Shown here: in pieces, positions 1 through 64,000 of the stretch | How positions within the stretch are numbered: the first letter of the stretch is position 1 | Layout: each line of letters starts with the position of its first letter | Origin: an uncultured Thermoplasmata archaeon | GTDB lineage: Archaea > Thermoplasmatota > Thermoplasmata > UBA10834 | Direction of reading: 5' to 3' | Assembly: GCA_964644565.1 (NCBI GenBank) | Contig: CAZXWO010000002.1 | Span: forward strand, 35,244 to 99,243 | DNA: 64,000 bases | Notes under the pieces: model-generated | Database searches by the model: none | The model's input: the letters and a program-made list of their open reading frames with translations, nothing else | What the model was told of the DNA's origin: nothing | Made by a program: the position numbers and the translations under genes

Positions 1-66
1 CGCCACCGGGTGCGGGCTCGTCGGAGGCGAGGTCCCTGCAGAACGCCTCGAGCCCCTTCGTGCCCT

Positions 67-966
67 TCAACACCAGATCCTCCTCTCCAGTACCTGGTCG
101 CTCGAGAAGTGGGGGACCTTGAGGTAGCTGCCAGCGAGGTCGCACACGGCGTCGAGCGGCATGAGGCCGATTATCTCGCCCTCGGCCACCTCGACCCCCA
201 TGGCGTCGGCCTCCTTCTGTATCTCGATGAACACCTTCGATATCGGCGTGACGGTGTAGTCGGTGAGGTTCATGGACACCTGGACCATGTGCTTGTCCCT
301 AAGGTGGAAGCCGAGAGCCTTGACGTGGGGCATCCCGCCGCTGCTCGCCCTTATCTTCTTCGCGATGGCCTTGGCGACCTCGACGTCCTCTGACCTGAGG
401 TTGACGTTGAAAGCGATCAGGGGCATCCTCGCGCCGACGGCGGTCGCTCCAGCGGTCGGGTGCAGGGCCCTCGGGCCGAAGTCGGGGTAGCGCGAGTCGT
501 CGGTGAGTATGGCCTCCCTGAGCCCCTCGAACTGCCCCTTCCTGACCGCCTCGAGGTTCCTCCTCTCCGGCCTCTTCGCGGCGGCCTCGTACAGGTACAC
601 GGGTATCTTCAGGTGCCTGGCGATCCTCGCCCCGACCCTGTTGGCTATCTCGACGCAGTCGTCCATGGTAGCGCCGGAGACCGGCACGAAAGGCAGGACG
701 TCCAGCGCCCCCATCCGCGGGTGCTCCCCCGTGTGCTTGGTCAGGTCTATGAGCTCCATGGCTGCCCGGGCGCCCCTGAACGCGCTCTCCTGGACGCTCT
801 CCTTGTTGCCCGTGAAAGTGACGACGCTCCTGTTGTGGTCGGGGTCGCTCTCGACGTCGAGCACCTTGGTGCCAGGCACCGACCTTATCGAGTGGACTAT
901 CTTGTCGACGACATCCTTCCTGCGCCCTTCGCTGAAGTTCGGGACGCACTCGATCACTGCCGCCAT
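67..966 (-). CDS. Glutamate formimidoyltransferase-like protein (FtcD N-terminal formiminotransferase domain)
   Basis: 299-aa ORF starting MAAVIECVPNFSEGR, the characteristic N-terminus of formiminotransferase domain proteins. The full-length ORF ends with a stop at 64-66. Confidence 0.7.
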   Translation of the reverse strand: MAAVIECVPNFSEGRRKDVVDKIVHSIRSVPGTKVLDVESDPDHNRSVVTFTGNKESVQESAFRGARAAMELIDLTKHTGEHPRMGALDVLPFVPVSGATMDDCVEIANRVGARIARHLKIPVYLYEAAAKRPERRNLEAVRKGQFEGLREAILTDDSRYPDFGPRALHPTAGATAVGARMPLIAFNVNLRSEDVEVAKAIAKKIRASSGGMPHVKALGFHLRDKHMVQVSMNLTDYTVTPISKVFIEIQKEADAMGVEVAEGEIIGLMPLDAVCDLAGSYLKVPHFSSDQVLERRIWC

Positions 967-1036
967 TCGACCAGCACCGGAGGTGGTGAATCTACTATCA
1001 TGCTCATATAATGAATCGTCGTCGCCCGCACGTCCC

Positions 1037-1552
1037 TCACTTCTTGATGACGTCGACGGCCGCGACCCTCTCGAGGACCAGCTCCTGCAGGCGGTCCTCC
1101 CTCACGGTCGACATCTCCTTCTCCGAGACGCCGAACCTGGCCAGCCTCTCCCTGTCGGGCGTCCCCTCCGAGGGCGGGAGGGGCGACCATCCCTTCCCCG
1201 GTCCGAAGGGTCCCTTGAGCACGGCGAGGACCACCCTGCGGGTCCCGTCGCCCACGGCCATCTTCCTTATGGCGCTCGACAGCTGCCTCTCGCCGGAGGC
1301 GTAGAGCAGCGTCTCCATCGCGAGCGAGTCGGAGGCGTTCCTGCCCTCGGCCGTGGCCTTCGCGGCGTGGTAGTGGGCGCTGACGACATGGTCTGCCCCG
1401 AAGACCATGTCCCCGTCCATCACGAGGACCTCCGAGGAGGACTCCGAGGCACTCGCCAGCACTTCCTCCATCGAGGCCTTCGCCTCGCCCTCGGCGACCT
1501 CCTTGGTCCACACCCTCGGTACCGTCCCACCGGGCCCTTCCATGTCGAACAC
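1037..1552 (-). CDS. cgi121: KEOPS complex subunit Cgi121
   Basis: 171 aa. Motifs LLYASGERQLSSAIRKMAVGDG..VVLAVL and C-terminal LVLERVAAVDVIKK align to archaeal Cgi121 (e.g. MJ0187: ILVRASGQRQIHEAIKIIGAKDG / VLEKIALIELKK). Confidence 0.6.
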   Translation of the reverse strand: MFDMEGPGGTVPRVWTKEVAEGEAKASMEEVLASASESSSEVLVMDGDMVFGADHVVSAHYHAAKATAEGRNASDSLAMETLLYASGERQLSSAIRKMAVGDGTRRVVLAVLKGPFGPGKGWSPLPPSEGTPDRERLARFGVSEKEMSTVREDRLQELVLERVAAVDVIKK

Positions 1553-1565
1553 CCCCGTCGCGGAC

Positions 1566-3737
1566 CTACCTGAACTCCCTCAGGGACCTCTGCCCGTCCT
1601 CGGTGGCCGCGGGCATCGTCGGGTCCGCCTGGCCGAGCTGGTCCTTCAGGGACCTGGCGACAGACTCCCCAATCGTCGGTATCTGCTTAAGCCTGTCGTA
1701 GCTCGTGTTCCTCAGGTCCTCCAGGCCCTTGATGCCCCTCGAATACAGTGCGCGCGCGCGCACCCTGCCCAGCCCCCTGAGCTTGACCAGCTCCAGCAGC
1801 TCGGGCCTGATGCCGTACCTCACCCTGGCGACCGCCTCCGCGCACTCACCGACGGCGTCCCTGTTGAACAGCTCCGACAGCCTCGCGGATGCGTGCAGGA
1901 GCCATTCGGCGAGCTCGACCTTGTTCCGTATGTCCCCGGGGCCGATCCCGAAGGAGTCGGCTATCTCGTTCTCGTGGGCCTCGGACATCCAGTCGTCGAT
2001 CATCTTCGCCGTCTTCAGGGTGGACAGGTACAGCTCGTACTCCTCGAGGTCCCTCGGCGGCTCGACCAGGAGCCCGTCCTTGACCTCGTCGAGGTACTCC
2101 TCGACCCACTCGTAGTCGCTGCGCCTGAGGTACATGAGCGGCATGTCTGGGACCGTGCACACGGCGTGGACGAGCCCGAACTGCTTCCCCGGGGAGAACC
2201 TCCTCAGGGCGTCCCTGATCCTGACGGCGGAGAGCGGGTCTATGTAAAGGTCGCTGACCCTCCTCCCGAACCCCGTCGCGGCGAGGGCCTCCCCCTCCGT
2301 CACCATCTCCTCCCTCTGCAGGAACTCGACGATGGACTCGATGATGTCGCCGAGGTACTGCGCGTCCGTCTGGTGCGCCAGGAATGTCTTCTGGAAGAAC
2401 CCCTTGAGCGCGTCGAGCGAGCCGGCGTCCTTGGTCGCGACCAGGGCGAGCACGTGGGACCTCATCGCAGGCTCCGTCCCCAGCTTGGACCGGATGCTCT
2501 CGTTCTCGCCGAGCAGGTAAGCCTCCATCAGGAGGCTCCTCTCCTCGTCGTCCCTCGCGATTAGGATCGCCTCGCCGTACGGGTCGAACCTGGGCCTCCC
2601 CGCCCTGCCGCACATCTGCTTGACCTCAAGGACAGGGATCGAGGTGAAGCCCATCTCGGAGTCGTACCTCCGGACGTCCCTGACGATGACCGTCCTCGCG
2701 GGCAGGTTGATCCCCGCTGCCAGCGTCGGGGTCGCGACGATGCAGCCCAGCTGGCCGGACCTGAAGCTCCCCTCGACCGTCCTCCTCTGGGCGCCCGTTA
2801 GGCCCGCGTGGTGGAAGGCGCACCCGCTCCGGATGCACTTGCCGAGCCTCGCGCCCATGGTCGTGGGCTCGTCCTGCTCCCCCACGAGCCTGTCCGCGGT
2901 CCTCGCCAGCGCGTCCAGCCTGTCGGGTATCATCCTCTTCACCAGGGGGCCGAGTGCCGAGGCCTGCGACTCGCTCGACTTGCGCGAGTTGACGAAGACG
3001 AGGCACTGCCCCCCAGAGGCGATGGTGTCCCTGACTATCGCGTTGACGGGGTTGTCGTCGGCCCCGAGCCTCTTCCTGGAGTTGTCTGTGAAGAACACCT
3101 CCCCTCCGGAGTAGACGCCCTCCTTCAGCGGGACCGGCCTCCAGTCGCTCGTCACGAGGTCCGCGTCGAGCCATTCCGCGAGCTCGCGCGCGTTGCCGAT
3201 GGTGGCCGAGAGGGCGATGAGCTGCGCGCCAGGGTTGAAAGTCCTGAACTTGACCAGGGTGACCTCGAGGGTGGGCCCGCGGCCCGGGTCGTTCAGCAGG
3301 TGGACCTCGTCGGCGACGACCACCGAGAGCTGGTCCAGCCACTTGGTCCTGTGCCTCAGGAGCGAGTCGGCCTTCTCGGACGTCGAGACCACGATGTCGT
3401 ACCTGTGGAGCTTCGCGTCCACCTCGTCGAAGTCGCCGGTCGACTCGGCGACCTTGATGCCCATGTCGGCGAACTTGGACAGGTCCTCGTACTTCTCGGA
3501 GGCGAGAGCCTTCAGGGGGACGATGTAGAGCGCCTTGCCCCCCCTTAGCACCGCCTGCAGCATCGCGAGGTACGCGACCAGGCTCTTGCCGGAGGCGGTC
3601 GGGATCGCCAGTACGACGTTCCTCCCCTCCATCACGGGGCGCAGGGCCTCGGCCTGCGGAGGGTACAGCTCCTCGATGCCGTCCTCCCTGAGCTTCCTGA
3701 CGACCCTCGGGTCCAGTCCCACATCCTCGACCTTCAT
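1566..3737 (-). CDS. hel308: ATP-dependent DNA helicase Hel308 (Ski2-like)
   Basis: DEAD/DEAH helicase motifs (AIPTASGKS Walker A, DEVH), RecA-like domains, WH and C-terminal HhH domain. The ORF in the track begins at a GTG at 3800 that abuts a TATA-like box, so the true start is more likely MKVEDVGLD (ATG at 3737). Confidence 0.85.
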   Translation of the reverse strand: MKVEDVGLDPRVVRKLREDGIEELYPPQAEALRPVMEGRNVVLAIPTASGKSLVAYLAMLQAVLRGGKALYIVPLKALASEKYEDLSKFADMGIKVAESTGDFDEVDAKLHRYDIVVSTSEKADSLLRHRTKWLDQLSVVVADEVHLLNDPGRGPTLEVTLVKFRTFNPGAQLIALSATIGNARELAEWLDADLVTSDWRPVPLKEGVYSGGEVFFTDNSRKRLGADDNPVNAIVRDTIASGGQCLVFVNSRKSSESQASALGPLVKRMIPDRLDALARTADRLVGEQDEPTTMGARLGKCIRSGCAFHHAGLTGAQRRTVEGSFRSGQLGCIVATPTLAAGINLPARTVIVRDVRRYDSEMGFTSIPVLEVKQMCGRAGRPRFDPYGEAILIARDDEERSLLMEAYLLGENESIRSKLGTEPAMRSHVLALVATKDAGSLDALKGFFQKTFLAHQTDAQYLGDIIESIVEFLQREEMVTEGEALAATGFGRRVSDLYIDPLSAVRIRDALRRFSPGKQFGLVHAVCTVPDMPLMYLRRSDYEWVEEYLDEVKDGLLVEPPRDLEEYELYLSTLKTAKMIDDWMSEAHENEIADSFGIGPGDIRNKVELAEWLLHASARLSELFNRDAVGECAEAVARVRYGIRPELLELVKLRGLGRVRARALYSRGIKGLEDLRNTSYDRLKQIPTIGESVARSLKDQLGQADPTMPAATEDGQRSLREFR

Positions 3738-3800
3738 CCGAAGCACCTGTCTCCCTGTCCCGGCGGCGGCTCCGCGCGCCCGCCTACGAAATATGTGCAC

Positions 3801-3950
3801 TTATAAGGCCACGGGGCCCTGCCGTAAGTGCTCGGCCGGCCTCCCCCCGGGGACCGTTCCGCACACTGGCTGTGTTAACTGTATATGGTCTCACGGCGCA
3901 ACGCTTATCTAGCACAGGCTTAATAACTTTGACTAATACTGGTGTAACTG
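3801..3950. promoter_or_regulatory. Divergent promoter region between hel308 and lonB (TATA-like cttataag for hel308; ttaataac about 27-34 nt upstream of the lonB ATG, consistent with a leaderless transcript)
   Basis: AT-rich patches in an otherwise GC-rich genome, with archaeal TATA-like hexamers at the expected distance from the start codons. Confidence 0.4.
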
Positions 3951-5927
3951 ATGGGAAGCGCTGATTCCAGGAGGCCCGAGTTGGGCCTCCCTGACATTGA
4001 GGACTGGGTCAAAGCCCAGGCCTTCGAATCCACAGCAGACGTCAAGATCCCTCCGAAGCTGGTCGACCAGGTCATAGGCCAGGACGACGCGGTCAAGGTC
4101 ATCAAGAAGGCCGCGGAGCAGAAGAGGCACGTGATACTGATAGGCGACCCGGGGACAGGCAAGTCCATGCTCGCCCGGTCCATGGTGGACTACCTCCCGA
4201 AGGGGGAGCTCCAGGACGTCATCGCATACCACAACCCGGACGACCCGAACGAGCCCAAGATCCGCATAGTGCCGACCGGGAAGGGGAAGGAGATCGTCCA
4301 CGCCCAGAAGCAGGAGGCGGAGCAGAAGCGCGCTCAGAAGAACTCGTGGGTATTCATGCTCCTCTTCGTGTTCATAGGCCTCGCCGTGATCATGACCTAC
4401 CAGTTCGGGGACCCCGTGTACCTCCTGATCGGCCTGATCGGGGGCATGCTGCTCTTCATGATGTTCAGGTACACGGGCCAGCGCAAGGAGACCCTCTTGG
4501 TCCCCAAGCTGCTGATAACCCACAAGGCCACCGAGATGCCCCCGTTCATAGACGCGACGGGCGCCCACGCGGGCGCGCTGCTGGGGGACGTCAAGCACGA
4601 CCCGTTCCAGAGCGGCGGCCTCGAGACTCCGGCCCACGAGAGGCTGGAGCCAGGGGCGATACACAAGGCCAGCAAGGGCGTCCTGTTCATCGACGAGATC
4701 AACATGCTCAGGATCGAGAGCCAGCAGAGCCTCCTCACGGCCCTCCAGGAGGGCGAGTTCAGCATCCTGGGGCAGAGCGAGAGGAGCTCGGGGGCCATGG
4801 TCAAGAGCGAGCCCGTGCCGTGCGACTTCATACTGGTCGCGGCGGGCAACCTCGACGCGGTGGGCAGCATGCACCCGGCGCTCAGGTCCAGGATCAGGGG
4901 CTACGGGTACGAGGTGTACATGAGGAACACCATGCCCGACACTGCGGTCAACAGGACCAAGCTCATCACGTTCGTCGCCCAGGAGGTCTCCAAGGACAAG
5001 AAGATCCCCCACTTCGACAAGGCAGCGGTGGCGGAGATCGTCAGGGAGGCGCAGAGGCGCGCGGGCAGGAGGGGCATGCTGACCCTCAGGCTCAGGGAGC
5101 TCGGCGGCCTCGTGAGGGTCGCCGGCGACATCGCCATAGAGCGCGAGGCGAAGATAGTCGAGGCCAAGCACGTGCTCGAGGCGAAGAGCATCGCCAGGTC
5201 GTTGGAGCAGCAGGTGACCGACAGGGCCGTCGAGAGGCGGAAGGACTACAAGACCTGCCTCACGGAGGGCGCGGTTATCGGGATAGTGAACGGCCTCGCC
5301 GTCCTCAACTCCGACTCATCCATGGCGGAGTACTCAGGCATAGTCACGCCCATAGTAGCCGAGGTCACCCCGGCGCAGAACCGCGAGGGCGGCAAGATCA
5401 TAGCGACGGGCAAGCTGGGCGAGATAGCGAAGGAGTCCGTCCAGAACGTCTCCGCCCTGATCAAGAAGTACACCGGCGAGGACATCACGAACCACGACAT
5501 ACACGTGCAGTTCATAGGCACCTACGACGGCATCGAGGGGGACAGCGCCTCGATCGCGGTCGCCACGGCGGTCATATCCGCCTTCGAGGAGGTCGAGGTC
5601 GACCAGACCGTCACCATGACAGGGAGCCTGAGCGTCCGCGGGCAGGTCCTGCCGGTCGGCGGCGTCACCGCGAAGATCGAGGCCGCCGCGGAGATGGGCC
5701 TGAAGAAGGTCCTGATTCCCGAGCAGAACATGAAGGACGTCCTGCTGGAGGACAAGTACATCGGCAAGATCGAGGTCATCCCCGTGCGCCTCCTCAACGA
5801 CGTGCTGACGCACGCGCTCGTGGGCGCGAGGAAGGACGGCCTGCTGAAGAAGCTCGCGAGCCTGGTCGCTGCTAAGGCCGGCACGAAGCCAGGGCCCGTC
5901 CTCGGCGACAGGCCCGTGGTCCACTGA
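3951..5927 (+). CDS. lonB: Archaeal membrane-bound Lon protease (LonB)
   Basis: AAA+ Walker A GDPGTGKS; two TM helices inserted in the ATPase domain ([16 protein letters not shown].., [14 protein letters not shown]), typical of archaeal LonB; C-terminal protease domain with GDSAS catalytic serine. Confidence 0.9.
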
Positions 5928-5934
5928 CGGGGTT

Positions 5935-6459
5935 ATGCTCATGAGGGGTTTGATCATCGGCAGGTTCCAGCCCCTTCACAAAGGGCACCTCGCCGCGATC
6001 AGGGAGGCCCTCGCCGCGTGCGACGACCTCGTCATCGTCATAGGCAGCGCCGAGCTGTCCCACACCGCGGAGAACCCCTTCACCGCCGGCGAGAGGTACC
6101 AGATGCTCCTGTCCTCCCTCGGGGAGGAGGAGCGCTCCAGGGTGCACATCATCCCCGTGAGGGACGTGAACAGGTACGCTGCATGGGTCAGCCATGTGGA
6201 GTCCTACGTGCCCCCGTTCGACTTGGTCTTCTCCAACAACGACCTGACAAGGTCCCTGTTCTCAGGTGCCGGCTACAGCGCGAGGCGGACCAAGGCGTAC
6301 AACTCCAAGTCCTTTTCAGGGACCGAGATACGCCGGAGGATCGCGGCGGACGAGAAGTGGCACCAACTCGTGCCGGCCCCGGTCGCGGCCATAGTGGAGT
6401 CGCTCGGTGGCAGGCAGCGCCTGCTCGACGCCGGCCTTAAGCCCAAGAAGAGGAGGTGA
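5935..6459 (+). CDS. nadM: Nicotinamide-nucleotide adenylyltransferase (archaeal NMNAT)
   Basis: GRFQPLHKGH (H/T-x-G-H nucleotidyltransferase motif). Size and sequence are typical of archaeal NMNAT. Confidence 0.8.
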   Translation: MLMRGLIIGRFQPLHKGHLAAIREALAACDDLVIVIGSAELSHTAENPFTAGERYQMLLSSLGEEERSRVHIIPVRDVNRYAAWVSHVESYVPPFDLVFSNNDLTRSLFSGAGYSARRTKAYNSKSFSGTEIRRRIAADEKWHQLVPAPVAAIVESLGGRQRLLDAGLKPKKRR

Positions 6460-6464
6460 GGCGG

Positions 6465-6940
6465 TGCAGCTGGCCGAGGAGTTCGGGGCCTCCCTGAGGC
6501 GGAAGGGGTGGACGGTCGCCGTCGCGGAGTCGTGCACCGGCGGCAAGGTCGGGGACATGATCACATCCGTCCCGGGGAGCAGCGACTACTTCCTGGGTGG
6601 TGTTATATCCTACAGCGACGACGCCAAGGTGAGCCTTCTCGGGGTCGAGCAAGCGGCCATCGAGGGAGAGGGCGCCGTGAGCGAGCTCGTCGCGCTGCAG
6701 ATGGCGGACGGCGCCAGGACGGCCTTCGGGGCCGATGTCGGCGTGTCGACCACCGGGATAGCGGGCCCGGGGGGCGGGAGCCCCGAGAAACCCGTCGGCC
6801 TGGTGTTCATAGCGGTCTCGACGTGCGAGGGGAGCGTGTGCAGGAAGCACGTGTTCGCGGGCGCGCGCGACGAAGTCAAGCGCGCGTCGTCGGAGTCCGC
6901 GCTCGCGCTCGCGCGGGAAGTGCTGGCCGACGTCGAGTAA
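6465..6940 (+). CDS. cinA: CinA C-terminal domain protein / nicotinamide-nucleotide amidohydrolase PncC-like
   Basis: WTVAVAESCTGG...SYSDDAKVSLLGV...TTGIAGPGG are CinA_C motifs. Probable GTG start at 6465 preceded by aggaggtgagg, just downstream of the nadM stop; NAD salvage logic with nadM. Confidence 0.7.
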
Positions 6941-7004
6941 ACGGGTTTTGTGGACATTCCCCAAAGTTTCATAATCGCAAACATGCATGCGTTGCCCAGT
7001 CATC

Positions 7005-7850
7005 ATGTCAGAATGGGATGTGCAGAGGATACCCACTGGTGTCGCTGATTTCGACTCGATCATCGGTGGGGGATTGCCGACGGGCTCAGTCGTCTTGCTG
7101 CTGGGAGACGTGGGCGGCGGGGGCCTCGAGTTCGCGCTCACCTCGGCGGCCAAGATAGGCATCGTCAAGGAGTTCCCGGAGACCCGCTCGTTCATGCTGG
7201 GCCATGCGGGGAAGGCCGGCATCCTGCCGGAGACGATCAGCTACATCGCCTTCTCCAGGTCGCGCGACGACATCCTCAGGGAGGTGAAGATCTCCTTCAA
7301 CCGGGACTTCGCGGAGTCCCTGATCTCCAACCTCAGGTTCAAGGACTTCTCGAAGGACTACTTCATGAGGACGGTGGTGCCCTCCAGCTGGACGGACTCG
7401 GACGAGGGGGCCCTCTTCTCGGAGAAGAAGGAGGACGGGCTCATGGAGTCCCTCGTGAACTTCCTCGACGCCAACGCCCCGAAGAGCCTGGTCATAGTGG
7501 ACTCGCTCACCGACCTCGTCGTCTCCGACTCCGTCAAGTTCGAGGACGTCGTCTCGCTCATGAAGGGCATCCAGAGGATGGCCAAGAAGTGGGGGTCGGT
7601 GTTCTACGTGGTGCTCACCGACGGCATACTGGACAACCGCCGTCAGCAGATGATCATAGACAGCGTCGACGGGGTCCTCAAGTTCGAGTGGGCCAAGTTC
7701 CATCACACCTCGAAGAGGCAGAGGTACCTCTACGTCGAGAAGTTCATGAGCGTCCTGCCGCACCTGGACCAGGAACGGATTGCCAGGTTCGCGACGCTCA
7801 TAACGTCACAGAGCGGCTTCGTGGTGATAAACACCGAGAGGGTGGGATGA
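7005..7850 (+). CDS. KaiC/RadA-like ATPase paralog with degenerate Walker A
   Basis: KaiC-like N-terminus IPTGVADFDSIIGGGLPTGSVVLLLG, but the P-loop reads GDVGGGG (no GKT/S). Followed 4 nt later by an intact KaiC-like gene. Confidence 0.6.
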   Translation: MSEWDVQRIPTGVADFDSIIGGGLPTGSVVLLLGDVGGGGLEFALTSAAKIGIVKEFPETRSFMLGHAGKAGILPETISYIAFSRSRDDILREVKISFNRDFAESLISNLRFKDFSKDYFMRTVVPSSWTDSDEGALFSEKKEDGLMESLVNFLDANAPKSLVIVDSLTDLVVSDSVKFEDVVSLMKGIQRMAKKWGSVFYVVLTDGILDNRRQQMIIDSVDGVLKFEWAKFHHTSKRQRYLYVEKFMSVLPHLDQERIARFATLITSQSGFVVINTERVG

Positions 7851-7854
7851 CAAG

Positions 7855-8556
7855 ATGGTCTCGGACAGGGTCAGGACGGGTGTCGATGGTCTGGATGAGA
7901 TGCTCCAGGGGGGCCTCCCGGAGAACCACATCGTCGTGGTGATGGGCTCCTTCGGGACCGGCAAGACCACCATCGCCCTCCAGTTCATAGTCGAGGGCAT
8001 AAGGAACGGGGAGCCCTGCATCTTCATTTCGCTGGAGGAGGACAAGGAGTCCATAAGCAAGAACGCGGCCGCCTTCGGGTGGGACATCGCCAAGGCGATA
8101 GACTCCAAGAAGCTGGGCCTGTTCAAGCTCGAGCCGTCGGACGCCAAGACGACGGTCACCAGGATCAAGAGCGACCTCCCGAAGTTCATCAAGAGCTTCG
8201 GGGCCAAGAGGGTCGTGATCGACTCGGTCTCACTCCTGAACATGATGTTCGACGACGACACGGAGCGCAGGACCAACCTGTTCAACCTCTGCCAGCTCCT
8301 GAGGAGCACGGGCGCGACCACCCTCCTCACTGCGGAGGTCAAGGACGAGAACCCGAGGTCCTCCAGGGACGGTCTCGCGGAGTACACCGCGGACGGCGTC
8401 GTCCTCCTCCAGTCGGACGAGGCCAAGGACGGCGGCGAGGTCCAGCTCACCGTGAGGATCCTCAAGATGCGGAGGACGGGCCACTCCAGGCGCGTCAAGC
8501 CCTACTCCATCACGGACAAGGGGATAGTGGTCCACGCGGGGGCGGACGTCTTCTAG
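7855..8556 (+). CDS. KaiC-like / RecA-superfamily ATPase
   Basis: VRTGVDGLDEMLQGGLPENHIVVVMGSFGTGKTTIALQF with canonical Walker A and Walker B (VVIDSVS). About 230 aa, single KaiC domain. Confidence 0.75.
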   Translation: MVSDRVRTGVDGLDEMLQGGLPENHIVVVMGSFGTGKTTIALQFIVEGIRNGEPCIFISLEEDKESISKNAAAFGWDIAKAIDSKKLGLFKLEPSDAKTTVTRIKSDLPKFIKSFGAKRVVIDSVSLLNMMFDDDTERRTNLFNLCQLLRSTGATTLLTAEVKDENPRSSRDGLAEYTADGVVLLQSDEAKDGGEVQLTVRILKMRRTGHSRRVKPYSITDKGIVVHAGADVF

Positions 8557-8608
8557 TCCCGCCCAGCGAGTCTCGGCCCGCTTCGGCCATGCGCCTCTCG
8601 TCCCTGTC

Positions 8609-9826
8609 CTACCTGGAGGCCATCTCCTGGTCGATGACCGCCCCGAGCCTGCGGAGCCCCTCGGTGATCAGGTCGTCCGCCGGATAGGAGAAGTTCAGTC
8701 TCAGGCTGCCGAAGCCGTCCTGCGGGTTCGGGTAGAACGCCCTGCCTGAGACGAACGCGACCCTCTTCTCCAGGGTCTTCTTGAGGAGGGTGGGTGAGTC
8801 CAGTCCCTCGGGGAGGGTGACCCACAGGAACATCCCTCCCTCGGGCCTGAGCCAATTGACGCCCTCGGGCATGTACTCATCCATGCCCTCGAGCATGATC
8901 CTCAGCTTCCTGCCGTAGATCTCGATGATCTTGCTTATCTGCTTGTCCATGAGCTTGCGGTCCATGTACTCGTGGGCGATGGCCTGTCCGAGCACGTTCG
9001 CGCAGACGTCGGTGGACTGCTTCGACACTATGAGCTTCTTGAGTATCTCTGGCTCGGCGACCACCCAGCCGATCCTGAGCCCGGGGGAGAGGACCTTCGA
9101 GAAGGTGCCCATGTAGACGACCCTCCCCTCGTCGTCGAACGCCTTGATGGGCTTCAGGTGCTCGCCCGTGTACCTGAGCTCGCCGTAGGGGTCGTCCTCG
9201 AGGATTATGAAGTCGTACTCGGAGGCCATGTCGACGAGCCGCCTCCTGTTGGCCTCCGGCATCGTGACCCCGGCGGGGTTGTGGAAGTTCGGGAGGACAT
9301 ACACGAGCTTGGGCTGGTCCGACCTCTTCGCGAGCCCCTTGATGCGCTCCTCGAAGAGATCGAGGCGCATGTTGTCCTCGTCTATCGGGACCGTCTCGAA
9401 GGCCGCCTGGTATGTCCCGAAGCCGGTGAGGGCCGTGAGGTAAGTCGGCGCGGACACGACGATGACGTCCTTCGGGTCGATGAACACCTTGCCCATCAGG
9501 TCGATGACCTGCTGCGAGCCGCTCACGACGAGGACGTCGTCCGCCGAGGCGTCCATCCCCTTGGTCCTCATCCGCTCCGCGATGGACTGCCTCAAAGGCG
9601 GGTAGCCCTCGGTGATGCCGTACTGGAGGACCTTGCCCCCGTCCTTCGTCAGCACGTCCGACGCGATCTCGCGGATGATCTCCACCGGGAAGGTCTCGGG
9701 GTTCGGCATGCCACCGGCGAAGGAGATCATGTCCGGGACCTGGAGGAGCTTCAGGAGCTCCCTCACGTCCGACGCCTTCATCTCCCTAGCCCTCTGCGAG
9801 AAGTGCCTCGAGAAATCGCTGGCCAA
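8609..9826 (-). CDS. PLP-dependent aminotransferase, class I/II (2-aminoadipate/aromatic aminotransferase-like)
   Basis: 405 aa with fold-type I aminotransferase signatures (LPNFHNPAGV.., TFSKVLSPGLRIGWV with PLP-lysine context). Confidence 0.8.
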   Translation of the reverse strand: MASDFSRHFSQRAREMKASDVRELLKLLQVPDMISFAGGMPNPETFPVEIIREIASDVLTKDGGKVLQYGITEGYPPLRQSIAERMRTKGMDASADDVLVVSGSQQVIDLMGKVFIDPKDVIVVSAPTYLTALTGFGTYQAAFETVPIDEDNMRLDLFEERIKGLAKRSDQPKLVYVLPNFHNPAGVTMPEANRRRLVDMASEYDFIILEDDPYGELRYTGEHLKPIKAFDDEGRVVYMGTFSKVLSPGLRIGWVVAEPEILKKLIVSKQSTDVCANVLGQAIAHEYMDRKLMDKQISKIIEIYGRKLRIMLEGMDEYMPEGVNWLRPEGGMFLWVTLPEGLDSPTLLKKTLEKRVAFVSGRAFYPNPQDGFGSLRLNFSYPADDLITEGLRRLGAVIDQEMASR

Positions 9827-9989
9827 CTCGGTTCCCTCGGATCGGCTGAGGGGCCGGAGAGCGCATAATGTTTTTCGAATTACAACGCGGGGAGCCCGCG
9901 TTTGCCATGCTACCAGCCACTCGGTCAGCGCGCCGACGCCACGCCAAAACCATTAAGAGGGGCCATTGCTTACAACGCCACCGTCAGCC

Positions 9990-10892
9990 ATGAAGATGAT
10001 ACGCCAGGGAAAGGTGAAGGACGTCTACGAGGTGGACGCGCGCACGTTGGAGTTCGTCTTCTCCGACAAGATCAGCGTGTTCGACAAGATCATACCGTCC
10101 CTCATCCCGCACAAGGGCGAGACCCTCTGCAGGACGAGCGCCTTCTGGTTCCAGGTCGCGCGCTCGTGCGGCATCAAGACCCACTTCAGGGAGTTCATAC
10201 CGCCGAACAGGATGCGCGTCCACAAGGTCCAGGTCCTGGAGCCGTCCAAGATCACGAGGAAGAGCACCAACTTCCTGGTCCCGCTCGAGGTCATATGCAG
10301 GTACTACGTCGCGGGCTCACTCTGGGACAGGGTCAGGAGCGGCGAGGTCAAACCCTCGAAGCTCGGCATCAAGGGGAACAAGGACGTGAAGTACGGCGAC
10401 AAGCTCCCGGAGCCCTTCATCGAGGTGACCACCAAGCTCGAGGAGTACGACCGCCTTCTGACCAAGACCGAGGCGATGAAGATCGCCTCGATCAGCGCGG
10501 ACGAGTACAAGGCGATAGTTGACTTGGCCCTGCAGATAGACGAGAGGATCGCGGAGGAGGTCGAGAAGCGCGACCTCATCCACGTCGACGGCAAGAAGGA
10601 GTTCGCTTTCGACGAGGACAGGGAGCTGATGGTGGTCGACTCCTTCGGGACCGCGGACGAGGACCGGTGGTGGGACTGGACCAACTACTCCAAGGGCGAG
10701 TTCGTCGAGATGAGCAAGGAGCTGGTGAGGCAGTATTACCGCGAGAAGGGCTACTACTCGATGCTCACCGAGGCCAGGAAGCAGGGCAAGGCCGAGCCGA
10801 AGATCCCCGCACTCCCGGCCTCGAAGATCAAGGAGGTCTCGGACCTCTACGTCGAGATGTTCGAGCTGATCACCGGCGAGAGCTACAGGTGA
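9990..10892 (+). CDS. purC: Phosphoribosylaminoimidazole-succinocarboxamide synthase (SAICAR synthetase)
   Basis: MKMIRQGKVKDVYEVD...SDKISVFD... is the classic PurC N-terminus. The ORF extends upstream to 9966; the MKM start was chosen. Confidence 0.85.
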   Translation: MKMIRQGKVKDVYEVDARTLEFVFSDKISVFDKIIPSLIPHKGETLCRTSAFWFQVARSCGIKTHFREFIPPNRMRVHKVQVLEPSKITRKSTNFLVPLEVICRYYVAGSLWDRVRSGEVKPSKLGIKGNKDVKYGDKLPEPFIEVTTKLEEYDRLLTKTEAMKIASISADEYKAIVDLALQIDERIAEEVEKRDLIHVDGKKEFAFDEDRELMVVDSFGTADEDRWWDWTNYSKGEFVEMSKELVRQYYREKGYYSMLTEARKQGKAEPKIPALPASKIKEVSDLYVEMFELITGESYR

Positions 10893-10944
10893 GCTGGCAG
10901 GCAGGCGAAAGGTTAATCCCCCCCGCGCCGTAACGTGTTCTTGT

Positions 10945-11430
10945 ATGGAGTTCCAGGGCATCGACGAGTTCATGCTGTACCTGAAGGCGAAGTACGACGA
11001 GAGCGAGCGGAGGCACGAGTGGCGCGCCCTCACCGGGAGGGACCACGTCGCCTCCGCCTACGACACGTTCATCTTCACGGACCAGAAGGTCTACCAGATC
11101 AAGTCGCAGGAGCTCGCCCCGCAGAGGATGGTGGCCGTGGCGAACGAGGTCGGCGGGCCGTCGCCGGACATGCTCGAGATGATAAGGGGCGGGGCGCCGG
11201 TCCCCCTAAGCGTCATCTCCAAGGCGAGGGACGCCTCGGCGGTGGTCATGTTCGGCATGCAGCAGTACTCCTCGGACGTGGCCGACGTCTTCAGGAGGGA
11301 GTACTACGGCTCCAAGCAGGACGCCCTCAAGGCGGACCTGGACAGGAGCGTGGGGAACCTGGTCCAGAGGCCCGAGTTCAAGCACGCGTACCGCAGCATG
11401 AGGGAGCGCGAGGACGCATATTTCGCGTGA
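10945..11430 (+). CDS. Hypothetical protein (161 aa)
   Basis: ORF with balanced, non-repetitive amino-acid composition in an otherwise unexplained gap between purC and trpB. No recognisable motif. Confidence 0.4.
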   Translation: MEFQGIDEFMLYLKAKYDESERRHEWRALTGRDHVASAYDTFIFTDQKVYQIKSQELAPQRMVAVANEVGGPSPDMLEMIRGGAPVPLSVISKARDASAVVMFGMQQYSSDVADVFRREYYGSKQDALKADLDRSVGNLVQRPEFKHAYRSMREREDAYFA

Positions 11431-11514
11431 CGCGCAGTCAAGCGCGCTTCAGATCAGTAAAATATGTTTGAACGGCCCCCCTCGCGGGCGGGCCGGTTTG
11501 AAGGGTTTGCCTGG

Positions 11515-12780
11515 CTAGACTACCTTCCCGTCCAGGTAGTTCTGGTATCCGCCGAGGTCCAGGAGGCCGTGGCCGGAGAAGTTGAACGCTATGATCTTCT
11601 CCTCGTTGTTCCTCTTGGCCTCGAGGGCGATGTCTATGGCCGCCTTGATCGCGTGGCTCGTCTCGGGGGCGGGTATGATCCCCTCGGCCTTCGCGAACAT
11701 GTGGGCCGCCTCGAACACCTCCTTCTGCTGGTAGGAGACGGGCCTGACGACCTTCGACTTGACGAGTGCGCTCACAGTGGGCGCGGCCCCGTGGTACCTC
11801 AGCCCCCCGGCGTGTATGGGGGACGGGATGAAGTCGTGCCCGAGGGTGTACATCAGGAGCAGCGGGGTCATTCCCGCCGTGTCGCCGAAGTCGTACTCGT
11901 ACTTGCCCTTCGTGAGGCTCGGCACAACCGTCGGCTCGACCGCCACGAACTCGGTGTCTATCTTTCCCTTCAGCTTCTGCCCGATGAACGGGAAGGTGAA
12001 GCCGGCGAAGTTGGATCCGCCCCCGACGCAGCCTATGAGGCAGTCCGGGGTCTCCCCCAGCTTCTGGAACTGCAGCATCGCCTCCTGCCCGATGATGGTC
12101 TGGTGGAGCATCACGTGGTTCAGGACGCTGCCGAGGCTGTACTTCGCGTTGCCGTCCTTCACGCAGGTCTCCAGCGCCTCGCTGATGGCTATCCCCAGCG
12201 AGCCGGGGTGCTTCGGGTCCTTGGCGAGGAGGCTCTTGCCGAACTCGGTGAGCATGCTCGGGGACGGGTTGACCTCGGCCCCATAGATCCTCATCATCTC
12301 CCGCCTGTAGGGCTTCTGGTCGTAGCTGGCCCTGACCATGAACACCTTGCACTTGAGGCCGAAGTAGTTGCTCGCGAGCGAGAGCGCCGTGCCCCACTGC
12401 CCCGCGCCCGTCTCGGTGGTCAGGTGAGTCACGCCCTCCTTCATGTTGTAGTACGCCTGGGCGAGCGCCGTGTTCGTCTTGTGGCTGCCTGCCGGGCTCA
12501 GGTCCTCGCGCTTGAAGTATATGTGCGCGGGAGTCCCGAGCGCCTCCTCCAGCCTGATAGCCCTCTGGAGAGGGCTGGGCCTCATCACCATCATGTACGA
12601 CTGGAGGACCTCCTCGGGGATGTCGATGTACCTCTCCGAGGACATCTCCTGGGCTATCAGGGCCTTGGGGAAGATGGCCTCGAGGGCGGCGGGGCTGATC
12701 GGCTGCTTGGTCCCCGGGTCGAGCGGCGGAGCGAGCGGCTCCGGCAGGTCGGGCAGTATGTTGTACCATTTCTTGGGCAT
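11515..12780 (-). CDS. trpB: Tryptophan synthase beta chain, TrpB2 type
   Basis: [19 protein letters not shown]... with the TrpB2-specific N-terminal extension; PLP-binding SHKTN and GGGSN motifs. The upstream 34 codons of the track ORF are junk-like, so the start was placed at MPKKW. Confidence 0.85.
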
Positions 12781-12903
12781 CTCTTCGGGAGTCAATGTCG
12801 TCCTTGTGGGTCTCAATGTACCCCTCCTCTGAGTATGCCTACAAGTATCGACACTATATATCCGTTTCGAGCATTGATGCACTCAATTGTACTTATAACG
12901 GCG

Positions 12904-13881
12904 TCATCTGAGGTATATCAGCCGCCCCAGCCTGCCGTCCCAGATCCAGTCGTCCTCGGTGACCGCGTCCCTGCGCCTGGCGATCATGTACTCGATCTTG
13001 GCGTCCGTGTCGTCGGCCTCGTGGACCGCGAGGGCCTCGGGCGTCATCGGGTCCACGGGCGAGCCCCACTCCCTCTTGCCGTGGTGCGCCAGGAGGATGT
13101 GCCTCAGCTTCATGGCGAGGTCCGGGGGGAAGCCCTCGACCCCCTCCATGTGCTCGACCACCTCCTCGTCGCCTATGGCGATGTGCCCTATGAGGTTCCC
13201 CTCGGGCGAGTGGTTTATGTGGGTCGTGACACGGAAGCTCCTGACCTTACCGACGTCGTGCAGGAGGGCGCCCGTCAGAACCAGCTCCCTGTCCAGCCCG
13301 GGGTGCTGCCTCACTATGTGGAGCGCCGTGTCGGCCACGTTCAGGGTGTGCTGCAGCAGGCCCCCGAGCGCGGCGGAGTGCAGCTGGATGGAGGCGGGGG
13401 CAGCGCAGAAGGCGTCCATGAACACCTGGTCCCTGAAGAACGACTCGAGCAGGGCGCGCATGTGCGGCTCCTCCACCTGGCCAAGGAGCGAGAGCAGCCT
13501 CTCGCGCATCTCGGGGACGCCGTCGACCGTCGGCACCAGCTCGGAGACGTCGTACTCGCCCTCCGCGAGCCTGGCCACGGAGCCGTTGTTCTTCCTGCTG
13601 ACGGACACCTCGACCTGGTTCCTGTAGTCGGATGCCTCGCCCCTCACATGGACGACGTCGTCCGCCTCGAAGGACGAGTACAGCCTCTGGACGGCCTCCC
13701 GGTCCTCGTCCCCCCAGTACTTCACGGTGAGCTGTCCGCTCTTGTCCGCGGCCCTGAACTCGAACATGTGGCCGTACCTGTACTCGACCACGGGCTTCTT
13801 GTAGGCGACCGAGAAGTAGCTGTCCACCCTGTCGCCCGGCCTCAGGTCCTTGGCCGTCTGCTTCCCCTTGGTGGCGGTCAT
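12904..13881 (-). CDS. OB-fold nucleic-acid-binding plus HD-domain phosphohydrolase (YhaM-like 3'-5' exoribonuclease family)
   Basis: N-terminal OB-fold (DLRPGDRVDSYFSVAYKK..) followed by HD motif HSAALGGLLQHTLNV...LLHDVGK. The start was set at MTATKGK because the first 82 codons of the track ORF are Arg/Gly-rich junk. Confidence 0.7.
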   Translation of the reverse strand: MTATKGKQTAKDLRPGDRVDSYFSVAYKKPVVEYRYGHMFEFRAADKSGQLTVKYWGDEDREAVQRLYSSFEADDVVHVRGEASDYRNQVEVSVSRKNNGSVARLAEGEYDVSELVPTVDGVPEMRERLLSLLGQVEEPHMRALLESFFRDQVFMDAFCAAPASIQLHSAALGGLLQHTLNVADTALHIVRQHPGLDRELVLTGALLHDVGKVRSFRVTTHINHSPEGNLIGHIAIGDEEVVEHMEGVEGFPPDLAMKLRHILLAHHGKREWGSPVDPMTPEALAVHEADDTDAKIEYMIARRRDAVTEDDWIWDGRLGRLIYLR

Positions 13882-14178
13882 GTCACTCTGCACCTTCCTG
13901 AGCGGGGTTATGGGGATGGGGGTGTAAACACTTTTCACGATGGGTGGACCGAAGGCCCTGCCCCTTAGCTGGCAGACCGCGGTATGCTCAATCGCCGTCC
14001 CCGCGTCCGAGGAGGCGCCCCTCCAAGGAGGCCTCGGGCCACTCATGCCCCTCCGAGAGCGCACCCCCTGCAACTCCCTTTGCGCTACGTGTACCCTACG
14101 TTCCTGATAAAAGAAATGGAACCGCACAGGCCCGCACCCCGGGGCCGTGTGCGCGTTTGCGTTTCCCTTTTCTTGTTC

Positions 14179-17100
14179 CTACCAGCACTTGGAGTAGCCG
14201 CAGGTCCTGCACACGACGCACCCCTCGACGTACTCCACCATGCTCCCGCACTCCGGACACTCGGGGCACACGTCCCCCTTGTCCACGTGGTTCTGCTTCT
14301 CGACCGGGGCTGCGGCGACCCCGGCATCGACGGCGCTCTCGACCTTGGAGGTCTCGAAGTCCTTGACGAACCTCTCGAGCGCCTTGGCGACCGCGTCGCT
14401 GCAGGAGAGCACCATGCCCCCCGGCTGCCAGAGCGGGGAGGGGCACCGTATGCCCCTCAGCTGTTTCGCGATCGACTCGGGGTCTATGCCCGACCGCAGG
14501 GCGAGCGATATCAGCCTCCCCACGGCCTCCGACTGGGACGCGGTGCACCCTCCCGACTTCCCCATCTGGGTGAACACCTCGCACAGGCCCCTCTCGTCCA
14601 CGTTTATAGTCACATACAGGTGGCCGCAGCCCGTCTCCATCCTCTGGGTGGAGCCGCGCGTCACCATGGGCCTCTTCCGGGGGACCCTGGAGTCCGCCTC
14701 CGTCCCGGCCTCCTCCGGCGTCTTCTCCTTGTCGGCCCCGACGCTGAGGACCTGGTCCTCGCGGCTGCCGTACCTGTACACGGTCACGCCCTTGCAGCCG
14801 AGCTTGTAGGCGAGCATGTAGACGTCCTCGACGTCCTTCGGGGTCGCCTCGCTCGGGAAGTTGACGGTCTTGGAGACGGCATTGTCCGTGTGCTCCTGGA
14901 AGGCCGCCTGCATCTTGATGTGCCACTCGGGGGAGATGTCGAGGGCCGTGACGAATACCCTCTTGACGTCCTCGGGCACGCCTCGGACGTCCTTGACCGT
15001 CCCCTTGGCGGCGATCTCCTTCATGAGCTCGTCGGAGTGGAACCCCTTGGCCTTCGAGACCGCGTCGAATATCGGGTTGACCTCCGGGAGTATGTCCTTG
15101 TCCATGACATTGCGGACGTATGCGACGGCGAATATGGGCTCGACCCCGCTGGACGCCCCCGAGATTATGCTTATGGTCCCGGTCGGCGCGATGGTGGTGA
15201 CAGTCGCGTTCCTGAGCGCCCCGAACCTGCCCTTGAGGGTGCTGTCCTCGAAGTTGGGGAAGCTTCCCCGCTCCTTGGCGAGGGCGACGGAGGCCTTGTG
15301 CCCCTCCTCGTCCACGAAAGCCATTATCTTCCTGCCGATCTCGAGGGCGTCGTCGCTGTCGTATGGGGTGCCCATTGTCAGCAGCATGTCGGCGAAGCCC
15401 ATCACGCCCAGCCCGATCTTCCTGTTCGAGCGCGTCATGTCCGCGATCTGGGGCAGCGGGTACTTGTTGACGTCTATCACGTTGTCGAGGAACCGGACCG
15501 ACCAGTGGACCGTGTCCCTGAGCTTGTCCCAGTCGACCGAGTACTTCCCGGACTCGTAGGAGAGCATGTGGGCCAGGTTGATGGAACCGAGGTTGCACGA
15601 CTCGTAGGGGAGCAGGGGCTGCTCGCCGCACGGGTTGGTGCTCTCGATCTCCCCGACCTTCGGGGTGGGGTTGTCCCGGTTTATCCGGTCTATGAACACG
15701 ATCCCGGGCTCCCCGTTCCGCCAGGCCATGTTCACGATCATGTCGAAGACCTTGCGGGAGTCCAGCTTCGAGGCGGGCTGACCCTTCCTGGGGTTGACCA
15801 GGTCGTAGTCCGTGCCCTTCTCCACCGCCTCCATGAACTTGTCCGTCAGGGCGACCGAGATGTTGAAGTTGGTCAGCCTGGAGCTGTCCTTCTTGGCCGT
15901 GATGAACGACATTATGTCGGGGTGGTCGACGCGGAGTATGCCCATGTTGGCCCCCCGCCTCGTGCCTCCCTGCTTTATCGTCTCGGTGGCGGCGTTGAAC
16001 ACCTCCATGAAGGAGATGGGTCCGCTTGAGACGCCGGCGGTGCTCTTGACGGAGTCGTTCGCGGGCCTCAGCCTCGAGAAGCTGAACCCCGTCCCCCCGC
16101 CGCTGTTGTGCGACACGAAACCATTGGCGAGGTACGCGTGGCTGTTGGGGACGGTCAGGTCCACCACCTCCCTCCTCCCCGAGGGGAGGACGGCCTTGAC
16201 CTTCACCAGGAAGTGCCCTTCGTCGTCGGGCTCGGCGTGGTAGCGCCCCGCACCCTCGGCCTCGGCGACCATCCGGGGGGCCTCTGCCGCCCTCAGCCTC
16301 TCCGAGAGCACCTTCGAGTTGAAACCGACCTTCTCCTTGAAGCACTCGAACCCGGACGCAGTGCAGACTGTGAGCTTGGAGCCTTCCCTGACAGTCGGTA
16401 TGCCGACGTAGAACATCATCGTCTGCAGGTCCCTGGCGAGTCTCTCGGACGGCAGGTCCGCGGAGACCATGCCACCGGGGGAGACCCACCCGTGGTCGTC
16501 GAAGGTCCTCCTGAGGAACCCGCACAGGCCGGGCTCGTCCGCCCTTATGACCCTCTCGTCGACCCCCTGGGAGAACTCGATGGCCTCGTGGGGCACCTCT
16601 GCTTCGACCCCTCCCAGCCAGCCTCCGAGCTTCATGACCGCGGTGGAGCCCTCCCTGAGCTGCCCTATCTTCCTCCAGTCGAGGTCACCGCTGTCGGTCA
16701 TGACCAGCACCCTGTGCAGCGCGGTCCCGGTGATGGAGTACCCCTCCTCGGTCTCGACAGTGAAGACCTCTTGCGTCCCGTTCTCGTGCTTGTCCACGAC
16801 GGTCTCCATCCCCTCGTGCGTCTCGATCCACCCGCCGGCCGTGACGTCACCGAGGGTCATGCAACCCACGTCCGTCATCACCAGCGTCTCCGGGACGAGG
16901 CACTTGTGGATCAGGGCGGTGTACTTGACCGCGTCGAATATCTGTTCCATGGAGTCGCCTATCGGCAGGACGAAGCACGCTGATAGCTGGCCGAGCTCCC
17001 TGCCCGCGTTCATGAGGGTGGGGCTGTTCGGCATGAAATCGAGCCTGGCCATCATCTCGTAGAACTTCACGGCCGCCCTTTCGACCTCGGTCTCGCCGCC

Positions 17101-17328
17101 TCCGTAGTTGGCCTCGGCGGACGCGATGGCCCTGGCGACCCTCTCGAAGAGCTGGCGGGGCGTCTCGACGGGCTTCCCGTCGTCGTCCTTCCTGAGATAT
17201 CGGCGCTCAAGCACGGTTCTGGCATTGGAGCTGATCTGCGGTTCCAGGTCCCATCCTGAATTCGTCTTGAACTGTCTGTGCCCTGGGGCGACAGAGTCCC
17301 CTTGCCGATAGTTGGGTGTGCTTGACAT
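14179..17328 (-). CDS. nrdJ: Adenosylcobalamin-dependent (class II) ribonucleoside-triphosphate/diphosphate reductase, intein-containing, with C-terminal zinc ribbon
   Basis: RNR class II signature regions (NAGRELGQLSACFVLPI..., ...SGGGTGFSFSRLRP, CGEQPLLPYESCNLGSINL) and a C-terminal CPECPECG...CVVCRTCG zinc ribbon. 1049 aa, about 266 aa longer than expected because of an intein. Confidence 0.9.
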   Translation of the reverse strand: MSSTPNYRQGDSVAPGHRQFKTNSGWDLEPQISSNARTVLERRYLRKDDDGKPVETPRQLFERVARAIASAEANYGGGETEVERAAVKFYEMMARLDFMPNSPTLMNAGRELGQLSACFVLPIGDSMEQIFDAVKYTALIHKCLVPETLVMTDVGCMTLGDVTAGGWIETHEGMETVVDKHENGTQEVFTVETEEGYSITGTALHRVLVMTDSGDLDWRKIGQLREGSTAVMKLGGWLGGVEAEVPHEAIEFSQGVDERVIRADEPGLCGFLRRTFDDHGWVSPGGMVSADLPSERLARDLQTMMFYVGIPTVREGSKLTVCTASGFECFKEKVGFNSKVLSERLRAAEAPRMVAEAEGAGRYHAEPDDEGHFLVKVKAVLPSGRREVVDLTVPNSHAYLANGFVSHNSGGGTGFSFSRLRPANDSVKSTAGVSSGPISFMEVFNAATETIKQGGTRRGANMGILRVDHPDIMSFITAKKDSSRLTNFNISVALTDKFMEAVEKGTDYDLVNPRKGQPASKLDSRKVFDMIVNMAWRNGEPGIVFIDRINRDNPTPKVGEIESTNPCGEQPLLPYESCNLGSINLAHMLSYESGKYSVDWDKLRDTVHWSVRFLDNVIDVNKYPLPQIADMTRSNRKIGLGVMGFADMLLTMGTPYDSDDALEIGRKIMAFVDEEGHKASVALAKERGSFPNFEDSTLKGRFGALRNATVTTIAPTGTISIISGASSGVEPIFAVAYVRNVMDKDILPEVNPIFDAVSKAKGFHSDELMKEIAAKGTVKDVRGVPEDVKRVFVTALDISPEWHIKMQAAFQEHTDNAVSKTVNFPSEATPKDVEDVYMLAYKLGCKGVTVYRYGSREDQVLSVGADKEKTPEEAGTEADSRVPRKRPMVTRGSTQRMETGCGHLYVTINVDERGLCEVFTQMGKSGGCTASQSEAVGRLISLALRSGIDPESIAKQLRGIRCPSPLWQPGGMVLSCSDAVAKALERFVKDFETSKVESAVDAGVAAAPVEKQNHVDKGDVCPECPECGSMVEYVEGCVVCRTCGYSKCW
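16105..16902 (-). other. Mini-intein (266 aa) inserted in RNR between ALIHK and SGGGTGFSF
   Basis: Insertion begins with Cys (CLVPETLVMTDVGCMTL, block A), has a TxxH block B (GTALHRVLV), ends ...GFVSHN (block G His-Asn), and is followed by Ser+1. The flanking exteins re-join to the conserved RNR motif ALIHK-SGGGTGF. Confidence 0.75.
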
Positions 17329-17787
17329 TTCTCCCCCTCTGGCGTACCTGTGCTTCCCTTACGGGTACGGTATGGGTCGCACGGGTTGATGGCTCCCCCC
17401 TCTGCTCGCGAAGATGAGGTGAGTCCCCATCCCCCACTTCATTGTGTAAACAGAGGCGAAAAGCTTTGCGGCTGCGTGCAGAGGGACGAATGAGCGGGTA
17501 TGATTTAAAGAAGTTTTCCGACAGGACTTGGTAACAAATCCCGCCGTGGTTCTGCGATGTCAGGACATATTATTATCTACATTGTTATCAGGTCGTTTAC
17601 CTATTGCCGTTGCCAGCCGTGCATGATTGTGCTGTGAACTGCGGTTTCCACTGGAGTTCGGCAGATAACGGATGTACACTTACGTGAATCGGATGTGCTG
17701 CCTATATCCTTCTCGGGCCCGTCGGTGCGGCACACAATTTGTATAAGAGTCCGTCATTAACCGCATGTCAGGAGTCAGGGTGATGCC

Positions 17788-18033
17788 GTGAAGGTCAGAG
17801 TCAAGCTCTTCTCCGCGTTCAGGGAAGTGGTCGGCACCAAGGAGGAGGATCTGGAGCTGCCCGACGGGACCACCGTCAGCGGCCTCCTGGACGACTATGT
17901 CCGCAGGTTCCCAGCTCTGGAACGCTACAGGGACCACATAATCCTCTCCGTGAACCGTGAGTACGGCGCGCCCTCGAGGGTCCTCAGGGCCGGGGACGAG
18001 GTGTCGTTCCTGCCGCCCGTCAGCGGTGGTTGA
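17788..18033 (+). CDS. MoaD/ThiS-family ubiquitin-like small protein ending in Gly-Gly (SAMP-like)
   Basis: 81 aa, GTG start after ggagtcaggg, C-terminal ...PPVSGG diglycine, beta-grasp-like pattern. No adjacent MoaE/ThiF. Confidence 0.65.
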   Translation: MKVRVKLFSAFREVVGTKEEDLELPDGTTVSGLLDDYVRRFPALERYRDHIILSVNREYGAPSRVLRAGDEVSFLPPVSGG

Positions 18034-18142
18034 ACGGCCCGGTGTCATGCAGAACGTGCTTATACTGGCCTGTGCATAAAGCCCCTTCGCGGCGTTACGG
18101 GGGCAGGTTGGCCCTGCCCGACTCGAATCCGACGGTGGTCCG

Positions 18143-19873
18143 ATGACTTCTCGAATACCTGCGAAATCCATGGTGGTTGTAGCCGCGTTCTTGGTGTCCG
18201 CGCTCCTCGTCCCTTCGGGGCCCGGCGAACGGACGGAGCCCCAGCTCGTCTCGACCACGTTGGCAGGCCCGCCCGTCGACTACGTCTACAGGAACTACTC
18301 TGAGATCAGGGACATCCTCCTGCAGACCGTCGCGGAGTATCCGGAGATAGCGGCGCTCCACGACATCGGGGACAGTTGGGAGAAGACCGCCGGCCTGGCG
18401 GACCGTGACATACTCGCGATCAAGATATCGGACAACGTGGACACCGAGGAGGACGAACCGGAGTTCCTCCTTCTCGCCCTGCATCACGCGCGCGAGTGGC
18501 CGACCTCGGAGACGGCGTTGAACGTCATCAAGAACATCACCGAGGGCTATGGCACCGACCCGAGGATAAGCTGGCTCGTCGACAACCGGGAGATATGGGT
18601 CGTGCCGGTCGTGAACCCGGACGGGCTCGACTTCGCCCTCACCGCCGACGACATGTGGAGGAAGAACAGGCGGGACAACATGGACGGGACCTTCGGCGTG
18701 GACCTCAACAGGAACTACAACGGGTCGGAGAACGGGGACCCCCTGGGGGCTTGGGGAGGCGCCGGCACGTCCGACCTCAACTACTCCGATGTGTACTGCG
18801 GCGAGGCGCCGTTCTCGGAGCCCGAGACGCAGGCCGTCCGGGACCTCTCCCGCGCGCACGACTTCCAGATCGCCTTCGACTTCCACACCTACGATGACTC
18901 GGTGATGTGGCCGTGGGGCTACACGGCGAATCTGACCGCGGACGACGAGCACTTCGTGGACATAGGCCATCAGCTCGCCTCCCTGAACGGCTATGCGGCC
19001 GCGCAGTCCGTGGACCTGTACGCCACGACCGGCGACTCTCTCGACTGGCTCTACGGAAGCCTGGGCATATTCGCGTTCCTCTTCGAGATGGGGGCGACCG
19101 AGTTCCACCCGGACTTCGAGGAGGACGTCCTGGAGATCGTCTACGAGAACTACGCGCCCACTCTCCTGGGCATAGAGCTGTGCGGCGACCGTTACCAGTC
19201 GCCATTCGAGATATCGCACGCGCCCCTGGGCGACTCGCCTTTCTCGGCGGCGGGCCACACCGTCTCCGCCGACATCACCGCGGGCAGGGGCGTGGATACG
19301 TCCAGCCCCAGGGTCGTCTACAGTGTTGACGGCGGTGCGTGGCAGGAGTCCCCCATGACCGGGGGTTCCTCCGGCGACACGTACGAGGGCACCATACCCT
19401 CGCAGGTGGCCGGGTCCGTCGTCGAGTACTACATATTCGCGGAGGACCTGGGCGCCGTGGAGCTCACCAGCCCGAGGTATGCCCCCTACGAGGTCTACTC
19501 GTTCTCGGTGACCGAGTCGCCGAACGACCCGCCCGTCGCGGATGCCGGCGCCGACGCCAGCACCCCGCTCGGAGGGGAGGTCGTGTTCGACTCATCCGGC
19601 TCTTCCGACGACGCGGGGATCGTGAGCTACACATGGACCTTCCTCTACAACGGTTCGGAGGTGTCGCTCGACGGCCCGTCCCCATCCTTCCGGTTCTGGA
19701 CGGAGGGGCTCTACACGGTCACGCTGAACGTCACGGACGCGCAGGGGGAGTACGACACCGACGTGATGGTCGTCTTCGTGGAGGGCACGGCGATACCCGA
19801 GTTCCCGACGGTACTGGTCCCGGTCGCGGCGCTGCTGGCGCTGTTCCTCGTCATTCGAGCGAGACGACCCTGA
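18143..19873 (+). CDS. Secreted M14-family zinc carboxypeptidase with PKD domain and PEF-CTERM archaeal sorting signal
   Basis: Signal peptide/TM at the N-terminus; M14 motifs LHHAREWPT (HxxE), NPDG, DLNRNY, FHTY; PKD-like segment (YTWTF...YTVTLNVTDAQGEYDT); C-terminus IPEFPTVLVPVAALLALFLVIRARRP (PEF motif + TM + basic tail). Confidence 0.8.
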   Translation: MTSRIPAKSMVVVAAFLVSALLVPSGPGERTEPQLVSTTLAGPPVDYVYRNYSEIRDILLQTVAEYPEIAALHDIGDSWEKTAGLADRDILAIKISDNVDTEEDEPEFLLLALHHAREWPTSETALNVIKNITEGYGTDPRISWLVDNREIWVVPVVNPDGLDFALTADDMWRKNRRDNMDGTFGVDLNRNYNGSENGDPLGAWGGAGTSDLNYSDVYCGEAPFSEPETQAVRDLSRAHDFQIAFDFHTYDDSVMWPWGYTANLTADDEHFVDIGHQLASLNGYAAAQSVDLYATTGDSLDWLYGSLGIFAFLFEMGATEFHPDFEEDVLEIVYENYAPTLLGIELCGDRYQSPFEISHAPLGDSPFSAAGHTVSADITAGRGVDTSSPRVVYSVDGGAWQESPMTGGSSGDTYEGTIPSQVAGSVVEYYIFAEDLGAVELTSPRYAPYEVYSFSVTESPNDPPVADAGADASTPLGGEVVFDSSGSSDDAGIVSYTWTFLYNGSEVSLDGPSPSFRFWTEGLYTVTLNVTDAQGEYDTDVMVVFVEGTAIPEFPTVLVPVAALLALFLVIRARRP

Positions 19874-20279
19874 GGCTCCTCGCCCTCGGGCAGACGACCT
19901 CACCGGGGTCCACCGAGAGGACCTTGTACTTCATCCCGTCCGAGGCGCCCGGCGGGCGGCAGAGCCTATAGTTGGGACACCCGACCGCGTCGCAGTCGCC
20001 GTCCTCCCACGTGATCATGGACCCCTCCAGTGCGGACCTTGTGGGCAGGGCGGCCCTCGTGGGCACGCGCTCCACCTCGACGACACGGACCCCGCCCTCG
20101 TGCACCTTGCACTCGTGGTGGACCTCCCTGACGTCCCTGACCCTGTACCACCTGTTCTCCTCGAGGTGGAAGCAGACGTTCCTGACCTTGCACTCCCTGC
20201 ACTCAGCCAGGGGTCCTCCGAAGACGAACTCGAACCCTTTCCTGCACTGAAGCTCTCCGACGACCGTCACCAGTACCAT
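19851..20279 (-). CDS. UPF0179-family archaeal conserved protein
   Basis: MVLVTVVGELQCRKGFEFVFGGPLAECRECKV.. matches the conserved N-terminus of UPF0179 proteins; cysteine-rich. Overlaps the carboxypeptidase 3' end by 23 nt (convergent). Confidence 0.55.
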   Translation of the reverse strand: MVLVTVVGELQCRKGFEFVFGGPLAECRECKVRNVCFHLEENRWYRVRDVREVHHECKVHEGGVRVVEVERVPTRAALPTRSALEGSMITWEDGDCDAVGCPNYRLCRPPGASDGMKYKVLSVDPGEVVCPRARSLRVVSLE

Positions 20280-20294
20280 TGCCGAGACCTCCCA

Positions 20295-21329
20295 TCATAT
20301 CACTTTCGTGATCGTCGCCAGGCGTTCGGCCGCGTCGTTGGTCAGTCCCCGGTCACCCAGGATGGTGTACCTGTCCTTGCGCAGCTCGTGCGCGTGCACG
20401 AGCGCCTCTATGACCTGCTCCTTCGAGACCCCGAGCTCCTTTGCGCTCGTGGGTGCCCCGATGAGCTGGAGGGCGTTCCGTATGCGTTGCCAGTCCCCTC
20501 CGTGCAGGTACATCATCATGACCGTCCCGACGCCGCATTGCTCTCCGTGGAGGGCCTTGCCGGGCGCGATTCTATCGAGAACGTGGGAGAACATGTGCTC
20601 GGAGCCGCTGGTGGGGCGGGACGAGCCTGCGACGGCCATCGATATCCCGGAGACTATGATCGGCCTGATGGCGATCCACACGCTGTCCTCCAGGTTCGGC
20701 TTGATGGCGGCCGCGTTCTCTATGATGGCCTCTGCGGCGTACTTGGCGAGGTTCGCCGCGCTGGAGCTGATGAACTCGCTCCTGAGCCTGTCGGCGAGCT
20801 GCCAGTCGAGTATGGCCGAGGTGTTGGATATGACGTCGGCGCAGCCTGCCGCGAGCAGCCTGTACGGCGCCTTGAAGATGATCTTGGTATCGGCGATGAT
20901 CCCCACGGGCACGCTGGCGTTCAGCGACAGGGAGTTGCCCCCGTCCTTTATGGACGCCCTCGGGCTGGCTATGCCGTCGTGGGAAGCGGAGGTCGGCACG
21001 CTCAGGAAGGGCATCTTGAGGTTGAACGACGCGAGCTTGGCGAGGTCTATCTTGCTCCCGCCCCCGACCCCCATGAGGAAGGAGGCCTTCACGTCCTTCG
21101 CGACCTCCTCGACCTTGACGAGGTTGGCCCTGCTCGCCTCGCCGACGACGATCGTCTGGACGTCGAACCCCTTGTCCTGGAGGATCTGGCCGACCTGCTC
21201 GGCGGCGAGCTCGCCCGTCGTCTGCCCCGTCACTATGAGGGCCGTCCCCTTGAGCTCGAACTCCTCGCACATGGCCCCCGCCTGGCCTATGACGTCGTGG
21301 CCGGCGAGGACCTGCCTCGGGAAGCTCAT
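20295..21329 (-). CDS. egsA: sn-Glycerol-1-phosphate dehydrogenase (archaeal lipid biosynthesis)
   Basis: MSFPRQVLAGHDVIGQAG...GVGGGSKIDLAK (NAD-binding GGG), metal-binding His motifs. Start chosen at MSFPRQV (the ORF in the track begins 9 codons upstream). Confidence 0.85.
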   Translation of the reverse strand: MSFPRQVLAGHDVIGQAGAMCEEFELKGTALIVTGQTTGELAAEQVGQILQDKGFDVQTIVVGEASRANLVKVEEVAKDVKASFLMGVGGGSKIDLAKLASFNLKMPFLSVPTSASHDGIASPRASIKDGGNSLSLNASVPVGIIADTKIIFKAPYRLLAAGCADVISNTSAILDWQLADRLRSEFISSSAANLAKYAAEAIIENAAAIKPNLEDSVWIAIRPIIVSGISMAVAGSSRPTSGSEHMFSHVLDRIAPGKALHGEQCGVGTVMMMYLHGGDWQRIRNALQLIGAPTSAKELGVSKEQVIEALVHAHELRKDRYTILGDRGLTNDAAERLATITKVI

Positions 21330-21454
21330 CGCGCGCACCTTCGTGAATCCATCCATGTGGACGCCCTACCCTCGCACTAATATGCTCGTCCTGTTCTTCA
21401 ACTTATCGGTTTGTATCCTGGTATCAGAATATATGTGCCAGCAGGTGCCAGTCG

Positions 21455-21805
21455 TCAGGCGGCCGACACTCTCTCCATCTTCTCGATGAGGTCGTCCATA
21501 CGGAACGGCTTCGGGAGGAACTCCGAGGCGCCCGCGTCCCTCGCGTCCTTCTCGATGAGGACGTCCGCGCTCACGAAGATGATCTTCTGCGTGGGATTGT
21601 TCCTGATGATCTCCTTAGTGGCCTCGACGCCGTTCATGACCGGCATCCTGTGGTCCATGATGATGACGTCGGGCTTCTCGGGGATGGACCCGTACCTCTT
21701 CACCGCCTCCTCCCCGTCGAAAGCCGTGCCCACCACCTTGTACCCCCTGAGCTGCAGGATGTCCCGGTAGAGCTCCACTATGAAGAGCTCGTCGTCGACT
21801 ATCAT
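21455..21805 (-). CDS. Response regulator receiver protein (CheY-like, stand-alone REC)
   Basis: MIVDDELFIVE...DVIIMDHRMPVMNG...KIIFVSA with conserved Asp pocket and Lys. Start 8 nt downstream of the kinase stop. Confidence 0.8.
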   Translation of the reverse strand: MIVDDELFIVELYRDILQLRGYKVVGTAFDGEEAVKRYGSIPEKPDVIIMDHRMPVMNGVEATKEIIRNNPTQKIIFVSADVLIEKDARDAGASEFLPKPFRMDDLIEKMERVSAA

Positions 21806-21813
21806 GACGGTCG

Positions 21814-22533
21814 TCACCGGGGCCTCACCCCCTCGAGCGTGACCTCGAAGGCGCACCCGCGGTTCCTCTTCGGGTCCAGCACGCGGGAGGTGACGCCGCC
21901 CCCGAGCGCGCGCGCCACGCTGCTGGCGAACACCGCCCCCGACACCCTCGCCATCTTGGAGGTGTCCCCTGGGCTGGCGTGCGCGAAGAGGTCGTCCCCG
22001 ACCCCCTGCGGGAGGACGGCGTTGGGGGACGACACCTCGACCCTCACCTCGGTGCCCGCCTTGCGCCGTGCCGGGCGGACCTTGACCTCGACCCTCACCC
22101 TCTGCGCAGGGTCCAGCTGGACGAGGTTGATGATGAGGTTCGTGAAGAGGTCGGACACGCAGTTCGCCCCGATGACCCTGGTCCCCGCGGCGACCCCTGA
22201 AGTGTCCACCGTGACCTTCTTGTGGGGGAAGAGGCTCGACACCTCGCGGCCCACGTCGGCGAGCGTCTCCCTCAGGTCCACGGGCGAGGTCGGGATCCTC
22301 CCGCCCCTGCTCGAGCTCACGAAGCGCCTGACCCCGTCCAGGAGCACGGAGGAGGTCCTGAGCTGCGAGGCGGCCTTCTCGGCGAACTCCTTGGTCCTAC
22401 CGTCCACCTCCGATGAGTGGATGAGCTCAAGGTAGCTCAGGGTCGCCTGGTTGTTGTTCAGGATGTCGTGGCTGAGGAGGTCCATGAGGACGCCTACCTC
22501 CTCGGGGCCGACGCAGCCCTTCTTATCTGACAA
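21814..22533 (-). CDS. Sensor-less histidine kinase (HisKA + HATPase_c only)
   Basis: H-box MDLLSHDILNNNQATLSYLELI, then N/G-box-like ATPase segments. Start uncertain (TTG at 22533 or ATG at 22485); a TATA-like catatatt lies about 25 nt upstream of the TTG. Confidence 0.7.
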   Translation of the reverse strand: MSDKKGCVGPEEVGVLMDLLSHDILNNNQATLSYLELIHSSEVDGRTKEFAEKAASQLRTSSVLLDGVRRFVSSSRGGRIPTSPVDLRETLADVGREVSSLFPHKKVTVDTSGVAAGTRVIGANCVSDLFTNLIINLVQLDPAQRVRVEVKVRPARRKAGTEVRVEVSSPNAVLPQGVGDDLFAHASPGDTSKMARVSGAVFASSVARALGGGVTSRVLDPKRNRGCAFEVTLEGVRPR

Positions 22534-22812
22534 TGCAAGTCCCTCGGGTGTATGCCAATATATGCGAACGATATTGCGCCTTAAGTACCTTTTCCGCTGG
22601 CGGGTTCTGTACAAAGTCGGGTGATACATGTAGGGCGAAGCGCGAATACCCAGCGCCATGATCGGTCCCCTCATGCCCGATGAGGCATTCGCGCGGGCCG
22701 GAGCCGAACGGGACGAGTCACCTGTCGAAGCGGTCAGAAGGGTTACCATCCGACTATTGACAGAACCCCGCTGGCGCTCACATCCCGACAGCGAACGGGC
22801 AGGTCAGCGCCC

Positions 22813-23601
22813 TCAGGCGCCGAAGTCCTCGAGGGTGACCCTCGGCTGGGGGGACTCCTCCTGGGCGCCTTCGCCGACCCACTTCCAGTAGTTCTTGGGC
22901 AGGGGCTCCGCCGAGTACTTCGGGTCCCTCCTCGTCTCCAGGTGCTTCACGTCCGAGAGGAGCGTCCAGTACCTGCCCGAGTCCTTCCGGGAGAGCTTCT
23001 CGGGGAACCTCCTCCTCGAGTCTGTGAGCACCTCGTTGTTGTAGAGGATGTGCACGTCCTCCTCCCCGATGAGGGCGATGGATCGGCCGGGCCTCCTCTT
23101 GGCGAAGTGTCTCAGGACGAGGTCGGCTATGTCGTGCTCGAAGCTCGCCCTACCCACGAGGGCCTTGTTCCTCTCGTCCTCCTGGAACACGATGGCCCCC
23201 CTGGCCCTCCTGAACTCCCCCACGACGCGCCTGATCCTGTCCTTCATCTCCTTGGACTCCGGGCTGCCCTGGGCGAGGTACCCCCTGGTGCCCTCCCTCT
23301 CTATCTGCCCCAGTACCGTGAATATGAGGTTGAACCTGTCCGGGGAGTCGTACCTCGAGGCCCAGAACACCTCGTCCTCGACTATCTCGTACAGCTTCTC
23401 GTCCTCGAGGAAGTCGAGGCCCCCGAACCTGTCTCGGAACTGCCGGTACTGAGCGTCGTAGTCCGCGGCGTCCGCGTCGACCGTCTCGTCGAAGTAGAAC
23501 TGCCTCCCCGCCTCGCGCAGGGTGGGCTTGGCCCCGGTGACCCTGCTCACCAGGAAGGCGGTTATGATCGACCTCGGGGTGCGCCCGAACAGGACCAGCA
23601 T
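22813..23601 (-). CDS. Hypothetical protein (262 aa)
   Basis: Well-formed ORF with mixed charged composition; no motif recognised. Confidence 0.45.
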   Translation of the reverse strand: MLVLFGRTPRSIITAFLVSRVTGAKPTLREAGRQFYFDETVDADAADYDAQYRQFRDRFGGLDFLEDEKLYEIVEDEVFWASRYDSPDRFNLIFTVLGQIEREGTRGYLAQGSPESKEMKDRIRRVVGEFRRARGAIVFQEDERNKALVGRASFEHDIADLVLRHFAKRRPGRSIALIGEEDVHILYNNEVLTDSRRRFPEKLSRKDSGRYWTLLSDVKHLETRRDPKYSAEPLPKNYWKWVGEGAQEESPQPRVTLEDFGA

Positions 23602-23702
23602 CGTGAAATCGCTCCAGGTAATTATAATCTAATCCGGATATAAGCTTTGGCCAAACGTCGCGAAAAGCAGGCGCCTCAAAAAGGATATCTACCAAATGCG
23701 CC

Positions 23703-25817
23703 ATGATAACCCGAGTGACCCCCACCGAGGACGGCGGGGCGACCAGGAAGTTGGGCGCCTCCGCGCTACTGGAACAGGCCAACGCCGCTTACGACGCGGG
23801 CGACTACTCGCGCGCACTAACGCTCTTCGACGAGGCCATGTCCTCAGGCGTGGACACCGAGGTCGTGCACAACAACAGGGCCGCGGCGCTCGACGCCATG
23901 GGGGAGTACGAGCGCGCGACCGAGGGCTACAGGGCGGCGACGAAGCGCGCGCCCGGGTACGAGCTCGCATGGCACAACCTCGGCAACTGCCTCTTCGCGC
24001 GCGGCCTCTACGAGGAGGCCGCGGACGCCTACAGGAAGGCCTCATCCCTCAACCCGTCGAGGCTCCAGAACCTGGCGGGGCTCGCCAATTCATACTCGAA
24101 GCTGGGGAAGGCGCGGAGGGCCAAGTCGACCGTCGACAGGATGTTCAACTCCGGCTCCAGGGACCCTGCGCTGAACCTTATGGCCGCCGAGATACTCCTG
24201 GACCTGGGCCTCTACAGCGAGGCGGCCGACGCGGTCAAGGAGCACATGAGGCTCCGCGGCGACTCGGCGGAGGCGCTGTCCATGCTGGGGACCGCGTGCC
24301 ACGAGTCAGGGGACTTCGCCCGCGCGGTCCAGTCCTTCGAGAGGGCCCTCGCGCTGTCCCCGAACAACAAGGAGCTCCTCAACAACATGGGCTACTCCCT
24401 CTTCTGCGCGGGCTTCCTCGAGCCCGCCCTCGCGGCGTTCGACAGCGCCCTGGACATAGACCCGTTCTACAAGCACGCATGGTACAACAAGGGGTACTCG
24501 TACCACGGCGCGGAGAGGCTGAAAGACGCCGTCGAGTGCTACAGGAAGGCGCTCGAGATAGACTCGAGGGACCGGGTGCTCTGGAACAACCTCGGGAACG
24601 CGCTGTACAACCTCGGCAGGTTCGCCGAGTCGATACCGCTCTTCGTCGAGGCCCTCCGGGTGGACCCTGACTACGAGATCGCCTGGAACAATATAGGCAA
24701 CGCCCTGGAGAAGCTGGGCATGTGGGCCGAGGCGATACCGTTCCACGAGCGCTCCCTGGAGATCCGCCCGGACTTCGACTACGCCCTCTACGCGAAGGGC
24801 ATGTGCCTCTCCATGACCGGCAGGCCCGAGGAGGGGTACGACCTCATACTCGAGTCCATCGCCCTCAACCCTGACTATGACGAGGCCTGGAAGGCCAGGT
24901 CCAGGGTCGCCAGGCAGCTGGGGCGCTGGGACGAGGCGCTGAACGCGATAGAGGAGTCCCTGGCCGTGAACCCAGGGTACGCGGAGGGGTGGGCTGACCG
25001 GGGCGACATACTGTCCGCGATGGGCGACCTGGTCGGGGCGGAGGCATCGTACAGGTCCTCGCTGAACATGTTCCCGCCTATGCGGAACGGGTCGCAGGGG
25101 GAGTCAGCGCAGCTCAGGCGCAAGGCGGAGGTGCTCCTCCGCATGGGCAGGCTCGCCGACGCCATATCCCTCCTGTGCGACGCGATGGCCACGAGGACGT
25201 TCGACCCAGGCATCGCCACCCAGTGCATCGGGATCCTCAGGGTGTCGTCCCAGACGCCGATCCCCGAGGGCCTCATGTCCGCCCTCGAGTCGGTCGCGGA
25301 CCCCCGGGTCCTGCTCGACTACTGCGAGCTCCTCCTGGACAGGGGGATGCACGACGAGGCGCTCGTCGTCCTGGAGAGGGTCGCCTCGGCCGAGGGGCAC
25401 CGCGAGCGGGTCTCCTACCTCGAGGCGCGCGCGTACGCCAGGGCAGGCATACCGGAGGATGAGGTCGAGGCCCTGCTCTCCGGCCTTTCGTCCGGCGCGG
25501 CCCACAGGCTCAAGGGCGAGCTCGCCGAGGCGAAGGGCGAGTTCACTGTCGCGGAGTCGGAGTACGTCAAGGCCATCGAGGCCGAGCCGTCCGACTACAC
25601 CTCGTCGGAGTCCCTCGCCCGCGTGAGGCTCAGGCTGGGCAAGCCCAAGGAGGCCCTGCATGCCGCGAGGACCGCCCTGGGGATCGACCCGACCGAGCCC
25701 GGGGCGATCGGGCTCATCCGGAGGGCGCAGCAGGCGCTGGCGGGGGAGGCCTCCAAGCGGCCCGCGGACGCCGGCCCCGACGCCGCAGCGAAGGATGAGG
25801 GGGGCGGACCGGAGTGA
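23703..25817 (+). CDS. Tetratricopeptide-repeat (TPR) protein, about 18 repeats
   Basis: Repeated 34-aa units with W-LG-Y / A-F-A-P consensus throughout the 704 aa (e.g. AWHNLGNCLFARGLYEEAADAYRKA). Confidence 0.8.
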   Translation: MITRVTPTEDGGATRKLGASALLEQANAAYDAGDYSRALTLFDEAMSSGVDTEVVHNNRAAALDAMGEYERATEGYRAATKRAPGYELAWHNLGNCLFARGLYEEAADAYRKASSLNPSRLQNLAGLANSYSKLGKARRAKSTVDRMFNSGSRDPALNLMAAEILLDLGLYSEAADAVKEHMRLRGDSAEALSMLGTACHESGDFARAVQSFERALALSPNNKELLNNMGYSLFCAGFLEPALAAFDSALDIDPFYKHAWYNKGYSYHGAERLKDAVECYRKALEIDSRDRVLWNNLGNALYNLGRFAESIPLFVEALRVDPDYEIAWNNIGNALEKLGMWAEAIPFHERSLEIRPDFDYALYAKGMCLSMTGRPEEGYDLILESIALNPDYDEAWKARSRVARQLGRWDEALNAIEESLAVNPGYAEGWADRGDILSAMGDLVGAEASYRSSLNMFPPMRNGSQGESAQLRRKAEVLLRMGRLADAISLLCDAMATRTFDPGIATQCIGILRVSSQTPIPEGLMSALESVADPRVLLDYCELLLDRGMHDEALVVLERVASAEGHRERVSYLEARAYARAGIPEDEVEALLSGLSSGAAHRLKGELAEAKGEFTVAESEYVKAIEAEPSDYTSSESLARVRLRLGKPKEALHAARTALGIDPTEPGAIGLIRRAQQALAGEASKRPADAGPDAAAKDEGGGPE

Positions 25818-26341
25818 GCGAGATACGCCTCAGGAAGAGGCACAGGATGAGGCAGAAGGACATCGCGGCCATAGCCTCGGCGGTCGAGGCCGCGACCGGC
25901 GCGAAGGTGTTCTCCCCCTCCGACACGGTCGACATGGCCGAGGGCCCGGGCTACGACGCCGTCATCGTGGACGGGAAGGTCCTTGCGGTGGTCATCGACG
26001 GCGTGCCGTTCCTGACCGTCCGGGGGCTGCTGAGGTACGCGGCCACCAGGAGGTTCGTCACCGTCGACATGGGCGCGGTCAGGTTCGTGGCCAACGGGGC
26101 CGACGTGATGGGGCCGGGCGTCGTCGACGCGGACGCGTCCATATCCGAGGGGGACTTCGTCTGGGTGCGGGACGAGAGGAACAGGCGCCCCCTCGCGATA
26201 GGGAGGGCCCTGGTGACGGGCGAGTCGATGCGGTCCAAGCCGAAGGGGAAGGTGGTCTCCTCGGTCCACTTCGTTGGCGACAAGCTGTGGCTTGTCGACG
26301 AGGAGGAGGAAGAGGAACCAGAGCCTGAGCCCGACCAGTAG
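25814..26341 (+). CDS. PUA-domain RNA-binding protein (Tma20/MCT-1-like)
   Basis: GTG start overlapping the TPR stop (GTGA); central PUA-like segment (VVDMGAVRFVANGADVMGPGV...GDFVWV..RPLAIG); acidic C-terminal tail EEEEEEPEPEPDQ. Confidence 0.6.
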   Translation: MSEIRLRKRHRMRQKDIAAIASAVEAATGAKVFSPSDTVDMAEGPGYDAVIVDGKVLAVVIDGVPFLTVRGLLRYAATRRFVTVDMGAVRFVANGADVMGPGVVDADASISEGDFVWVRDERNRRPLAIGRALVTGESMRSKPKGKVVSSVHFVGDKLWLVDEEEEEEPEPEPDQ

Positions 26342-26378
26342 GATTTATATCCGAACAACGTTATTACTCTGGCGAGGG

Positions 26379-26780
26379 ATGCACTTGACGATTCTCAAGA
26401 AGAAACCCTTCTCCGGGAACGCAGACTCCGAACCGAGGGAGACGATGGGAGCAGAGCAGTACATAGACCTGACCGACATGGTCTTCGAGGACGAGGGCGT
26501 CTTCGACACCGAGGGCGCGAAGACGGTCGTGAAGGTCGGCGAGATGTTCAGGTATGACGACCTGTCGAACCTGACGAGCCAGGTCTACAACGGGAACATC
26601 CTGATACTCGACTACACGTCGGTCGCCAACGACGACCTCACCATGAAGCGGCTGACGGCCGAGCTGAAGAACGTGGCCAGGGACGTGGACGGCGACGTCG
26701 CGGGCGTCGGCAAGAACCTGCTGATGGTCACCCCGAGAGGGATCAAGATCGACAGGAACAAGGTCAAGGGCGGCTTCTGA
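26379..26780 (+). CDS. sepF: Archaeal SepF-like cell-division protein
   Basis: EQYIDLTDMVFEDEG...KTVVKVGEMFRYDDLSNLTSQVYNGNILILDY...LLMVTPRGIKI resembles the SepF/DUF552 core. Confidence 0.55.
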   Translation: MHLTILKKKPFSGNADSEPRETMGAEQYIDLTDMVFEDEGVFDTEGAKTVVKVGEMFRYDDLSNLTSQVYNGNILILDYTSVANDDLTMKRLTAELKNVARDVDGDVAGVGKNLLMVTPRGIKIDRNKVKGGF

Positions 26781-26791
26781 GCCGCCCCACA

Positions 26792-27520
26792 TCACTCCGA
26801 CAGCGGGGCGATGGCCGAGAACCTTCCATCCTTGTAGAGCAGCGTGAGGTATCCGTGGTGGATCTTCGAGTGCCTCAGCTTGACCGCCCTGATCCTCAGC
26901 TGCACGTCCGTCTCCCCGACCTCCACGAACCTCAGGAGTATCGCGCCGTCGGCGAGGAAGTCCTCGTTGTAGGGCCCGAAGGCGTTCCCGTTCTGCTGCG
27001 TCTCCGAGATGAGGAAGGTCGTGACGCCGAGCTTCTTGAGGAAGCCGAAGAAGTGGAACAGCTCCTGCCTCGGGTTCGGTATCGTCGCGAGGGAGTAGAT
27101 GGCGGTAAGGGAGTCGACGACGACGACCTCGACGCCCTCGTTCTCCACCTTCTTCCTCAGGTACTCCTTGAGGATCTTGAACCAGTCCCTGCCGACGTCC
27201 GCGTCGGTGTGCTCCAGCCTCAGCTTCCCTATGTCGACGATGAAGAACTTGTTCTCGTCGACCTTGCCGAGGCCGAGCATCTCTATGGCGGACAGGAGGC
27301 TCTCCTTGCTCTCCTCGATGCTCACGTAGAGGACGTTGACGCCCTTCTTCTTGACGTTGTTGATGAGCATGTTCATGGCGATGGACGACTTCATCGTGCC
27401 TGGGGTGCCTGCGAGGAGGATCACGTGGCCCTTCCTCACGCCTCCGCCGATCTTGTTGTCGAAGCCGTCGATGAACAGCTGGACCCTGTCTTCGCTATCC
27501 GTGCCGAAATCAGATGTCAT
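26792..27520 (-). CDS. KaiC-like / RecA-superfamily ATPase (third paralog)
   Basis: FIDGFDNKIGGGVRKGHVILLAGTPGTMKSSIAMN.. Walker A, VVVVDSLT Walker B. Convergent with sepF. Confidence 0.75.
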   Translation of the reverse strand: MTSDFGTDSEDRVQLFIDGFDNKIGGGVRKGHVILLAGTPGTMKSSIAMNMLINNVKKKGVNVLYVSIEESKESLLSAIEMLGLGKVDENKFFIVDIGKLRLEHTDADVGRDWFKILKEYLRKKVENEGVEVVVVDSLTAIYSLATIPNPRQELFHFFGFLKKLGVTTFLISETQQNGNAFGPYNEDFLADGAILLRFVEVGETDVQLRIRAVKLRHSKIHHGYLTLLYKDGRFSAIAPLSE

Positions 27521-27690
27521 GGCGTGTCGCCTCCGGGGGAACGGGGCTGTGGTAAAGCATCTGCTGTCCCTCTTAAAAGCGTTTGTCCTCCGGAATCACT
27601 TTCAATAATGTCCCGGCGCCCGGGAGCGCCCGCCCCGGGCGATGCAGTCTCTGTCAACCATTATATCCGGATAATGTGTCATCGGGTCCG

Positions 27691-28992
27691 ATGGCCGAGC
27701 ACAAGATCATCAGGGACTCGGTGCACGGGAGCATCAGGGTGGACCAGGAGTTCCTGGCCCTCGCCGCCGCCCCGGAGCTCCAGAGGCTCCACAGCATACA
27801 CCAGCTCGGCCTGGCCTACCTCGTATACCCCGGTGCCAACCACACCCGGTTCGAGCACTCGCTCGGCACGTTCGCGGTCGCCGGGCGGATGTGCGACTCG
27901 CTGGGCCTGGAGGCGGGGGAGGCCTCGCAGGTCAGGGCCGCCGCCCTCCTGCACGACATAGGCCATCTCCCCTATTCGCACACCTTCGAGATGGTGCTGC
28001 ACGAGCAGTTCGGGATAGACCACGCGGAGATCTCCCGGAGGATGATCAGGGGCGAGGACACAGTCCTGACGGAGGACGAGCGCAGGGTCCTGGGGAAGCA
28101 CGTGTCCGTCCCGGAGGCGATCGAGCGCATGGGCCTCGACCCCCGAGCGGTCGCCCGCCTGCTGGAGGGCGCCGAGGCCCCGGCGAAGGGCCTGGACACG
28201 CACCGGGGGCAGGCCCACTTCAACTCCAGGCGGTACCTCTCGCAGATCGTGAGCGGGACGGTCGACGCCGACCAGCTCGACTACCTCGTCCGCGACGCCC
28301 ACTACACGGGGGTCGCCTACGGGGTGATAGACCTGGACCGCCTCGTGGAGACGTTCGACCTCTTCAACGGCGACCTGGTCATAGAGAGGGGCGGCCTCAG
28401 CGCGGTGGAGGGCATGCTCGTCGCGAGGTCCCTCATGTTCACCTCGGTGTACTTCCACAAGACCGTACGCATATCGGAGCTCATGCTGGCCAAGGCCGTG
28501 GAGGGCTTCGGCCCTGAGGACATCTACTCCATGCACCAGATGACGGACGCCACCCTGCTCTCCAGGCTCAACTCGGGCGGAGGCCTGGGCCGGGAGATAG
28601 CCACCCTCATCAAGTACCGGAGGCTCTTCAAGAAGGCCTACGCCCTCGCCGTGACGGACGTCGCCGAGGGGCAGTGGGACGACATAGACCGCATGGGGGA
28701 CATGAGGCGGCGCAGATCCTTAGAAGAGGAGATAGCCACGAGGGCGGGCATCGAGCCCGGGCACGTGGTGATGGACGTGCCGTCGTCGGAGCTCCCCGTC
28801 TCCGAGCCCAGAATGTCACTCATGGACGTCAGGATACTCCAGCAGGGCAAGATCCGCCTCCTGCCCAGGCTCAGCCCGATAGCGTCCGCGCTCCAGTCCC
28901 GCAGGGCCCACGACTGGGCAGTGATGGTCGCCTGTCCTGAGAAGCACAAGGCGAAGGTCGCCAAGGCGGCCGCGAAGGTCCTCGGGCTCTAG
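27691..28992 (+). CDS. HD-domain phosphohydrolase (dGTPase/SAMHD1-like HD superfamily)
   Basis: MAEHKIIRDSVHGSIRV..., HTRFEHSLGT, LLHDIGHLPYSH, DYLVRDAHYTG motifs. Start set at MAEHK (the track ORF has a junk N-extension). Confidence 0.8.
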   Translation: MAEHKIIRDSVHGSIRVDQEFLALAAAPELQRLHSIHQLGLAYLVYPGANHTRFEHSLGTFAVAGRMCDSLGLEAGEASQVRAAALLHDIGHLPYSHTFEMVLHEQFGIDHAEISRRMIRGEDTVLTEDERRVLGKHVSVPEAIERMGLDPRAVARLLEGAEAPAKGLDTHRGQAHFNSRRYLSQIVSGTVDADQLDYLVRDAHYTGVAYGVIDLDRLVETFDLFNGDLVIERGGLSAVEGMLVARSLMFTSVYFHKTVRISELMLAKAVEGFGPEDIYSMHQMTDATLLSRLNSGGGLGREIATLIKYRRLFKKAYALAVTDVAEGQWDDIDRMGDMRRRRSLEEEIATRAGIEPGHVVMDVPSSELPVSEPRMSLMDVRILQQGKIRLLPRLSPIASALQSRRAHDWAVMVACPEKHKAKVAKAAAKVLGL

Positions 28993-30443
28993 CCCTTCAT
29001 GACCCCTACGGGCCTCAGCTTCGCGACCAGCTTCGATATTCCGGCGCCGTGGGCGACCCCGACTACCTCGTCGACGTCCTTGTACGCCCCGGGCGCCTCC
29101 TCGACTATGCCGTCCCTGGAGGCTGCGCGTATGTACACGCCCCGCTGGCGGAGCGTCTCGACGACGTCGTTGGCCGAGAACCGCCTCGTGGCTGCGCTCC
29201 TCGACATGAGCCTGCCGGCCCCGTGGCACGTCGAGCCCCAGGTCTCGGCCATCGCCTGTGGGGTGCCCACGAGGACGTAGCTGGAGCTGCCCATGTCCCC
29301 AGGTATGAGGACGGGCTGCCCGACCCCCCTGTACTTCGCGGGGACCTCGTCCCTGCTGCTGTCGAAGGCCCGCGTCGCGCCCTTCCTGTGGACGTAGACC
29401 TTCGTCCTCCTCCCCTCGAACTGGTGCTCCTCGAGCTTGCATATGTTGTGCGCCACGTCGTAGACGCTAGACATGCCCATCTCCTCGGCCTTGCGCCCGA
29501 GGGCCTGCTCGAACGACTCCCTCAGCCAGTGGAGGATGAGCTGCCTGTTGGCCCACGCGTAGTTCGCGGCGGCGCTCATGGCCGCGAAGCAGTCCTGCCC
29601 CTCCTGGGAGTTGACCGGGGCGCAGGCCAGCTGCCTGTCCGGGACGCTGATCCCGTACTTCCTGATCGCCGCCTCCATGACGCGGATGTAGTCGCTGGCG
29701 ATCTGGTGGCCGCAGCCCCTCGACCCTGAGTGGATGCTCACCATCACCTGGTCCACCGCGTTTATGCCGAAGGCCTTCGCCGCCTCCTCGTCGAAGATGC
29801 GCTCGACCCTCTGGATCTCGAGGAAGTGGTTCCCGCCGCCGAGGGTCCCCAGCTGGGGGGCGCCCCTCTGCTTCGCCTTCTGGTCCACCTTGGAGGAGTC
29901 CGCCCCGGCCATGCGCCCTCCCTCCTCGCAGGCGACGAGGTCGTCCTCCCAGCCGTAGCCCTTCGAGACGGCCCAGCGGGCCCCCTGGTCCAGGACGTCC
30001 TCGACCTCCTTGGCCGTGAGCCTTAGCTTGCCCTTCTCGCCGACGCCGGAGGGGACGTTCTCGAACACCGCGTCTATGAGCTTCTTGATGTTCGGCCCGA
30101 CATCCTTCATGGAGAGGTCGGTCCTGACGAGCTTGACGCCGCAGTTGACGTCGTAGCCGATGCCGCCGGGGGAGATGATGCCCTTCTCGCAGTCGAAGGC
30201 CGCCACGCCCCCGATTGGGAACCCGTAGCCCCAGTGGATGTCGGGCATCGCGAGAGAGTGGCCGACGATACCTGGCAGGCACGCGACGTTGGCGGCCTGC
30301 TCGGGGGCGTTGTCCGCCTTGACGGAGCGTATGAGGCGGTCGTCTGCGAATATGACCGCGGAGGTGGTCATGCACGGCTTGTAGCTGCTGGGTATCTCGA
30401 ACCTGAAGTCGTCCTTCTTGACCATCGTTCCCGTCCAGGCCAT
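28989..30443 (-). CDS. rtcB: RNA-splicing ligase RtcB (tRNA ligase)
   Basis: Conserved RtcB blocks (DIHWGYGFPIGG, GNHF.E, HNICK, H..GAGR), about 485 aa, no intein. Its 3' end overlaps the HD gene stop by 4 nt (convergent). Confidence 0.9.
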   Translation of the reverse strand: MAWTGTMVKKDDFRFEIPSSYKPCMTTSAVIFADDRLIRSVKADNAPEQAANVACLPGIVGHSLAMPDIHWGYGFPIGGVAAFDCEKGIISPGGIGYDVNCGVKLVRTDLSMKDVGPNIKKLIDAVFENVPSGVGEKGKLRLTAKEVEDVLDQGARWAVSKGYGWEDDLVACEEGGRMAGADSSKVDQKAKQRGAPQLGTLGGGNHFLEIQRVERIFDEEAAKAFGINAVDQVMVSIHSGSRGCGHQIASDYIRVMEAAIRKYGISVPDRQLACAPVNSQEGQDCFAAMSAAANYAWANRQLILHWLRESFEQALGRKAEEMGMSSVYDVAHNICKLEEHQFEGRRTKVYVHRKGATRAFDSSRDEVPAKYRGVGQPVLIPGDMGSSSYVLVGTPQAMAETWGSTCHGAGRLMSRSAATRRFSANDVVETLRQRGVYIRAASRDGIVEEAPGAYKDVDEVVGVAHGAGISKLVAKLRPVGVMKG

Positions 30444-30717
30444 GTCCCGCACCTCCACTTTCGACGATAACGGTTGTATATTAAGGTTGTGGGTCGGCGG
30501 CGGACCGTTTCCCGCGTATGCGAGCTTATATAATAAGCTCGTCCGCGCCATGGTAGGCCTTCGGGGAGAGTCAGTGACCTCTATCAGTCAAATTCTATTT
30601 ATATCCAGAAGGACTCTAACTATGTCAACACTGGTGCTTGGCCACCTGCGGTGCAAGGAACCCCACTTCATGCCGTATCACACGCTGAGTACTGCCGTCC
30701 CCTGAGGTGTTCATAGC

Positions 30718-33700
30718 TTGCAGAACGAACAAACGATCCACTGCCCGCTGTGCGGGAAGAAGGTCCCCGCCGATGTAGACACATGCCCGTTCTGTTCCAC
30801 CCCGATTGACAAGGTGGTCATGAAGCGCGAGCTGGACAAGGTCATCGAGCGCAGGGTGATGCGCAGGGTCCGCTCCTCGAAGGAGGAGGAGGCCCCGCCC
30901 GTGCCGGTCCCCACCGCTCCGATCCCGGAGGTGAAGGTGACCTGCCCGGGATGCGGCATGGAGCTCAAGGGCGGCGAGGCGAAGTGCACCAGGTGCGGGA
31001 TTCCGCTGGCCGCCGAGGAGGAGCTCGACGATTGCCCCGACTGCGGCACGCCTTTCGCACCCGGGGCGAAGGTCTGCCCCAAGTGCGGGGTCGCGCTGGG
31101 CGTGGAGGCGGACGTCGGGACGCTGGGTCCGTCGGAGGAGCACCCTCCGGAGAAGGCCGTCGAGGTCCCTGAGCGAGCGCAGACTGAGGTCGTCACGTCC
31201 GTCCAGGTCGAGCCGGGCCCGATGGGCCGCGGGCTCACCAACGGCAGGGGGGCCATAAACGGCACGGGCCTTGTGAACGGCACAGGGATGGTCAACGGCA
31301 CCAGGGGAGACGCCCACGGCGGCCCGTCGAGGCGGAGGGCCAGGGGGATCGCCCGTTGGCAGTTCCTGGCGGTGCTCGTGGCGCTCGTGATAATCATACC
31401 GACCTTCATCTACATGTCATACTCCAAGGATGACGACATCTACTCTGTCGACGGCGAGTTCGGCGAGTGGGACGACTCCACCCCGTACAGCATGTCGATA
31501 CTCACCACGACGCCCATAACCGTCGTCGAGGAGTGGTCCGTGGCCGTGGATGGCACGCGTGCGTTCCTGTACATAGACGCGACGGGTGACATCTTCGGGA
31601 CCACATCTGTCGAGAGCTTCTTCCTGTTCATCGACTCGGACGGCGACGAGACGACCGGGTACGCGGTCGGCTCGCTCGGCGCGGACTTCATGGTCGAGCT
31701 CGACGGCTGGAACGGCTCCGTCCAGTCCTCTGACGTCAGCGTCTACGACCCTGCGTCTGCGACGGACAGGTACGACTGGAACTCGTGGGAGTCCCTCGGG
31801 GGCGCCGCGAGCCGGCTCGTCGATGACAGGATGGAGGCGATGGGGAACCTCCAGGAGGCCCCGTCCGCGGACGCGAGGTTCCTCCTGCTCTCCCAGGACC
31901 AGCAGGCCAGACGTTCCGTGAGCGCCGGGGTTCCGTACGGGGGCAGCGTGCTGACGGTCACGCAGAGGCTCTCCTCGACCGTCCCGCTCTCGGGCGTCGT
32001 CCCAGTATCCGGCTCCGAGGCCATACTCACGCTCGAGTTCACATGCGACGGCGCCGAGGGCACCGTCGACTCCGTGGACGTGCAGCTGGAGAGCCTCCCA
32101 CCGGTGGTGAGCGCCTTCGAGGCCTTCACGATCCAGCCGGGCGAGGTCGTCACGGTCGACTTCGAGGTCGACACCTCCTCCCTATCGCCAGCACAGTTCG
32201 TCGCGGCCTCGGTCTCCGCGGCCGACATCTCGTCGAGCTTCACCAGGACCGAGGTCTTCGGACACCCCGCCAGGGCATATGTGGGCTCGGCACCGTCCTC
32301 GGTCATCATCGACGGGGCCTTCGGCGACTGGACCGGCAGGACGGCCTCGGACGTGGACCTGGTCGAGGTCCTGAACCCCAACATCGACATCCGCAGCGTG
32401 GGCGTGTTCAACACCAGCCTCTCCTCCTCGTTCTACATCAGCGTCGCGGGCGAGGTGTGCAGCGGCTCGTACGTGCCCGTCATGAAGGGCAAGCCCGTCC
32501 CGAGCAGCGGCGGGGGGACGGTCGTCCCGATAACCAGGAAGACCGCCGAGGACATCACGCGCGTATTCATAGACAGCGACATGTCGGCCGCCACCGGCTA
32601 CGCCCTATCGGTCGACTCCAAGGTCATAGGCGCGGACTACAGGATCGAGGTCCGCGGGCTCAACGGCGAGGTCGTGTCGTCGGTGCTGCACGAGTACACC
32701 GGGACGACCTGGTCCCTGGTGTCCGCCGACGTCCCCGCGGAGGTCGACTTCCAGAAGATGGAGGTCGGCGTCCTCGCGAACAACATTGGCGGCGCGGTGG
32801 ACATCGACTTCGTGATCGAGACGACCGACTGGAGGCAGTACAAGGACTACGTCGCGCTGGACGAGGCCACGATGCTGGCCCTGACGGGCGGGATATCCTC
32901 TTCGGTGGGCACGCTCGCATGGGCCGTGGACTCCGCGACCTCTGATGAGGCGACGTCGTCGTCGTTCCAGAGGAAGCTGTTCTACGACGGCACGAACTTC
33001 TGGAGCCTATACTACGACGGGTCACACACGATGTACAGGTACAGCTCCAACGGCGGCGTCAACTGGACCGACGGGGGACAGGTCTTCACCACCACCGGCG
33101 TCAAGCACGCGTCCCTGTGGTACGACTCCTCCGGCAGCGCGGTGTACGTGGTCGGGGACACGGGAGTGGCGTCGGTCAATGTGTTCGTTCGCAAGGGGTC
33201 GGTGACCCCGTCTTCCCACACGATCACGTGGGGGAACGAGAAGCTCCTCCCGATGTCCTCGAACCCCATGGCCGGGAAGTTCCCGTTCGCGTCCCTGGAT
33301 GCCGATGGATATGTCTGGGTGGTGTCGATCTCGAAGGTCCATGCCACCCAGGAACAGTACCGCTTCAGGTCGTTCGTGTCGGACGGCGTCGGTGACGTCG
33401 AGGGCACCTGGACGGACAAGGGCAACATAGTCAACCAGAACAAGGACTCCAGCCTCAGGGGCTGCCTCGTTCCCGGCCTGTCAGGGTCGGGCGTCGTGGT
33501 GTGGTCGGTGTTCACCTACCAGGGGATTGTTGGCTCCAGTGGGTACACGGGGACCGCCTGGTCCACCCCCGTCACGATCTACGCGGGGGGCGCGAGTGCG
33601 GACAACTCCCTGTACGCCCCCCCGTCGGCGGTCGTGGACAGCAGAGGGGTCGTGCACGTGGTCTACGGCACGGGGGACATGGCGGGGTCTGCCTGGGCCG

Positions 33701-34131
33701 CCAACATCCAGTATGTGTACAACACCTCCGCGGACACCTGGTCGACGCCCATCACGCTCAACGGCGTCGGGGGCGGCGCCCTGAAGTACCCGACGATATC
33801 CATGGACTCGACCACGGACAACGTGTTCGCCATGTGGGTCGACGACGGCATGAGCGCGGACAGCATCGTGGTCAAGAAGAACGCCTCGGGGACATGGTCC
33901 TTCCTCACCGTGGCCCAGACCTCGTACACGAAGACTTACCTGACGTCTATACTCTCGGCGCCCGGGGAGGCCTATGTCTGTTTCCAGTGGACCCAGAACA
34001 CCACCTCGCCGTACGAGGTGATGTTCGACAAGATCCCCGAGTTCACGGACGTGGTCGTGCCGGTCCTGTTCGTGCTGACGATGTTCATAGCCATCTACCG
34101 CAGGCGCTCCAGGCAGGAAGAGCCCGAGTGA
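30718..34131 (+). CDS. Large bitopic membrane protein: N-terminal cytoplasmic triple zinc-ribbon region, TM, about 860-aa extracellular domain with BNR/Asp-box-like repeats, C-terminal TM anchor
   Basis: CPLCGKK..CPFCST, CPGCG..CTRCG, CPDCG..CPKCG ribbons; TM WQFLAVLVALVIIIPTFIYM; repeats such as YSSNGGVNWTD, GTAWSTPVT, DTWSTPITL, SGTWSFLTV; C-terminal VVVPVLFVLTMFIAIYRRRSRQ. TTG start at 30718. Confidence 0.7.
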   Translation: MQNEQTIHCPLCGKKVPADVDTCPFCSTPIDKVVMKRELDKVIERRVMRRVRSSKEEEAPPVPVPTAPIPEVKVTCPGCGMELKGGEAKCTRCGIPLAAEEELDDCPDCGTPFAPGAKVCPKCGVALGVEADVGTLGPSEEHPPEKAVEVPERAQTEVVTSVQVEPGPMGRGLTNGRGAINGTGLVNGTGMVNGTRGDAHGGPSRRRARGIARWQFLAVLVALVIIIPTFIYMSYSKDDDIYSVDGEFGEWDDSTPYSMSILTTTPITVVEEWSVAVDGTRAFLYIDATGDIFGTTSVESFFLFIDSDGDETTGYAVGSLGADFMVELDGWNGSVQSSDVSVYDPASATDRYDWNSWESLGGAASRLVDDRMEAMGNLQEAPSADARFLLLSQDQQARRSVSAGVPYGGSVLTVTQRLSSTVPLSGVVPVSGSEAILTLEFTCDGAEGTVDSVDVQLESLPPVVSAFEAFTIQPGEVVTVDFEVDTSSLSPAQFVAASVSAADISSSFTRTEVFGHPARAYVGSAPSSVIIDGAFGDWTGRTASDVDLVEVLNPNIDIRSVGVFNTSLSSSFYISVAGEVCSGSYVPVMKGKPVPSSGGGTVVPITRKTAEDITRVFIDSDMSAATGYALSVDSKVIGADYRIEVRGLNGEVVSSVLHEYTGTTWSLVSADVPAEVDFQKMEVGVLANNIGGAVDIDFVIETTDWRQYKDYVALDEATMLALTGGISSSVGTLAWAVDSATSDEATSSSFQRKLFYDGTNFWSLYYDGSHTMYRYSSNGGVNWTDGGQVFTTTGVKHASLWYDSSGSAVYVVGDTGVASVNVFVRKGSVTPSSHTITWGNEKLLPMSSNPMAGKFPFASLDADGYVWVVSISKVHATQEQYRFRSFVSDGVGDVEGTWTDKGNIVNQNKDSSLRGCLVPGLSGSGVVVWSVFTYQGIVGSSGYTGTAWSTPVTIYAGGASADNSLYAPPSAVVDSRGVVHVVYGTGDMAGSAWAANIQYVYNTSADTWSTPITLNGVGGGALKYPTISMDSTTDNVFAMWVDDGMSADSIVVKKNASGTWSFLTVAQTSYTKTYLTSILSAPGEAYVCFQWTQNTTSPYEVMFDKIPEFTDVVVPVLFVLTMFIAIYRRRSRQEEPE

Positions 34132-34190
34132 GAGTGGTGCCCGGTATCGGACTTGAGGTTCCAGAGTTTAAATAACGGAGATGCTATTTC

Positions 34191-35024
34191 ATGTCGATGA
34201 TGGAAGCCGCGGAGAGCAGGGACATCTTCCTGAGCTGCTTCAAGTGCGGGAGGATAGTCAGGTCGAGCGATGCGGAGTGCCCCAGGTGCGGCCTGCAGTT
34301 CGGCCCCGGGACCCTGTTCGAGTGCCCGTTCTGCTCCGGGCTCATATGGCGCAACGCCACCAAGTGCGCCTCCTGCGGCATAGACCTGACGGAGTTCTCG
34401 GAGAGCGTCATGAGGACCAGCTCCGGCTTCGACATGGACAACTTCGTCGACGGCATCATCAACAACGAGCTCGACCAGCTCAAGTCCACGATCCGCAGGG
34501 TCGCGTGCCCGGGCTGCGGCCTCATGATCAGGGGCGACGAGGACAAGTGCCCCAGGTGCGACCTCCCCCTCGAGGAGGCGAAGGTCGACTGCCCCGTGTG
34601 CGGGGAGAGGATATCCATATCCGCGAAGTCGTGCGGCAGCTGCCAGGCCGTGTTCGAGGAGCTGCCCGAGGCCGAGGAGTCCCTGGCGGCCGAGGAGCCG
34701 CAGGCGGTCGTGCATGCGGAGGCGGAGCCTGCCCCGGACGAGGGGCCGGAGGCGGAGGAGCCGCCGGCGGGGGCGCCCCCAGCACCAGTGAGGAAGGCAC
34801 CCCCGAAGCGCCCCGTGCAGAGGCCCAAGGTCGCGAAGAAGCCTGTGGCGAAGCCGGCGCCCAAGAGGGCCCCGGCCAAGAAGGCCCCGCCGAAGAAGGT
34901 GCCAGCGAAGAAGGCCGTCGCGAAGAGGCCTGCGGCGAAGGCGCCTGCCAGGCGGCCGGCCAAGGCCAAGCCGGCGAAGAAGGCGCCACCCAAGGCGTCC
35001 AAGCCCAAGAAGCGCAAGCGGTGA
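34191..35024 (+). CDS. Multi-zinc-ribbon protein with Lys/Pro/Ala-rich basic C-terminal tail
   Basis: Five CxxC...CxxCG ribbons, an acidic linker, then about 75 aa of (A/P)KK(A/P) repeats ending KPKKRKR (histone H1-like tail). Confidence 0.65.
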   Translation: MSMMEAAESRDIFLSCFKCGRIVRSSDAECPRCGLQFGPGTLFECPFCSGLIWRNATKCASCGIDLTEFSESVMRTSSGFDMDNFVDGIINNELDQLKSTIRRVACPGCGLMIRGDEDKCPRCDLPLEEAKVDCPVCGERISISAKSCGSCQAVFEELPEAEESLAAEEPQAVVHAEAEPAPDEGPEAEEPPAGAPPAPVRKAPPKRPVQRPKVAKKPVAKPAPKRAPAKKAPPKKVPAKKAVAKRPAAKAPARRPAKAKPAKKAPPKASKPKKRKR

Positions 35025-35095
35025 CCCGCGGACGGTTCTCAGCTGTGCGAGTCCGCTGCAACGCATTATATATGGGCAGGCCGATAATGTGAAGC

Positions 35096-35503
35096 ATGGC
35101 CGACCAGTCTCCCCCGGTCTTCGTCCTGGCATGCGTCTCGTGCGGCAAGACCGTGTCCGGGTCGGAGGCCAAGTGCCCCCGGTGCGGGGCCTCCTTCGAA
35201 GACATGTGTTTCGAGTGCCCGTTCTGCGGGGACATCGTCTCCGCGGGGCAGTCGCGTTGCGACAAGTGCGGCACCGAGTTCTCGATATTCGCCGAGGCCG
35301 TCGACGAGGCCTCCTCGCTGGAGCTCGACGGCCCAGTGGACAGCGCCCCCCTTGCCGAGGTCGTCGAAGCTGCAGCCCCTGCCGAGCCGGTGCAGGCGGC
35401 TGAGGCGGCGGAGACGTCGGACTACGAGTGCCCCGCCTGCGGGAAGCCCGTGGGGGAGAAGGACGAGCAGTGCCCCCACTGCGGTGCGCGTTTCTCAGAA
35501 TGA
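35096..35503 (+). CDS. Multi-zinc-ribbon protein (double zinc ribbon, DZR-like)
   Basis: CVSCG..CPRCG, CFECPFCG..CDKCG, CPACG..CPHCG ribbons separated by an acidic linker. Confidence 0.6.
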   Translation: MADQSPPVFVLACVSCGKTVSGSEAKCPRCGASFEDMCFECPFCGDIVSAGQSRCDKCGTEFSIFAEAVDEASSLELDGPVDSAPLAEVVEAAAPAEPVQAAEAAETSDYECPACGKPVGEKDEQCPHCGARFSE

Positions 35504-35510
35504 GGGTCGT

Positions 35511-35585
35511 GGGGCCGGGACCGGGAATCGAACCCGGGTCAAGGGATCCACAGTCCCCAAGGATACCACTACCCCACCCCGGCCA
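35511..35585 (-). tRNA. tRNA-His (anticodon GUG) with encoded G-1 and 3' CCA
   Basis: Reverse complement folds as G-1 + acceptor GCCGGGG/TCCCGGC (one G-U), anticodon stem GGGGA/TCCCT with loop CUGUGGA (GUG), T arm CCGGG-TTCGATT-CCCGG, discriminator C, CCA encoded. Confidence 0.8.
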
Positions 35586-35737
35586 CGGACCGGCAACATG
35601 AGGTCTCCCTAGATAAATATTGCCACATGTCCCTCGCGTCTCCCCGGCCGAGCTGGCTCGCGGGTACTTTCGCGCATCCCCCGGGCTCAGGCTATTCCCC
35701 CTTCGTGACTGTCCGCCACGTGAGGGGAGCGTATCCG

Positions 35738-35869
35738 ATGGACGGCAGCATGCGCAGGGACGAGGACGTGAGGACCACCAGGCGGTGCCCGGAGTGCGGG
35801 GGGCCGATCGCCTGCATGTCCGGCTGCGAGGCGTGCCTCTCCTGCGGGCAGTCGCGGTGCGCGGGATGA
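35738..35869 (+). CDS. Small cysteine-rich (8 Cys) putative zinc-binding protein, 43 aa
   Basis: MDGSMRRDEDVRTTRRCPECGGPIACMSGCEACLSCGQSRCAG; preceded by gagggga RBS-like sequence. Short ORF, weak evidence. Confidence 0.3.
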   Translation: MDGSMRRDEDVRTTRRCPECGGPIACMSGCEACLSCGQSRCAG

Positions 35870-35924
35870 TTCATACCCGACCCCCGCCCTGGGCAATGGA
35901 AAAGACTTAAGTCAGCGCGGGCGT

Positions 35925-36869
35925 TTGAGGAGTCCACGGGTGATTGGACTGAAGCGGGATATCATCTCGGTTCTCGACATGAAGGACGACTTCGAGCAGA
36001 TACTCAACGAGGCCCTGAAGATGAAGTCTGGCCCTAAGAAGGGCCAGAGGAAGGACCCACTCAAGGGCAAGGTCCTCGGCATGGTCTTCGAGAAGCCCAG
36101 CCTCAGGACGAGGGTCTCATTCGAGGTGGGGATGACCCAGCTCGGCGGCTCTTCGTTGTACATCAGCCCCAACGAGGTCCAGATCGGCAAGAGGGAGTCC
36201 GTCTACGACGTCGCGAACGTCCTCAGCAGGTACGTCGACGGCATCATGTACAGGGCGTTCAGCAACCAGGTCATGAAGGAGCTGGCGCAGCACGCGTCGG
36301 TGCCCGTGGTGAACGGCCTGGACGACGTGGAGCACCCGTGCCAGTGCGCCGCGGACCTCCTGACGGTCCTCGAGAAGAAGAAGACCCTGAAGGGGCTCCA
36401 GATGGTATACGTGGGCGACGGCAACAACGTGTGCAACTCGCTCCTGCTGGGCTGCGCGCTCGTGGGGATGAACATGCGCGCCGCCACACCCAAGGACCAC
36501 AGGCCCAACGCGGACATCGTCGCCAAGGCCGAGGAGGTCGCCAAGGCGACGGGCGCCAAGATAGAGGTCATGTCGAACCCGTTCCACGCTTGCGACGGCG
36601 CGGACGTCATCTACACCGACACCTGGGTGTCGATGGGCCAGGAGGCCGAGAAGGCCGACAGGGAGAGGATGTTCCTGCCCTACCAGGTCAACGACAAGCT
36701 GGCGGAGAAGGCCAACAAGGATTGGATCTTCCTCCACTGCCTGCCGGCCCACAGGGGCCTCGAGGTCTCCGCGGGCGTCATGGACGGGCCCCACAGCGTG
36801 GTCTTCGACCAGGCGGAGAACAGGATGCACGCGCAGAAGGCTATCCTGGTCGCCGTGCTCGGGAAGTGA
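35925..36869 (+). CDS. argF: Ornithine carbamoyltransferase
   Basis: SLRTRVSFE (STRTR-like carbamoyl-phosphate binding), HPCQ, HCLP motifs. Confidence 0.85.
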   Translation: MRSPRVIGLKRDIISVLDMKDDFEQILNEALKMKSGPKKGQRKDPLKGKVLGMVFEKPSLRTRVSFEVGMTQLGGSSLYISPNEVQIGKRESVYDVANVLSRYVDGIMYRAFSNQVMKELAQHASVPVVNGLDDVEHPCQCAADLLTVLEKKKTLKGLQMVYVGDGNNVCNSLLLGCALVGMNMRAATPKDHRPNADIVAKAEEVAKATGAKIEVMSNPFHACDGADVIYTDTWVSMGQEAEKADRERMFLPYQVNDKLAEKANKDWIFLHCLPAHRGLEVSAGVMDGPHSVVFDQAENRMHAQKAILVAVLGK

Positions 36870-38232
36870 GCTGCTCCTCCACCGTCCGGTCCAGCTCCTT
36901 CAGGAAGTCCTCCTTCCTGGACGCGGGTATCGTCGCCCCGGCCGCGATGTTGTGACCGCCGCCGGCGCCGCCGACCGACTCCGCGGCCCTCCTCATCGCC
37001 ATGGAGAGGTCCATCCCCCTGGACACCAGGTCCTGGGTGCCCCGCGCGGAGGCCTTCGCCTTCGGCTCGTCCGAGTATTCTGAGGAGTCGGCGAACGCGA
37101 CCATGGGCGCGCTCCGGTCGGAGCCCGCCTCGCCGAGGAGCATCCCCGCGACCGTCCCGACGATGGTCTCCTCGATGTCGCCCCCGGCGTCGAAGTACTG
37201 GATGTTCCTGAGCCTGGTGACGCCCAGGTCCTTGGCGAGCGAGATCGCCTGGCTGAGGGCGGACCTGTGGTCCCGCAGGAGTGCGAGGCCCTCCTGGAGC
37301 CCGTCCCCCCTGTCCCCCATGCATATCCGCAGCCCGACCTCCCCCTTCCCGTGCCTCCCGCATGCGTTCAGGAGGGTGGCGTACTCCTTGGCGTCCCTGA
37401 GGGGGGAGCCGCGCGCCTCGTTCCTGAGCACGTACACCTCCCCGGTGAGCCGGAGGAGGGCCTCCGGCCTGCGGGACCTCTTGGCCAGGAGGTCCCTCAG
37501 GGCCCCGATGACGGTGTCCCTCTCCTCCTGCGTCAGCATCGCCCAGGTCCTCCAGGCGTCCCCCTCCTTCAGCTCGATCCCGTGGCCGAGGAGGAAGGAC
37601 ATCGCCGCCTGCCCGTCGCTCGTGATGCCGGGCAGGAACGGGTCCGAGGAGTACTCGAGCATCTTGTGCAGAGGCCTCGTCTCCCTCCCGAAGAGCCTTA
37701 TGTCCTGCACCACCTCGAGCACCCCGACCGAGGCTGCCAGCGAGGCTATCTCCCTGTTCAGCCCCTCGAGCCTCCTCGTCCGCTGGTCCTGGAGGTCCCC
37801 GACCCCGCCCAGCACCGCGAGGTGGGAAAGGTCCGCGTTGCCCGGGTCCATCGCCGCCGCGACCAGGAAGGTCGCGCCTGCGCCGCTGAGGTCCGTCGCG
37901 CCGGACACCCCGTGCAGCTGCGGGTTGACGTGTATGACGTCTGAGAAGTCGAAGATCCTAGCCTGGCCGCTCACGCTGCCGCTGCTGGAGAGTGTGTCCG
38001 GGACGTGGTGGTCCGACACGACCGTGGGGACCGCCCCTAGCCTGGAGACCGAGCCGCTCCCGAGGTCCGTGAACCACACGAGGTCGGCCCCGGTCTTGGA
38101 GAGTGACGCGATCGCCTCGTCGTCCAGCTTCTTGAAGAACATGACCTCCGCGCTGACCCCTCCGCGCTCCAGGGCCTTCCTCGCTATCGCGCCGGCGGAT
38201 ATCCCGTCGGCGTCTATGTGGGTCGCGACCAC
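36841..38232 (-). CDS. DHH/DHHA1-family phosphoesterase (archaeal RecJ-like nuclease / NrnA-like)
   Basis: Motif I HIDADGISAG at the N-terminus, DHH motif (VVSDHHVP), DHHA1-like C-terminal region with GGGH (GGAGGGHNIAAG). Confidence 0.75.
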   Translation of the reverse strand: MVATHIDADGISAGAIARKALERGGVSAEVMFFKKLDDEAIASLSKTGADLVWFTDLGSGSVSRLGAVPTVVSDHHVPDTLSSSGSVSGQARIFDFSDVIHVNPQLHGVSGATDLSGAGATFLVAAAMDPGNADLSHLAVLGGVGDLQDQRTRRLEGLNREIASLAASVGVLEVVQDIRLFGRETRPLHKMLEYSSDPFLPGITSDGQAAMSFLLGHGIELKEGDAWRTWAMLTQEERDTVIGALRDLLAKRSRRPEALLRLTGEVYVLRNEARGSPLRDAKEYATLLNACGRHGKGEVGLRICMGDRGDGLQEGLALLRDHRSALSQAISLAKDLGVTRLRNIQYFDAGGDIEETIVGTVAGMLLGEAGSDRSAPMVAFADSSEYSDEPKAKASARGTQDLVSRGMDLSMAMRRAAESVGGAGGGHNIAAGATIPASRKEDFLKELDRTVEEQLTSRARRPG

Positions 38233-38327
38233 GACCCTCCTGGCCCGGGACAGCGCCTGCGCAGCCTCCTGGGCGGACGCCCAGAGCCCCGGGGGCAGCC
38301 GGGAGGGGAAACCCTCTGACGCGGAGG

Positions 38328-38474
38328 TCAGTGGACCACCCCGAGGTAGACCAGCACCGCCAGGACGACGAGCCCCATCCCCACGACGATGATGGAGCGC
38401 GCCGAGCGGCCCGCCAGGTATATGATGCCCGCGAAGACCAGGAGCGCGATGATCAGCCCAAGTAGTGCGTCCAT
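38328..38474 (-). CDS. Small two-TM membrane protein (48 aa)
   Basis: MDALLGLIIALLVFAGIIYLAGRSARSIIVVGMGLVVLAVLVYLGVVH, two hydrophobic helices. The upstream part of the track ORF is junk. Confidence 0.3.
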   Translation of the reverse strand: MDALLGLIIALLVFAGIIYLAGRSARSIIVVGMGLVVLAVLVYLGVVH

Positions 38475-38503
38475 CCCTGGCACCTTAACCGCCGAGTGGA
38501 TAA

Positions 38504-39280
38504 TCAAGGTTTGTGGCGTGCGACGGCCGCGAAAGTCTGTCGCTTCATCCTCTTGTAGGCGTAGTCGGAGAGCCCCCTCAGGTTCTCGCAGTCGGCGGAG
38601 TTGTACTCTATGAGGAGGTCGAGCGCGTTCCTGCTGCCCTGCCTCTCCCACAGCCGCCACAGGTAGACGGCGTCCGCGCCCGTCATCATCTCCAGCCTCC
38701 TGTCCCTGGTCACCCCCAGGTCGCGCTCGATCGCCTTAAGGCCCCCGCGGTGGCCCAGCCTCGCCAGCAGGTGACGCAGGTCCACATGCGGCACGTCGGG
38801 GACCCAGCCCGGGAACTGCGCCCTGAGGACGGGCATGTCGAAGCCCTTCCCGTTGAAGGTGACCAGCAGGTCGGCGGCCGACAGGATGCCTTCCAGGTTC
38901 GGGCCGTTCAGGTCCCTCCCCCTGACGAGCGTGTGCGTCCTCCCGCCGGCGTGGACCCCGACGACCGTCACCGGGGACCTGAGGGATATCCCGGTGGTCT
39001 CTATGTCCAGGTAGACGGTCCTGGGCCTGAAGTCCTCGAGCAGCCTCCACATGTGCCTCTCAGGGAGCTTCGCCCGGAAGTACCTGGAGTCGGAGTCCCT
39101 GAGCCGCTGGCAGCCCTCGAGCAGCTGGGCGTCCATGGCCACCTTCCTGTCGTCGGATATCCTGGGGAGACGGCGCTCCGAGAGGAACTCGGACCACGTT
39201 GTGACGCCCCTCTTCCAGAGCGATGACTCCGTCCCGTGCCCCACCCCGGGGAGGTGGACGAAGGTGTGCTCCAACATCAT
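38504..39280 (-). CDS. RNase H-like fold 3'-5' exonuclease (YprB family)
   Basis: MMLEHTFVHLPGVGHGTESSLWKRGVTTWSEF, YLDIETTG (exonuclease motif I), FNGKGFD (motif II). Confidence 0.65.
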   Translation of the reverse strand: MMLEHTFVHLPGVGHGTESSLWKRGVTTWSEFLSERRLPRISDDRKVAMDAQLLEGCQRLRDSDSRYFRAKLPERHMWRLLEDFRPRTVYLDIETTGISLRSPVTVVGVHAGGRTHTLVRGRDLNGPNLEGILSAADLLVTFNGKGFDMPVLRAQFPGWVPDVPHVDLRHLLARLGHRGGLKAIERDLGVTRDRRLEMMTGADAVYLWRLWERQGSRNALDLLIEYNSADCENLRGLSDYAYKRMKRQTFAAVARHKP

Positions 39281-39372
39281 GCGTGCAATCGCGAGGGGGG
39301 TTCTTCAAGGCGCTGGTGAGGTGGGCAAAAATACTGAAAAGGTTGTTATCTCAAGGGCCCCTATCCATCTCC

Positions 39373-40110
39373 GTGGCGAAGGGATACAGGCTCTCCGACA
39401 GGCTGAGGATACTCCCCGGGGGCGCGGCGTTGGTAACTCCAGAGGACGTGCTGGTCGTGGCCGACCTCCACCTGGGCTGCGAGGCGGCCCTGGAGGAGGA
39501 GGGCCTGAGCATCCCGCGGGTGCAGACGCGAAAGATCCGGGGCTACGTCCGGGACCTGATCGACAGGGTGTCCCCGTCCAAGCTGGTCGTGGCGGGGGAC
39601 CTCAAGCACAACTTCTCAAGGAACCTCATGCAGGAGTGGGAGGACGTGTCCAGGTTCGTGCGTGGTCTGTCCGAGGCAGTCCCGGTCGAGGTCGTCAAGG
39701 GGAACCACGACAACTTCCTCGGCGCCATACTGAGGGAGCTCGGCGTCCCCCTCGCCATGGAGGTCGATGTGGGCGGCGTCAGGGTCGTCCACGGGCACGC
39801 CGGCACGCGTTCAGATGCCCCCACCATCCTGGGCCACGTGCACCCGTCGCTCGGACTGAGGGACGGCGTCGACGCGGTCATGAAGGACAGGTGCTTCCTC
39901 TACGACGAGCGCTCGCAGATGCTCATATTGCCTGCGTTGAGCCTCGTCGCGAGCGGGCTGGATGTGGTCGAGCGCCCCGACTCGGACAGGTCCTCCCCCA
40001 TCCTCCCCCCGGACGGGTTGGCCGACTTCATCCCGCTCTCGTTCGCGGGGGGCAGGCCGCTCCGGTTCCCGTCGGTGGAGGAGCTGAGGTCCCTCCGCCG
40101 GAGGGGGTAG
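39373..40110 (+). CDS. Calcineurin-like metallophosphoesterase (Mre11/SbcD-like fold)
   Basis: VVADLHLG (motif I), GDLKHN, GNHDN, VVHGH motifs. GTG start at 39373 chosen; the track ORF has a 50-aa Arg-rich extension overlapping the divergent exonuclease gene. Confidence 0.7.
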   Translation: MAKGYRLSDRLRILPGGAALVTPEDVLVVADLHLGCEAALEEEGLSIPRVQTRKIRGYVRDLIDRVSPSKLVVAGDLKHNFSRNLMQEWEDVSRFVRGLSEAVPVEVVKGNHDNFLGAILRELGVPLAMEVDVGGVRVVHGHAGTRSDAPTILGHVHPSLGLRDGVDAVMKDRCFLYDERSQMLILPALSLVASGLDVVERPDSDRSSPILPPDGLADFIPLSFAGGRPLRFPSVEELRSLRRRG

Positions 40111-40196
40111 GGTACCCCGTCTTCGTACGACCGCCGTAGGCCTAGGTAGAAAACATTATCTCCGTTCATTCGATTCACGGGTCGGAGGGTCTCATA

Positions 40197-40451
40197 ATGG
40201 CTGATGAGAAGAAACTATCAGCGGCTGAAGTGAGGAATACCATAGCGGCATCCCTGGCAGCGGCCTTCGGGTTCGTGATCGCCCTGCTGTGGAACCAAGT
40301 GGTGACTGGTGGCCTGAAGGTGGCAGGCATAGACACGACATTCGTGGACATCCAACTCGGAGGTTGGCTGATATACATGGGTGTCGCTGTCGTGCTGACC
40401 ATCGTGATGGTCATCCTGATCATCCTCATCGGTCGCTGGGGAAGCAAGTAG
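40197..40451 (+). CDS. Small conserved membrane protein (84 aa, two TM)
   Basis: ATG preceded by ggtctcataatgg; two hydrophobic helices. Confidence 0.5.
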   Translation: MADEKKLSAAEVRNTIAASLAAAFGFVIALLWNQVVTGGLKVAGIDTTFVDIQLGGWLIYMGVAVVLTIVMVILIILIGRWGSK

Positions 40452-40604
40452 GCGCCGCCGGACATAGACGGTTCAAACCCCTTTGGATTTACTATTCAGG
40501 TGCCGGCGTGCTGGCTGCGGGCTCCATGCGCCCCGGGGCCCGGAAAAGACTTATGTAGGCGCATTCTCATCCGAACGTGCCAGGTGCTTGTCTTGAGCAG
40601 GGAG

Positions 40605-41813
40605 ATGTACGTCAGCGACGCCGACGTCGAGATGTCGAAGGACGTGGAGAGCCTCAGGATCGACAGGCACATGGTCTCCGACCTGTCCTCGCTGGTCCCC
40701 GGGCGTAGACGGAAGATGCTGGACCGGATCGAGGAGCACGGGAGGAAGAACCCTCTGGCGATAGTGCCCGTACTACTCAAGCACTACAACATCGACAACC
40801 CGAAGGTCAGGGACCAGGTCCGCGCCAGCATAGGCCGCCTGACCCAGTCGGAGTCCGGCGAGCTCGCCCTGGTGGAGTGCGTCTTCAGCAAGGACAAGAA
40901 GATCTCCGACGCGGCGGCGCGCATACTCGAGGAACGGAACTTCAACAGCCTCAACCTTCTCAACACGTTCAGGTCCGTCAAGGACCTGGTGGCCCAGGCC
41001 CGGAAGGCGGCGGTCTTCTGCCAGGACGTCGAGGAGCTCGTGGTCGACTCCATAGGGGCGTACAGGGAGGGCAGGTTCGACCAGGCCATGACGAACATGA
41101 TGATGGCCAAGGACCTGCTCGAGGACCGGCTGGAGTGGCACAGCCACCTGCGGGGGTACATCAAGGACGTCCTGAAGCTCACCCCGGCCCTCAGCAGGAG
41201 CGGGGTGCAGGTCGACTCGATACAGGACTCCATACGGAACCTCTCGACCGCGGTGCAGACTCGCGAGTACTCGGACGCGAGGTCCCTCCTGGACCTCAGG
41301 CGCCAGGAGACGAAACTCTGGAAGCAGCTGTGGAGCCTCGAGGAGTTCATCACGAAGCGGATCAAGGTCAAGCCCATAACGGAACTGCTGGTCCTCAAGG
41401 AGCCGGACAAAACGCTCCTGGAGTCGTTCCTCGCGACCGCGGAGAAGGTGGATGACCAGATCCAGGACGGAAAGGCCGTGGAGGCCCTCAGGCTGGTGGA
41501 GGAGTTCATCGCGAACGACGTCTCGGGGGGCTACCTGTCGACGGAGGGCAGGCGCCTGGACTCGAAGGACGAGGCGTCGTGGTTCGTGATGTGGTCCACC
41601 GGGCTCGGCCTCCTGAAGATGGTCGCGCCGGTGGTGCCCAACGTGGCGGAGGAGTTCTACCAGCAGTACTTCAGGGACCGCGAGGGCTCCCCCAGCATCC
41701 ATACGGTGGACTGGCCGGAGCCGTTCTCCAAGCTGGACAAGGTGAAGGGCGCCGTCGAACAGAAGGAGAAGGCGCAGCCGAAGAGGAAGGGCGCGCCCAA
41801 GGGCTCCAAGTAG
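40605..41813 (+). CDS. Hypothetical alpha-helical protein with C-terminal class I aminoacyl-tRNA-synthetase-like anticodon-binding segment
   Basis: C-terminus MVAPVVPNVAEEFYQQYF resembles the LxPxxPxxAEE(L/F)W helix of Leu/Ile/Val-tRNA synthetase anticodon-binding domains; N-terminus is HEAT/coiled-coil-like; Lys-rich tail. RBS-like gcagggaga before the ATG at 40605. Confidence 0.5.
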   Translation: MYVSDADVEMSKDVESLRIDRHMVSDLSSLVPGRRRKMLDRIEEHGRKNPLAIVPVLLKHYNIDNPKVRDQVRASIGRLTQSESGELALVECVFSKDKKISDAAARILEERNFNSLNLLNTFRSVKDLVAQARKAAVFCQDVEELVVDSIGAYREGRFDQAMTNMMMAKDLLEDRLEWHSHLRGYIKDVLKLTPALSRSGVQVDSIQDSIRNLSTAVQTREYSDARSLLDLRRQETKLWKQLWSLEEFITKRIKVKPITELLVLKEPDKTLLESFLATAEKVDDQIQDGKAVEALRLVEEFIANDVSGGYLSTEGRRLDSKDEASWFVMWSTGLGLLKMVAPVVPNVAEEFYQQYFRDREGSPSIHTVDWPEPFSKLDKVKGAVEQKEKAQPKRKGAPKGSK

Positions 41814-41818
41814 GCGCC

Positions 41819-42637
41819 TCAGAGCCTGGAGACCGCCAGGTGCCTGCCGCACCCCTTCTTGTCCCAGTGGACGAGGGTGCGCATCCCGTCGACGCCGACC
41901 TTGATGCAGTCGGCCATGTTCTGCTCGGCGTCGATCACCTTCTCGGTGGGGTGCCACGGGACCACGTCCGAGACGGTGCAGATGGCGCCCGTCCGAAGGC
42001 CCATCAGTGCGCCCAGGGTGAAGATCGTCCCGTTCTCCATCTCTATGTTCTTGACGCCCATCGCCTTCACGTCGGCCAGTCTGCCCGCCATGAACGATGG
42101 CATGTACCCGGACTGCGACATCGGGGCCACCCCTCCGTCCTTCACCACCTTGTTCTCGCTGTAGAACCCGTCCACGGAGAAGCAGATGCCGACGTCGAAC
42201 CTCGAGCCAGCCCTCGTCGCACTGTCGACCAGTGCCATGGTGACCTCGTGGTGGGCGACCGCAGGGAACTCGGGCCAGGTGTAGCTCCTGCTGGTGCCGT
42301 CGGCACGTATGGCCCCGGTCGCGATCACGAAGTCCCCCTTCTCGAGGCCATCGGCGATCCCGCCGCTGGTGCCGATCCTGATGAACGTGTGGGCGCCGAG
42401 GTTGGCGAGCTCCTCCATGAGGACCGCCGCGGAGGGGCCGCCGATGCCGGTGGAGGCCACCGTGACCCCCGTCCCGTCCAGGACGCCCCTGTACACTGTG
42501 TACTCCCTCGCCTGCCTGACCTTCTCCGGGTCCCCCAGCGCCGAGGCTATCCTGGGTACCCGCTCCGGCTCGCCGCACAGGAGGGTGTATCCAGACACCT
42601 CTCCGTCCTCGAGCCCTGTGATCAGTTGCTTCGACAT
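41819..42637 (-). CDS. Purine/uridine nucleoside phosphorylase (PNP_UDP_1 family)
   Basis: GVTVASTGIGGPSAAV..., IRIGTSGG, MENG motifs of the PNP/UDP phosphorylase family. Confidence 0.8.
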   Translation of the reverse strand: MSKQLITGLEDGEVSGYTLLCGEPERVPRIASALGDPEKVRQAREYTVYRGVLDGTGVTVASTGIGGPSAAVLMEELANLGAHTFIRIGTSGGIADGLEKGDFVIATGAIRADGTSRSYTWPEFPAVAHHEVTMALVDSATRAGSRFDVGICFSVDGFYSENKVVKDGGVAPMSQSGYMPSFMAGRLADVKAMGVKNIEMENGTIFTLGALMGLRTGAICTVSDVVPWHPTEKVIDAEQNMADCIKVGVDGMRTLVHWDKKGCGRHLAVSRL

Positions 42638-42698
42638 CCTGACCGCCGATCCGTTCCCTCTGGTAACTGATTAATCAGTACATAAGCTGAATGCCGCC

Positions 42699-43700
42699 TC
42701 AGAGTACGGAGAGGAGCACGAGCGACAGCACCATTCCGAAGTAGGTGCTCATCAGGACGACCCCGCCCAACTGGGTTATCCTCATGCCCCTGGTCATGAA
42801 GACCAGGACCAAGACCGTCGACAGGTTCAGGACGATTATGAGGGGCAGGACGTTCGATATGTCGAAGTCCATAGGCTTCATTATCCCCATGAGCCCGAGC
42901 GTGAGCAGGACCGTCACTATGTTCGCACCGATGCCCTCACCGAGCGCCAGGTCGCCGAACCCCCTCCTCGCCGCGTGGTAGGACGCCGCGATGTCCGGGA
43001 GGGTGGTCCCCAGCGCGGCGATGGTGATGCCGACCAGCCAGGGGTCGAGGTCGAAGTCGCTGGTCATCCTCATTATGCTCCGGACCACGAACTCCGCTCC
43101 CATCACCGTCCACATGACGCCGAAGATGAGCCAGTGGGGCCCTGCACGGATCTCGACCTTCTTCCCGAAGAGGTTGCCCATCAGCTGGAGCTGGATCATG
43201 ACCTCCTCCATCGTCTCCTCGACCTCCTTCTTGTTCGAGGAGCGCTCCACCAGCAGCAGGTTCATCGTGTAGGGGACGAAGAGTATCATCAGCGCCACGC
43301 CCTCGAGGAATGCCAGATGCCCGTCGAGGAGCAGCACGGACGCGACGATGGTCACGGTCATCAGGAACACCGCGTCCCGCATGATCATCTCCCTGGTGAC
43401 CTTGAGTGGAACGATTATCGCGGTGAGGCCGATGACGAACGCGATGGTGACGACGTTCGATGCGAGGCCGTTCCCCAGGGCTATCTGGTCCGCTCCCTCC
43501 CTGAGGGCGAGCAGGGAGACCAGGACCTCGGGCATCGCAGCGAGGGTGGACACGACGAGCATGCCGATCACGAACCGGCTGATGCCGAAGTTGCGCGACA
43601 CGGCGACGGCGTTGTCGGTGATGAACTTGGCGCCCTGGTTGAGCACGAGGAAGCCGACGGCGGCTAGTGCAACGTACATCAACGAGTAGGCGTCCGCCAT
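42699..43700 (-). CDS. Ca2+/cation antiporter (CaCA / YrbG-like Na+/Ca2+ exchanger)
   Basis: Ten TM helices with two alpha-repeats (GNGLASNVVTIAF.. and GEGIGANIVTVLL.. GNxxGSN-like motifs). Confidence 0.8.
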   Translation of the reverse strand: MADAYSLMYVALAAVGFLVLNQGAKFITDNAVAVSRNFGISRFVIGMLVVSTLAAMPEVLVSLLALREGADQIALGNGLASNVVTIAFVIGLTAIIVPLKVTREMIMRDAVFLMTVTIVASVLLLDGHLAFLEGVALMILFVPYTMNLLLVERSSNKKEVEETMEEVMIQLQLMGNLFGKKVEIRAGPHWLIFGVMWTVMGAEFVVRSIMRMTSDFDLDPWLVGITIAALGTTLPDIAASYHAARRGFGDLALGEGIGANIVTVLLTLGLMGIMKPMDFDISNVLPLIIVLNLSTVLVLVFMTRGMRITQLGGVVLMSTYFGMVLSLVLLSVL

Positions 43701-43817
43701 GTCCCATCCCTAGCGTCTGTTGTCGGGGCCTATGCACTCCGGAGATATATGGCTTTTCGAGAGCCCCCTGCCAAATCGAAGAAACCATTATCGCAGGACA
43801 CCGGCTGGGGTTCCGGG

Positions 43818-44261
43818 ATGAAAGGCACCTACGTGCTCGTCATCGAGCTATCGGAGGACGACAGTATCAGAATCGGGGCGCTAGGGGTCCTCGCCTTCCC
43901 GCAAGGGTATTACGCCTACGTGGGCTCCGCGCAGGGCGGCATAGAGCAGCGTGTGTCGAGGCACAAGTCAAAACGCAAGAAGAAGAGATGGCATATCGAC
44001 TATCTGCTGGACAGGGCCGGGGTCGTGTCGACGATCATGATCCCCTGGGGCGGGAAAGAACTGGAATGCAGCGCCGCGCAGGCGCTCATGGACGTGCGCG
44101 GCGTGCGCGGCGTGGCCCACGGGTTCGGGTCCTCGGACTGCCGCTGCTGGAGCCATCTGTTCTACTTCGGCCCGACTGACGAGGCCCAGGGGCCGCTCGA
44201 GGACGCGTTGTCCAAGTTATGCACGCTGGAGTCGGTATATCCGCGCTCCGCAAAGCAGTGA
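43818..44261 (+). CDS. DUF123 / GIY-YIG-like (Uri superfamily) domain protein
   Basis: GTYVLVIEL...YYAYVGSAQGG...RVSRH...KKKRWHIDYLL matches DUF123 (GIY-YIG-related) conserved core. Confidence 0.55.
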   Translation: MKGTYVLVIELSEDDSIRIGALGVLAFPQGYYAYVGSAQGGIEQRVSRHKSKRKKKRWHIDYLLDRAGVVSTIMIPWGGKELECSAAQALMDVRGVRGVAHGFGSSDCRCWSHLFYFGPTDEAQGPLEDALSKLCTLESVYPRSAKQ

Positions 44262-44335
44262 GCGGACAGGACGTCGCCGCTGCCGGTGTGCTCAGGCATA
44301 GGGTTTTATCGGTCGCTGTCGGTTACTCAGATGAA

Positions 44336-45103
44336 ATGGCGGGCATCTCGGAATACGTCTTGGTCATCGGGATCCTGGGTTTCGTCCTACTCCTCGTCTA
44401 CCTGTACGTGGCGTCGATAAGGAAGGTCCTGGCGACCCTGGGGTTCACCGAGGGGGAAGCTTCCGCCATACTTGCCGGGACGCTCTTCCTCGGCTGGCTC
44501 ACGATACCGATCTTCCCGTACGGCGGATGGTGGGTCGGGCTCAGCGTCGGGGGCGCAATCATCCCAATCGCGATATGCGTGAACTTCCTCCTGAGGCGCC
44601 GCGTGGGCGTGGGCGAGGCGTTCATAGGCATCACGATTGTCGCCTACATAACGTACACGGTCACCAGGGCGGAGGAGGGTGTGGGCATCGTCGCGGACGT
44701 CCCGCTCGCCTTCGCGCCTGCCATCGCCGCGGGGCTCTTCGCGCTCTCGGTCGTCTGGATGGACGTGAGGAACGCGGCCCGTTTGGCATATGTCTCCGGG
44801 GTCTTGGGGACGCTCATAGGAGCCGACGTGTTCAGGCTGTGGGAGATGCTGTCGTTCGAGGCCCCAGAGGGAGAGTTCTCGGTGCTGAGCATCGGCGGTG
44901 CGAACATATTCGACATGGTCTACCTGACGGGCGTGATAGCCGTGGGCCTTGCCGTGTTGGTCCTGTGGGTGAAGACGAAGCGCGACAGAATCGGCTTCGG
45001 CACGGTGATCTCCGAGTTCGAGCGCGGGGCCGCCGAGGCACCGCGCGCGAGGGAGTACCAGGCCGCCCGGAAGATCGCCGTCAGGAAGGGGCGCCTGGAG
45101 TGA
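44336..45103 (+). CDS. DUF1614-family integral membrane protein
   Basis: Multiple TM helices; GGWWVGLSVGGAIIPIAI.. and GADVFRLWEM segments reminiscent of DUF1614. Confidence 0.5.
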   Translation: MAGISEYVLVIGILGFVLLLVYLYVASIRKVLATLGFTEGEASAILAGTLFLGWLTIPIFPYGGWWVGLSVGGAIIPIAICVNFLLRRRVGVGEAFIGITIVAYITYTVTRAEEGVGIVADVPLAFAPAIAAGLFALSVVWMDVRNAARLAYVSGVLGTLIGADVFRLWEMLSFEAPEGEFSVLSIGGANIFDMVYLTGVIAVGLAVLVLWVKTKRDRIGFGTVISEFERGAAEAPRAREYQAARKIAVRKGRLE

Positions 45104-45113
45104 GCCGAGGGGT

Positions 45114-46271
45114 TCACTTCCCGCCCCCGGTCCGCAGACCGGTGAGGGCCAGCACCGACGCGGCCCCGAGTGCGCCCATGACGAGGAACGAGTACGAAGG
45201 GTCCTGGAATGCGTCCGAGAGGACCCCGCACCCTGCGACGACGACTGCGCCGCCACCGAGCTGGAACCCGAAAAGCATTCCGAAGGTCGTGCCCCGCTCC
45301 TCAGGTTCGGTGAAGAGTGTCGCCAGCCCGAACAGGGCCGGGTACGTGAGGAAGAAGATGGCCCCGAAGACCACGAGGGTCGGGACTATCAGGTACCATG
45401 CGGACACGAATGCCAGGACGAAGGCGGATATGCACGCCGCGCTGTAACCGTATCTCAGCACCTTCATGCGGCCGAAACGTTCGCTCACGCGGCCGAAGAA
45501 GTAGGACGTGATCATGCCGACGCCTATCCACACCGCGAAGACCAGGTCCGCATTCCCCGTGCTCCATCCATGCATCTGCGTCAGGTTGATCGGACCGTAG
45601 TATGTCGTGACCTGGTAGAACGCCCCGCCGACGGCGACCGGGAAGGCTAACCCCGCGATCTTCCTGAAGGTCGAGGACGCGGGGATCGCTCCGGCGCCGG
45701 TCGCCCGGGGCCGCGGCGGCTCGTGCCCCCTTGTGAGCGCTACGCCCAGCACTATTGCCATGAGGTTCAGGAACGCCCATATGACGCACGGGGTCTTCCA
45801 TCCGAAGTACTCGCCGAGGAACCCAGACGACCCGAGCGCGATGATCACCCCGAGGTTCCCGACACCGCTCTGGATCCCGAGGGACGTGTCGAGGTACGGG
45901 CCCTGGTACTCCCTCGTGATCCACGACACTCCTATCGGGTGGTAGAAGCTCGCCCCGACCCGCATCGCGATGACGACGATGAAGAGGCCGGTGAAGTCGG
46001 AGACGAGGGGGATGAGGACGAACGATAGGGCCATCAGCCCCGCGCCAACCTCCAGCAGGTATCTGGAGAAGTGCTTGTCAGAGGCCTTCCCTACGAAGTA
46101 CTGGACGACCACCGTGATGATGAGGCCCAGCCCGAGGACACCCACTTCCGAGTAGGACAGGTCCATCTCCCTGATGAGTATCGGCAGCACGGCGACGAGG
46201 ACCATCAAAGTGCCGTCGTTGCACGCGTGATGGTAGCTGATCACCCAGAGCAACCGTCTGTCCCGAGCCAT
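45114..46271 (-). CDS. MFS transporter
   Basis: 12 predicted TM helices, MFS-like loop 2-3 motif (GKASDKHFSR). Confidence 0.75.
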   Translation of the reverse strand: MARDRRLLWVISYHHACNDGTLMVLVAVLPILIREMDLSYSEVGVLGLGLIITVVVQYFVGKASDKHFSRYLLEVGAGLMALSFVLIPLVSDFTGLFIVVIAMRVGASFYHPIGVSWITREYQGPYLDTSLGIQSGVGNLGVIIALGSSGFLGEYFGWKTPCVIWAFLNLMAIVLGVALTRGHEPPRPRATGAGAIPASSTFRKIAGLAFPVAVGGAFYQVTTYYGPINLTQMHGWSTGNADLVFAVWIGVGMITSYFFGRVSERFGRMKVLRYGYSAACISAFVLAFVSAWYLIVPTLVVFGAIFFLTYPALFGLATLFTEPEERGTTFGMLFGFQLGGGAVVVAGCGVLSDAFQDPSYSFLVMGALGAASVLALTGLRTGGGK

Positions 46272-46950
46272 GCAGATACAGTGGGGGACAACGATGGAGC
46301 CCCTTAATTCGTTTTGGAGTGGTTGTGGTGGACGAGGCGGAGGTCGAGAAACAGAGAACCAAAGATGGAAGAAGTTTGATGAGACTTGAGCGGAGGTAGG
46401 ACTCCGTCCAAGGTCTCATACGGATAGAATCAACGCGATCTGTCGGCTCGTATCTCCTTGCCTCTGCAGCATTCCTTGGCCTTTTTGGACTTGCTGGCCT
46501 TCTTCGTGGCAGGCATGGGACGACCTCCAGATGTAGATTCAGATCCTGAAGAATTACTTCTTCTTCTTGGGCTTGGCCTTGGCCTTCTTCTTCACTGCCT
46601 TCTTCTTTGTCTTCTTTCCGCACTTTCCACAGGACATATGCGTTTTCCTCCTATCTCATCAGTTGGGTATCTGGCTTTGCGTTCGGTTCTGATGCATCTT
46701 CCCCAACCTGGAACCCGACTACGTCGGATTCTTCTCACTTTCCAAGACGCATCTCTGATTATGTAAGTGCGTTTGTATATTATTTGCCTTTGCTTCATTT
46801 TCCGCTTTCTGATAATTTCGACGCGCGTTCTCAGAGTTCACCTGCGATTCGCGTGCCCGACTTGTCCGGAACGGACAGATGGATGGGCAGAATGCGTCGT
46901 GCAAACGTTTTTTAGACCTCTATGCGATACATCACGAGTCGAAAGGAGTT

Positions 46951-47502
46951 GTGTGGCCATTGGTCGAAAGCGGCGAGGTAAAGAAACTCAAGATATGTCT
47001 TGTCGGTGATGTGGGTGTCGGCAAGACGAGCCTCATCCGGAGATTCGTGATGGACGTCTTCGATGACAAGTACATCGCGACGATCGGCACCAAGGTCACG
47101 AAGAAAGAGATCGACTACACGGACCCGAAGACGGGGGAGAAGCTCAGGATCATGCTCCTGGTCTGGGACATAATGGGGCAGCCGAGCTTCAGGGAAGTGC
47201 TGCGCGAGGCGTACTTCTACGGAGCCGAAGGTGCGCTGGCCGTGTGCGACGTCACGAGCAAGGAGAGCCTCGGCGAACTGCGGTACTGGGTCAAGGCGAT
47301 GACGTCTACCACGGGCGAAGTCCCGATAGTGTTCCTGGGGAACAAGTGCGACCTGAAGGACGACATGCGCGTGACGGTGCCGGACCTCGAGGTCTTCTCG
47401 ATGAAGCAGGGCGCCCCTGCGATGCTCACCTCCGCCAAGACCGGCTACAACGTCGAGAACGCGTTCTCCACACTGGTCGACTTGATCCTCCGCCCGAAGT
47501 GA
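46951..47502 (+). CDS. Ras/Rab-like small GTPase
   Basis: G1 GDVGVGKTS, switch I T (IATIGTKV), G3 WDIMGQ, G4 GNKCDL, G5 SAKTG. Start uncertain (GTG 46951 or ATG 46879). Confidence 0.75.
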   Translation: MWPLVESGEVKKLKICLVGDVGVGKTSLIRRFVMDVFDDKYIATIGTKVTKKEIDYTDPKTGEKLRIMLLVWDIMGQPSFREVLREAYFYGAEGALAVCDVTSKESLGELRYWVKAMTSTTGEVPIVFLGNKCDLKDDMRVTVPDLEVFSMKQGAPAMLTSAKTGYNVENAFSTLVDLILRPK

Positions 47503-47561
47503 GGCCGCGGTGTTTCTCAGTCAAATCTAATAGCCATGATGCCTTCTCGCGTATGGGGTAG

Positions 47562-49133
47562 ATGCTAGTGGTAGCGAGAAGGGCGGATGCGGTCTTCTAC
47601 AACGGCAAGGTTTACACGTTTGACCCGGAGATCCGAATCGCACGTGCGCTCGCAGTCTCGGACGGCGAGATAATCGCCGTCGGGACAGACTCGGAAATCA
47701 GGGGGTCAGCCCCCAGGGGCTGCGACAAGTACGACCTCGGGGGGAAGGTGGTGGTGCCGGGGTTCATCGACAGCCACACACACTTCGTGAACATGGGCGT
47801 GGACATGATGAACGTCGACCTGATGTCCACGACGTCGATGGCCGAGGCGCTCACCAAGATGAAGGCGGGGGCCAAGAAGGCCGTTGCCGGTGAGTGGGTC
47901 ATCGGCTCAGGCTGGTCCGAGAGCCGCTGGGGCGGCTCCCGGTTCATGAACAGGGAGGACATGGACTCGTGCTGCCCTGACCACCCTGCGGTCGCCCACA
48001 GGATATGCATGCACATGTCGTCGCTGAACTCCAAGGCGATCGAACTGCTGGGCCTGGACGCCAGCATACCCGGCGTCGAGGTCGACGCAGGGGGGCGGCT
48101 GACGGGGATCGTTAAGGAGTCCGCGGTGAACGTAATCAGGGAAGCCACGCGCCCTGACAAGGCGAAGAACGCCAAGGCGCTCGGGCTGGCGACCCGGAGG
48201 GCCCACTCGCTGGGTGTGACGTCGGTGCAGGACAACGGGTCGTCCGAGCACCTCTCGGTGTACCAATCGGCAGAGCGGTCCGGCAAGCTTGGGGTGAGGG
48301 TATCGTTCAACGTGCCAGCAGCCGAGCTGGACGCGATGCTCAGACTGCACATGTCCACCGGACTGGGCTCCGAGTCCCTGAGGGTCGGCGGGGTCAAGCT
48401 CTTCTGCGACGGTGCGCTCGGCGCGAGGACCGCCGCCCTGTCCGAACCCTATTCCGACAATCCCGGGAACATGGGCATGTTCGTGCAGGAGAGGGAAGCC
48501 CTGGACGACCTGGTCATGAGGGCGAGCGCGGCCGACATCCAGCTAGTCGTGCATGCGATAGGGGACATGGGCATAGAGGCCGTCGTGTCGTCCATAGAGG
48601 CCGCATTGGCCGCGTCCCCCAAGAGGGACCACAGGCACCGGATAGAACACCTGGAGCTCCCCACGCCTCAGCACCTGCGCAGGATGAGGAAGCTGAAGAT
48701 CATCGCTTCGATGCAGCCGAACTTCGTTGGCGAATGGGGCGGCACCAACGGGATGTACTACAGCCGCCTGGGGGAGAAGCGCGCGGTGAGGAACAACCCC
48801 TTCAAGGAGGTCCTGGCCGCTGGCGTGAGGATGGTGTTCGGCTCCGACTGCATGCCATTCTCGCCCCTGTACGGCATAGTCTCTGCCGTCGGCGCGCCGC
48901 ATGAAGCACAACGGATCACGGCCGAGGAGGCCTTCGCCGCCTACACCCGTGAGGCCGCCTACGCGTCCTTCGAGGAAGCGCGCAAGGGGACGATATCCCC
49001 GGGCAAGCATGCGGACCTGGTCGTCCTCTCCTCGGACCCCTTCGTCGGGGCAGGGGAGGTCGAGGACGTCGTCGTGATGAAGACCGTCGTGGGCGGGGAG
49101 ATCGTCTACGAACGCAAGAAGAGGGGAGGCTGA
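47562..49133 (+). CDS. Amidohydrolase-3 family metal-dependent hydrolase (YtcJ-like)
   Basis: GFIDSHTHF metal-binding motif near the N-terminus; 523 aa; conserved HAIGD and C-terminal D..SD motifs. Confidence 0.8.
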   Translation: MLVVARRADAVFYNGKVYTFDPEIRIARALAVSDGEIIAVGTDSEIRGSAPRGCDKYDLGGKVVVPGFIDSHTHFVNMGVDMMNVDLMSTTSMAEALTKMKAGAKKAVAGEWVIGSGWSESRWGGSRFMNREDMDSCCPDHPAVAHRICMHMSSLNSKAIELLGLDASIPGVEVDAGGRLTGIVKESAVNVIREATRPDKAKNAKALGLATRRAHSLGVTSVQDNGSSEHLSVYQSAERSGKLGVRVSFNVPAAELDAMLRLHMSTGLGSESLRVGGVKLFCDGALGARTAALSEPYSDNPGNMGMFVQEREALDDLVMRASAADIQLVVHAIGDMGIEAVVSSIEAALAASPKRDHRHRIEHLELPTPQHLRRMRKLKIIASMQPNFVGEWGGTNGMYYSRLGEKRAVRNNPFKEVLAAGVRMVFGSDCMPFSPLYGIVSAVGAPHEAQRITAEEAFAAYTREAAYASFEEARKGTISPGKHADLVVLSSDPFVGAGEVEDVVVMKTVVGGEIVYERKKRGG

Positions 49134-49138
49134 GGGAA

Positions 49139-49528
49139 TTGACCGGCCTCCCGTCGGCGGTGTTCTCCGGCTCAGCCCCGCGGCCGATAGGCCCGTACTC
49201 CCAGGCCGTCAGGGCGGGGGGTTTCCTGTTCATGTCCGGACAGCTCGGCGTCGACCCTGGGACGGGCACCGTCGTCGATGGAGGGGCCGCCGAGCAGGCC
49301 GAAGCCGCGCTGCGCAACATCTCGGCGGTGCTTGAGGCCGCGGGGGCGGGCATCGGCGACGTGGTCAAGGTCTCGATCTATCTCCGGGACATCGCGGACT
49401 TCCCGGCGGTGAACGAGGTGTACGCGCGCCACTTCTCGTCCTGGAAGCCCGCTCGCACAACCGTGGGCGGCCTCATGCTGCCGAAGGGCGCCCTCGTGGA
49501 GGTCGACGCGATAGCGATGGCCCCTTGA
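49139..49528 (+). CDS. ridA: RidA / YjgF / L-PSP family reactive-intermediate deaminase
   Basis: PIGPYSQAVRAGGFLFMSGQLGVDP...ARTTVGGLMLPKGALVEVDAIA, classic RidA signature. TTG start. Confidence 0.8.
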   Translation: MTGLPSAVFSGSAPRPIGPYSQAVRAGGFLFMSGQLGVDPGTGTVVDGGAAEQAEAALRNISAVLEAAGAGIGDVVKVSIYLRDIADFPAVNEVYARHFSSWKPARTTVGGLMLPKGALVEVDAIAMAP

Positions 49529-49745
49529 GGCGTCTTCCCCTCGCAAGACGTTTTTTCGCAATTCGTTGCACTAACACGCCATAGTACTGTTCAAAGGTTC
49601 GATTTCGTGTCGTTTGTTTGCTGTTCTTCTAACGGCCCGGCATCGGCACCCGGCAACGTTTAAGTAGATTGGAGGAGTACGGTCTATATCGGGCCGTGGA
49701 GGCCCATTTTGAGTTGAGTCAGGTAGGGAGATTGGAGGTGCAAAC

Positions 49746-50933
49746 ATGAAAGCATTGGTTCTAGGGGCTTCGGGGCAGATAGGAGCGTACACGGTCCAGG
49801 ACCTGGTCCAGATGTGCGGTGTGAAGGACATCGTGGCATCGAGCAGGAAGATGGCGAACGTGAAGAAGGCGATGGCGGACCTGAAGCTCGACAAGAAGGT
49901 CAAGTTGATGGAGCTCGACGCGCACGACAGGGAGAAGGTGCTCAAGACCATCAAGTCTGAGAAGATCGACGCCGTGGTCAACTGCGCGTGGTACCAGACG
50001 AACCTGGGCGTGATGGACGCCTGCGTCAGGGGAGGTGCGACATACACCGACCTGGGCGGGTTCTTCGACACATGCCTCAAGCAGATCGACCTGCACAAGA
50101 AGTGGAAGGACGCGGGAGTGAACGCGACGATCGGCCTGGGCAGCACGCCCGGGATGACCAACGTCGCGGGGGCCGCCGGTGCTAAGAAGCTCGACAGCGT
50201 CGACGCGATAGACATCGTGTGCTCCTGGGGAAACACGCTCCCTGTCAAGGAGGCGGGCTGGCCAGGCTACTCGATCAGGACGGTCCTCGACGAGTTCACG
50301 CAGGAATCCGTGCAGTGGGTCAACGGGAAGTACCAGAAGCAGAAAATCCTCGGTGGCGAGAAGGAGGTAGTGATGCCGGACCCGATCGGCAAGATCAAGT
50401 CGTACTTCATCAAGCACTCCGAGCCAGCGACCATGGGGAAGTACCTGAAGGCCAAGAACGTGACTTTCAGGATCGGCTTCCCGATGCACGACATGACCAC
50501 CTTCCTGACACTGAGGGCCCTGGGGTTCGCTGACGAGAATTCCTTGGAGGCGAGCGGGTGCAAGATCTCGCCGCTGGACTACCTCACCTCGATGTACCAG
50601 AGGGGCGTGTCTGAGGGCAGGGCCGCTCCTCCGAAGGAGGAGTTCGAGTACGACATGTTCAGGATCGACTGCGCGGGCAGGAAGGACGGCATGCCCATGA
50701 CCGTGACCTATTACATAGTAACGTGGAACGACCCGGTCAGGGGAGTGTCGTCCGCAAGGGACACCGCGGTGCCGCCGGCGATAGTCGCCCACTGGCAGAT
50801 GACCAAGAAGATCAAGGAGCCAGGCGTGTTCCCGGCCGAGGCGACCGTCGACCCTGAGCCGTTCTTCGAGGAGCTCGGCAAGAGGAAGATCAAGGTCGAC
50901 GAGGTCGTGACCACGGCGCAGAAGTACTACTGA
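49746..50933 (+). CDS. Saccharopine dehydrogenase-family NAD(P)-dependent oxidoreductase (LysDH / carboxynorspermidine DH-like)
   Basis: N-terminal Rossmann KALVLGASGQIGAY, Sacchrp_dh_NADP and C-terminal Sacchrp_dh_C-like regions. Confidence 0.7.
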   Translation: MKALVLGASGQIGAYTVQDLVQMCGVKDIVASSRKMANVKKAMADLKLDKKVKLMELDAHDREKVLKTIKSEKIDAVVNCAWYQTNLGVMDACVRGGATYTDLGGFFDTCLKQIDLHKKWKDAGVNATIGLGSTPGMTNVAGAAGAKKLDSVDAIDIVCSWGNTLPVKEAGWPGYSIRTVLDEFTQESVQWVNGKYQKQKILGGEKEVVMPDPIGKIKSYFIKHSEPATMGKYLKAKNVTFRIGFPMHDMTTFLTLRALGFADENSLEASGCKISPLDYLTSMYQRGVSEGRAAPPKEEFEYDMFRIDCAGRKDGMPMTVTYYIVTWNDPVRGVSSARDTAVPPAIVAHWQMTKKIKEPGVFPAEATVDPEPFFEELGKRKIKVDEVVTTAQKYY

Positions 50934-50969
50934 GCCGTGGGGAACCCCGTCAAACCCCTTACACGGTTT

Positions 50970-52622
50970 TCATCCGACCTTCGGGTCCGCCTTCTCCTCC
51001 GCGGGGAGGAGGCCCATCATCCTGGCCATGGCCACGGTGAAGTCCTCGATGACCACGTCCACCGTGGCCTTGTCCACGGGCACCTTATCCTGGACCGCGC
51101 ACTTGAAGTGTATCTGGCACTTGGGGCAGAAGAGCAGCATCCTGCTCGCCCCGGTCTTCTTCGCTTCCACGACCCGGTCGACCTGCATCCTCTTGGCGTT
51201 CGCGTTGCAGTTGGCCCATCCCGCGACGCCGCAACACAGGGCCTTGTCGCGTGTGTTGGGCATCTCGAGCAGCTCGCAGCCCTTCATCGAGGCGGCCAGG
51301 GCCCTCGGGCTGTCGTACACCCCGGAGTGCCTGCCGAGCCTGCACGAGTCGTGGTAGGTGAACTTGAACGGCTCGCCAGGGGCCCCCTCGACCTTCAGCT
51401 GCCCAGAGTCGATGAGCTCCTTGAGGTAGTCAGCGATGTGCTGGGTCTCGAACCCGAGCTCGCCCATGAGGTCTGCGTAGTCCATGTTGAACGTCCGGTA
51501 GCACTCCGGGCACGTGAACACGACCTTCTTGGCGCCGGAGGCCTTCACGACCTTGATGTTGTGCTCCATCAGCTTCTCGAAGTTGCCCTCGTCGCCCGTC
51601 CAGTTGAGGTCGTGGCCGCAGCACTTCTCGTCGTTGCTGACGGCCGGAACGACCCCGGCCTTGTTCATCAGCCTCACGGCCCCCTCGCATATCGAGGTCA
51701 TGTCCAGGCCCTCCCTGTCGCTGAAGATGGCATCGTAGTGCGGGAGGCACCCGACGAAGTAGAAGACGTCCCCCTTGTCGGAGACCTTCATGTCCTCCTT
51801 GACCCACCTGAGCCGGTCCTGCCTGAGGTCCGAGTTCGCCATGATCCTCTGGGCGGAGTGTATGATCCCGCCCTTCGAGCACTGCGCCTCGGCCCCGGCG
51901 GCGGCCGCCTCCTCCCTCATGCCCCGTATGAACCCCGAGTAGTCGACCTTGTACGGGCACATGGAGTTGCACTGCTCGCATGTCACACAGGTCCAGATGT
52001 CCCTGTCGGTGGAGATGTTCTCCACGATCCCCTCCATCGCCCGGAGGACGATGGCCCTCGGGGCGAACTCAGTGTCGAACTTGGCCACGGGGCACACGGT
52101 GGTGCACTTCCCGCACTCGACGCAGTCGAACGCACCGGTGTCCTCGATGAGCCTCTTCACGGCTGCGGTGGTCTGGTCCTTGGACCTCGGGCCCTTCTTC
52201 TCCGCCGCCTTCGACAGTTTCAGGGGGCCGAGGGCGCGCACCTCGCCGACGAAGTCGGTGACGGACTTCGCGAACCTGGTCCTCTCGGAGGCGTTGATCC
52301 ACTCCGTCCTGAGCCTCCTGGAGTCGAGGCCCATTATGTCGAACAGCTCCTTGAGGGCATCCACCCTCTCCTGGGCCTTCTTGTTGCCCGACACGTAGTG
52401 GCAGTTGTCTATGAGGCAGCCGATGACTATCACGCCGTCGGCACCGTGCTCGAACGCGTCCATGATAACCGAGGGCTCGACGCTACCGCTGCACATCACC
52501 CTGACGATCCTGACGTTGGGCGGGTACTGTATCTTGTTCACACCAGCGAGGTTTGCCGACGGGTACCCGCACCAGGTGCAGGTGAAGGCCACTATCTTCG
52601 GCTCGAACGACTCCTCCGGCAT
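50970..52622 (-). CDS. MvhD-domain / HdrC-HdrB-like fusion iron-sulfur oxidoreductase (two 4Fe-4S motifs plus two CCG domains)
   Basis: N-terminal MvhD-like (KIVAFTCTWCGY...RVMCSG), ferredoxin CxxCxxCxxxCP motifs, two Cys-rich CCG domains (..CCGHDL.., ..CCGVAGW..). Confidence 0.75.
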   Translation of the reverse strand: MPEESFEPKIVAFTCTWCGYPSANLAGVNKIQYPPNVRIVRVMCSGSVEPSVIMDAFEHGADGVIVIGCLIDNCHYVSGNKKAQERVDALKELFDIMGLDSRRLRTEWINASERTRFAKSVTDFVGEVRALGPLKLSKAAEKKGPRSKDQTTAAVKRLIEDTGAFDCVECGKCTTVCPVAKFDTEFAPRAIVLRAMEGIVENISTDRDIWTCVTCEQCNSMCPYKVDYSGFIRGMREEAAAAGAEAQCSKGGIIHSAQRIMANSDLRQDRLRWVKEDMKVSDKGDVFYFVGCLPHYDAIFSDREGLDMTSICEGAVRLMNKAGVVPAVSNDEKCCGHDLNWTGDEGNFEKLMEHNIKVVKASGAKKVVFTCPECYRTFNMDYADLMGELGFETQHIADYLKELIDSGQLKVEGAPGEPFKFTYHDSCRLGRHSGVYDSPRALAASMKGCELLEMPNTRDKALCCGVAGWANCNANAKRMQVDRVVEAKKTGASRMLLFCPKCQIHFKCAVQDKVPVDKATVDVVIEDFTVAMARMMGLLPAEEKADPKVG

Positions 52623-52623
52623 C

Positions 52624-54423
52624 TCACGCCCCCTCCTGCACTATGGCCCTAATCTGCGCCTCGACCTGTCCCCTGAGGAAGTTGTAGACGGTGATCGCCT
52701 TGTTGCAGCAGACGACCGCGCAGGTGCCGCAGCCCTCGCACCTTATCTCGTCCACCTTGGACACGAGTACCCCGCGCTCCTTGTCCTCGACGACCGCGAT
52801 CGCCCCGTACTCGCATATCTCCTCGCAGCGGCCGCAGCCCCTGCACCTGTTCTCGTCGACGCAGGCGATGATCCTGGGGAACTTGACCTTGCCACGCTTC
52901 ATGACCTCGACGGCGCTCGCCGCGGCCGACTTGGCGTCCTCTATCGAGTACCTTATCCCCTTCGGCCCCTGGGCGGTGCCCGCGACGTATATCCCCCTCC
53001 TGAACTCCGAGGGGAACATCGGGTTGATGTCCTTCATGAACCGGTCGATGTCGGTCTGTATGTGGAGCATCTTGGCGATGCGGTCGCTCCCGTCCGAGGG
53101 CTCCTGGCCCACTGAGAGGACGACGAGGTCAGAGTCTATGTTCAGTAGCGTGTCTGAGTCGGTATCGAACGCGCGCACGAACATCTTCCCCTTGTCGAGG
53201 ACGATCTCGGAGATCCTCCCCCTCACGAAGTTGATGCCCTCCTCCTTGGCTGCGTCGTAGAACTCCTCGAAGCCCCTGTAGGGGCCCCTCAGGTCGATGT
53301 AGTGGATGTAGACGTTCGCCTCCGGGTCGAGCTTGACTATCTCCCTGGCCTGGCCGATGGCGTAGGTGCAGCACACGAGGGAGCAGTGGAGGTTGCCCTT
53401 CTGCTTGTCGCGGGACCCGACGCACTGGATGAAGTTGACGGTCTTCGGCCTCTTCTTGTCGGAGGGCCTCTGGAGGCCGGTCCCGGCCTCCCTCTGCTCC
53501 ACGATGAGCTGCTCGAGCTCCACGGTCGTTATGACGTCCGGGTGCTCGTACCTCAGCTCCGGGATCCTCTTTGGGTCGAAGGTCTTGGTCCCGGTCGCGA
53601 CGATTATGGTGCCGACGTCGAACTCCTTGGTGGAGCCGTCCTTGCCCCTCACCTTCACATGCCTCTTGCCGAACCCGCCCGTTATCTCCTCGACCTCCGT
53701 GTCGAGGAGCACCTCTATGTCCCTGTTCTGGGTGACCTCCTCGATCTTGGGGGTGAACACGCACTCCTTGCAGTACTGCATGCAGCATATGCCGCAGTTG
53801 TGGGTGGGGAAGGTCATGCTCAGCTTGTAGGCCCTCCCGCCGAGCTCGCCGGTCCTCTCGACGAGGTGGACCTTGAACCCCTGCGCCGCTATGTCCAGCG
53901 CGGCTGCCATGCCGGTGACCCCGCCGCCTATGACGAGGGCGGAGCCGAGTATGGGTACCTCGATGTCCTCCAGGGGCACGAGGTGCTCCGCCTTGGCGAC
54001 GGACCCCCTGACGAGGCTGAGGGCCTTGCCGGTCGCAGCGGCCCTGTCCGAGTGCACCCATGCGCACTGCTCGCGGATGTTGACCTGGTCGAAGAGGTAC
54101 TTGTTCATCCCCTCCTCCTCGAGGGACTTGCTGATGATCAGGCCCTGGATGTTCGGCGAGCAGGCGCCCACCGCGGCCCTGTCGAACCTCTTCTCCCGGT
54201 GCTCCTTCTTGAGGTACTCCTGGCCCTCCCTGGAGCAGAGCGCCTCGTGTATGCCCACGTGGGCCACGCCCGGCTGGCCCTTCAGCCTCTCTGCCAGGTC
54301 CTCGAGGTCGACCTTCCTGGAGATCTCTCCCCTGCATCCGCACAAGAAGACGGCGACGCCCTTGCGCTGTCCCTGAACTCCCTCGTCCGCGCCCATGTGA
54401 GACCCCTCCGACGACCGTGCCAT
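52624..54423 (-). CDS. hdrA: Heterodisulfide reductase subunit A-like FAD/FeS flavoprotein (HdrA)
   Basis: FAD-binding GGGVTGMAAA, multiple 4Fe-4S ferredoxin motifs (CRGCGRCEEIC, CEGCGTCAVVC), N-terminal Cys cluster. Stop lies 1 nt from the downstream MvhD-HdrBC start. Confidence 0.85.
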   Translation of the reverse strand: MARSSEGSHMGADEGVQGQRKGVAVFLCGCRGEISRKVDLEDLAERLKGQPGVAHVGIHEALCSREGQEYLKKEHREKRFDRAAVGACSPNIQGLIISKSLEEEGMNKYLFDQVNIREQCAWVHSDRAAATGKALSLVRGSVAKAEHLVPLEDIEVPILGSALVIGGGVTGMAAALDIAAQGFKVHLVERTGELGGRAYKLSMTFPTHNCGICCMQYCKECVFTPKIEEVTQNRDIEVLLDTEVEEITGGFGKRHVKVRGKDGSTKEFDVGTIIVATGTKTFDPKRIPELRYEHPDVITTVELEQLIVEQREAGTGLQRPSDKKRPKTVNFIQCVGSRDKQKGNLHCSLVCCTYAIGQAREIVKLDPEANVYIHYIDLRGPYRGFEEFYDAAKEEGINFVRGRISEIVLDKGKMFVRAFDTDSDTLLNIDSDLVVLSVGQEPSDGSDRIAKMLHIQTDIDRFMKDINPMFPSEFRRGIYVAGTAQGPKGIRYSIEDAKSAAASAVEVMKRGKVKFPRIIACVDENRCRGCGRCEEICEYGAIAVVEDKERGVLVSKVDEIRCEGCGTCAVVCCNKAITVYNFLRGQVEAQIRAIVQEGA

Positions 54424-54424
54424 C

Positions 54425-54871
54425 TCAGCAGGAGACGAAGTCGACGCCCTCTTCGAGCCTCGCCCTGCGCATCGCGTTGAACACGCCCTCGATTATGCAC
54501 GCCTCCGTCGCGTACCCGTAGAAGTCGCCCTTGTCGAAGACGGCGATGGTCGACACGCCCGAGTTGGCCATGGCTTTCGCGACCCACCTTATGTCCAGCG
54601 ACAGGTTCGTAAGTATCACGAGGGGCTGTGACATGATGTCCTTGACCTGCACCTTCGAGACGTCCCTGCCCTGGGCGACGACCTTCGCGAGGACGTCCTT
54701 CTTCGTGACGATGCCGTAGGCGTCGCTCTTGTTCTGCCTCGGGACGAGGAGGTAGTTGCAGCCGGTCTCCACCATCCTCTCTACCGCCCGCTTCGCGCTC
54801 TCCGACCGGTCTATGGTGGGCAGCTCGAAGGTCTTGACCACGTCCCGGAGGGTCAGCTTGGTCGCCTTCAC
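54425..54871 (-). CDS. CBS-domain pair protein
   Basis: Two CBS motifs. GTG start overlapping the upstream CBS gene stop (GTGA); the stop lies immediately upstream of the hdrA start codon. Confidence 0.6.
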   Translation of the reverse strand: MKATKLTLRDVVKTFELPTIDRSESAKRAVERMVETGCNYLLVPRQNKSDAYGIVTKKDVLAKVVAQGRDVSKVQVKDIMSQPLVILTNLSLDIRWVAKAMANSGVSTIAVFDKGDFYGYATEACIIEGVFNAMRRARLEEGVDFVSC

Positions 54872-55293
54872 CGCACCCCCTCCTTCGGGGCCGCCGGCGG
54901 GACCCCCGTTACGGCCCTGAGCACGTCCATGTCGGAGACGAACCCCAGGAAGTCCTCCTTCTCGAAGACAGCAAGCTTCGACACTCCCTCGTCGGCCATC
55001 TTCTTCGCGACCCACCTGAGGTCCAGGTCCATGTTGTTGGTGGTGACGAGGGGTTTCCTCGCTATGGACACGGCTGGGGCGCTGGTGATGTCCACACCTT
55101 CCGCGATCGCCTTCTCGACCACGTCCCACCTGGTGACTATCGCGTACGCGTCGTCCGGCCCCGTCCTGTCGACCAGGACATAGTCGGTCTTGCGCTCCAT
55201 CATGGCGACGAGCGCGTCCGCGACGGTGGCGTCAGACTTGACCTTCGATGGCACAGAATGACTTATGATGTCCCTGAGTTCCATGGCCTCCAC
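54868..55293 (-). CDS. CBS-domain pair protein
   Basis: 141 aa with two CBS motifs (..DYVLVDRTGPDDAYAIVTRWDVV.. / ..VSKLAVFEKEDFLGFVSDMDVL..). Confidence 0.7.
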   Translation of the reverse strand: MEAMELRDIISHSVPSKVKSDATVADALVAMMERKTDYVLVDRTGPDDAYAIVTRWDVVEKAIAEGVDITSAPAVSIARKPLVTTNNMDLDLRWVAKKMADEGVSKLAVFEKEDFLGFVSDMDVLRAVTGVPPAAPKEGVR

Positions 55294-55435
55294 TACTCCC
55301 CCACCAGAGGACGAATAGCTCCGTTATGTCCTTGACCGTATAAGTAAGTTCTTCGGGGGCGGCTGCCCTGTGCCAGCAACCCGTCTGCGGCGTCAGTGTG
55401 ATAAGATAATAGAGGAAGAAGTCAATCCGCGGACG

Positions 55436-56830
55436 ATGAGAGGCGGGCTAGATTCGCTCTTCAAGCCGCGGTCGGTGGCGGTGGTCGGGGCCTCCGCGAA
55501 CCCCGCCAAGATCAGCAACGTCGTCCTGAGGAACCTCTCAATGGGGGGTTTCAGGGTTATACCCGTCAACCCGAAGGAGAAGGAGATCCTCGGCCTGGAG
55601 TGCTTCCCCTCCGTCCAGTCGATCACAGGAGAGGTCGATCTGGCTCTGATCGCCCTTCCCGCCGAGGCCGCGGTGAGGGCGGCGGCGGAGTGCGTGGAGA
55701 AGGGCGTGGGGGTCGTGATAGTCACGTCATCGGGCTTCGCGGAGAGCGGGCCCGCCGGGAGGGCGCTGCAGGACCAGCTCGAGGCCGTGTTCGAGGGGAC
55801 GGGCACGAGGCTGCTCGGCCCCAACACCATGGGCGTGTTCGTCCCCGGCCACAGGCTCGACACGCTCCTGATCCCCGCGGAGAAGAGCCCCCGCCCACCC
55901 CAGGGCTCGGTCGCGATGGTCTCGCAGAGCGGGGCGGTGGCCATCGCCTTCCTGGAGAAGGCCGAGAGGGCCGGGATGGGGGTGTCGTCGTGCGTCTGCG
56001 TGGGCAACAAGGCCGACATAGAGGAGTGCGAGCTCCTGGAGCACTTCGCGGCGGACGGAGGGACAGACTGCATCTCGATGTACCTGGAGTCGTTCTCGGA
56101 CGGCAGGAGGTTCGTTGAGGCCGCCGGACGGGCCTCTGCCATGAAGCCGGTCGTGGTCCTGAAGTCAGGGAGGTCGGGCGCAGGTGCGAGGGCAGCGAGC
56201 TCGCACACGGGCGCGATGGCTGCCTCTTCTGACTCGCTGGTCGATGGCGCGCTCAGGCAGGCGGGGGTCGTAAGGGCGTACGACGAGGAGGAGCTCGTGG
56301 ACCTCTCAAGGGCCCTGGCGTACCTGGGGCATGCCAAGGGAGACAGGGTTTGCGTCGTGGCCAGTGCGGGTGGCTTCGGGGTGATAGCCTCGGACTACGT
56401 GGAGTCGCGCGAGCACGGGTTCGGCCTGAGGATGGCGGAACTGTCCGATGAGACCAAGCAGCGGCTCGCCACAATGGTGCCTTCCTATTCTTCGGTCGGG
56501 AACCCGGTCGACCTGACGGCGGAGGTCACGGACGACATGTACGACAAGGTCCTAGAGGTCCTCCAGGCCGACCCGGGCGTGGACTGCATAATGATGTCCC
56601 TGGAGCTGCAGCCCCCGAACGTGACGCAGGGGCTGGTCTCGGTGGCTGCCAGGAGGCGCAGCGCGAGCCCCGTCCCGATCGTCGTGAGCGCCTTCGGGGG
56701 CGGCGACATGAGGGATACGCTGGCCTCCCTGGAGAGGAGCAGGGTCCCGTCCTATCCGAACATACACAGGGCCGTCAGGGCCATCGCGGCGCTCGTCGAG
56801 AGGGGCCGCTATCTCGAGAAACAGAAATAA
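55436..56830 (+). CDS. acdA: Acetyl-CoA synthetase (ADP-forming) alpha subunit / NDP-forming acyl-CoA synthetase
   Basis: CoA-binding SVAVVGAS...VIPVNP, succinyl-CoA-synthetase-like catalytic His region (SSHTGAMA). Start at MRGGLDSLFKPRS. Confidence 0.8.
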   Translation: MRGGLDSLFKPRSVAVVGASANPAKISNVVLRNLSMGGFRVIPVNPKEKEILGLECFPSVQSITGEVDLALIALPAEAAVRAAAECVEKGVGVVIVTSSGFAESGPAGRALQDQLEAVFEGTGTRLLGPNTMGVFVPGHRLDTLLIPAEKSPRPPQGSVAMVSQSGAVAIAFLEKAERAGMGVSSCVCVGNKADIEECELLEHFAADGGTDCISMYLESFSDGRRFVEAAGRASAMKPVVVLKSGRSGAGARAASSHTGAMAASSDSLVDGALRQAGVVRAYDEEELVDLSRALAYLGHAKGDRVCVVASAGGFGVIASDYVESREHGFGLRMAELSDETKQRLATMVPSYSSVGNPVDLTAEVTDDMYDKVLEVLQADPGVDCIMMSLELQPPNVTQGLVSVAARRRSASPVPIVVSAFGGGDMRDTLASLERSRVPSYPNIHRAVRAIAALVERGRYLEKQK

Positions 56831-56915
56831 ACAGACTTGGGGCCCCGACTCCGGCCAGTGACCTTGCGGGCCAAAGCCGAGAGGCGTTCTCCCCGGAAGA
56901 GGGAAAGGTTTGAGG

Positions 56916-57068
56916 TCACTCGCCAATCCTGAAGACCTTCGTGCCGCACTTCGGGCAGATGCCCTTCGTTGCCGGCTTGCCGTTCTTCAGCTTGACCTTC
57001 TTCGCGTCCTTCATCTCAATAGACTTCTTGCACTTGACACAGTAGGCCTTAACCAAGTATCCCACCAT
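56916..57068 (-). CDS. Small zinc-ribbon protein (50 aa)
   Basis: MVGYLVKAYCVKCKKSIEMKDAKKVKLKNGKPATKGICPKCGTKVFRIGE: CxxC...CxxC ribbon, very basic. Not in the ORF track (below size cutoff). Confidence 0.45.
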   Translation of the reverse strand: MVGYLVKAYCVKCKKSIEMKDAKKVKLKNGKPATKGICPKCGTKVFRIGE

Positions 57069-57285
57069 CCCTGTATCGTTTCGTGTTGATATAAAGCCTT
57101 ATTGATGGCTCCAGCGGGGACGCCCTCGCCGCCCCCCCTCTGGTTACCCAGAGGGGGAGGCCCATTGGCAAGTATGATATACTCGGTGGAACTGATTCCG
57201 GTCATCGGATGGGGTGCCCTTGCCTGCAGAATCCGCCCGCGAGCCACATGACCAGCGGAGCGGGGGCGGGGAAACGTTCTCCTCC

Positions 57286-58551
57286 ATGTACGCTAACCAG
57301 GTGGGGGTGAACTTCGGCAAGGGGATGGCTGACCCCTTCGTCCCCGCGCTGGCCATCTACCTGTCCGCCACCCCCGCGCAGCTGGGATGGCTCCAGGCGT
57401 TCGTCAACCTGTTCCCGACCGTGATGCAGGTGCCCTGGGGCAAGCTCAGCGACTTCCTGGGCCGCCGGGTCCCCTTCCTGGTGCTGGGAGGCGTCCTGTC
57501 GTTCGCGATGTACTTCTTCATGCTGGGCGCGATGAACGCCGGCCAGCTGATAATGCTGGTCGCCCTGCAGATGTTCATCGGCTCGATGATGATCCCCACA
57601 TGGTCCGCCCTGGTGGGGGACCTGACCACGCCGAGGAACCGAGGCACGATAATGGGCAGGTTCTTCGCCGTCTCGTCGGTCGCCAGCCTGGTCGCGACGA
57701 TGCTGGCCGGGTACGTGATGCCGGAGACGGGGGACAGCGTGTTCGCGATATATGCGATCCCCTTCATGCTCGCGGGGGCCAGCGGCGTCGTCGGGTCGCT
57801 CTACCTCCTGAGGGTCAAGGAGGAGAAGAGGAGGGTGTACGCGTCCCCCAGGAGGATCTTCGCCTTCAGCATGAAGTCGTTCATATTCATGTCCGACCTG
57901 AAGGAGAACCTCTACTTCAGGAACCTCGTTGTCCTCCAGTCGTCCTTCAACTTCATAATGTCCCTGATATGGCCGCTGCTGTACCTGACTTACATCGACG
58001 TCCTGGGCGCGACCCTGTTCGAGATCGCCGTGATGACCGTCATATCGACAGGGGCGACGTTGTTCTTCCAGACCAAGGTGGGGAGGCTGCTGGACCTGAT
58101 AGGGCCTATGCCCCAGATCCTGATATCCCGGTTCGCGTACATCGGCGTCCCGGTGGTCTACGCCCTGGCCACGCAGGTCTGGCACATATATGCGATGAAC
58201 GCGGTGCTCGGGTTCGCGACCGCCATGTCGAACGTGGCGTTCTTCGCGTACGTGCTGGACGTCGCGCCAGAGGAGAAGAAGGGCGAGTACTTCGCCGTCT
58301 ACAACACCCTCATAGGCGTCGCGACGTTCGTCGGGTCCATAATCGGGGGGTACCTCGCCGTGATGTTCCTCGATTTCTACGCCCAGGACCTCGTCCTCGC
58401 CCTCGGGGCGGTCTATGTGATATCGGCCTTCGGCAGGGGCGCGTGCGCGATATGGTTCTTCAAGCTGGAGGACCCCGTCAAGTACCCGAAGACTCTGAGG
58501 GGACTGATGCGGGACTGGGCGAAGCGCCAGAGGGACAGGGCGGGCGTGTAG
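57286..58551 (+). CDS. MFS transporter
   Basis: 12 TM helices, MFS motif GRRVPFL in loop 2-3. Start chosen at MYANQ (the track ORF starts 24 codons upstream). Confidence 0.7.
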   Translation: MYANQVGVNFGKGMADPFVPALAIYLSATPAQLGWLQAFVNLFPTVMQVPWGKLSDFLGRRVPFLVLGGVLSFAMYFFMLGAMNAGQLIMLVALQMFIGSMMIPTWSALVGDLTTPRNRGTIMGRFFAVSSVASLVATMLAGYVMPETGDSVFAIYAIPFMLAGASGVVGSLYLLRVKEEKRRVYASPRRIFAFSMKSFIFMSDLKENLYFRNLVVLQSSFNFIMSLIWPLLYLTYIDVLGATLFEIAVMTVISTGATLFFQTKVGRLLDLIGPMPQILISRFAYIGVPVVYALATQVWHIYAMNAVLGFATAMSNVAFFAYVLDVAPEEKKGEYFAVYNTLIGVATFVGSIIGGYLAVMFLDFYAQDLVLALGAVYVISAFGRGACAIWFFKLEDPVKYPKTLRGLMRDWAKRQRDRAGV

Positions 58552-58889
58552 CCGCGATGTCCGTCGGGTCGGGGACGTGAGAATGATGGGCTAAAAGGTT
58601 TGGAGCTCACTTCCTCATCGTGTTGCCAGCGACGTAGGCCCTGAGCTTGGCCCTCTGCGTCCTGGGGACCCAGAGGAGATCCTTCTCAAGCTGGACTAGC
58701 TTGACGGTGCTCCAAACGCCTGTTGGTCTCATCAGTTTTACACCTCCTTTTGACATGGTTCCGTCGGTCGTGCATCCCATCGGACCTGGGCGGAACCTAG
58801 CACGGGTCGCGCATCCGTCCTTCCTCTTGGGAAGAATCCGATGGGGCGGATATGTGCGCGTCCATACTCATCGTCCGGTCCTAAGCGGT

Positions 58890-59100
58890 AGGCCTATTAT
58901 ATGATTTGCCCGTTACCATTTCGATGATATTCGCATAATTATATTACTCTATGAATGTGACTGAAATCGGCCCTCTATGTCGTCCTTCGTATCAACATCT
59001 GCCGAATCTGGATGTGCATGTACATAATTATGTAATTATAGAATTATATATATTCAAAAGATGTATACAATGTGTCGTATTAAAATTAGACGGGTGACGG
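58890..59100. promoter_or_regulatory. AT-rich island (about 210 bp) with perfect 12-bp palindrome ACATAATTATGT and repeated gaaatcgg / cataattat motifs
   Basis: Sharp local drop in GC in a roughly 65% GC genome; palindrome at 59021-59032; lies about 250 nt upstream of a wHTH regulator gene. Confidence 0.35.
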
Positions 59101-59345
59101 AAATCGGAGCGGCGGCGTCGATTCGGGACTCCGGGGACTCACTCCCCCTCAACCGCCGGAGATTAGGATTATCAGGCCGATGACGACGAAGGATGCCATG
59201 AGCACGACGAACAGGAAGAGCAGGGCCCTCTTATCGATCAAGGCATCACCGACCCCGGTTATCTTGCCTCATTGGCTTAACTCTTTCCGAGGCGGGGGCC
59301 CAGTTAGGTAAGGCGCATATACAAGTTAGGGAGATTACGGCATCC

Positions 59346-60197
59346 ATGCCCATAGATGACCTCATGTCTCTCACGAGCAAGGAGCGGATACTCCTGTACC
59401 TCGTCGACTTCACGAACATGGAGGAGCGGTACGAGCTCCCGTCGGACCTGATCCAGGAGACGATATCCTACTGCACCGGCGTTCAGAGGAAGCACCTGTC
59501 GAAGTACCTGGACGACCTGCTCAGGGAGAACCTCATAGTCGAGAGGAAGGCCCACATCCAGGGCATGAAGCAGCGCATGAACGGTTACTACCTGTCCCCC
59601 GCAGGGTACTCGAGGGGATGCGAGATACGCCAGAAGGTCGGCAGCGTCGAGGTCGACGTCAAGGACAATGGCCACACGAAGAGGATGAAGGTCTGCGAGG
59701 TCGACGAGGCCACGCCGGCCAGGATCACCTACTGCGACATTGTGAGGGAGGCCATAGCCCACGGCGAACTGACTCTCCCCGACCTCCTCAGCATCGACGC
59801 CAAGAAGCGCGAGGCGCTGGAAGCGAAGGAGCGGTCCACGGACATCTACAAGCGCGCACTGCAAACGGCTTGGAGGGACGGCCAGGTCACCGCCACCGAG
59901 CGCTTCCTGATCGAGGAGCTGAGGAAGCACCTCCACATCACGGACACGCAGCACCAGTCCCTGGAGGCCGAGATCCTGAAGAAGGTCGCCCAGGACCACA
60001 TGGAGTTCCTGAGGGTGTACCGCGGGGTACTCGAGGTCGCCCTCTCCGACGGCAAGATATCCGGGCCGGAGGTCGATATCCTCAAGATGCTCCGGAAGAC
60101 CTTCATGATCTCGCGGGAGGAGCACGACCAGATACTCGTCGACGTGGAGTCGTACGTGTGCGGGCCGCCGGGCTGCGTCGGCCAGGACGCTAAGTGA
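59346..60197 (+). CDS. Winged-helix transcriptional regulator with C-terminal tandem TerB-like repeats
   Basis: N-terminal wHTH (LTSKERILLYLVDF...ISYCTGVQRKHLSKYLDDLLRENLIVER); C-terminal two repeats of the DGxxxxxE...R pattern (WRDGQVTATERFLIEELRKHL / LSDGKISGPEVDILKMLRKTF). Confidence 0.55.
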   Translation: MPIDDLMSLTSKERILLYLVDFTNMEERYELPSDLIQETISYCTGVQRKHLSKYLDDLLRENLIVERKAHIQGMKQRMNGYYLSPAGYSRGCEIRQKVGSVEVDVKDNGHTKRMKVCEVDEATPARITYCDIVREAIAHGELTLPDLLSIDAKKREALEAKERSTDIYKRALQTAWRDGQVTATERFLIEELRKHLHITDTQHQSLEAEILKKVAQDHMEFLRVYRGVLEVALSDGKISGPEVDILKMLRKTFMISREEHDQILVDVESYVCGPPGCVGQDAK

Positions 60198-60211
60198 GGG
60201 GCGGGCCGCGC

Positions 60212-61120
60212 CTATCTCCTTATCCCCGCTCTCTCTTCGCCGGTCGGGCCTTCGGAGAACGCGTACGCCATCCTTGGCGTGTTATGGTGAAAGCCCACGG
60301 ACCCCGTCCTGTCGACCATGATCACGCCGCCGAGTCCGTCGACCCGCTTCTGCAGGATTCCTATGCTTTCCTCGCACGCGGCGTAGACACCAGGGTCTCC
60401 GCCGAGCATGTCAACCGCGGTCTTCGCCAGGAGGACGGCCATTATCTTCTCCCCCCAGCCTGTGGAGGACGCAGCCCCTAGAGTGTCATCCGCGTATGCG
60501 CCTGCGCCCACTATGGGGGAGTCCCCCACCCGTCCGGCCATCTTCCTCCTAGTCCCGCCCGTGGACGTCGCACAAGCGAGGTGCCCGTCCTTGTCGATGG
60601 CGCACGCCCCGACGGTGTCATGTGGCGCGCCGGCGAACTCCTCCCTCGTCCTCAGGACACCGGTCCTGAGATACTCCCTGTAGTCCTCTAGCTCCCTGCC
60701 GACGAGGAGGTCCTCCTCCGTGCACTCAACGAACCCGTTGGCCAAGGCGAACCTGAGTGCCCCATCGCCCGCGAGCATCGAGAAATGCGTGCGCTCCATC
60801 AGGCGTCGCGCGACCCTCACGGGGTTCCTGATGTGCCTCAGCGCCGCGACGGCCCCCGACCGGAGGGAGGCCCCCTCCATTATTATGGCGTCCATCTCGA
60901 CCTGGCCGCACTGGTTCAGGACAGAGCCCCTCCCGGCGTCGAAGATCGGGTCGTCCTCCATGGATGCGACCGCCTCTTCGACAGCGTCGAGCGCGCTGGC
61001 ACCCCGCAGGAGGAGGTCCTTTCCGACCCGCACCGCGGTGGTGCAGCCTGTGAGGTGCGCCTCCACCTGGTCGTCCGGGATGTCCCACGCGCCTCCGTGG
61101 ACTATCATCGACGGCTTCAT
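60212..61120 (-). CDS. Isoaspartyl peptidase / L-asparaginase (Ntn-hydrolase, plant-type asparaginase family)
   Basis: MIVHGGAW.., GRGSVLN, DTVGACAIDKDGHLA (autocleavage Thr), TSTGG motifs. Confidence 0.85.
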   Translation of the reverse strand: MKPSMIVHGGAWDIPDDQVEAHLTGCTTAVRVGKDLLLRGASALDAVEEAVASMEDDPIFDAGRGSVLNQCGQVEMDAIIMEGASLRSGAVAALRHIRNPVRVARRLMERTHFSMLAGDGALRFALANGFVECTEEDLLVGRELEDYREYLRTGVLRTREEFAGAPHDTVGACAIDKDGHLACATSTGGTRRKMAGRVGDSPIVGAGAYADDTLGAASSTGWGEKIMAVLLAKTAVDMLGGDPGVYAACEESIGILQKRVDGLGGVIMVDRTGSVGFHHNTPRMAYAFSEGPTGEERAGIRR

Positions 61121-61155
61121 GTCACCGGAGGGGATGGTCGGGACTGCTATTAGAG

Positions 61156-61413
61156 CTACACGACCAGCTTGAAGACCTTGTCGTGCTGGCGCACCCGGTC
61201 CTTGACCTTCACGCCGACGGACTGGCCGGCCCCCGCGCTCGTCACAGGCGTCCGGTCGATCTCCATCGATTCCACCTTCTGCTCGAAGTCGGTCGTGGAC
61301 CCCTTTATCTTTATGGTGTCGCCGACGGACAGGGAGCCCGATGTGATCTCGATTGCCGCAACACAGGGTTTCGCGAAGAACAACGTCACACTACCTACAA
61401 GCTCTTCAGCCAT
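61156..61413 (-). CDS. Hypothetical small beta-barrel-like protein (85 aa)
   Basis: GDTIKIKGSTTDFEQKVESMEID..AGQSVGVKV pattern is reminiscent of EF-Tu domain-2-like barrels. Weak evidence. Confidence 0.35.
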   Translation of the reverse strand: MAEELVGSVTLFFAKPCVAAIEITSGSLSVGDTIKIKGSTTDFEQKVESMEIDRTPVTSAGAGQSVGVKVKDRVRQHDKVFKLVV

Positions 61414-61622
61414 GGTCCCCCTCTTGGAGGCAAATCCTCTTACGTCTATTAGGAAGTTTGCAGGTCCGTTGACGTGCTGGCCGACCTGCTGCGCGATGCT
61501 GCGGACCGACTGGCAACCGGGCGGGATGCGCGGTGCCGTCGCTGCGCCATCCAGTGTTCCGCGAAAGTTATAATAGGCAGTAGTGGTTCACTCACATCAG
61601 CCGGAGTCCGGCCAGGGGATGC

Positions 61623-62948
61623 ATGATGGCAGAGGCTGAGAGGTCGAAGCGCAGACCCGCGGTCAAGAGGTGCCCGACACCTCCGAGGTTCGCTGGCGAG
61701 ATGCTCAGCGTGCTATCCGACATCATGTCCGTGGAGAACCTGGACCCTGTGCTGCAGAAGATCGCTTCCACAGTCGCAGAGCTCTTCTCCGTCCGCGGCC
61801 TAATCATATCCGTCCTCGACGAGAACGCGCAGGTCTTCAGGGTCCGTGCGACCCATGGTTACCCTCCGGAGACGGCCGACAAGCTTAGGAAGTTCACCTA
61901 CAGCCAACAGCGGCTGAAGAAGGACCTGGACGAGAAGTACAAGGTCATGGAGAACGTCTACTTCGTCAGGCCGGGCCCGGAGGAGTACGTCAAGGCGGAC
62001 GAGTTCTTCTATTTCAACGTACAGGACATCACCAAGCCGCGCGGGGACCCCACGGAGTGGCACGAGCTCGATTACCTGAAGCTGCTGTTCGTGGACCGGA
62101 AGGGCTCCGTGAACGGATACATAGAGATAATCGAGCCTGTGGACAGGAAGGTCTTCGACGCCGGCACGGTCGAGGCGATGCAGATATTCTCGCAGCTGAT
62201 CGGGGTGGCCATCGAGAACGCGAAGATGTACCAGAGACAGGTCGAGGTGGCCCAGCGCTCGAAGTTCCTGGGAGACATAATCGCCCATGATATCAACAAC
62301 TACAACCAGGCGGTGACGAGCTACCTCTCCATGGCGCAGGACGAGCCCCAGGACGCGAAGAGCACCAGGAAGTACCTGGAGAGGGCGTCGTCCTCGGCGT
62401 GGTCCATCAGCGAGCTGATACAGCGGGCCAGCAAGCTGACGAAGATCGAGGAGGAGGGGGCGGAGAACCTCGGCCCCGTAGAGCTCGGCGAGGTCCTGAA
62501 GGCCAGCGTCGCCGCGGTGGCGCGGGACAACTCGGACCGCGAAGTCAAGTTCAACATCAAGCTCGGGCCTAACAGGTACTTCGCCATCGGCAACGAACTC
62601 ATAGACGAGCTCTTCACCAGCATAATGAAGAACGCGGTCGACTACGACCCCCACGAGGACGTGGTCGTCGATGTCTCGATCGGGGAGTTCTTCGTCGACT
62701 ACATGCGCTACTGGTGCGTGTCCATCGCGGACAACGGGATAGGCATCCCCGACTCCAAGAAGAGGGTCGTCTTCGGGAGGTTCAACGGGGAGGAGGGCGC
62801 ATTGCCCGCCTCCGGCCTCGGGCTTTCCACCGTGCGCGCGATCGTGGACGCGTACAAGGGGATGGTGTGGGTCGAGGACCGTGTCCCTGGGGACCACTCG
62901 AAGGGCAGCGTCTTCAAGGTCGCGCTCCCGATGACGTCCTCGCGGTGA
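61623..62948 (+). CDS. GAF-domain sensor histidine kinase
   Basis: N-terminal GAF-like region, H-box DIIAHDINNYNQAV, HATPase_c motifs (DNGIGIP, GLGLSTV). Confidence 0.8.
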   Translation: MMAEAERSKRRPAVKRCPTPPRFAGEMLSVLSDIMSVENLDPVLQKIASTVAELFSVRGLIISVLDENAQVFRVRATHGYPPETADKLRKFTYSQQRLKKDLDEKYKVMENVYFVRPGPEEYVKADEFFYFNVQDITKPRGDPTEWHELDYLKLLFVDRKGSVNGYIEIIEPVDRKVFDAGTVEAMQIFSQLIGVAIENAKMYQRQVEVAQRSKFLGDIIAHDINNYNQAVTSYLSMAQDEPQDAKSTRKYLERASSSAWSISELIQRASKLTKIEEEGAENLGPVELGEVLKASVAAVARDNSDREVKFNIKLGPNRYFAIGNELIDELFTSIMKNAVDYDPHEDVVVDVSIGEFFVDYMRYWCVSIADNGIGIPDSKKRVVFGRFNGEEGALPASGLGLSTVRAIVDAYKGMVWVEDRVPGDHSKGSVFKVALPMTSSR

Positions 62949-63006
62949 GCCTGGACTTCGGGAAGGTTTATTCTTGTCCGCAGCACATGCGGGGCCAGGT
63001 GTGGCG

Positions 63007-63765
63007 ATGCGTTTGAAGGGGAAGGTGGCGCTCATCACCGGAGGTACCGACGGCATCGGGCGTGCGTGCGCGGAGCTCTTCTTGAGAGAAGGTGCCCAGG
63101 TGGCAATAACGGGCCGTTCCGAGGAGAAGGGGCGGACCGCCGTCGAGTCCCTCTCGGGCTTCGGCGAGGTGCTCTTCGTCCGGGGGGACGTCTCGCGCGC
63201 GGAGGACGCGAGGAGGATGGTCGAGGCGACAGTGGAGAGGTTCGGCGGCCTGCACATACTGTTCAACAACGCAGGCGTGTACATCGAGAAGCTCGCCGAG
63301 GACATGTCGGAGGAGGAGTGGGACCTGCTCATGGGGGTGAACCTGAAGGGCACGTTCCTGGTGACCAAGTACGCGGTCCCCCACATGAGGCGGCAGGGCG
63401 GCGGCGTGATAGTCAACAACTCCTCCGATGCAGGGCTGATCGGCAACAGGAGCTGTCCCGCGTACTGCGCCTCGAAGGGCGGGGTGACCGTGATGACGAA
63501 GGCGATGGCCCTCGACTACGCCAAGTGCGGCATCAGGGTGAACTGCATCAACCCGGGGACCATCGACACGCCCATGCTGGCGCGTGAGGTCCAGGCGTCC
63601 GGGGACCCCGAGGCGTACATGGTCCGCACGGTGGCCGAGAGCCCCATGGGCCGGATAGGGCGGGCGGAGGAGGTCGCGAGGGCCGTCCTGTTCCTGGCCA
63701 GCGGGGAATCGTCGTTCGTCACCGGGGCCTGCCTTTCGGTCGACGGAGGGTCAACGGCCCAGTGA
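63007..63765 (+). CDS. Short-chain dehydrogenase/reductase (SDR) family oxidoreductase
   Basis: TGGTDGIGRA cofactor-binding, NNAG, catalytic S...YxxxK (YCASK). Confidence 0.85.
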   Translation: MRLKGKVALITGGTDGIGRACAELFLREGAQVAITGRSEEKGRTAVESLSGFGEVLFVRGDVSRAEDARRMVEATVERFGGLHILFNNAGVYIEKLAEDMSEEEWDLLMGVNLKGTFLVTKYAVPHMRRQGGGVIVNNSSDAGLIGNRSCPAYCASKGGVTVMTKAMALDYAKCGIRVNCINPGTIDTPMLAREVQASGDPEAYMVRTVAESPMGRIGRAEEVARAVLFLASGESSFVTGACLSVDGGSTAQ

Positions 63766-63835
63766 CGGCCGCGCCCTTTCGCGACAAACAATATATCCGG
63801 GCAGGGCCCTGGATGAACTGAGGTGTACCAACCTT

Positions 63836-64000
63836 GACTGGCAGGTCAGCATCGGACATACTGAAGGACGCGGTCGCCATGGAGGAGGACGGTATGGCCT
63901 TCTTCAAGCGCGCCTCGACGATGATGACGCGCAAGCGCTCCAGGGACATGTTCCTCAGCCTCGCGGCCCAGGAGGACAAGCACATCGCGGTCCTCAGCCA
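63836..64000 (+). CDS. Ferritin-like / rubrerythrin-family domain protein (5' partial, truncated by window end)
   Basis: Open reading frame to the window end: ..DILKDAVAMEEDGMAFFKRAS...LSLAAQEDKHIAVLS is ferritin-like four-helix-bundle sequence. Confidence 0.35.

What the first reader, a model, noticed from the sequence alone, without database searches (positions are those of the whole stretch)
16105..16902. 266-aa intein in the class II ribonucleotide reductase between ALIHK and SGGGTGF
The intein has clear Hint blocks (Cys1, TxxH, terminal HN, +1 Ser) and sits at a highly conserved RNR active-site region, a known intein hotspot. Its size (266 aa) is between a mini-intein and a full HEN-containing intein. 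The segment LCGFLRRTFDDHGW could be a degenerate LAGLIDADG remnant, which suggests a decaying homing endonuclease.
Basis: partly seen in the sequence, partly recalled or inferred. Interest (0 to 1): 0.55.

Follow-up and report, generated by a model that had tools for sequence, protein, structure and literature searches.

The report
Shrunken intein in archaeal ribonucleotide reductase
The finding is a real self-splicing protein insert (intein) in the B12-dependent ribonucleotide reductase of an uncultured Thermoplasmata archaeon; it has lost half of its DNA-cutting domain, is inherited vertically, and is an ordinary example of a well-known kind of element.

Summary
Confirmed. Window 16105-16902 on the minus strand encodes a 266-aa class 1 intein. 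It lies inside a 1049-aa NrdJ gene (14179-17328, minus strand), between ...ALIHK and SGGGTGF.... All splicing residues are present. With the intein removed, the protein aligns without a gap to intein-free NrdJ.

The segment LCGFLRRTFDDHGW is the second LAGLIDADG motif (block E) of a homing endonuclease. Inteins of 420-466 aa with both motifs occupy the same site in other bacteria and archaea. The window form lacks the first half-domain, a hairpin and part of a helical region. The catalytic acidic position is His or Arg, and never Asp or Glu, in 37 species.

The same 266/267-aa form is present in 36 GTDB species-representative MAGs labelled Thermoplasmata, Thermoplasmatota, Methanobacteriota or Euryarchaeota (53-81% identity, one 1-aa indel). 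Its divergence tracks that of the host gene (Mantel r = 0.81). It is under purifying selection throughout, with dN/dS of 0.17 in the remnant and 0.09-0.10 in the splicing domain. So it has decayed but is no longer decaying.

An AlphaFold model (pLDDT 86) shows one alpha-beta-beta-alpha-beta-beta-alpha half-domain. One intein-free allele sits inside the clade.

Verdict: a new member of a known kind, of low to moderate interest.

The parts
14179..17328 (-). NrdJ (adenosylcobalamin-dependent, class II ribonucleotide reductase) precursor gene: 1049 codons plus stop
   Evidence: ORF list. NCBIfam NF006417 scores 1225.7 bits against a cutoff of 961, and TIGR02504 NrdJ_Z also matches. Pfam finds Ribonuc_red_lgN, Ribonuc_red_lgC, TSCPD and Intein_splicing.
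16903..17328 (-). N-extein, residues 1-142, ending ...AVKYTALIHK
   Evidence: It aligns to T. maritima NrdJ up to K158, 24 residues after the LSACFV cysteine.
16105..16902 (-). Intein, 266 aa (precursor residues 143-408)
16609..16902 (-). N-terminal part of the Hint splicing domain (intein residues 1-98). It holds Cys1 (16900-16902) and block B T60-A-L-H63 (16714-16725).
   Evidence: Translation. C1, T60 and H63 are invariant in 37 species. dN/dS is 0.10. The AF2 model is all-beta here, with pLDDT 83-94.
16537..16608 (-). Linker (intein residues 99-122). It includes a possible vestige of the first LAGLIDADG helix (VPHEAIEFS, aligned to LTPELAELIG).
   Evidence: Alignments. It is the least conserved part, with mean pairwise identity 0.37. 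dN/dS is 0.20. pLDDT is 63-76.
16327..16536 (-). Retained second LAGLIDADG half-domain (intein residues 123-192). The degenerate block E motif LCGFLRRTFDDHGW is at 16486-16527.
   Evidence: hhalign to full-size same-site inteins gives probability 100% and E = 1.3e-67. The only PDB hit of the remnant profile is PI-PfuI 220-284. The AF2 secondary structure is H123-137, E138-140, E146-149, H153-165, E170-173, E176-179, H182-192, with pLDDT 90-96. The catalytic position is R17/H16/N2/S1/K1 in 37 sequences. dN/dS is 0.17.
16222..16326 (-). Helical tail (intein residues 193-227), a shortened version of the helical region that follows the endonuclease core in full-size relatives
   Evidence: hhalign shows roughly 60-70 template columns missing here. 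AF2 predicts helices 197-205 and 208-217. dN/dS is 0.19.
16105..16221 (-). C-terminal part of the Hint domain (intein residues 228-266): block F (VVDLTV, Asp248) and block G, ending H265-N266 (16105-16110)
   Evidence: D248, H265 and N266 are invariant. NCBIfam intein_Cterm matches. dN/dS is 0.09.
14182..16104 (-). C-extein, residues 409-1049, starting with the +1 nucleophile Ser (16102-16104) in [14 protein letters not shown]
   Evidence: Ser at +1 is also the native residue in intein-free alleles.

Best explanation
This is a class 1 intein that has become fixed in its host lineage. It is translated as part of the NrdJ precursor and removes itself by the standard four-step protein-splicing pathway. 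Cys1 performs an N-S acyl shift, assisted by block B Thr60/His63. The +1 Ser then attacks that thioester. Asn266 cyclises, assisted by His265 and block F Asp248. A final O-N shift leaves ...[12 protein letters not shown]... joined by a normal peptide bond, giving active ribonucleotide reductase.

The intein descends from a roughly 430-aa intein carrying a LAGLIDADG homing endonuclease at the same NrdJ site. In the ancestor of a Thermoplasmata clade it lost the first LAGLIDADG half-domain, a hairpin and part of a helical region. The catalytic acid of the surviving motif was also replaced. It can therefore no longer cut DNA or home, and it is inherited vertically with the host gene.

The surviving half-domain is kept by purifying selection. 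The most likely reason is that it has become part of the intein's folding unit, so damaging it would impair splicing of an essential enzyme.

Shown here: the anatomy, the homology, the deletion map, the loss of the catalytic residue, the conservation, the co-divergence with the host and the existence of intein-free alleles. Inferred: that splicing actually occurs, that the endonuclease is inactive, and the reason for the constraint.
For: Junctions and catalytic residues are present and invariant in 37 species. Intein models match. The extein aligns without a gap to 1xje and to intein-free Thermoplasmata NrdJ.

Inteins of 420-466 aa occupy the identical site (IH[KQ]|C...HN|SGGG) in P0004, P0009-P0012, P0014, P0029, P0019, P0035 and P0085; the sequences inspected (P0004, P0009-P0014, P0021) carry both LAGLIDADG motifs. 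Related loci come from Rokubacteria/Methylomirabilota, Actinomycetota, Chloroflexota, Aenigmatarchaeota and Methanomicrobia.

hhalign of short against full-size inteins gives probability 100%, E = 1.3e-67 and 40% identity. All 267 columns align, with three deletions. P0004's second Pfam LAGLIDADG_3 hit covers the region that aligns to the remnant. Motif position 8 is never Asp or Glu in 37 sequences.

The AF2 model has pLDDT 86.3 and pTM 0.86, with one alpha-beta-beta-alpha-beta-beta-alpha unit. The best query-normalised structural match is PI-PfuI, TMq 0.63.

Thirty-six GTDB species representatives carry the 266/267-aa form in frame. There is one 1-aa indel in the whole family. Pooled dN/dS is 0.10 / 0.20 / 0.17 / 0.19 / 0.09 along the intein and 0.05 in the extein flanks. 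Intein and extein distances correlate, with Mantel r = 0.81 and 0 of 2000 permutations reaching that value.

Published framework: mini-inteins and degenerated endonuclease domains are held by selection on splicing, and Hint and endonuclease domains can become mutually dependent (PMC4071816, PMC8966425).
Against: No experiment shows splicing or the lack of cleavage.

The remnant alone does not reach Pfam's LAGLIDADG threshold: the window sequence gives no hit, and 12 of 37 relatives give only weak hits. Its only PDB sequence hit has E = 0.9. The homology therefore rests on the full-size same-site relatives.

The last nine residues of the AF2 model, and residues 107-109, have pLDDT below 50. The model was built from only nine sequences.

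dN/dS comes from a simple Nei-Gojobori count on ten chosen pairs in a high-GC genome, not from a codon model on a tree. The reason for the constraint on the half-domain is inferred and not tested.
Confidence: 0.85

Rival explanations
1. The retained half-domain has been taken over for a new role beyond supporting the fold. For example, two half-domains from the two protomers of the NrdJ dimer could pair through their LAGLIDADG helices, as in I-CreI. That pairing might help precursor assembly, bind DNA, or make splicing conditional, for instance redox-sensitive through the clade-invariant Cys14 and Cys127.
For: The half-domain is under purifying selection (dN/dS 0.17) and has 12 invariant columns. 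Cys14 and Cys127 are invariant in 37 species, whereas position 14 is Leu or Ile in full-size relatives. A lone LAGLIDADG half-domain normally has an exposed helix-packing face (established knowledge of I-CreI-type homodimers). Other inteins of about 250-290 aa at other sites keep the same half.
Against: Selection on splicing of an essential enzyme is enough to explain the constraint (PMC4071816, PMC8966425). Nothing here shows dimerisation, DNA binding or conditional splicing. The constraint on the half-domain is weaker than on the Hint parts (0.17 against 0.09-0.10).
Confidence: 0.1
2. The intein still carries an active endonuclease of the single-motif type, which works as a homodimer of two intein copies and still drives homing.
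For: Single-motif LAGLIDADG enzymes such as I-CreI are active as homodimers (established knowledge). The half-domain fold is predicted with confidence. An acidic residue (E17/D15 of 37) is common one position before the canonical catalytic position. An intein-free target allele exists within the clade.
Against: The canonical metal-binding position is Arg, His, Asn, Ser or Lys in all 37 sequences, never Asp or Glu. Intein and extein distances co-vary (Mantel r = 0.81), as expected for vertical descent. The short form was found only in loci labelled Thermoplasmata, Thermoplasmatota, Methanobacteriota or Euryarchaeota. No Pfam LAGLIDADG hit reaches threshold.
Confidence: 0.03
3. The 266 residues are not an intein. 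Either they are a native insertion domain of this NrdJ lineage, or the gene is a decaying pseudogene whose insert no longer splices.
For: The insert is present in every member found of a whole clade, which is also what a lineage-specific domain would look like.
Against: All intein blocks and nucleophiles are present and invariant. The insert interrupts a strand that is continuous in the solved NrdJ structure. Intein-free alleles exist both beside and inside the clade. The ORF is intact in 36 other genomes, with dN/dS of 0.05 in the exteins and 0.14 over the intein.
Confidence: 0.02

Closest known systems
Full-size LAGLIDADG inteins at the same NrdJ site (for example P0004 from a Candidatus Methylomirabilia MAG, named by NCBI 'LAGLIDADG family homing endonuclease', and P0009-P0014)
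   Same: The insertion point is identical (IH[KQ]|C...HN|SGGG[TVM]G). The Hint blocks are homologous. Block E and the following beta-beta-alpha-beta-beta-alpha are homologous. Profile identity is 40%, with E = 1.3e-67.
   Different: They are 420-466 aa. They have both LAGLIDADG motifs (LAELIGLYxGDGS and AFLRGLFxADGC) with the acidic catalytic residues, plus a longer helical region. The window intein lacks about 165 of those residues, and its surviving motif has His at the catalytic position.
PI-PfuI (Pfu RIR1-1 intein of Pyrococcus furiosus ribonucleotide reductase, PDB 1dq3)
   Same: It is an archaeal RNR intein with a Hint domain and a LAGLIDADG endonuclease. It is the best query-normalised structural match (TMq 0.63). 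It is also the only solved structure hit by the remnant profile, at its block E (the whole-intein profile gives E = 8.6e-7).
   Different: It is 454 aa, with two motifs and an extra DNA-binding (stirrup) domain, and it is an active endonuclease (knowledge from the literature, not tested here). Whether it sits at the same insertion site was not established. RNRs of similar size among the hits carry their first intein at ...QGG|C...HN|SRRGA, about 45 residues downstream.
Mxe GyrA mini-intein (PDB 1am2)
   Same: It is the best sequence match among solved structures (E = 1.2e-7, or 1.8e-14 with the profile). It is a natural intein that lost its endonuclease. It has Cys1 and a ...GFVSHN C-terminus.
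   Different: It is 198 aa, with only a short linker where the endonuclease was. Its host is gyrase A and it is bacterial.
PhoVMA intein (PDB 7qst), a degenerated endonuclease-bearing intein
   Same: It is an archaeal intein whose LAGLIDADG domain has lost its catalytic aspartates and part of block E, yet it is retained. It is discussed in the literature as a stage of the homing cycle and as a case of Hint-endonuclease interdependence (PMC8966425). It is among the top structural hits.
   Different: It keeps both halves of the endonuclease fold, whereas the window intein keeps only the second half. Its host is V-ATPase.
I-CreI-type single-motif LAGLIDADG homing endonucleases
   Same: There is one LAGLIDADG helix and one alpha-beta-beta-alpha-beta-beta-alpha unit per chain.
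   Different: They are free-standing or intron-encoded, work as homodimers and have an acidic catalytic residue. In the window intein the residue is His/Arg and the unit is embedded in a Hint domain. No dimerisation has been shown.

Membership tests
Class 1 intein (Hint-domain protein-splicing element) | In-frame insertion in a conserved host protein that is absent from close homologues, with a gapless extein once it is removed | tested here: met
   The extein aligns across the junction to 1xje. Intein-free NrdJ fragments P0160-P0162 read ...[12 protein letters not shown]....
Class 1 intein (Hint-domain protein-splicing element) | N-terminal Cys/Ser nucleophile and block B TxxH | tested here: met
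   Cys1 and T60-A-L-H63 are present and invariant in 37 species.
Class 1 intein (Hint-domain protein-splicing element) | Blocks F and G with penultimate His, terminal Asn, and a Cys/Ser/Thr at +1 | tested here: met
   The sequence is VVDLTV...ANGFVSHN|S. D248, H265 and N266 are invariant, and +1 Ser is present in all 36 loci. NCBIfam intein_Cterm scores 25.5 bits against a cutoff of 15.6.
Class 1 intein (Hint-domain protein-splicing element) | Match to curated intein or Hint models, and a Hint fold | tested here: met
   Pfam PF14890 scores 41.8 bits against a cutoff of 35.8. Foldseek gives probability 1.00 to many solved inteins and to the Hedgehog Hint domain.
Class 1 intein (Hint-domain protein-splicing element) | Autocatalytic splicing | not testable with these tools
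   This needs expression of the precursor. Indirect support: the ORFs are intact and both intein and extein are under purifying selection.
Active LAGLIDADG homing endonuclease (intein-borne, pseudo-dimeric) | Two LAGLIDADG motifs (blocks C and E), each heading an alpha-beta-beta-alpha-beta-beta-alpha half | tested here: not met
   Only block E and one half-domain are present. The block C half is deleted relative to same-site relatives.
Active LAGLIDADG homing endonuclease (intein-borne, pseudo-dimeric) | Acidic metal-binding residue at motif position 8 (the residue before the final Gly) | tested here: not met
   It is His137 in the window. Across 37 species it is R17/H16/N2/S1/K1. Full-size relatives have Asp.
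Active LAGLIDADG homing endonuclease (intein-borne, pseudo-dimeric) | Match to curated LAGLIDADG models | tested here: not met
   The window remnant gives no Pfam LAGLIDADG hit. Twelve of 37 relatives give sub-threshold hits, the best with E = 0.0014.
Active LAGLIDADG homing endonuclease (intein-borne, pseudo-dimeric) | Site-specific cleavage of the intein-free allele | not testable with these tools
   This needs a cleavage assay on the L053-type junction.
Mini-intein (endonuclease-free) | Hint domain with only a short linker in place of the endonuclease (typically about 130-200 aa in total) | tested here: not met
   There are 129 residues (99-227) between the Hint halves. They form a confidently predicted folded domain.
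Allelic family of the NrdJ IHK|SGGG insertion site | Same insertion point, plus sequence homology throughout the intein | tested here: met
   Junction table. hhalign gives probability 100% over all columns. The InBase letter for this site was not determined.

The most novel reading that the evidence does not exclude
The C-terminal half of a LAGLIDADG endonuclease may be a recurrent, selectively retained module of inteins of about 250-290 aa. It is seen here in a whole Thermoplasmata clade, and in unrelated inteins at other sites (P0024, P0057, P0144, the second intein of P0009, P0115). It could have acquired a role of its own. For example, it might pair across the NrdJ dimer through the exposed LAGLIDADG helix, or gate splicing of ribonucleotide reductase through the clade-invariant cysteines. 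That would make it more than a passive leftover.
Probability: 0.1. Interest if true: 0.55.

Novelty: new member of a known kind. Interest (0 to 1): 0.3.

Why it matters
Inteins in ribonucleotide reductase are among the most common inteins known: 211 bacterial and 43 archaeal cases in one survey (PMC4760082). Degeneration of their endonucleases is textbook homing-cycle biology, so the element itself is not surprising.

Its modest value is as a clean natural example of an intermediate state. Exactly half of the endonuclease is gone. The rest has been frozen at constant length across at least 37 species, under measurable purifying selection. Full-size alleles at the same site and an intein-free allele inside the clade are both available for comparison. 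That combination is a convenient system for testing whether endonuclease remnants are kept because the splicing domain has come to depend on them.

For annotation, it means the 1049-aa ORF should be read as a 783-aa enzyme plus an intein.

Tried and rejected
- AlphaFold on the single sequence gave an unusable model (pLDDT 35.8).
- The search for homologous proteins with the intein and with the 37-sequence profile returned only 7-8 short fragments and none of the 1050-aa proteins. The second of these searches was largely wasted, partly because I set the cutoff at 1e-10.
- Pfam on the isolated remnant gave no LAGLIDADG hit for the window sequence.
- The remnant profile against PDB sequences gave only a marginal hit (E = 0.9).
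- I tried to find the InBase letter (RIR1-a, -b...) of the IHK|SGGG site in papers. The names exist (rir1-b, g, k, l, m in PMC4071816), but no text held here maps them to sequence.
- I first thought the NCBIfam PRK08332 coordinates might show that PI-PfuI shares this site. The numbers were not consistent, and I dropped the claim.
- A search for a second intein in the window with the two intein profiles found none.
- Rfam and tRNA scans found nothing relevant to the finding.
- The long ORFs on the plus strand over the same region, such as 16108-16983, were set aside as by-products of 64% G+C.
- A literature search for inteins with a single LAGLIDADG motif found no description of this architecture in the library held here. 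That is not evidence that none exists.
Full report
**1. The observation**

The region lies inside a 1049-codon ORF on the minus strand, window 14179-17328. Translating 16105-16902 on the minus strand gives 266 residues, CLVPETLVMTDVGC...HAYLANGFVSHN. These are residues 143-408 of the ORF, flanked by ...AVKYTALIHK and [10 protein letters not shown]....

The host is an adenosylcobalamin-dependent ribonucleotide reductase (NrdJ):
- NCBIfam NF006417 scores 1225.7 bits against a cutoff of 961.
- Pfam finds Ribonuc_red_lgN, Ribonuc_red_lgC and TSCPD.

The insert matches several intein models:
- Pfam Intein_splicing above its gathering score (E = 1.3e-10).
- The NCBIfam intein N- and C-terminal models.
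- Solved inteins, best Mxe GyrA.

G+C of the intein (0.66) is close to that of the gene (0.64) and the window (0.64). Nothing therefore points to recent arrival.

**2. It is an intein and not a native domain**

After the 266 residues are removed, the 783-aa product aligns across the junction to T. maritima NrdJ (1xje) with no gap. ...YALITKVGGGVGSNFSELRP aligns with ...[20 protein letters not shown]. This places the insertion between the equivalents of K158 and V159, 24 residues after the LSACFV cysteine.

A search with the spliced N-terminal 323 residues found intein-free NrdJ fragments that cover the junction in one piece:
- P0160: 80% identity, 100% coverage.
- P0161 and P0162: named Thermoplasmata by NCBI, 74-77% identity.

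**3. What the middle of the intein is**

The few close relatives in the protein database included a 432-aa intein at the same site in a Methylomirabilia MAG. This is P0004, named 'LAGLIDADG family homing endonuclease', and it reads ...SHK|CLVGETLV...GFVAHN|SGG. The exhaustive representative search gave 1317 hits. Among the best 150, the same junction (IH[KQ]|C ... HN|SGGG) is occupied by inteins of 420-466 aa in P0009-P0012, P0014, P0029, P0019, P0035 and P0085.

The sequences inspected (P0004, P0009-P0014, P0021) carry both LAGLIDADG motifs: block C (LAELIGLYxGDGS) and block E (AFLRGLFxADGC).

I compared a profile of the short family (A2, 37 sequences) with a profile of the full-size same-site inteins (A4). 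The result was probability 100%, E = 1.3e-67 and 40% identity, with all 267 short-form columns aligned. The short form differs by three deletions:
- About 125 template columns holding block C and the whole first half-domain.
- An 8-9-residue hairpin.
- Roughly 60-70 columns of the helical region after the endonuclease core.

- P0004's second Pfam LAGLIDADG_3 hit covers the aligned region.
- A profile of the remnant alone finds just one solved structure, PI-PfuI, at its block E (220-284). The hit is weak (E = 0.9).
- Twelve of 37 remnants give sub-threshold LAGLIDADG_3 hits, and the window's own remnant gives none.

The canonical metal-binding position (the residue before the final Gly) is His137 in the window. 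Across 37 species it is Arg 17, His 16, Asn 2, Ser 1 and Lys 1. It is never Asp or Glu.

**4. Structure**

The single-sequence AlphaFold model was useless (pLDDT 35.8). With a 9-row alignment the model reached pLDDT 86.3 and pTM 0.86.
- Residues 1-98 and 228-250 are all-beta, as expected for a Hint domain.
- Residues 123-192 form helix-strand-strand-helix-strand-strand-helix with pLDDT 90-96. This is the topology of one LAGLIDADG half-domain.
- Two further helices follow.
- The last nine residues and residues 107-109 have low confidence.

Foldseek against the PDB returns inteins throughout. The highest query-normalised TM-score (0.63) is to PI-PfuI.

**5. Distribution and evolution**

A scan of one genome per GTDB species found 49 loci. 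Thirty-six of them (L004-L039) carry a 266- or 267-aa intein that is 53-81% identical to the window's. Their record titles read Thermoplasmata, Thermoplasmatota, Methanobacteriota or Euryarchaeota archaeon. All are in frame, and all have IHK|C...HN|SGGGTGF junctions. Most of the remaining loci (L041-L052) are full-size relatives from Rokubacteria/Methylomirabilota, Actinomycetota, Chloroflexota, Hakubella, Aenigmatarchaeota and Methanomicrobia; L040 is a further Thermoplasmata locus with only a fragmentary match.

The 37 short inteins differ by a single one-residue indel. Mean pairwise identity by region is:

| Region | Mean pairwise identity |
|---|---|
| Hint parts | 0.68 |
| Remnant | 0.59 |
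| Linker | 0.37 |
| Tail | 0.43 |

Invariant residues include C1, T60, H63, D248, H265 and N266.

Nei-Gojobori counts pooled over ten close, largely independent pairs give the following:

| Region | dN/dS |
|---|---|
| Hint-N | 0.10 |
| Linker | 0.20 |
| LAGLIDADG half | 0.17 |
| Helical tail | 0.19 |
| Hint-C | 0.09 |
| Extein flanks | 0.05 |

Pooled dS over the whole intein was about 0.47.

Intein and extein pairwise distances correlate, with Mantel r = 0.81 and 0 of 2000 permutations as high. On a neighbour-joining tree of the extein the intein-bearing sequences form one clade, and the intein-free P0161/P0162 are its sister group. The intein-free P0160 falls inside the clade next to L021, at 91% extein identity. 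The tree has no bootstrap support values.

P0160's contig (L053) has the same gene order as the window: UPF0179, M14 peptidase, ThiS, NrdJ. Its junction at the DNA level is clean...CACAAG|AGCGGC....

The simplest history has four steps:
- One invasion of the site.
- Truncation and inactivation of the endonuclease before the clade diversified.
- Vertical descent afterwards.
- At least one later loss or replacement by an empty allele.

**6. Mechanism**

With all class 1 residues in place, the expected chemistry is the standard pathway:
- N-S acyl shift at Cys1.
- Trans-esterification by the +1 Ser.
- Cyclisation of Asn266.
- O-N shift.

This follows from established knowledge of inteins and was not tested here. 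Endonuclease activity is very unlikely, because half of the fold and the catalytic acid are missing.

The remnant is clearly constrained. The published explanation for such cases is that splicing of an essential host protein selects against anything that disturbs the intein fold, and that Hint and endonuclease domains can become interdependent (PMC4071816, PMC8966425). That is my preferred reading, but it is an inference.

**7. Comparison with what is known, and novelty**

RNR is one of the proteins most often invaded by inteins (PMC4760082). The homing cycle, from invasion through fixation, degeneration and deletion to loss, is well described. This element fits that scheme at the 'degenerated and partly deleted, fixed' stage.

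What is slightly unusual is the clean retention of exactly the second half-domain at constant length over a whole clade. Several unrelated inteins of 243-292 aa among the hits also align end to end with this one and keep a single block-E-like motif. I found no description of that architecture in the papers searchable here. That is weak evidence for novelty.

I file it as a new member of a known kind. Interest is about 0.3. About 10% of the probability goes to the more novel idea that the half-domain has a function of its own.

**8. Limits**
- There is no biochemical evidence.
- The InBase name of the site is not determined.
- The dN/dS values and the tree come from simple methods.
- Whether every member of the clade carries the intein is unknown, because the genome scan looked for the intein itself.

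Noticed in passing
Proteins: P0024 173-440, P0057 925-1186, P0144 375-638 / 648-915 / 926-1168, P0009 788-1046, P0115 88-345, P0049 102-353, P0050 64-308: Several inteins of 243-292 aa, at other insertion sites and in other host proteins, align end to end with the window intein. They also keep only one block-E-like LAGLIDADG motif, mostly without the catalytic acid (FDSKG, FDKGK, FDAKA, FTDCG, YDSHG). Retention of the C-terminal half of the endonuclease may be a recurrent outcome of degeneration.
   Followed up: partly
L053 3530-5401 (JGI 3300012931, Ga0153915_10030463): This is an intein-free NrdJ allele with the same synteny as the window, and it sits inside the intein-bearing clade. Its reading frame is interrupted by one in-frame stop (KYP*QQIEDITR, where the window has KYPLPQIADMTR). 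This is either a sequencing error or a pseudogene.
   Followed up: partly
L015 (OY970070.1, complete-chromosome Thermoplasmata MAG), extein flanks of the intein at 3001-3801: The extein flanks used for the tree contain a stop codon, so the locus was skipped. This may be a long-read frameshift or error.
   Followed up: no
window 16861-16863 (intein Cys14) and 16522-16524 (intein Cys127), minus strand: Besides Cys1, two cysteines are invariant in all 37 short inteins. Position 14 is Leu or Ile in the full-size same-site relatives. No structural or redox role was tested.
   Followed up: no
window 12904-20279: The gene neighbourhood is conserved. It runs OB-fold + HD-domain protein (12904-14127, -), NrdJ (14179-17328, -), ThiS/MoaD-like 81 aa (17788-18033, +), M14 carboxypeptidase with PKD domain (18143-19873, +) and UPF0179 (19851-20279, -). 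The part from UPF0179 to NrdJ recurs, in whole or in part, in L001 and L053.
   Followed up: partly
window 14191-14259 and 14368-14646, minus strand: The NrdJ C-terminus carries a TSCPD domain and a terminal four-cysteine zinc-ribbon-like motif (CPECPECG...CVVCRTCG). The Zn_ribbon_RPB9 hit is only sub-threshold.
   Followed up: no
window 35510-35583, minus strand: A tRNA-His (GTG) gene is the only RNA gene that Rfam and ARAGORN found in the 64-kb window.
   Followed up: no
P0001 (L001 1395-2648), P0002 (L002 429-1490), P0003 (L003 879-1928): Three metagenomic relatives have aberrant C-termini that begin inside the intein. P0001 runs to within a few bases of its contig end in the adaptor-like peptide CLLYTSPSPRD, and P0002 and P0003 switch to unrelated sequence. 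These look like assembly artefacts.
   Followed up: no
window 16108-16983 (+), 16469-17062 (+) and other long ORFs overlapping NrdJ: Many long ORFs overlap the real gene in other frames and on the other strand. They have no family matches and are what a 64% G+C sequence would produce by chance.
   Followed up: partly

What the first reader, a model, noticed from the sequence alone, without database searches (positions are those of the whole stretch)
30718..35503. Three tandem multi-zinc-ribbon proteins: surface-exposed BNR-like giant, basic KPA-tailed protein, acidic DZR protein
Three consecutive same-strand genes all carry repeated CxxC-x(9-12)-CPxCG zinc-ribbon (double-zinc-ribbon-like) modules. 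Gene 1 (1137 aa) has cytoplasmic ribbons, a TM, about 860 extracellular residues with BNR/Asp-box-like repeats, and a C-terminal TM anchor. Gene 2 has five ribbons then a histone-H1-like (A/P)KK tail. Gene 3 has ribbons and an acidic linker. The cluster ends 8 nt before the 3' end of a tRNA-His. This architecture (membrane sensor with intracellular Zn ribbons plus soluble Zn-ribbon partners, one with a nucleic-acid-binding tail) is not explained by any well-characterised archaeal system. It could be a signalling or envelope-to-nucleoid coupling module.
Basis: partly seen in the sequence, partly recalled or inferred. Interest (0 to 1): 0.7.

Follow-up and report, generated by a model that had tools for sequence, protein, structure and literature searches.

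The report
Three paralogous archaeal zinc-ribbon genes
Three neighbouring genes in an uncultured Thermoplasmata archaeon are copies of one zinc-binding module, one of them fused to a large sugar-binding cell-surface protein; they form a real but uncharacterised lineage-specific family, and nothing shows that they work together as a signalling machine.

Summary
The three genes exist as described, with small corrections: gene 2 has four ribbons, not five, and the gap to tRNA-His is 6 nt. All three pass Pfam's double-zinc-ribbon threshold.

They are paralogues of one module. Gene 3 aligns end to end with gene 2, and gene 1's N-terminus aligns with gene 2 residues 38-161.

Gene 2 is the ancestral, slowly evolving member (70-97% identity, similar to RtcB). 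It stands alone at this locus in outgroup genomes.

Gene 1 is that module joined through a conserved NGxG repeat and a membrane helix to an ectodomain. The ectodomain holds two CBM9-like sandwiches, an Ig-like domain and a sialidase-like propeller. It ends in a PEF-CTERM-like archaeosortase signal rather than a plain anchor.

Genes 2 and 3 each have their own conserved TATA box. Gene 1 has a Shine-Dalgarno site and a conserved TTG start. The trio lies in a syntenic block conserved in about 40 species. Gene 1 is missing from one such locus, and its paralogues occur alone elsewhere.

The clustering is best explained by tandem duplication. Functional coupling is possible but not shown. This is an uncharacterised family of moderate interest.

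The parts
30598..30604 (+). TATA-like box (TTTATAT) in the RtcB/g1 divergent intergenic region; candidate g1 promoter, which would give a leader of about 90 nt
   Evidence: Sequence; function inferred only
30704..30709 (+). Shine-Dalgarno-like GAGGTG, 8 nt before the TTG start of g1
   Evidence: GAGGTG followed by TTG is conserved in most orthologous loci (31 of 47 first-ribbon contexts have an SD-like site plus a start codon; 30 of those starts are TTG)
30718..34131 (+). g1: 1137-aa membrane protein (cytoplasmic Zn-ribbon module, NGxG repeat, TM, ectodomain, PEF-CTERM-like tail)
30742..31086 (+). g1 cytoplasmic module: ribbon 9-26, helical/disordered linker, double zinc ribbon 76-123. Homologous to g2 residues 38-161
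   Evidence: Pfam DZR 46.1 bits on the isolated N-terminus; hhalign g1N against g2 core 99.75%, E 1.9e-27; BLASTP 2e-13
31219..31305 (+). Juxtamembrane hexapeptide repeat G-[LM]-[VT]-N-G-[TR], about 5 copies. It is the most conserved segment of g1, is predicted disordered, and its function is unknown
   Evidence: Majority-residue frequency 0.72 against 0.5-0.6 elsewhere; pLDDT about 31; no family hit
31354..31425 (+). TM1 (signal-anchor; N-terminus inside by the positive-inside rule: RRRARGIAR before it, KDDD after it)
31429..31992 (+). D1: CBM9-like beta-sandwich
31993..32283 (+). D2: Ig-like beta-sandwich
   Evidence: All-beta, pLDDT above 90; Ig/FN3-type matches
32284..32943 (+). D3: second CBM9-like beta-sandwich, a duplicate of D1 with a Gly-rich loop insert
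32944..34017 (+). D4: sialidase/BNR-like beta-propeller (about 7 four-stranded blades by strand count) with one canonical Asp-box (S776-W783) and degenerate GTW[ST] motifs
   Evidence: Foldseek against PDB: 4irt 6e-10, 5muk 7e-10, NanB and Neu2 about 1e-9 to 1e-8; motifs
34030..34131 (+). PEF-CTERM-like tail: KIPEF, then a TM helix, then RRRSR. Probably an archaeosortase sorting signal
   Evidence: TIGR03024 is the best hit at 17.1 bits (cut-off 23); IPEF is nearly invariant in 76 homologues; the same tail sits on unrelated secreted proteins
34167..34174 (+). g2 TATA box (TTTAAATA), at -30 to -23 from the ATG at 34197, which implies a leaderless g2 mRNA
   Evidence: A TATA-like octamer lies at a fixed distance in 37 of 43 distinct upstream regions, against 14 of 1060 random windows
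34191..35024 (+). g2: soluble protein with four Zn ribbons (probable start 34197). Core residues 16-151 (34236-34643), acidic/Pro-rich linker, polybasic K/P/A tail 190-277 (34758-35021)
35065..35072 (+). g3 TATA box (ATTATATA), at -31 to -24 from the ATG, which implies a leaderless g3 mRNA
   Evidence: 40 of 41 distinct upstream regions carry the box at a fixed distance
35096..35503 (+). g3: 135-aa acidic paralogue of g2. Double ribbon 13-58, acidic linker 65-108, ribbon 112-129; no basic tail
   Evidence: BLASTP g2 against g3 6e-18, collinear over 131 residues; hhalign 99.6%, E 6.5e-25; alignment of 33 orthologues
35510..35583 (-). tRNA-His(GTG), convergent with g3. It is conserved at this position in all 14 related loci tested

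Best explanation
The locus holds three separately transcribed paralogues of one Thermoplasmata-specific cytoplasmic module: two double zinc ribbons joined by a short helix. They arose by tandem duplication inside a conserved syntenic block and are not an operon.

g2 is the ancestral soluble form. It has four ribbons, an acidic/proline-rich disordered linker and a polybasic tail. I infer that it acts as an adaptor: the strongly constrained ribbon core holds a conserved cytoplasmic partner, and the tail binds a polyanion. Nucleic acid is the most likely polyanion; the anionic inner face of the membrane is the alternative.

g3 is a duplicate that lost one ribbon and the basic tail. I infer that it binds the same partner without the tail function, as a modulator or competitor.

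g1 is the same module (without the first ribbon) fused through a conserved NGxG repeat and a signal-anchor helix to an ectodomain of about 870 residues. The ectodomain has two CBM9-like sandwiches, an Ig-like domain and a BNR/sialidase-like propeller, and ends in a PEF-CTERM-like signal. I read g1 as a low-abundance glycan-binding, possibly glycan-processing, surface protein. It would be held by its N-terminal helix and, after archaeosortase processing, by a C-terminal lipid, and it would display a g2-type module on the cytoplasmic side.

Shown here: gene structure, homology among the three modules, predicted folds, promoter signals, synteny and its exceptions.
Inferred: glycan binding, archaeosortase processing, the role of the tail, and any shared partner.
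For: - Ribbons.
- Paralogy: g2 against g3 BLASTP 6e-18 and hhalign 99.6%; g1 N-terminus against g2 hhalign 99.75%.
- An exhaustive HMM search with the g2 core finds 1200-1300-aa g1-type proteins whose first 150 residues match the whole four-ribbon core. In P0246 and P0257 this is followed by an RKLK-type motif, NGxG repeats and a TM helix.
- g2 is ancestral and constrained: 70-97% identity across 43 species-level loci, against about 43% for g1 and about 55% for g3. g2 is alone at the locus in L048-L050 and still has a basic tail there.
- Separate transcription units: position-fixed TATA boxes in 37/43 (g2) and 40/41 (g3) upstream regions, against 14/1060 in controls; SD plus TTG for g1.
- PEF-CTERM-like tail. 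ArtC recognises PEF-CTERM (PMC5244752).
Against: - No experiment or characterised homologue exists, so every functional step is inference.
- The PEF tail scores below the curated cut-off (17.1 against 23 bits), and no archaeosortase gene was found in the window.
- An N-terminal cytoplasmic domain is atypical for archaeosortase substrates.
- No oligo-T terminators are visible between the genes, so read-through co-transcription cannot be excluded.
- The trio stays together in loci where insertions broke the downstream synteny (L006, L009, L022, L031), which also fits selection for linkage.
- hhalign and BLAST statistics on Cys-rich repeats may be inflated, although non-Cys positions also align.
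Confidence: 0.55

Rival explanations
1. One reading: the trio is one functional unit. g1 senses something outside the cell. Its cytoplasmic ribbons dock or release the soluble ribbon proteins g2 and g3. g2's basic tail then acts on the nucleoid (transmembrane signalling, or envelope-to-nucleoid coupling).
For: The three cytoplasmic modules are homologous, so heteromeric contacts or competition for one partner are plausible. Adjacency holds in about 40 species-level genomes, including loci with downstream insertions. g2 has a pI-12 tail and g3 an acidic linker. The juxtamembrane NGxG repeat of g1 is highly conserved and could be a docking site.
Against: The genes have separate conserved promoters. 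The whole neighbourhood is syntenic, so adjacency is not specific. g2 occurs without g1 and g3 in L048-L050, and g2 plus g3 occur without g1 in L046. g1 paralogues stand alone, as does a second-tier g2-like gene. Evolutionary rates are discordant. No known signalling domain is present.
Confidence: 0.15
2. Divisome model: the g2-type multi-ribbon module is the Thermoplasmata counterpart of haloarchaeal CdpC, a zinc-ribbon protein that tethers FtsZ1 to the membrane. g2 would be a peripheral tether that binds the membrane through its basic tail. g1 would be an integral version linking the division or growth zone to envelope assembly.
For: The 2026 preprint 10.64898/2026.07.16.738847 reports remote CdpC homologues with multiple zinc ribbons in all classes of Thermoplasmatota. 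g3 has a ribbon / disordered linker / ribbon layout like CdpC. In g1-type paralogues the basic RKLK motif lies just before the NGxG repeat and TM helix, as expected if the tail acts at the membrane. SepF lies four genes upstream in the same conserved block.
Against: No DUF7093 (the CdpC family) hit appeared among the matches listed for g1N, g2, g3 or eight second-tier homologues (some lists were cut at the best 25). SepF is separated from the trio by three genes on mixed strands. K/P/A-rich tails are more typical of nucleic-acid binders.
Confidence: 0.1
3. g1 is chiefly an extracellular enzyme (a glycoside hydrolase or polysaccharide lyase of the sialidase/GH145/PL24-25 propeller type) with CBM9-like targeting modules. 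The cytoplasmic ribbons would be incidental.
For: The best structural matches are propeller enzymes: a putative neuraminidase 4irt, the glycoside hydrolase BT3686 (5muk; GH145 from my own knowledge), NanB, Neu2 and ulvan lyases. CBM9-like modules typically accompany glycanases. Invariant polar residues in the propeller (Q751, R752, D757, K854, K1072) could form an active site.
Against: No Pfam or NCBIfam sialidase, BNR or glycoside-hydrolase model matches. Only one Arg is invariant in the propeller, so a GH33 Arg triad is not conserved. Sequence identity to the structural hits is 10-13%. Propellers of this type are also non-catalytic binders. The cytoplasmic module and NGxG repeat are conserved and therefore not incidental.
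Confidence: 0.2
4. g1 is the S-layer protein, or the main structural envelope protein, of these archaea.
For: It has a large all-beta ectodomain with a C-terminal archaeosortase-type signal, as in haloarchaeal S-layer glycoproteins.
Against: The conserved TTG start argues against very high expression. Two or more paralogues occur per genome. It has an N-terminal cytoplasmic domain instead of a signal peptide. No S-layer family matches.
Confidence: 0.05

Closest known systems
Pfam DZR (PF12773) double zinc ribbon, and small CPxCG-related zinc-finger proteins of haloarchaea (Brz, HVO_2753)
   Same: The same CxxC-x(n)-C(P)xCG ribbon units. All three genes pass the DZR threshold. g3 is a small soluble multi-ribbon protein like the haloarchaeal ones (PMC2253796).
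   Different: g2 and g3 are larger (135-277 aa, 3-4 ribbons in a fixed order with a conserved inter-ribbon helix). They form their own tightly conserved Thermoplasmata family. The Brz and HVO_2753 models score below threshold.
CdpC (HVO_0399, DUF7093), the zinc-ribbon membrane anchor of FtsZ1 in Haloferax volcanii (bioRxiv 10.64898/2026.07.16.738847)
   Same: Ribbon domains separated by a disordered linker, and a membrane-associated function carried out by ribbon proteins. The preprint notes remote multi-ribbon relatives in Thermoplasmatota.
   Different: No DUF7093 match was detected. No N-terminal amphipathic helix is evident. CdpC has 2 ribbons and a 243-residue linker, and evolves fast, whereas the g2 core is extremely conserved.
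PEF-CTERM / archaeosortase C substrates (TIGR03024), with PGF-CTERM / ArtA substrates as the studied example
   Same: A C-terminal three-part signal (IPEF motif, hydrophobic helix, Arg cluster) on a large secreted domain. The signal is shared with other secreted proteins of the same genomes.
   Different: Scores fall below the curated cut-offs. g1 carries an N-terminal cytoplasmic domain and a signal-anchor instead of a cleavable signal peptide, so it would remain anchored at both ends. No archaeosortase gene was identified here.
GH33 sialidases and other BNR-type propellers (Neu2, NanB, BACOVA_03493 4irt, BT3686 5muk)
   Same: Predicted beta-propeller fold with an Asp-box.
   Different: 10-13% identity, no HMM match, no conserved Arg triad, and only one canonical Asp-box.
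CBM9 (Thermotoga maritima Xyn10A, 1i82) and the DOMON / EbdC-like sandwich superfamily
   Different: 12% identity and no Pfam CBM9 hit. The domain is duplicated and combined with an Ig-like domain and a propeller. The ligand is unknown.
Bacterial single-pass proteins with an N-terminal cytoplasmic zinc ribbon and an extracellular domain (for example TcaA)
   Same: The layout: cytoplasmic ribbon, one TM helix, large ectodomain. There are weak NCBIfam hits to the TcaA ribbon.
   Different: The match covers the ribbon only (E about 1e-3). The ectodomains are unrelated, and the resemblance is partly recalled from my own knowledge.

Membership tests
Pfam DZR (PF12773) | HMM score above the gathering cut-off (27.3 bits) over two consecutive CxxC...CxxC ribbons | tested here: met
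   35.4 (g1), 37.1 (g2) and 35.1 (g3) bits; 46.1 bits for the isolated g1 N-terminus
PEF-CTERM sorting domain (TIGR03024) / ArtC substrates | C-terminal PEF motif followed by a hydrophobic helix and a basic cluster | tested here: met
   KIPEF-TDVVVPVLFVLTMFIAIY-RRRSR. I1106, P1107, E1108 and F1109 are invariant or nearly so in 76 homologues
PEF-CTERM sorting domain (TIGR03024) / ArtC substrates | HMM score at or above the curated cut-off (23 bits) | tested here: not met
   17.1 bits, E 0.0047, the best family for the tail. Orthologue tails score 10-24 bits to PEF- or PEFG-CTERM, all below cut-off
PEF-CTERM sorting domain (TIGR03024) / ArtC substrates | The genome encodes an archaeosortase, and several proteins share the signal | tested here: inconclusive
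   Several proteins share the tail: an M14 peptidase-PKD protein at window 18143-19873 (20.9 bits) and ORFs in L022 and L050. None of the multi-TM ORFs of the window that were scanned is an archaeosortase. Whole genomes could not be scanned
GH33 sialidase / BNR propeller | Beta-propeller fold | tested here: met
   Foldseek probability 1.00, E 6e-10 to 1e-8, against sialidase-type propellers. This rests on a predicted structure with pLDDT above 90 in the region
GH33 sialidase / BNR propeller | Repeated Asp-boxes (SxDxGxTW) | tested here: inconclusive
   One canonical box (S776-W783; family consensus SxDxGxTW) plus about four degenerate GTW[ST] motifs
GH33 sialidase / BNR propeller | Catalytic Arg triad, a Tyr/Glu nucleophile pair, and a sequence-model match | tested here: not met
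   R752 is the only invariant Arg in the propeller. No sialidase or BNR Pfam/NCBIfam hit at E up to 1
CBM9 | Fold similarity, and a sequence-model match | tested here: inconclusive
CdpC / DUF7093 | Match to the DUF7093 model | tested here: not met
   Absent from the matches listed for g1, g2 and g3, for fragments at E up to 10 (only the best 25 matches are shown) and for eight second-tier homologues
CdpC / DUF7093 | Binds FtsZ1 and localises to midcell; N-terminal amphipathic helix binds the membrane | not testable with these tools
   Needs experiments, or a complex prediction with the cognate FtsZ
Histone H1-like Hc2 (PF07382 / NF038052) | HMM score above the cut-off | tested here: not met
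   19.1 bits against 40 (Pfam) and 11.9 against 135 (NCBIfam). The resemblance is compositional only
Operon / single transcription unit | No internal promoters; overlapping or tightly coupled genes | tested here: not met
   Gaps of 59 and 71 nt, each holding a position-fixed TATA box conserved across loci. Read-through is not excluded

The most novel reading that the evidence does not exclude
The g2-type four-ribbon module is the Thermoplasmata equivalent of the haloarchaeal FtsZ anchor CdpC. g2 would tether a cytoskeletal or divisome partner to the membrane through its basic tail, and g3 would modulate it. g1 and its paralogues would be integral-membrane versions that physically couple this cytoplasmic machinery to an archaeosortase-processed, glycan-binding surface protein, so linking division or growth sites to envelope assembly.
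Probability: 0.12. Interest if true: 0.75.

Novelty: new variant of a known kind. Interest (0 to 1): 0.4.

Why it matters
Thermoplasmata of this clade are uncultured, and almost nothing is known about their envelope or their small zinc-ribbon proteins.

The analysis defines a lineage-specific superfamily: a four-ribbon core conserved as strongly as RtcB, an acidic linker and a basic tail. The superfamily has soluble members and members fused to surface proteins. That gives a concrete pair of proteins in which the same module can be compared free and membrane-tethered.

If the module binds a cytoskeletal or nucleoid partner, g1-type proteins would be a simple physical link between the cell surface and the cell interior in archaea.

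g1 would also be an unusual archaeosortase substrate, because it would stay anchored at both ends.

If none of this holds, the result is still useful. It corrects the annotation (PEF-CTERM-like tail, CBM9-like and propeller domains, four ribbons) and shows that the clustering comes from duplication rather than operon organisation.

Tried and rejected
- Sequence searches of g1 and g2 profiles against PDB chains returned only generic ribbon hits with E above 1e-3.
- Pfam and NCBIfam gave nothing for the g1 ectodomain or the NGxG repeat.
- Looking up the window's own contig through P0001 failed; it is not on record.
- The search for an archaeosortase among multi-TM ORFs of the window found a Ca/Na antiporter, two MFS transporters and a DUF1614 protein instead.
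- The DUF7093/CdpC test was negative.
- Cluster look-ups for second-tier homologues gave no organism names and inconsistent automatic names: rubrerythrin, RpoP, Spt4, DUF1610. I disregard those names.
- Rejected: the g2 tail as a true Hc2/H1 homologue (below cut-off). Rejected: g1 as an S-layer protein (TTG start, paralogues, cytoplasmic domain). Rejected: 'five ribbons' in g2.

Full report
OBSERVATION

The window has 62-68% G+C and looks like ordinary chromosomal context.

Regex and Pfam analysis confirm the CxxC-x10-11-CxxC ribbons: three in g1, four in g2 (not five) and three in g3. DZR scores of 35-37 bits exceed the 27.3-bit cut-off.

g1 has two hydrophobic helices whose flanking charges place the N-terminus and the extreme C-terminus in the cytoplasm. 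tRNA-His(GTG) lies convergent at 35510-35583, 6 nt beyond the g3 stop.

WHAT g1 IS

g1 belongs to a family of about 140 proteins of 1000-1300 aa. Every named source is an uncultured Thermoplasmata/Thermoplasmatota MAG, and none carries an informative name.

An AlphaFold2 model built on 76 homologues has mean pLDDT 82, with the ectodomain mostly above 90. The layout is as follows.
- Cytoplasmic part: one ribbon, a linker, then a double ribbon (to about residue 125). A disordered stretch follows, containing five G-[LM]-[VT]-N-G-[TR] hexapeptides (168-196).
- That repeat is the most conserved segment of the whole protein and matches no known family.
- D2 is Ig-like.
- D4 (743-1100) is a propeller whose best PDB matches are sialidase-type enzymes (4irt, 5muk, NanB, Neu2; E 6e-10 to 1e-8).
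- The family consensus has one perfect Asp-box (SxDxGxTW at 776-783) and several degenerate GTW[ST] motifs. No sialidase or BNR model matches, and only one Arg is invariant in the propeller. I therefore do not call it a sialidase.

The C-terminus reads KIPEF, then a helix, then RRRSR. IPEF is invariant or nearly so across the family. The tail's best NCBIfam match is the archaeal PEF-CTERM sorting domain, at 17.1 bits against a cut-off of 23. Orthologue tails hit PEF- or PEFG-CTERM at 10-24 bits.

A six-frame scan of the window and all fetched loci for this tail pattern found only the g1 family plus three unrelated secreted-looking proteins. One of them is an M14 carboxypeptidase-PKD protein at window 18143-19873. 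PEF-CTERM is the signal recognised by archaeosortase C (PMC5244752). ArtA substrates are cleaved and lipid-anchored (cited in PMC9385802).

So the 'C-terminal anchor' is most likely a sorting signal. No archaeosortase gene was found in the window.

WHAT g2 AND g3 ARE

The first 155 residues of g2 are extraordinarily conserved, with 73 invariant positions in 40 sequences. The tail varies in length but is always basic.

Across 43 species-level loci from GTDB genomes, g2 is 70-97% identical to the window copy. In the same genomes RtcB and OTCase are about 75-80% identical, g3 about 55% and g1 about 43%.

g3 aligns collinearly with g2 over its full length (BLASTP 6e-18; hhalign 99.6%). The match includes non-cysteine positions such as FECPFC and the F(S/A)E.V...S..LD helix. 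g3 lacks one ribbon and the basic tail.

The g1 N-terminus aligns with g2 residues 38-161 (hhalign 99.75%; BLASTP 2e-13).

An exhaustive HMM search of 1.8 billion cluster representatives with the g2 core gave three tiers of result.
- One cluster holds all g2 orthologues.
- About 25 second-tier representatives of 220-315 aa match the full four-ribbon core. The eleven of these read in full also have an acidic/Pro-rich linker and a C-terminal R-K-L-K-A-K-P-type motif.
- Several 1200-1300-aa g1-type proteins match the entire core with their first 150 residues. In the two read in full (P0246, P0257) an RKLK-type motif, NGxG repeats and a TM helix follow.

The named members of the second-tier family are again Thermoplasmata MAGs. 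One of its members lies in an unrelated gene context.

The three window genes are therefore paralogues of one module, and g1-type proteins are fusions of that module to a surface protein.

GENOMIC ORGANISATION

The block KaiC-like ATPase, HD, RtcB(-), g1, g2, g3, tRNA-His(-), OTCase, RecJ-like(-) is conserved in most of the roughly 45 related loci that span it. Adjacency is therefore weak evidence of functional linkage.

Informative exceptions:
- L048-L050 come from more distant genomes (flanking genes about 46-69% identical). They have only g2 between RtcB and tRNA-His, and g2 keeps a basic tail there.
- L046 has g2 and g3 but no g1.
- g1 paralogues P0078, P0064 and P0096 stand alone, two of them in genomes that also carry the trio.
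- Insertions occur between tRNA-His and OTCase in L006, L009, L022 and L031.

g2 and g3 each have a TATA-like octamer at a fixed distance upstream: 37/43 and 40/41 distinct upstream regions, against 14/1060 random windows. In the window the boxes lie at -30 to -23 from the ATG at 34197 and at -31 to -24 from the ATG at 35096. That implies leaderless mRNAs.

g1 instead has GAGGTG 8 nt before a TTG start that is conserved in nearly all orthologues. This suggests a leadered, weakly initiated message. I saw no oligo-T terminators between the genes, so read-through is not excluded.

MECHANISM

Best-supported reading, with the inferred steps marked:
- g2 is the ancestral soluble adaptor. Its ribbon core binds a conserved partner, and its tail binds a polyanion (inferred).
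- g3 is a tail-less duplicate (shown) that may modulate g2 (inferred).
- g1 is a low-abundance glycan-binding surface protein. It would be anchored by TM1 and, after archaeosortase processing, by a lipid (inferred from folds and tail). It displays a g2-like module and a conserved NGxG segment to the cytoplasm (shown).
- The clustering is explained by tandem duplication.

A further lead is CdpC, a zinc-ribbon FtsZ1 membrane anchor of Haloferax. Its authors report remote multi-ribbon relatives in all Thermoplasmatota classes. SepF lies four genes upstream here. However, no DUF7093 match was found. I keep this as the most novel reading not excluded by the evidence.

COMPARISON AND NOVELTY

Each part belongs to a known kind: DZR ribbons, a CBM9-like sandwich, a BNR-type propeller, and a PEF-CTERM-like tail.

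New here are three things:
- a strongly conserved four-ribbon-plus-basic-tail family restricted to Thermoplasmata;
- its fusion through an NGxG repeat to a surface protein that would be anchored at both ends;
- the tandem arrangement of fused, full and truncated copies.

No characterised member exists. I rate it a new variant of known kinds, of moderate interest (0.4).

Noticed in passing
window 35738-35869 (+): A fourth conserved Cys-rich micro-ORF (MDGSMRRDEDVRTTRRCPECGGPIACMSGCEACLSCGQSRCAG) lies between tRNA-His and OTCase. Its core CPECGG-x6-SGC-x2-C-x2-CG-x-S-x-C is found by tblastn just upstream of OTCase in more than 40 related loci, including the outgroup L048-L050. The same motif ends the 1049-aa protein at window 14179-17328(-), which is probably a class II ribonucleotide reductase.
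   Followed up: partly
window 18143-19873 (+): A secreted M14 zinc carboxypeptidase with a PKD domain and the same IPEF-TM-RARR tail (TIGR03024 20.9 bits). It is a second candidate archaeosortase substrate in the window.
   Followed up: partly
window 31219-31305 (g1 residues 168-196): A cytoplasmic juxtamembrane hexapeptide repeat, G-[LM]-[VT]-N-G-[TR] in about 5 copies. It is the most conserved part of g1, is predicted disordered, and matches no family. Longer versions occur in the 1260-1300-aa paralogues. It remains unexplained.
   Followed up: partly
window 30704-30720, and orthologous loci: The g1 start codon is TTG, preceded by GAGGTG, in almost all orthologues. The stand-alone paralogues (L002, L004, L007) start with ATG.
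   Followed up: partly
P0242-P0266 (second-tier homologues); P0246 and P0257 (g1-type paralogues): Distant g2-like proteins end in a conserved short motif, R-K-L-K-[AT]-K-P. The fused paralogues have an RKLK-type motif before their NGxG repeats and TM helix. It may be a specific linear motif rather than a generic basic tail.
   Followed up: no
L006, L009/L025, L022, L031 (between tRNA-His and OTCase): Extra genes are inserted just downstream of tRNA-His in several genomes, including a PEF-tailed 618-aa ORF in L022. This fits the tRNA gene acting as an integration hot spot.
   Followed up: no
L011:10-657 against 814-4239: In one contig g2 lies on the opposite strand to g1 at the contig edge. 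This is either a local inversion or an assembly artefact.
   Followed up: no
window about 26440-26780 (+): A SepF cell-division gene (Pfam SepF 48.4 bits) belongs to the same conserved block, four genes upstream of g1. A KaiC/RadA-like ATPase, an HD protein and RtcB lie in between.
   Followed up: partly
window 34191 against 34197: The TATA position and the database entry P0121 (275 aa) indicate that g2 starts at the third codon of the ORF as listed (MMEAAES...), which gives a leaderless mRNA.
   Followed up: yes
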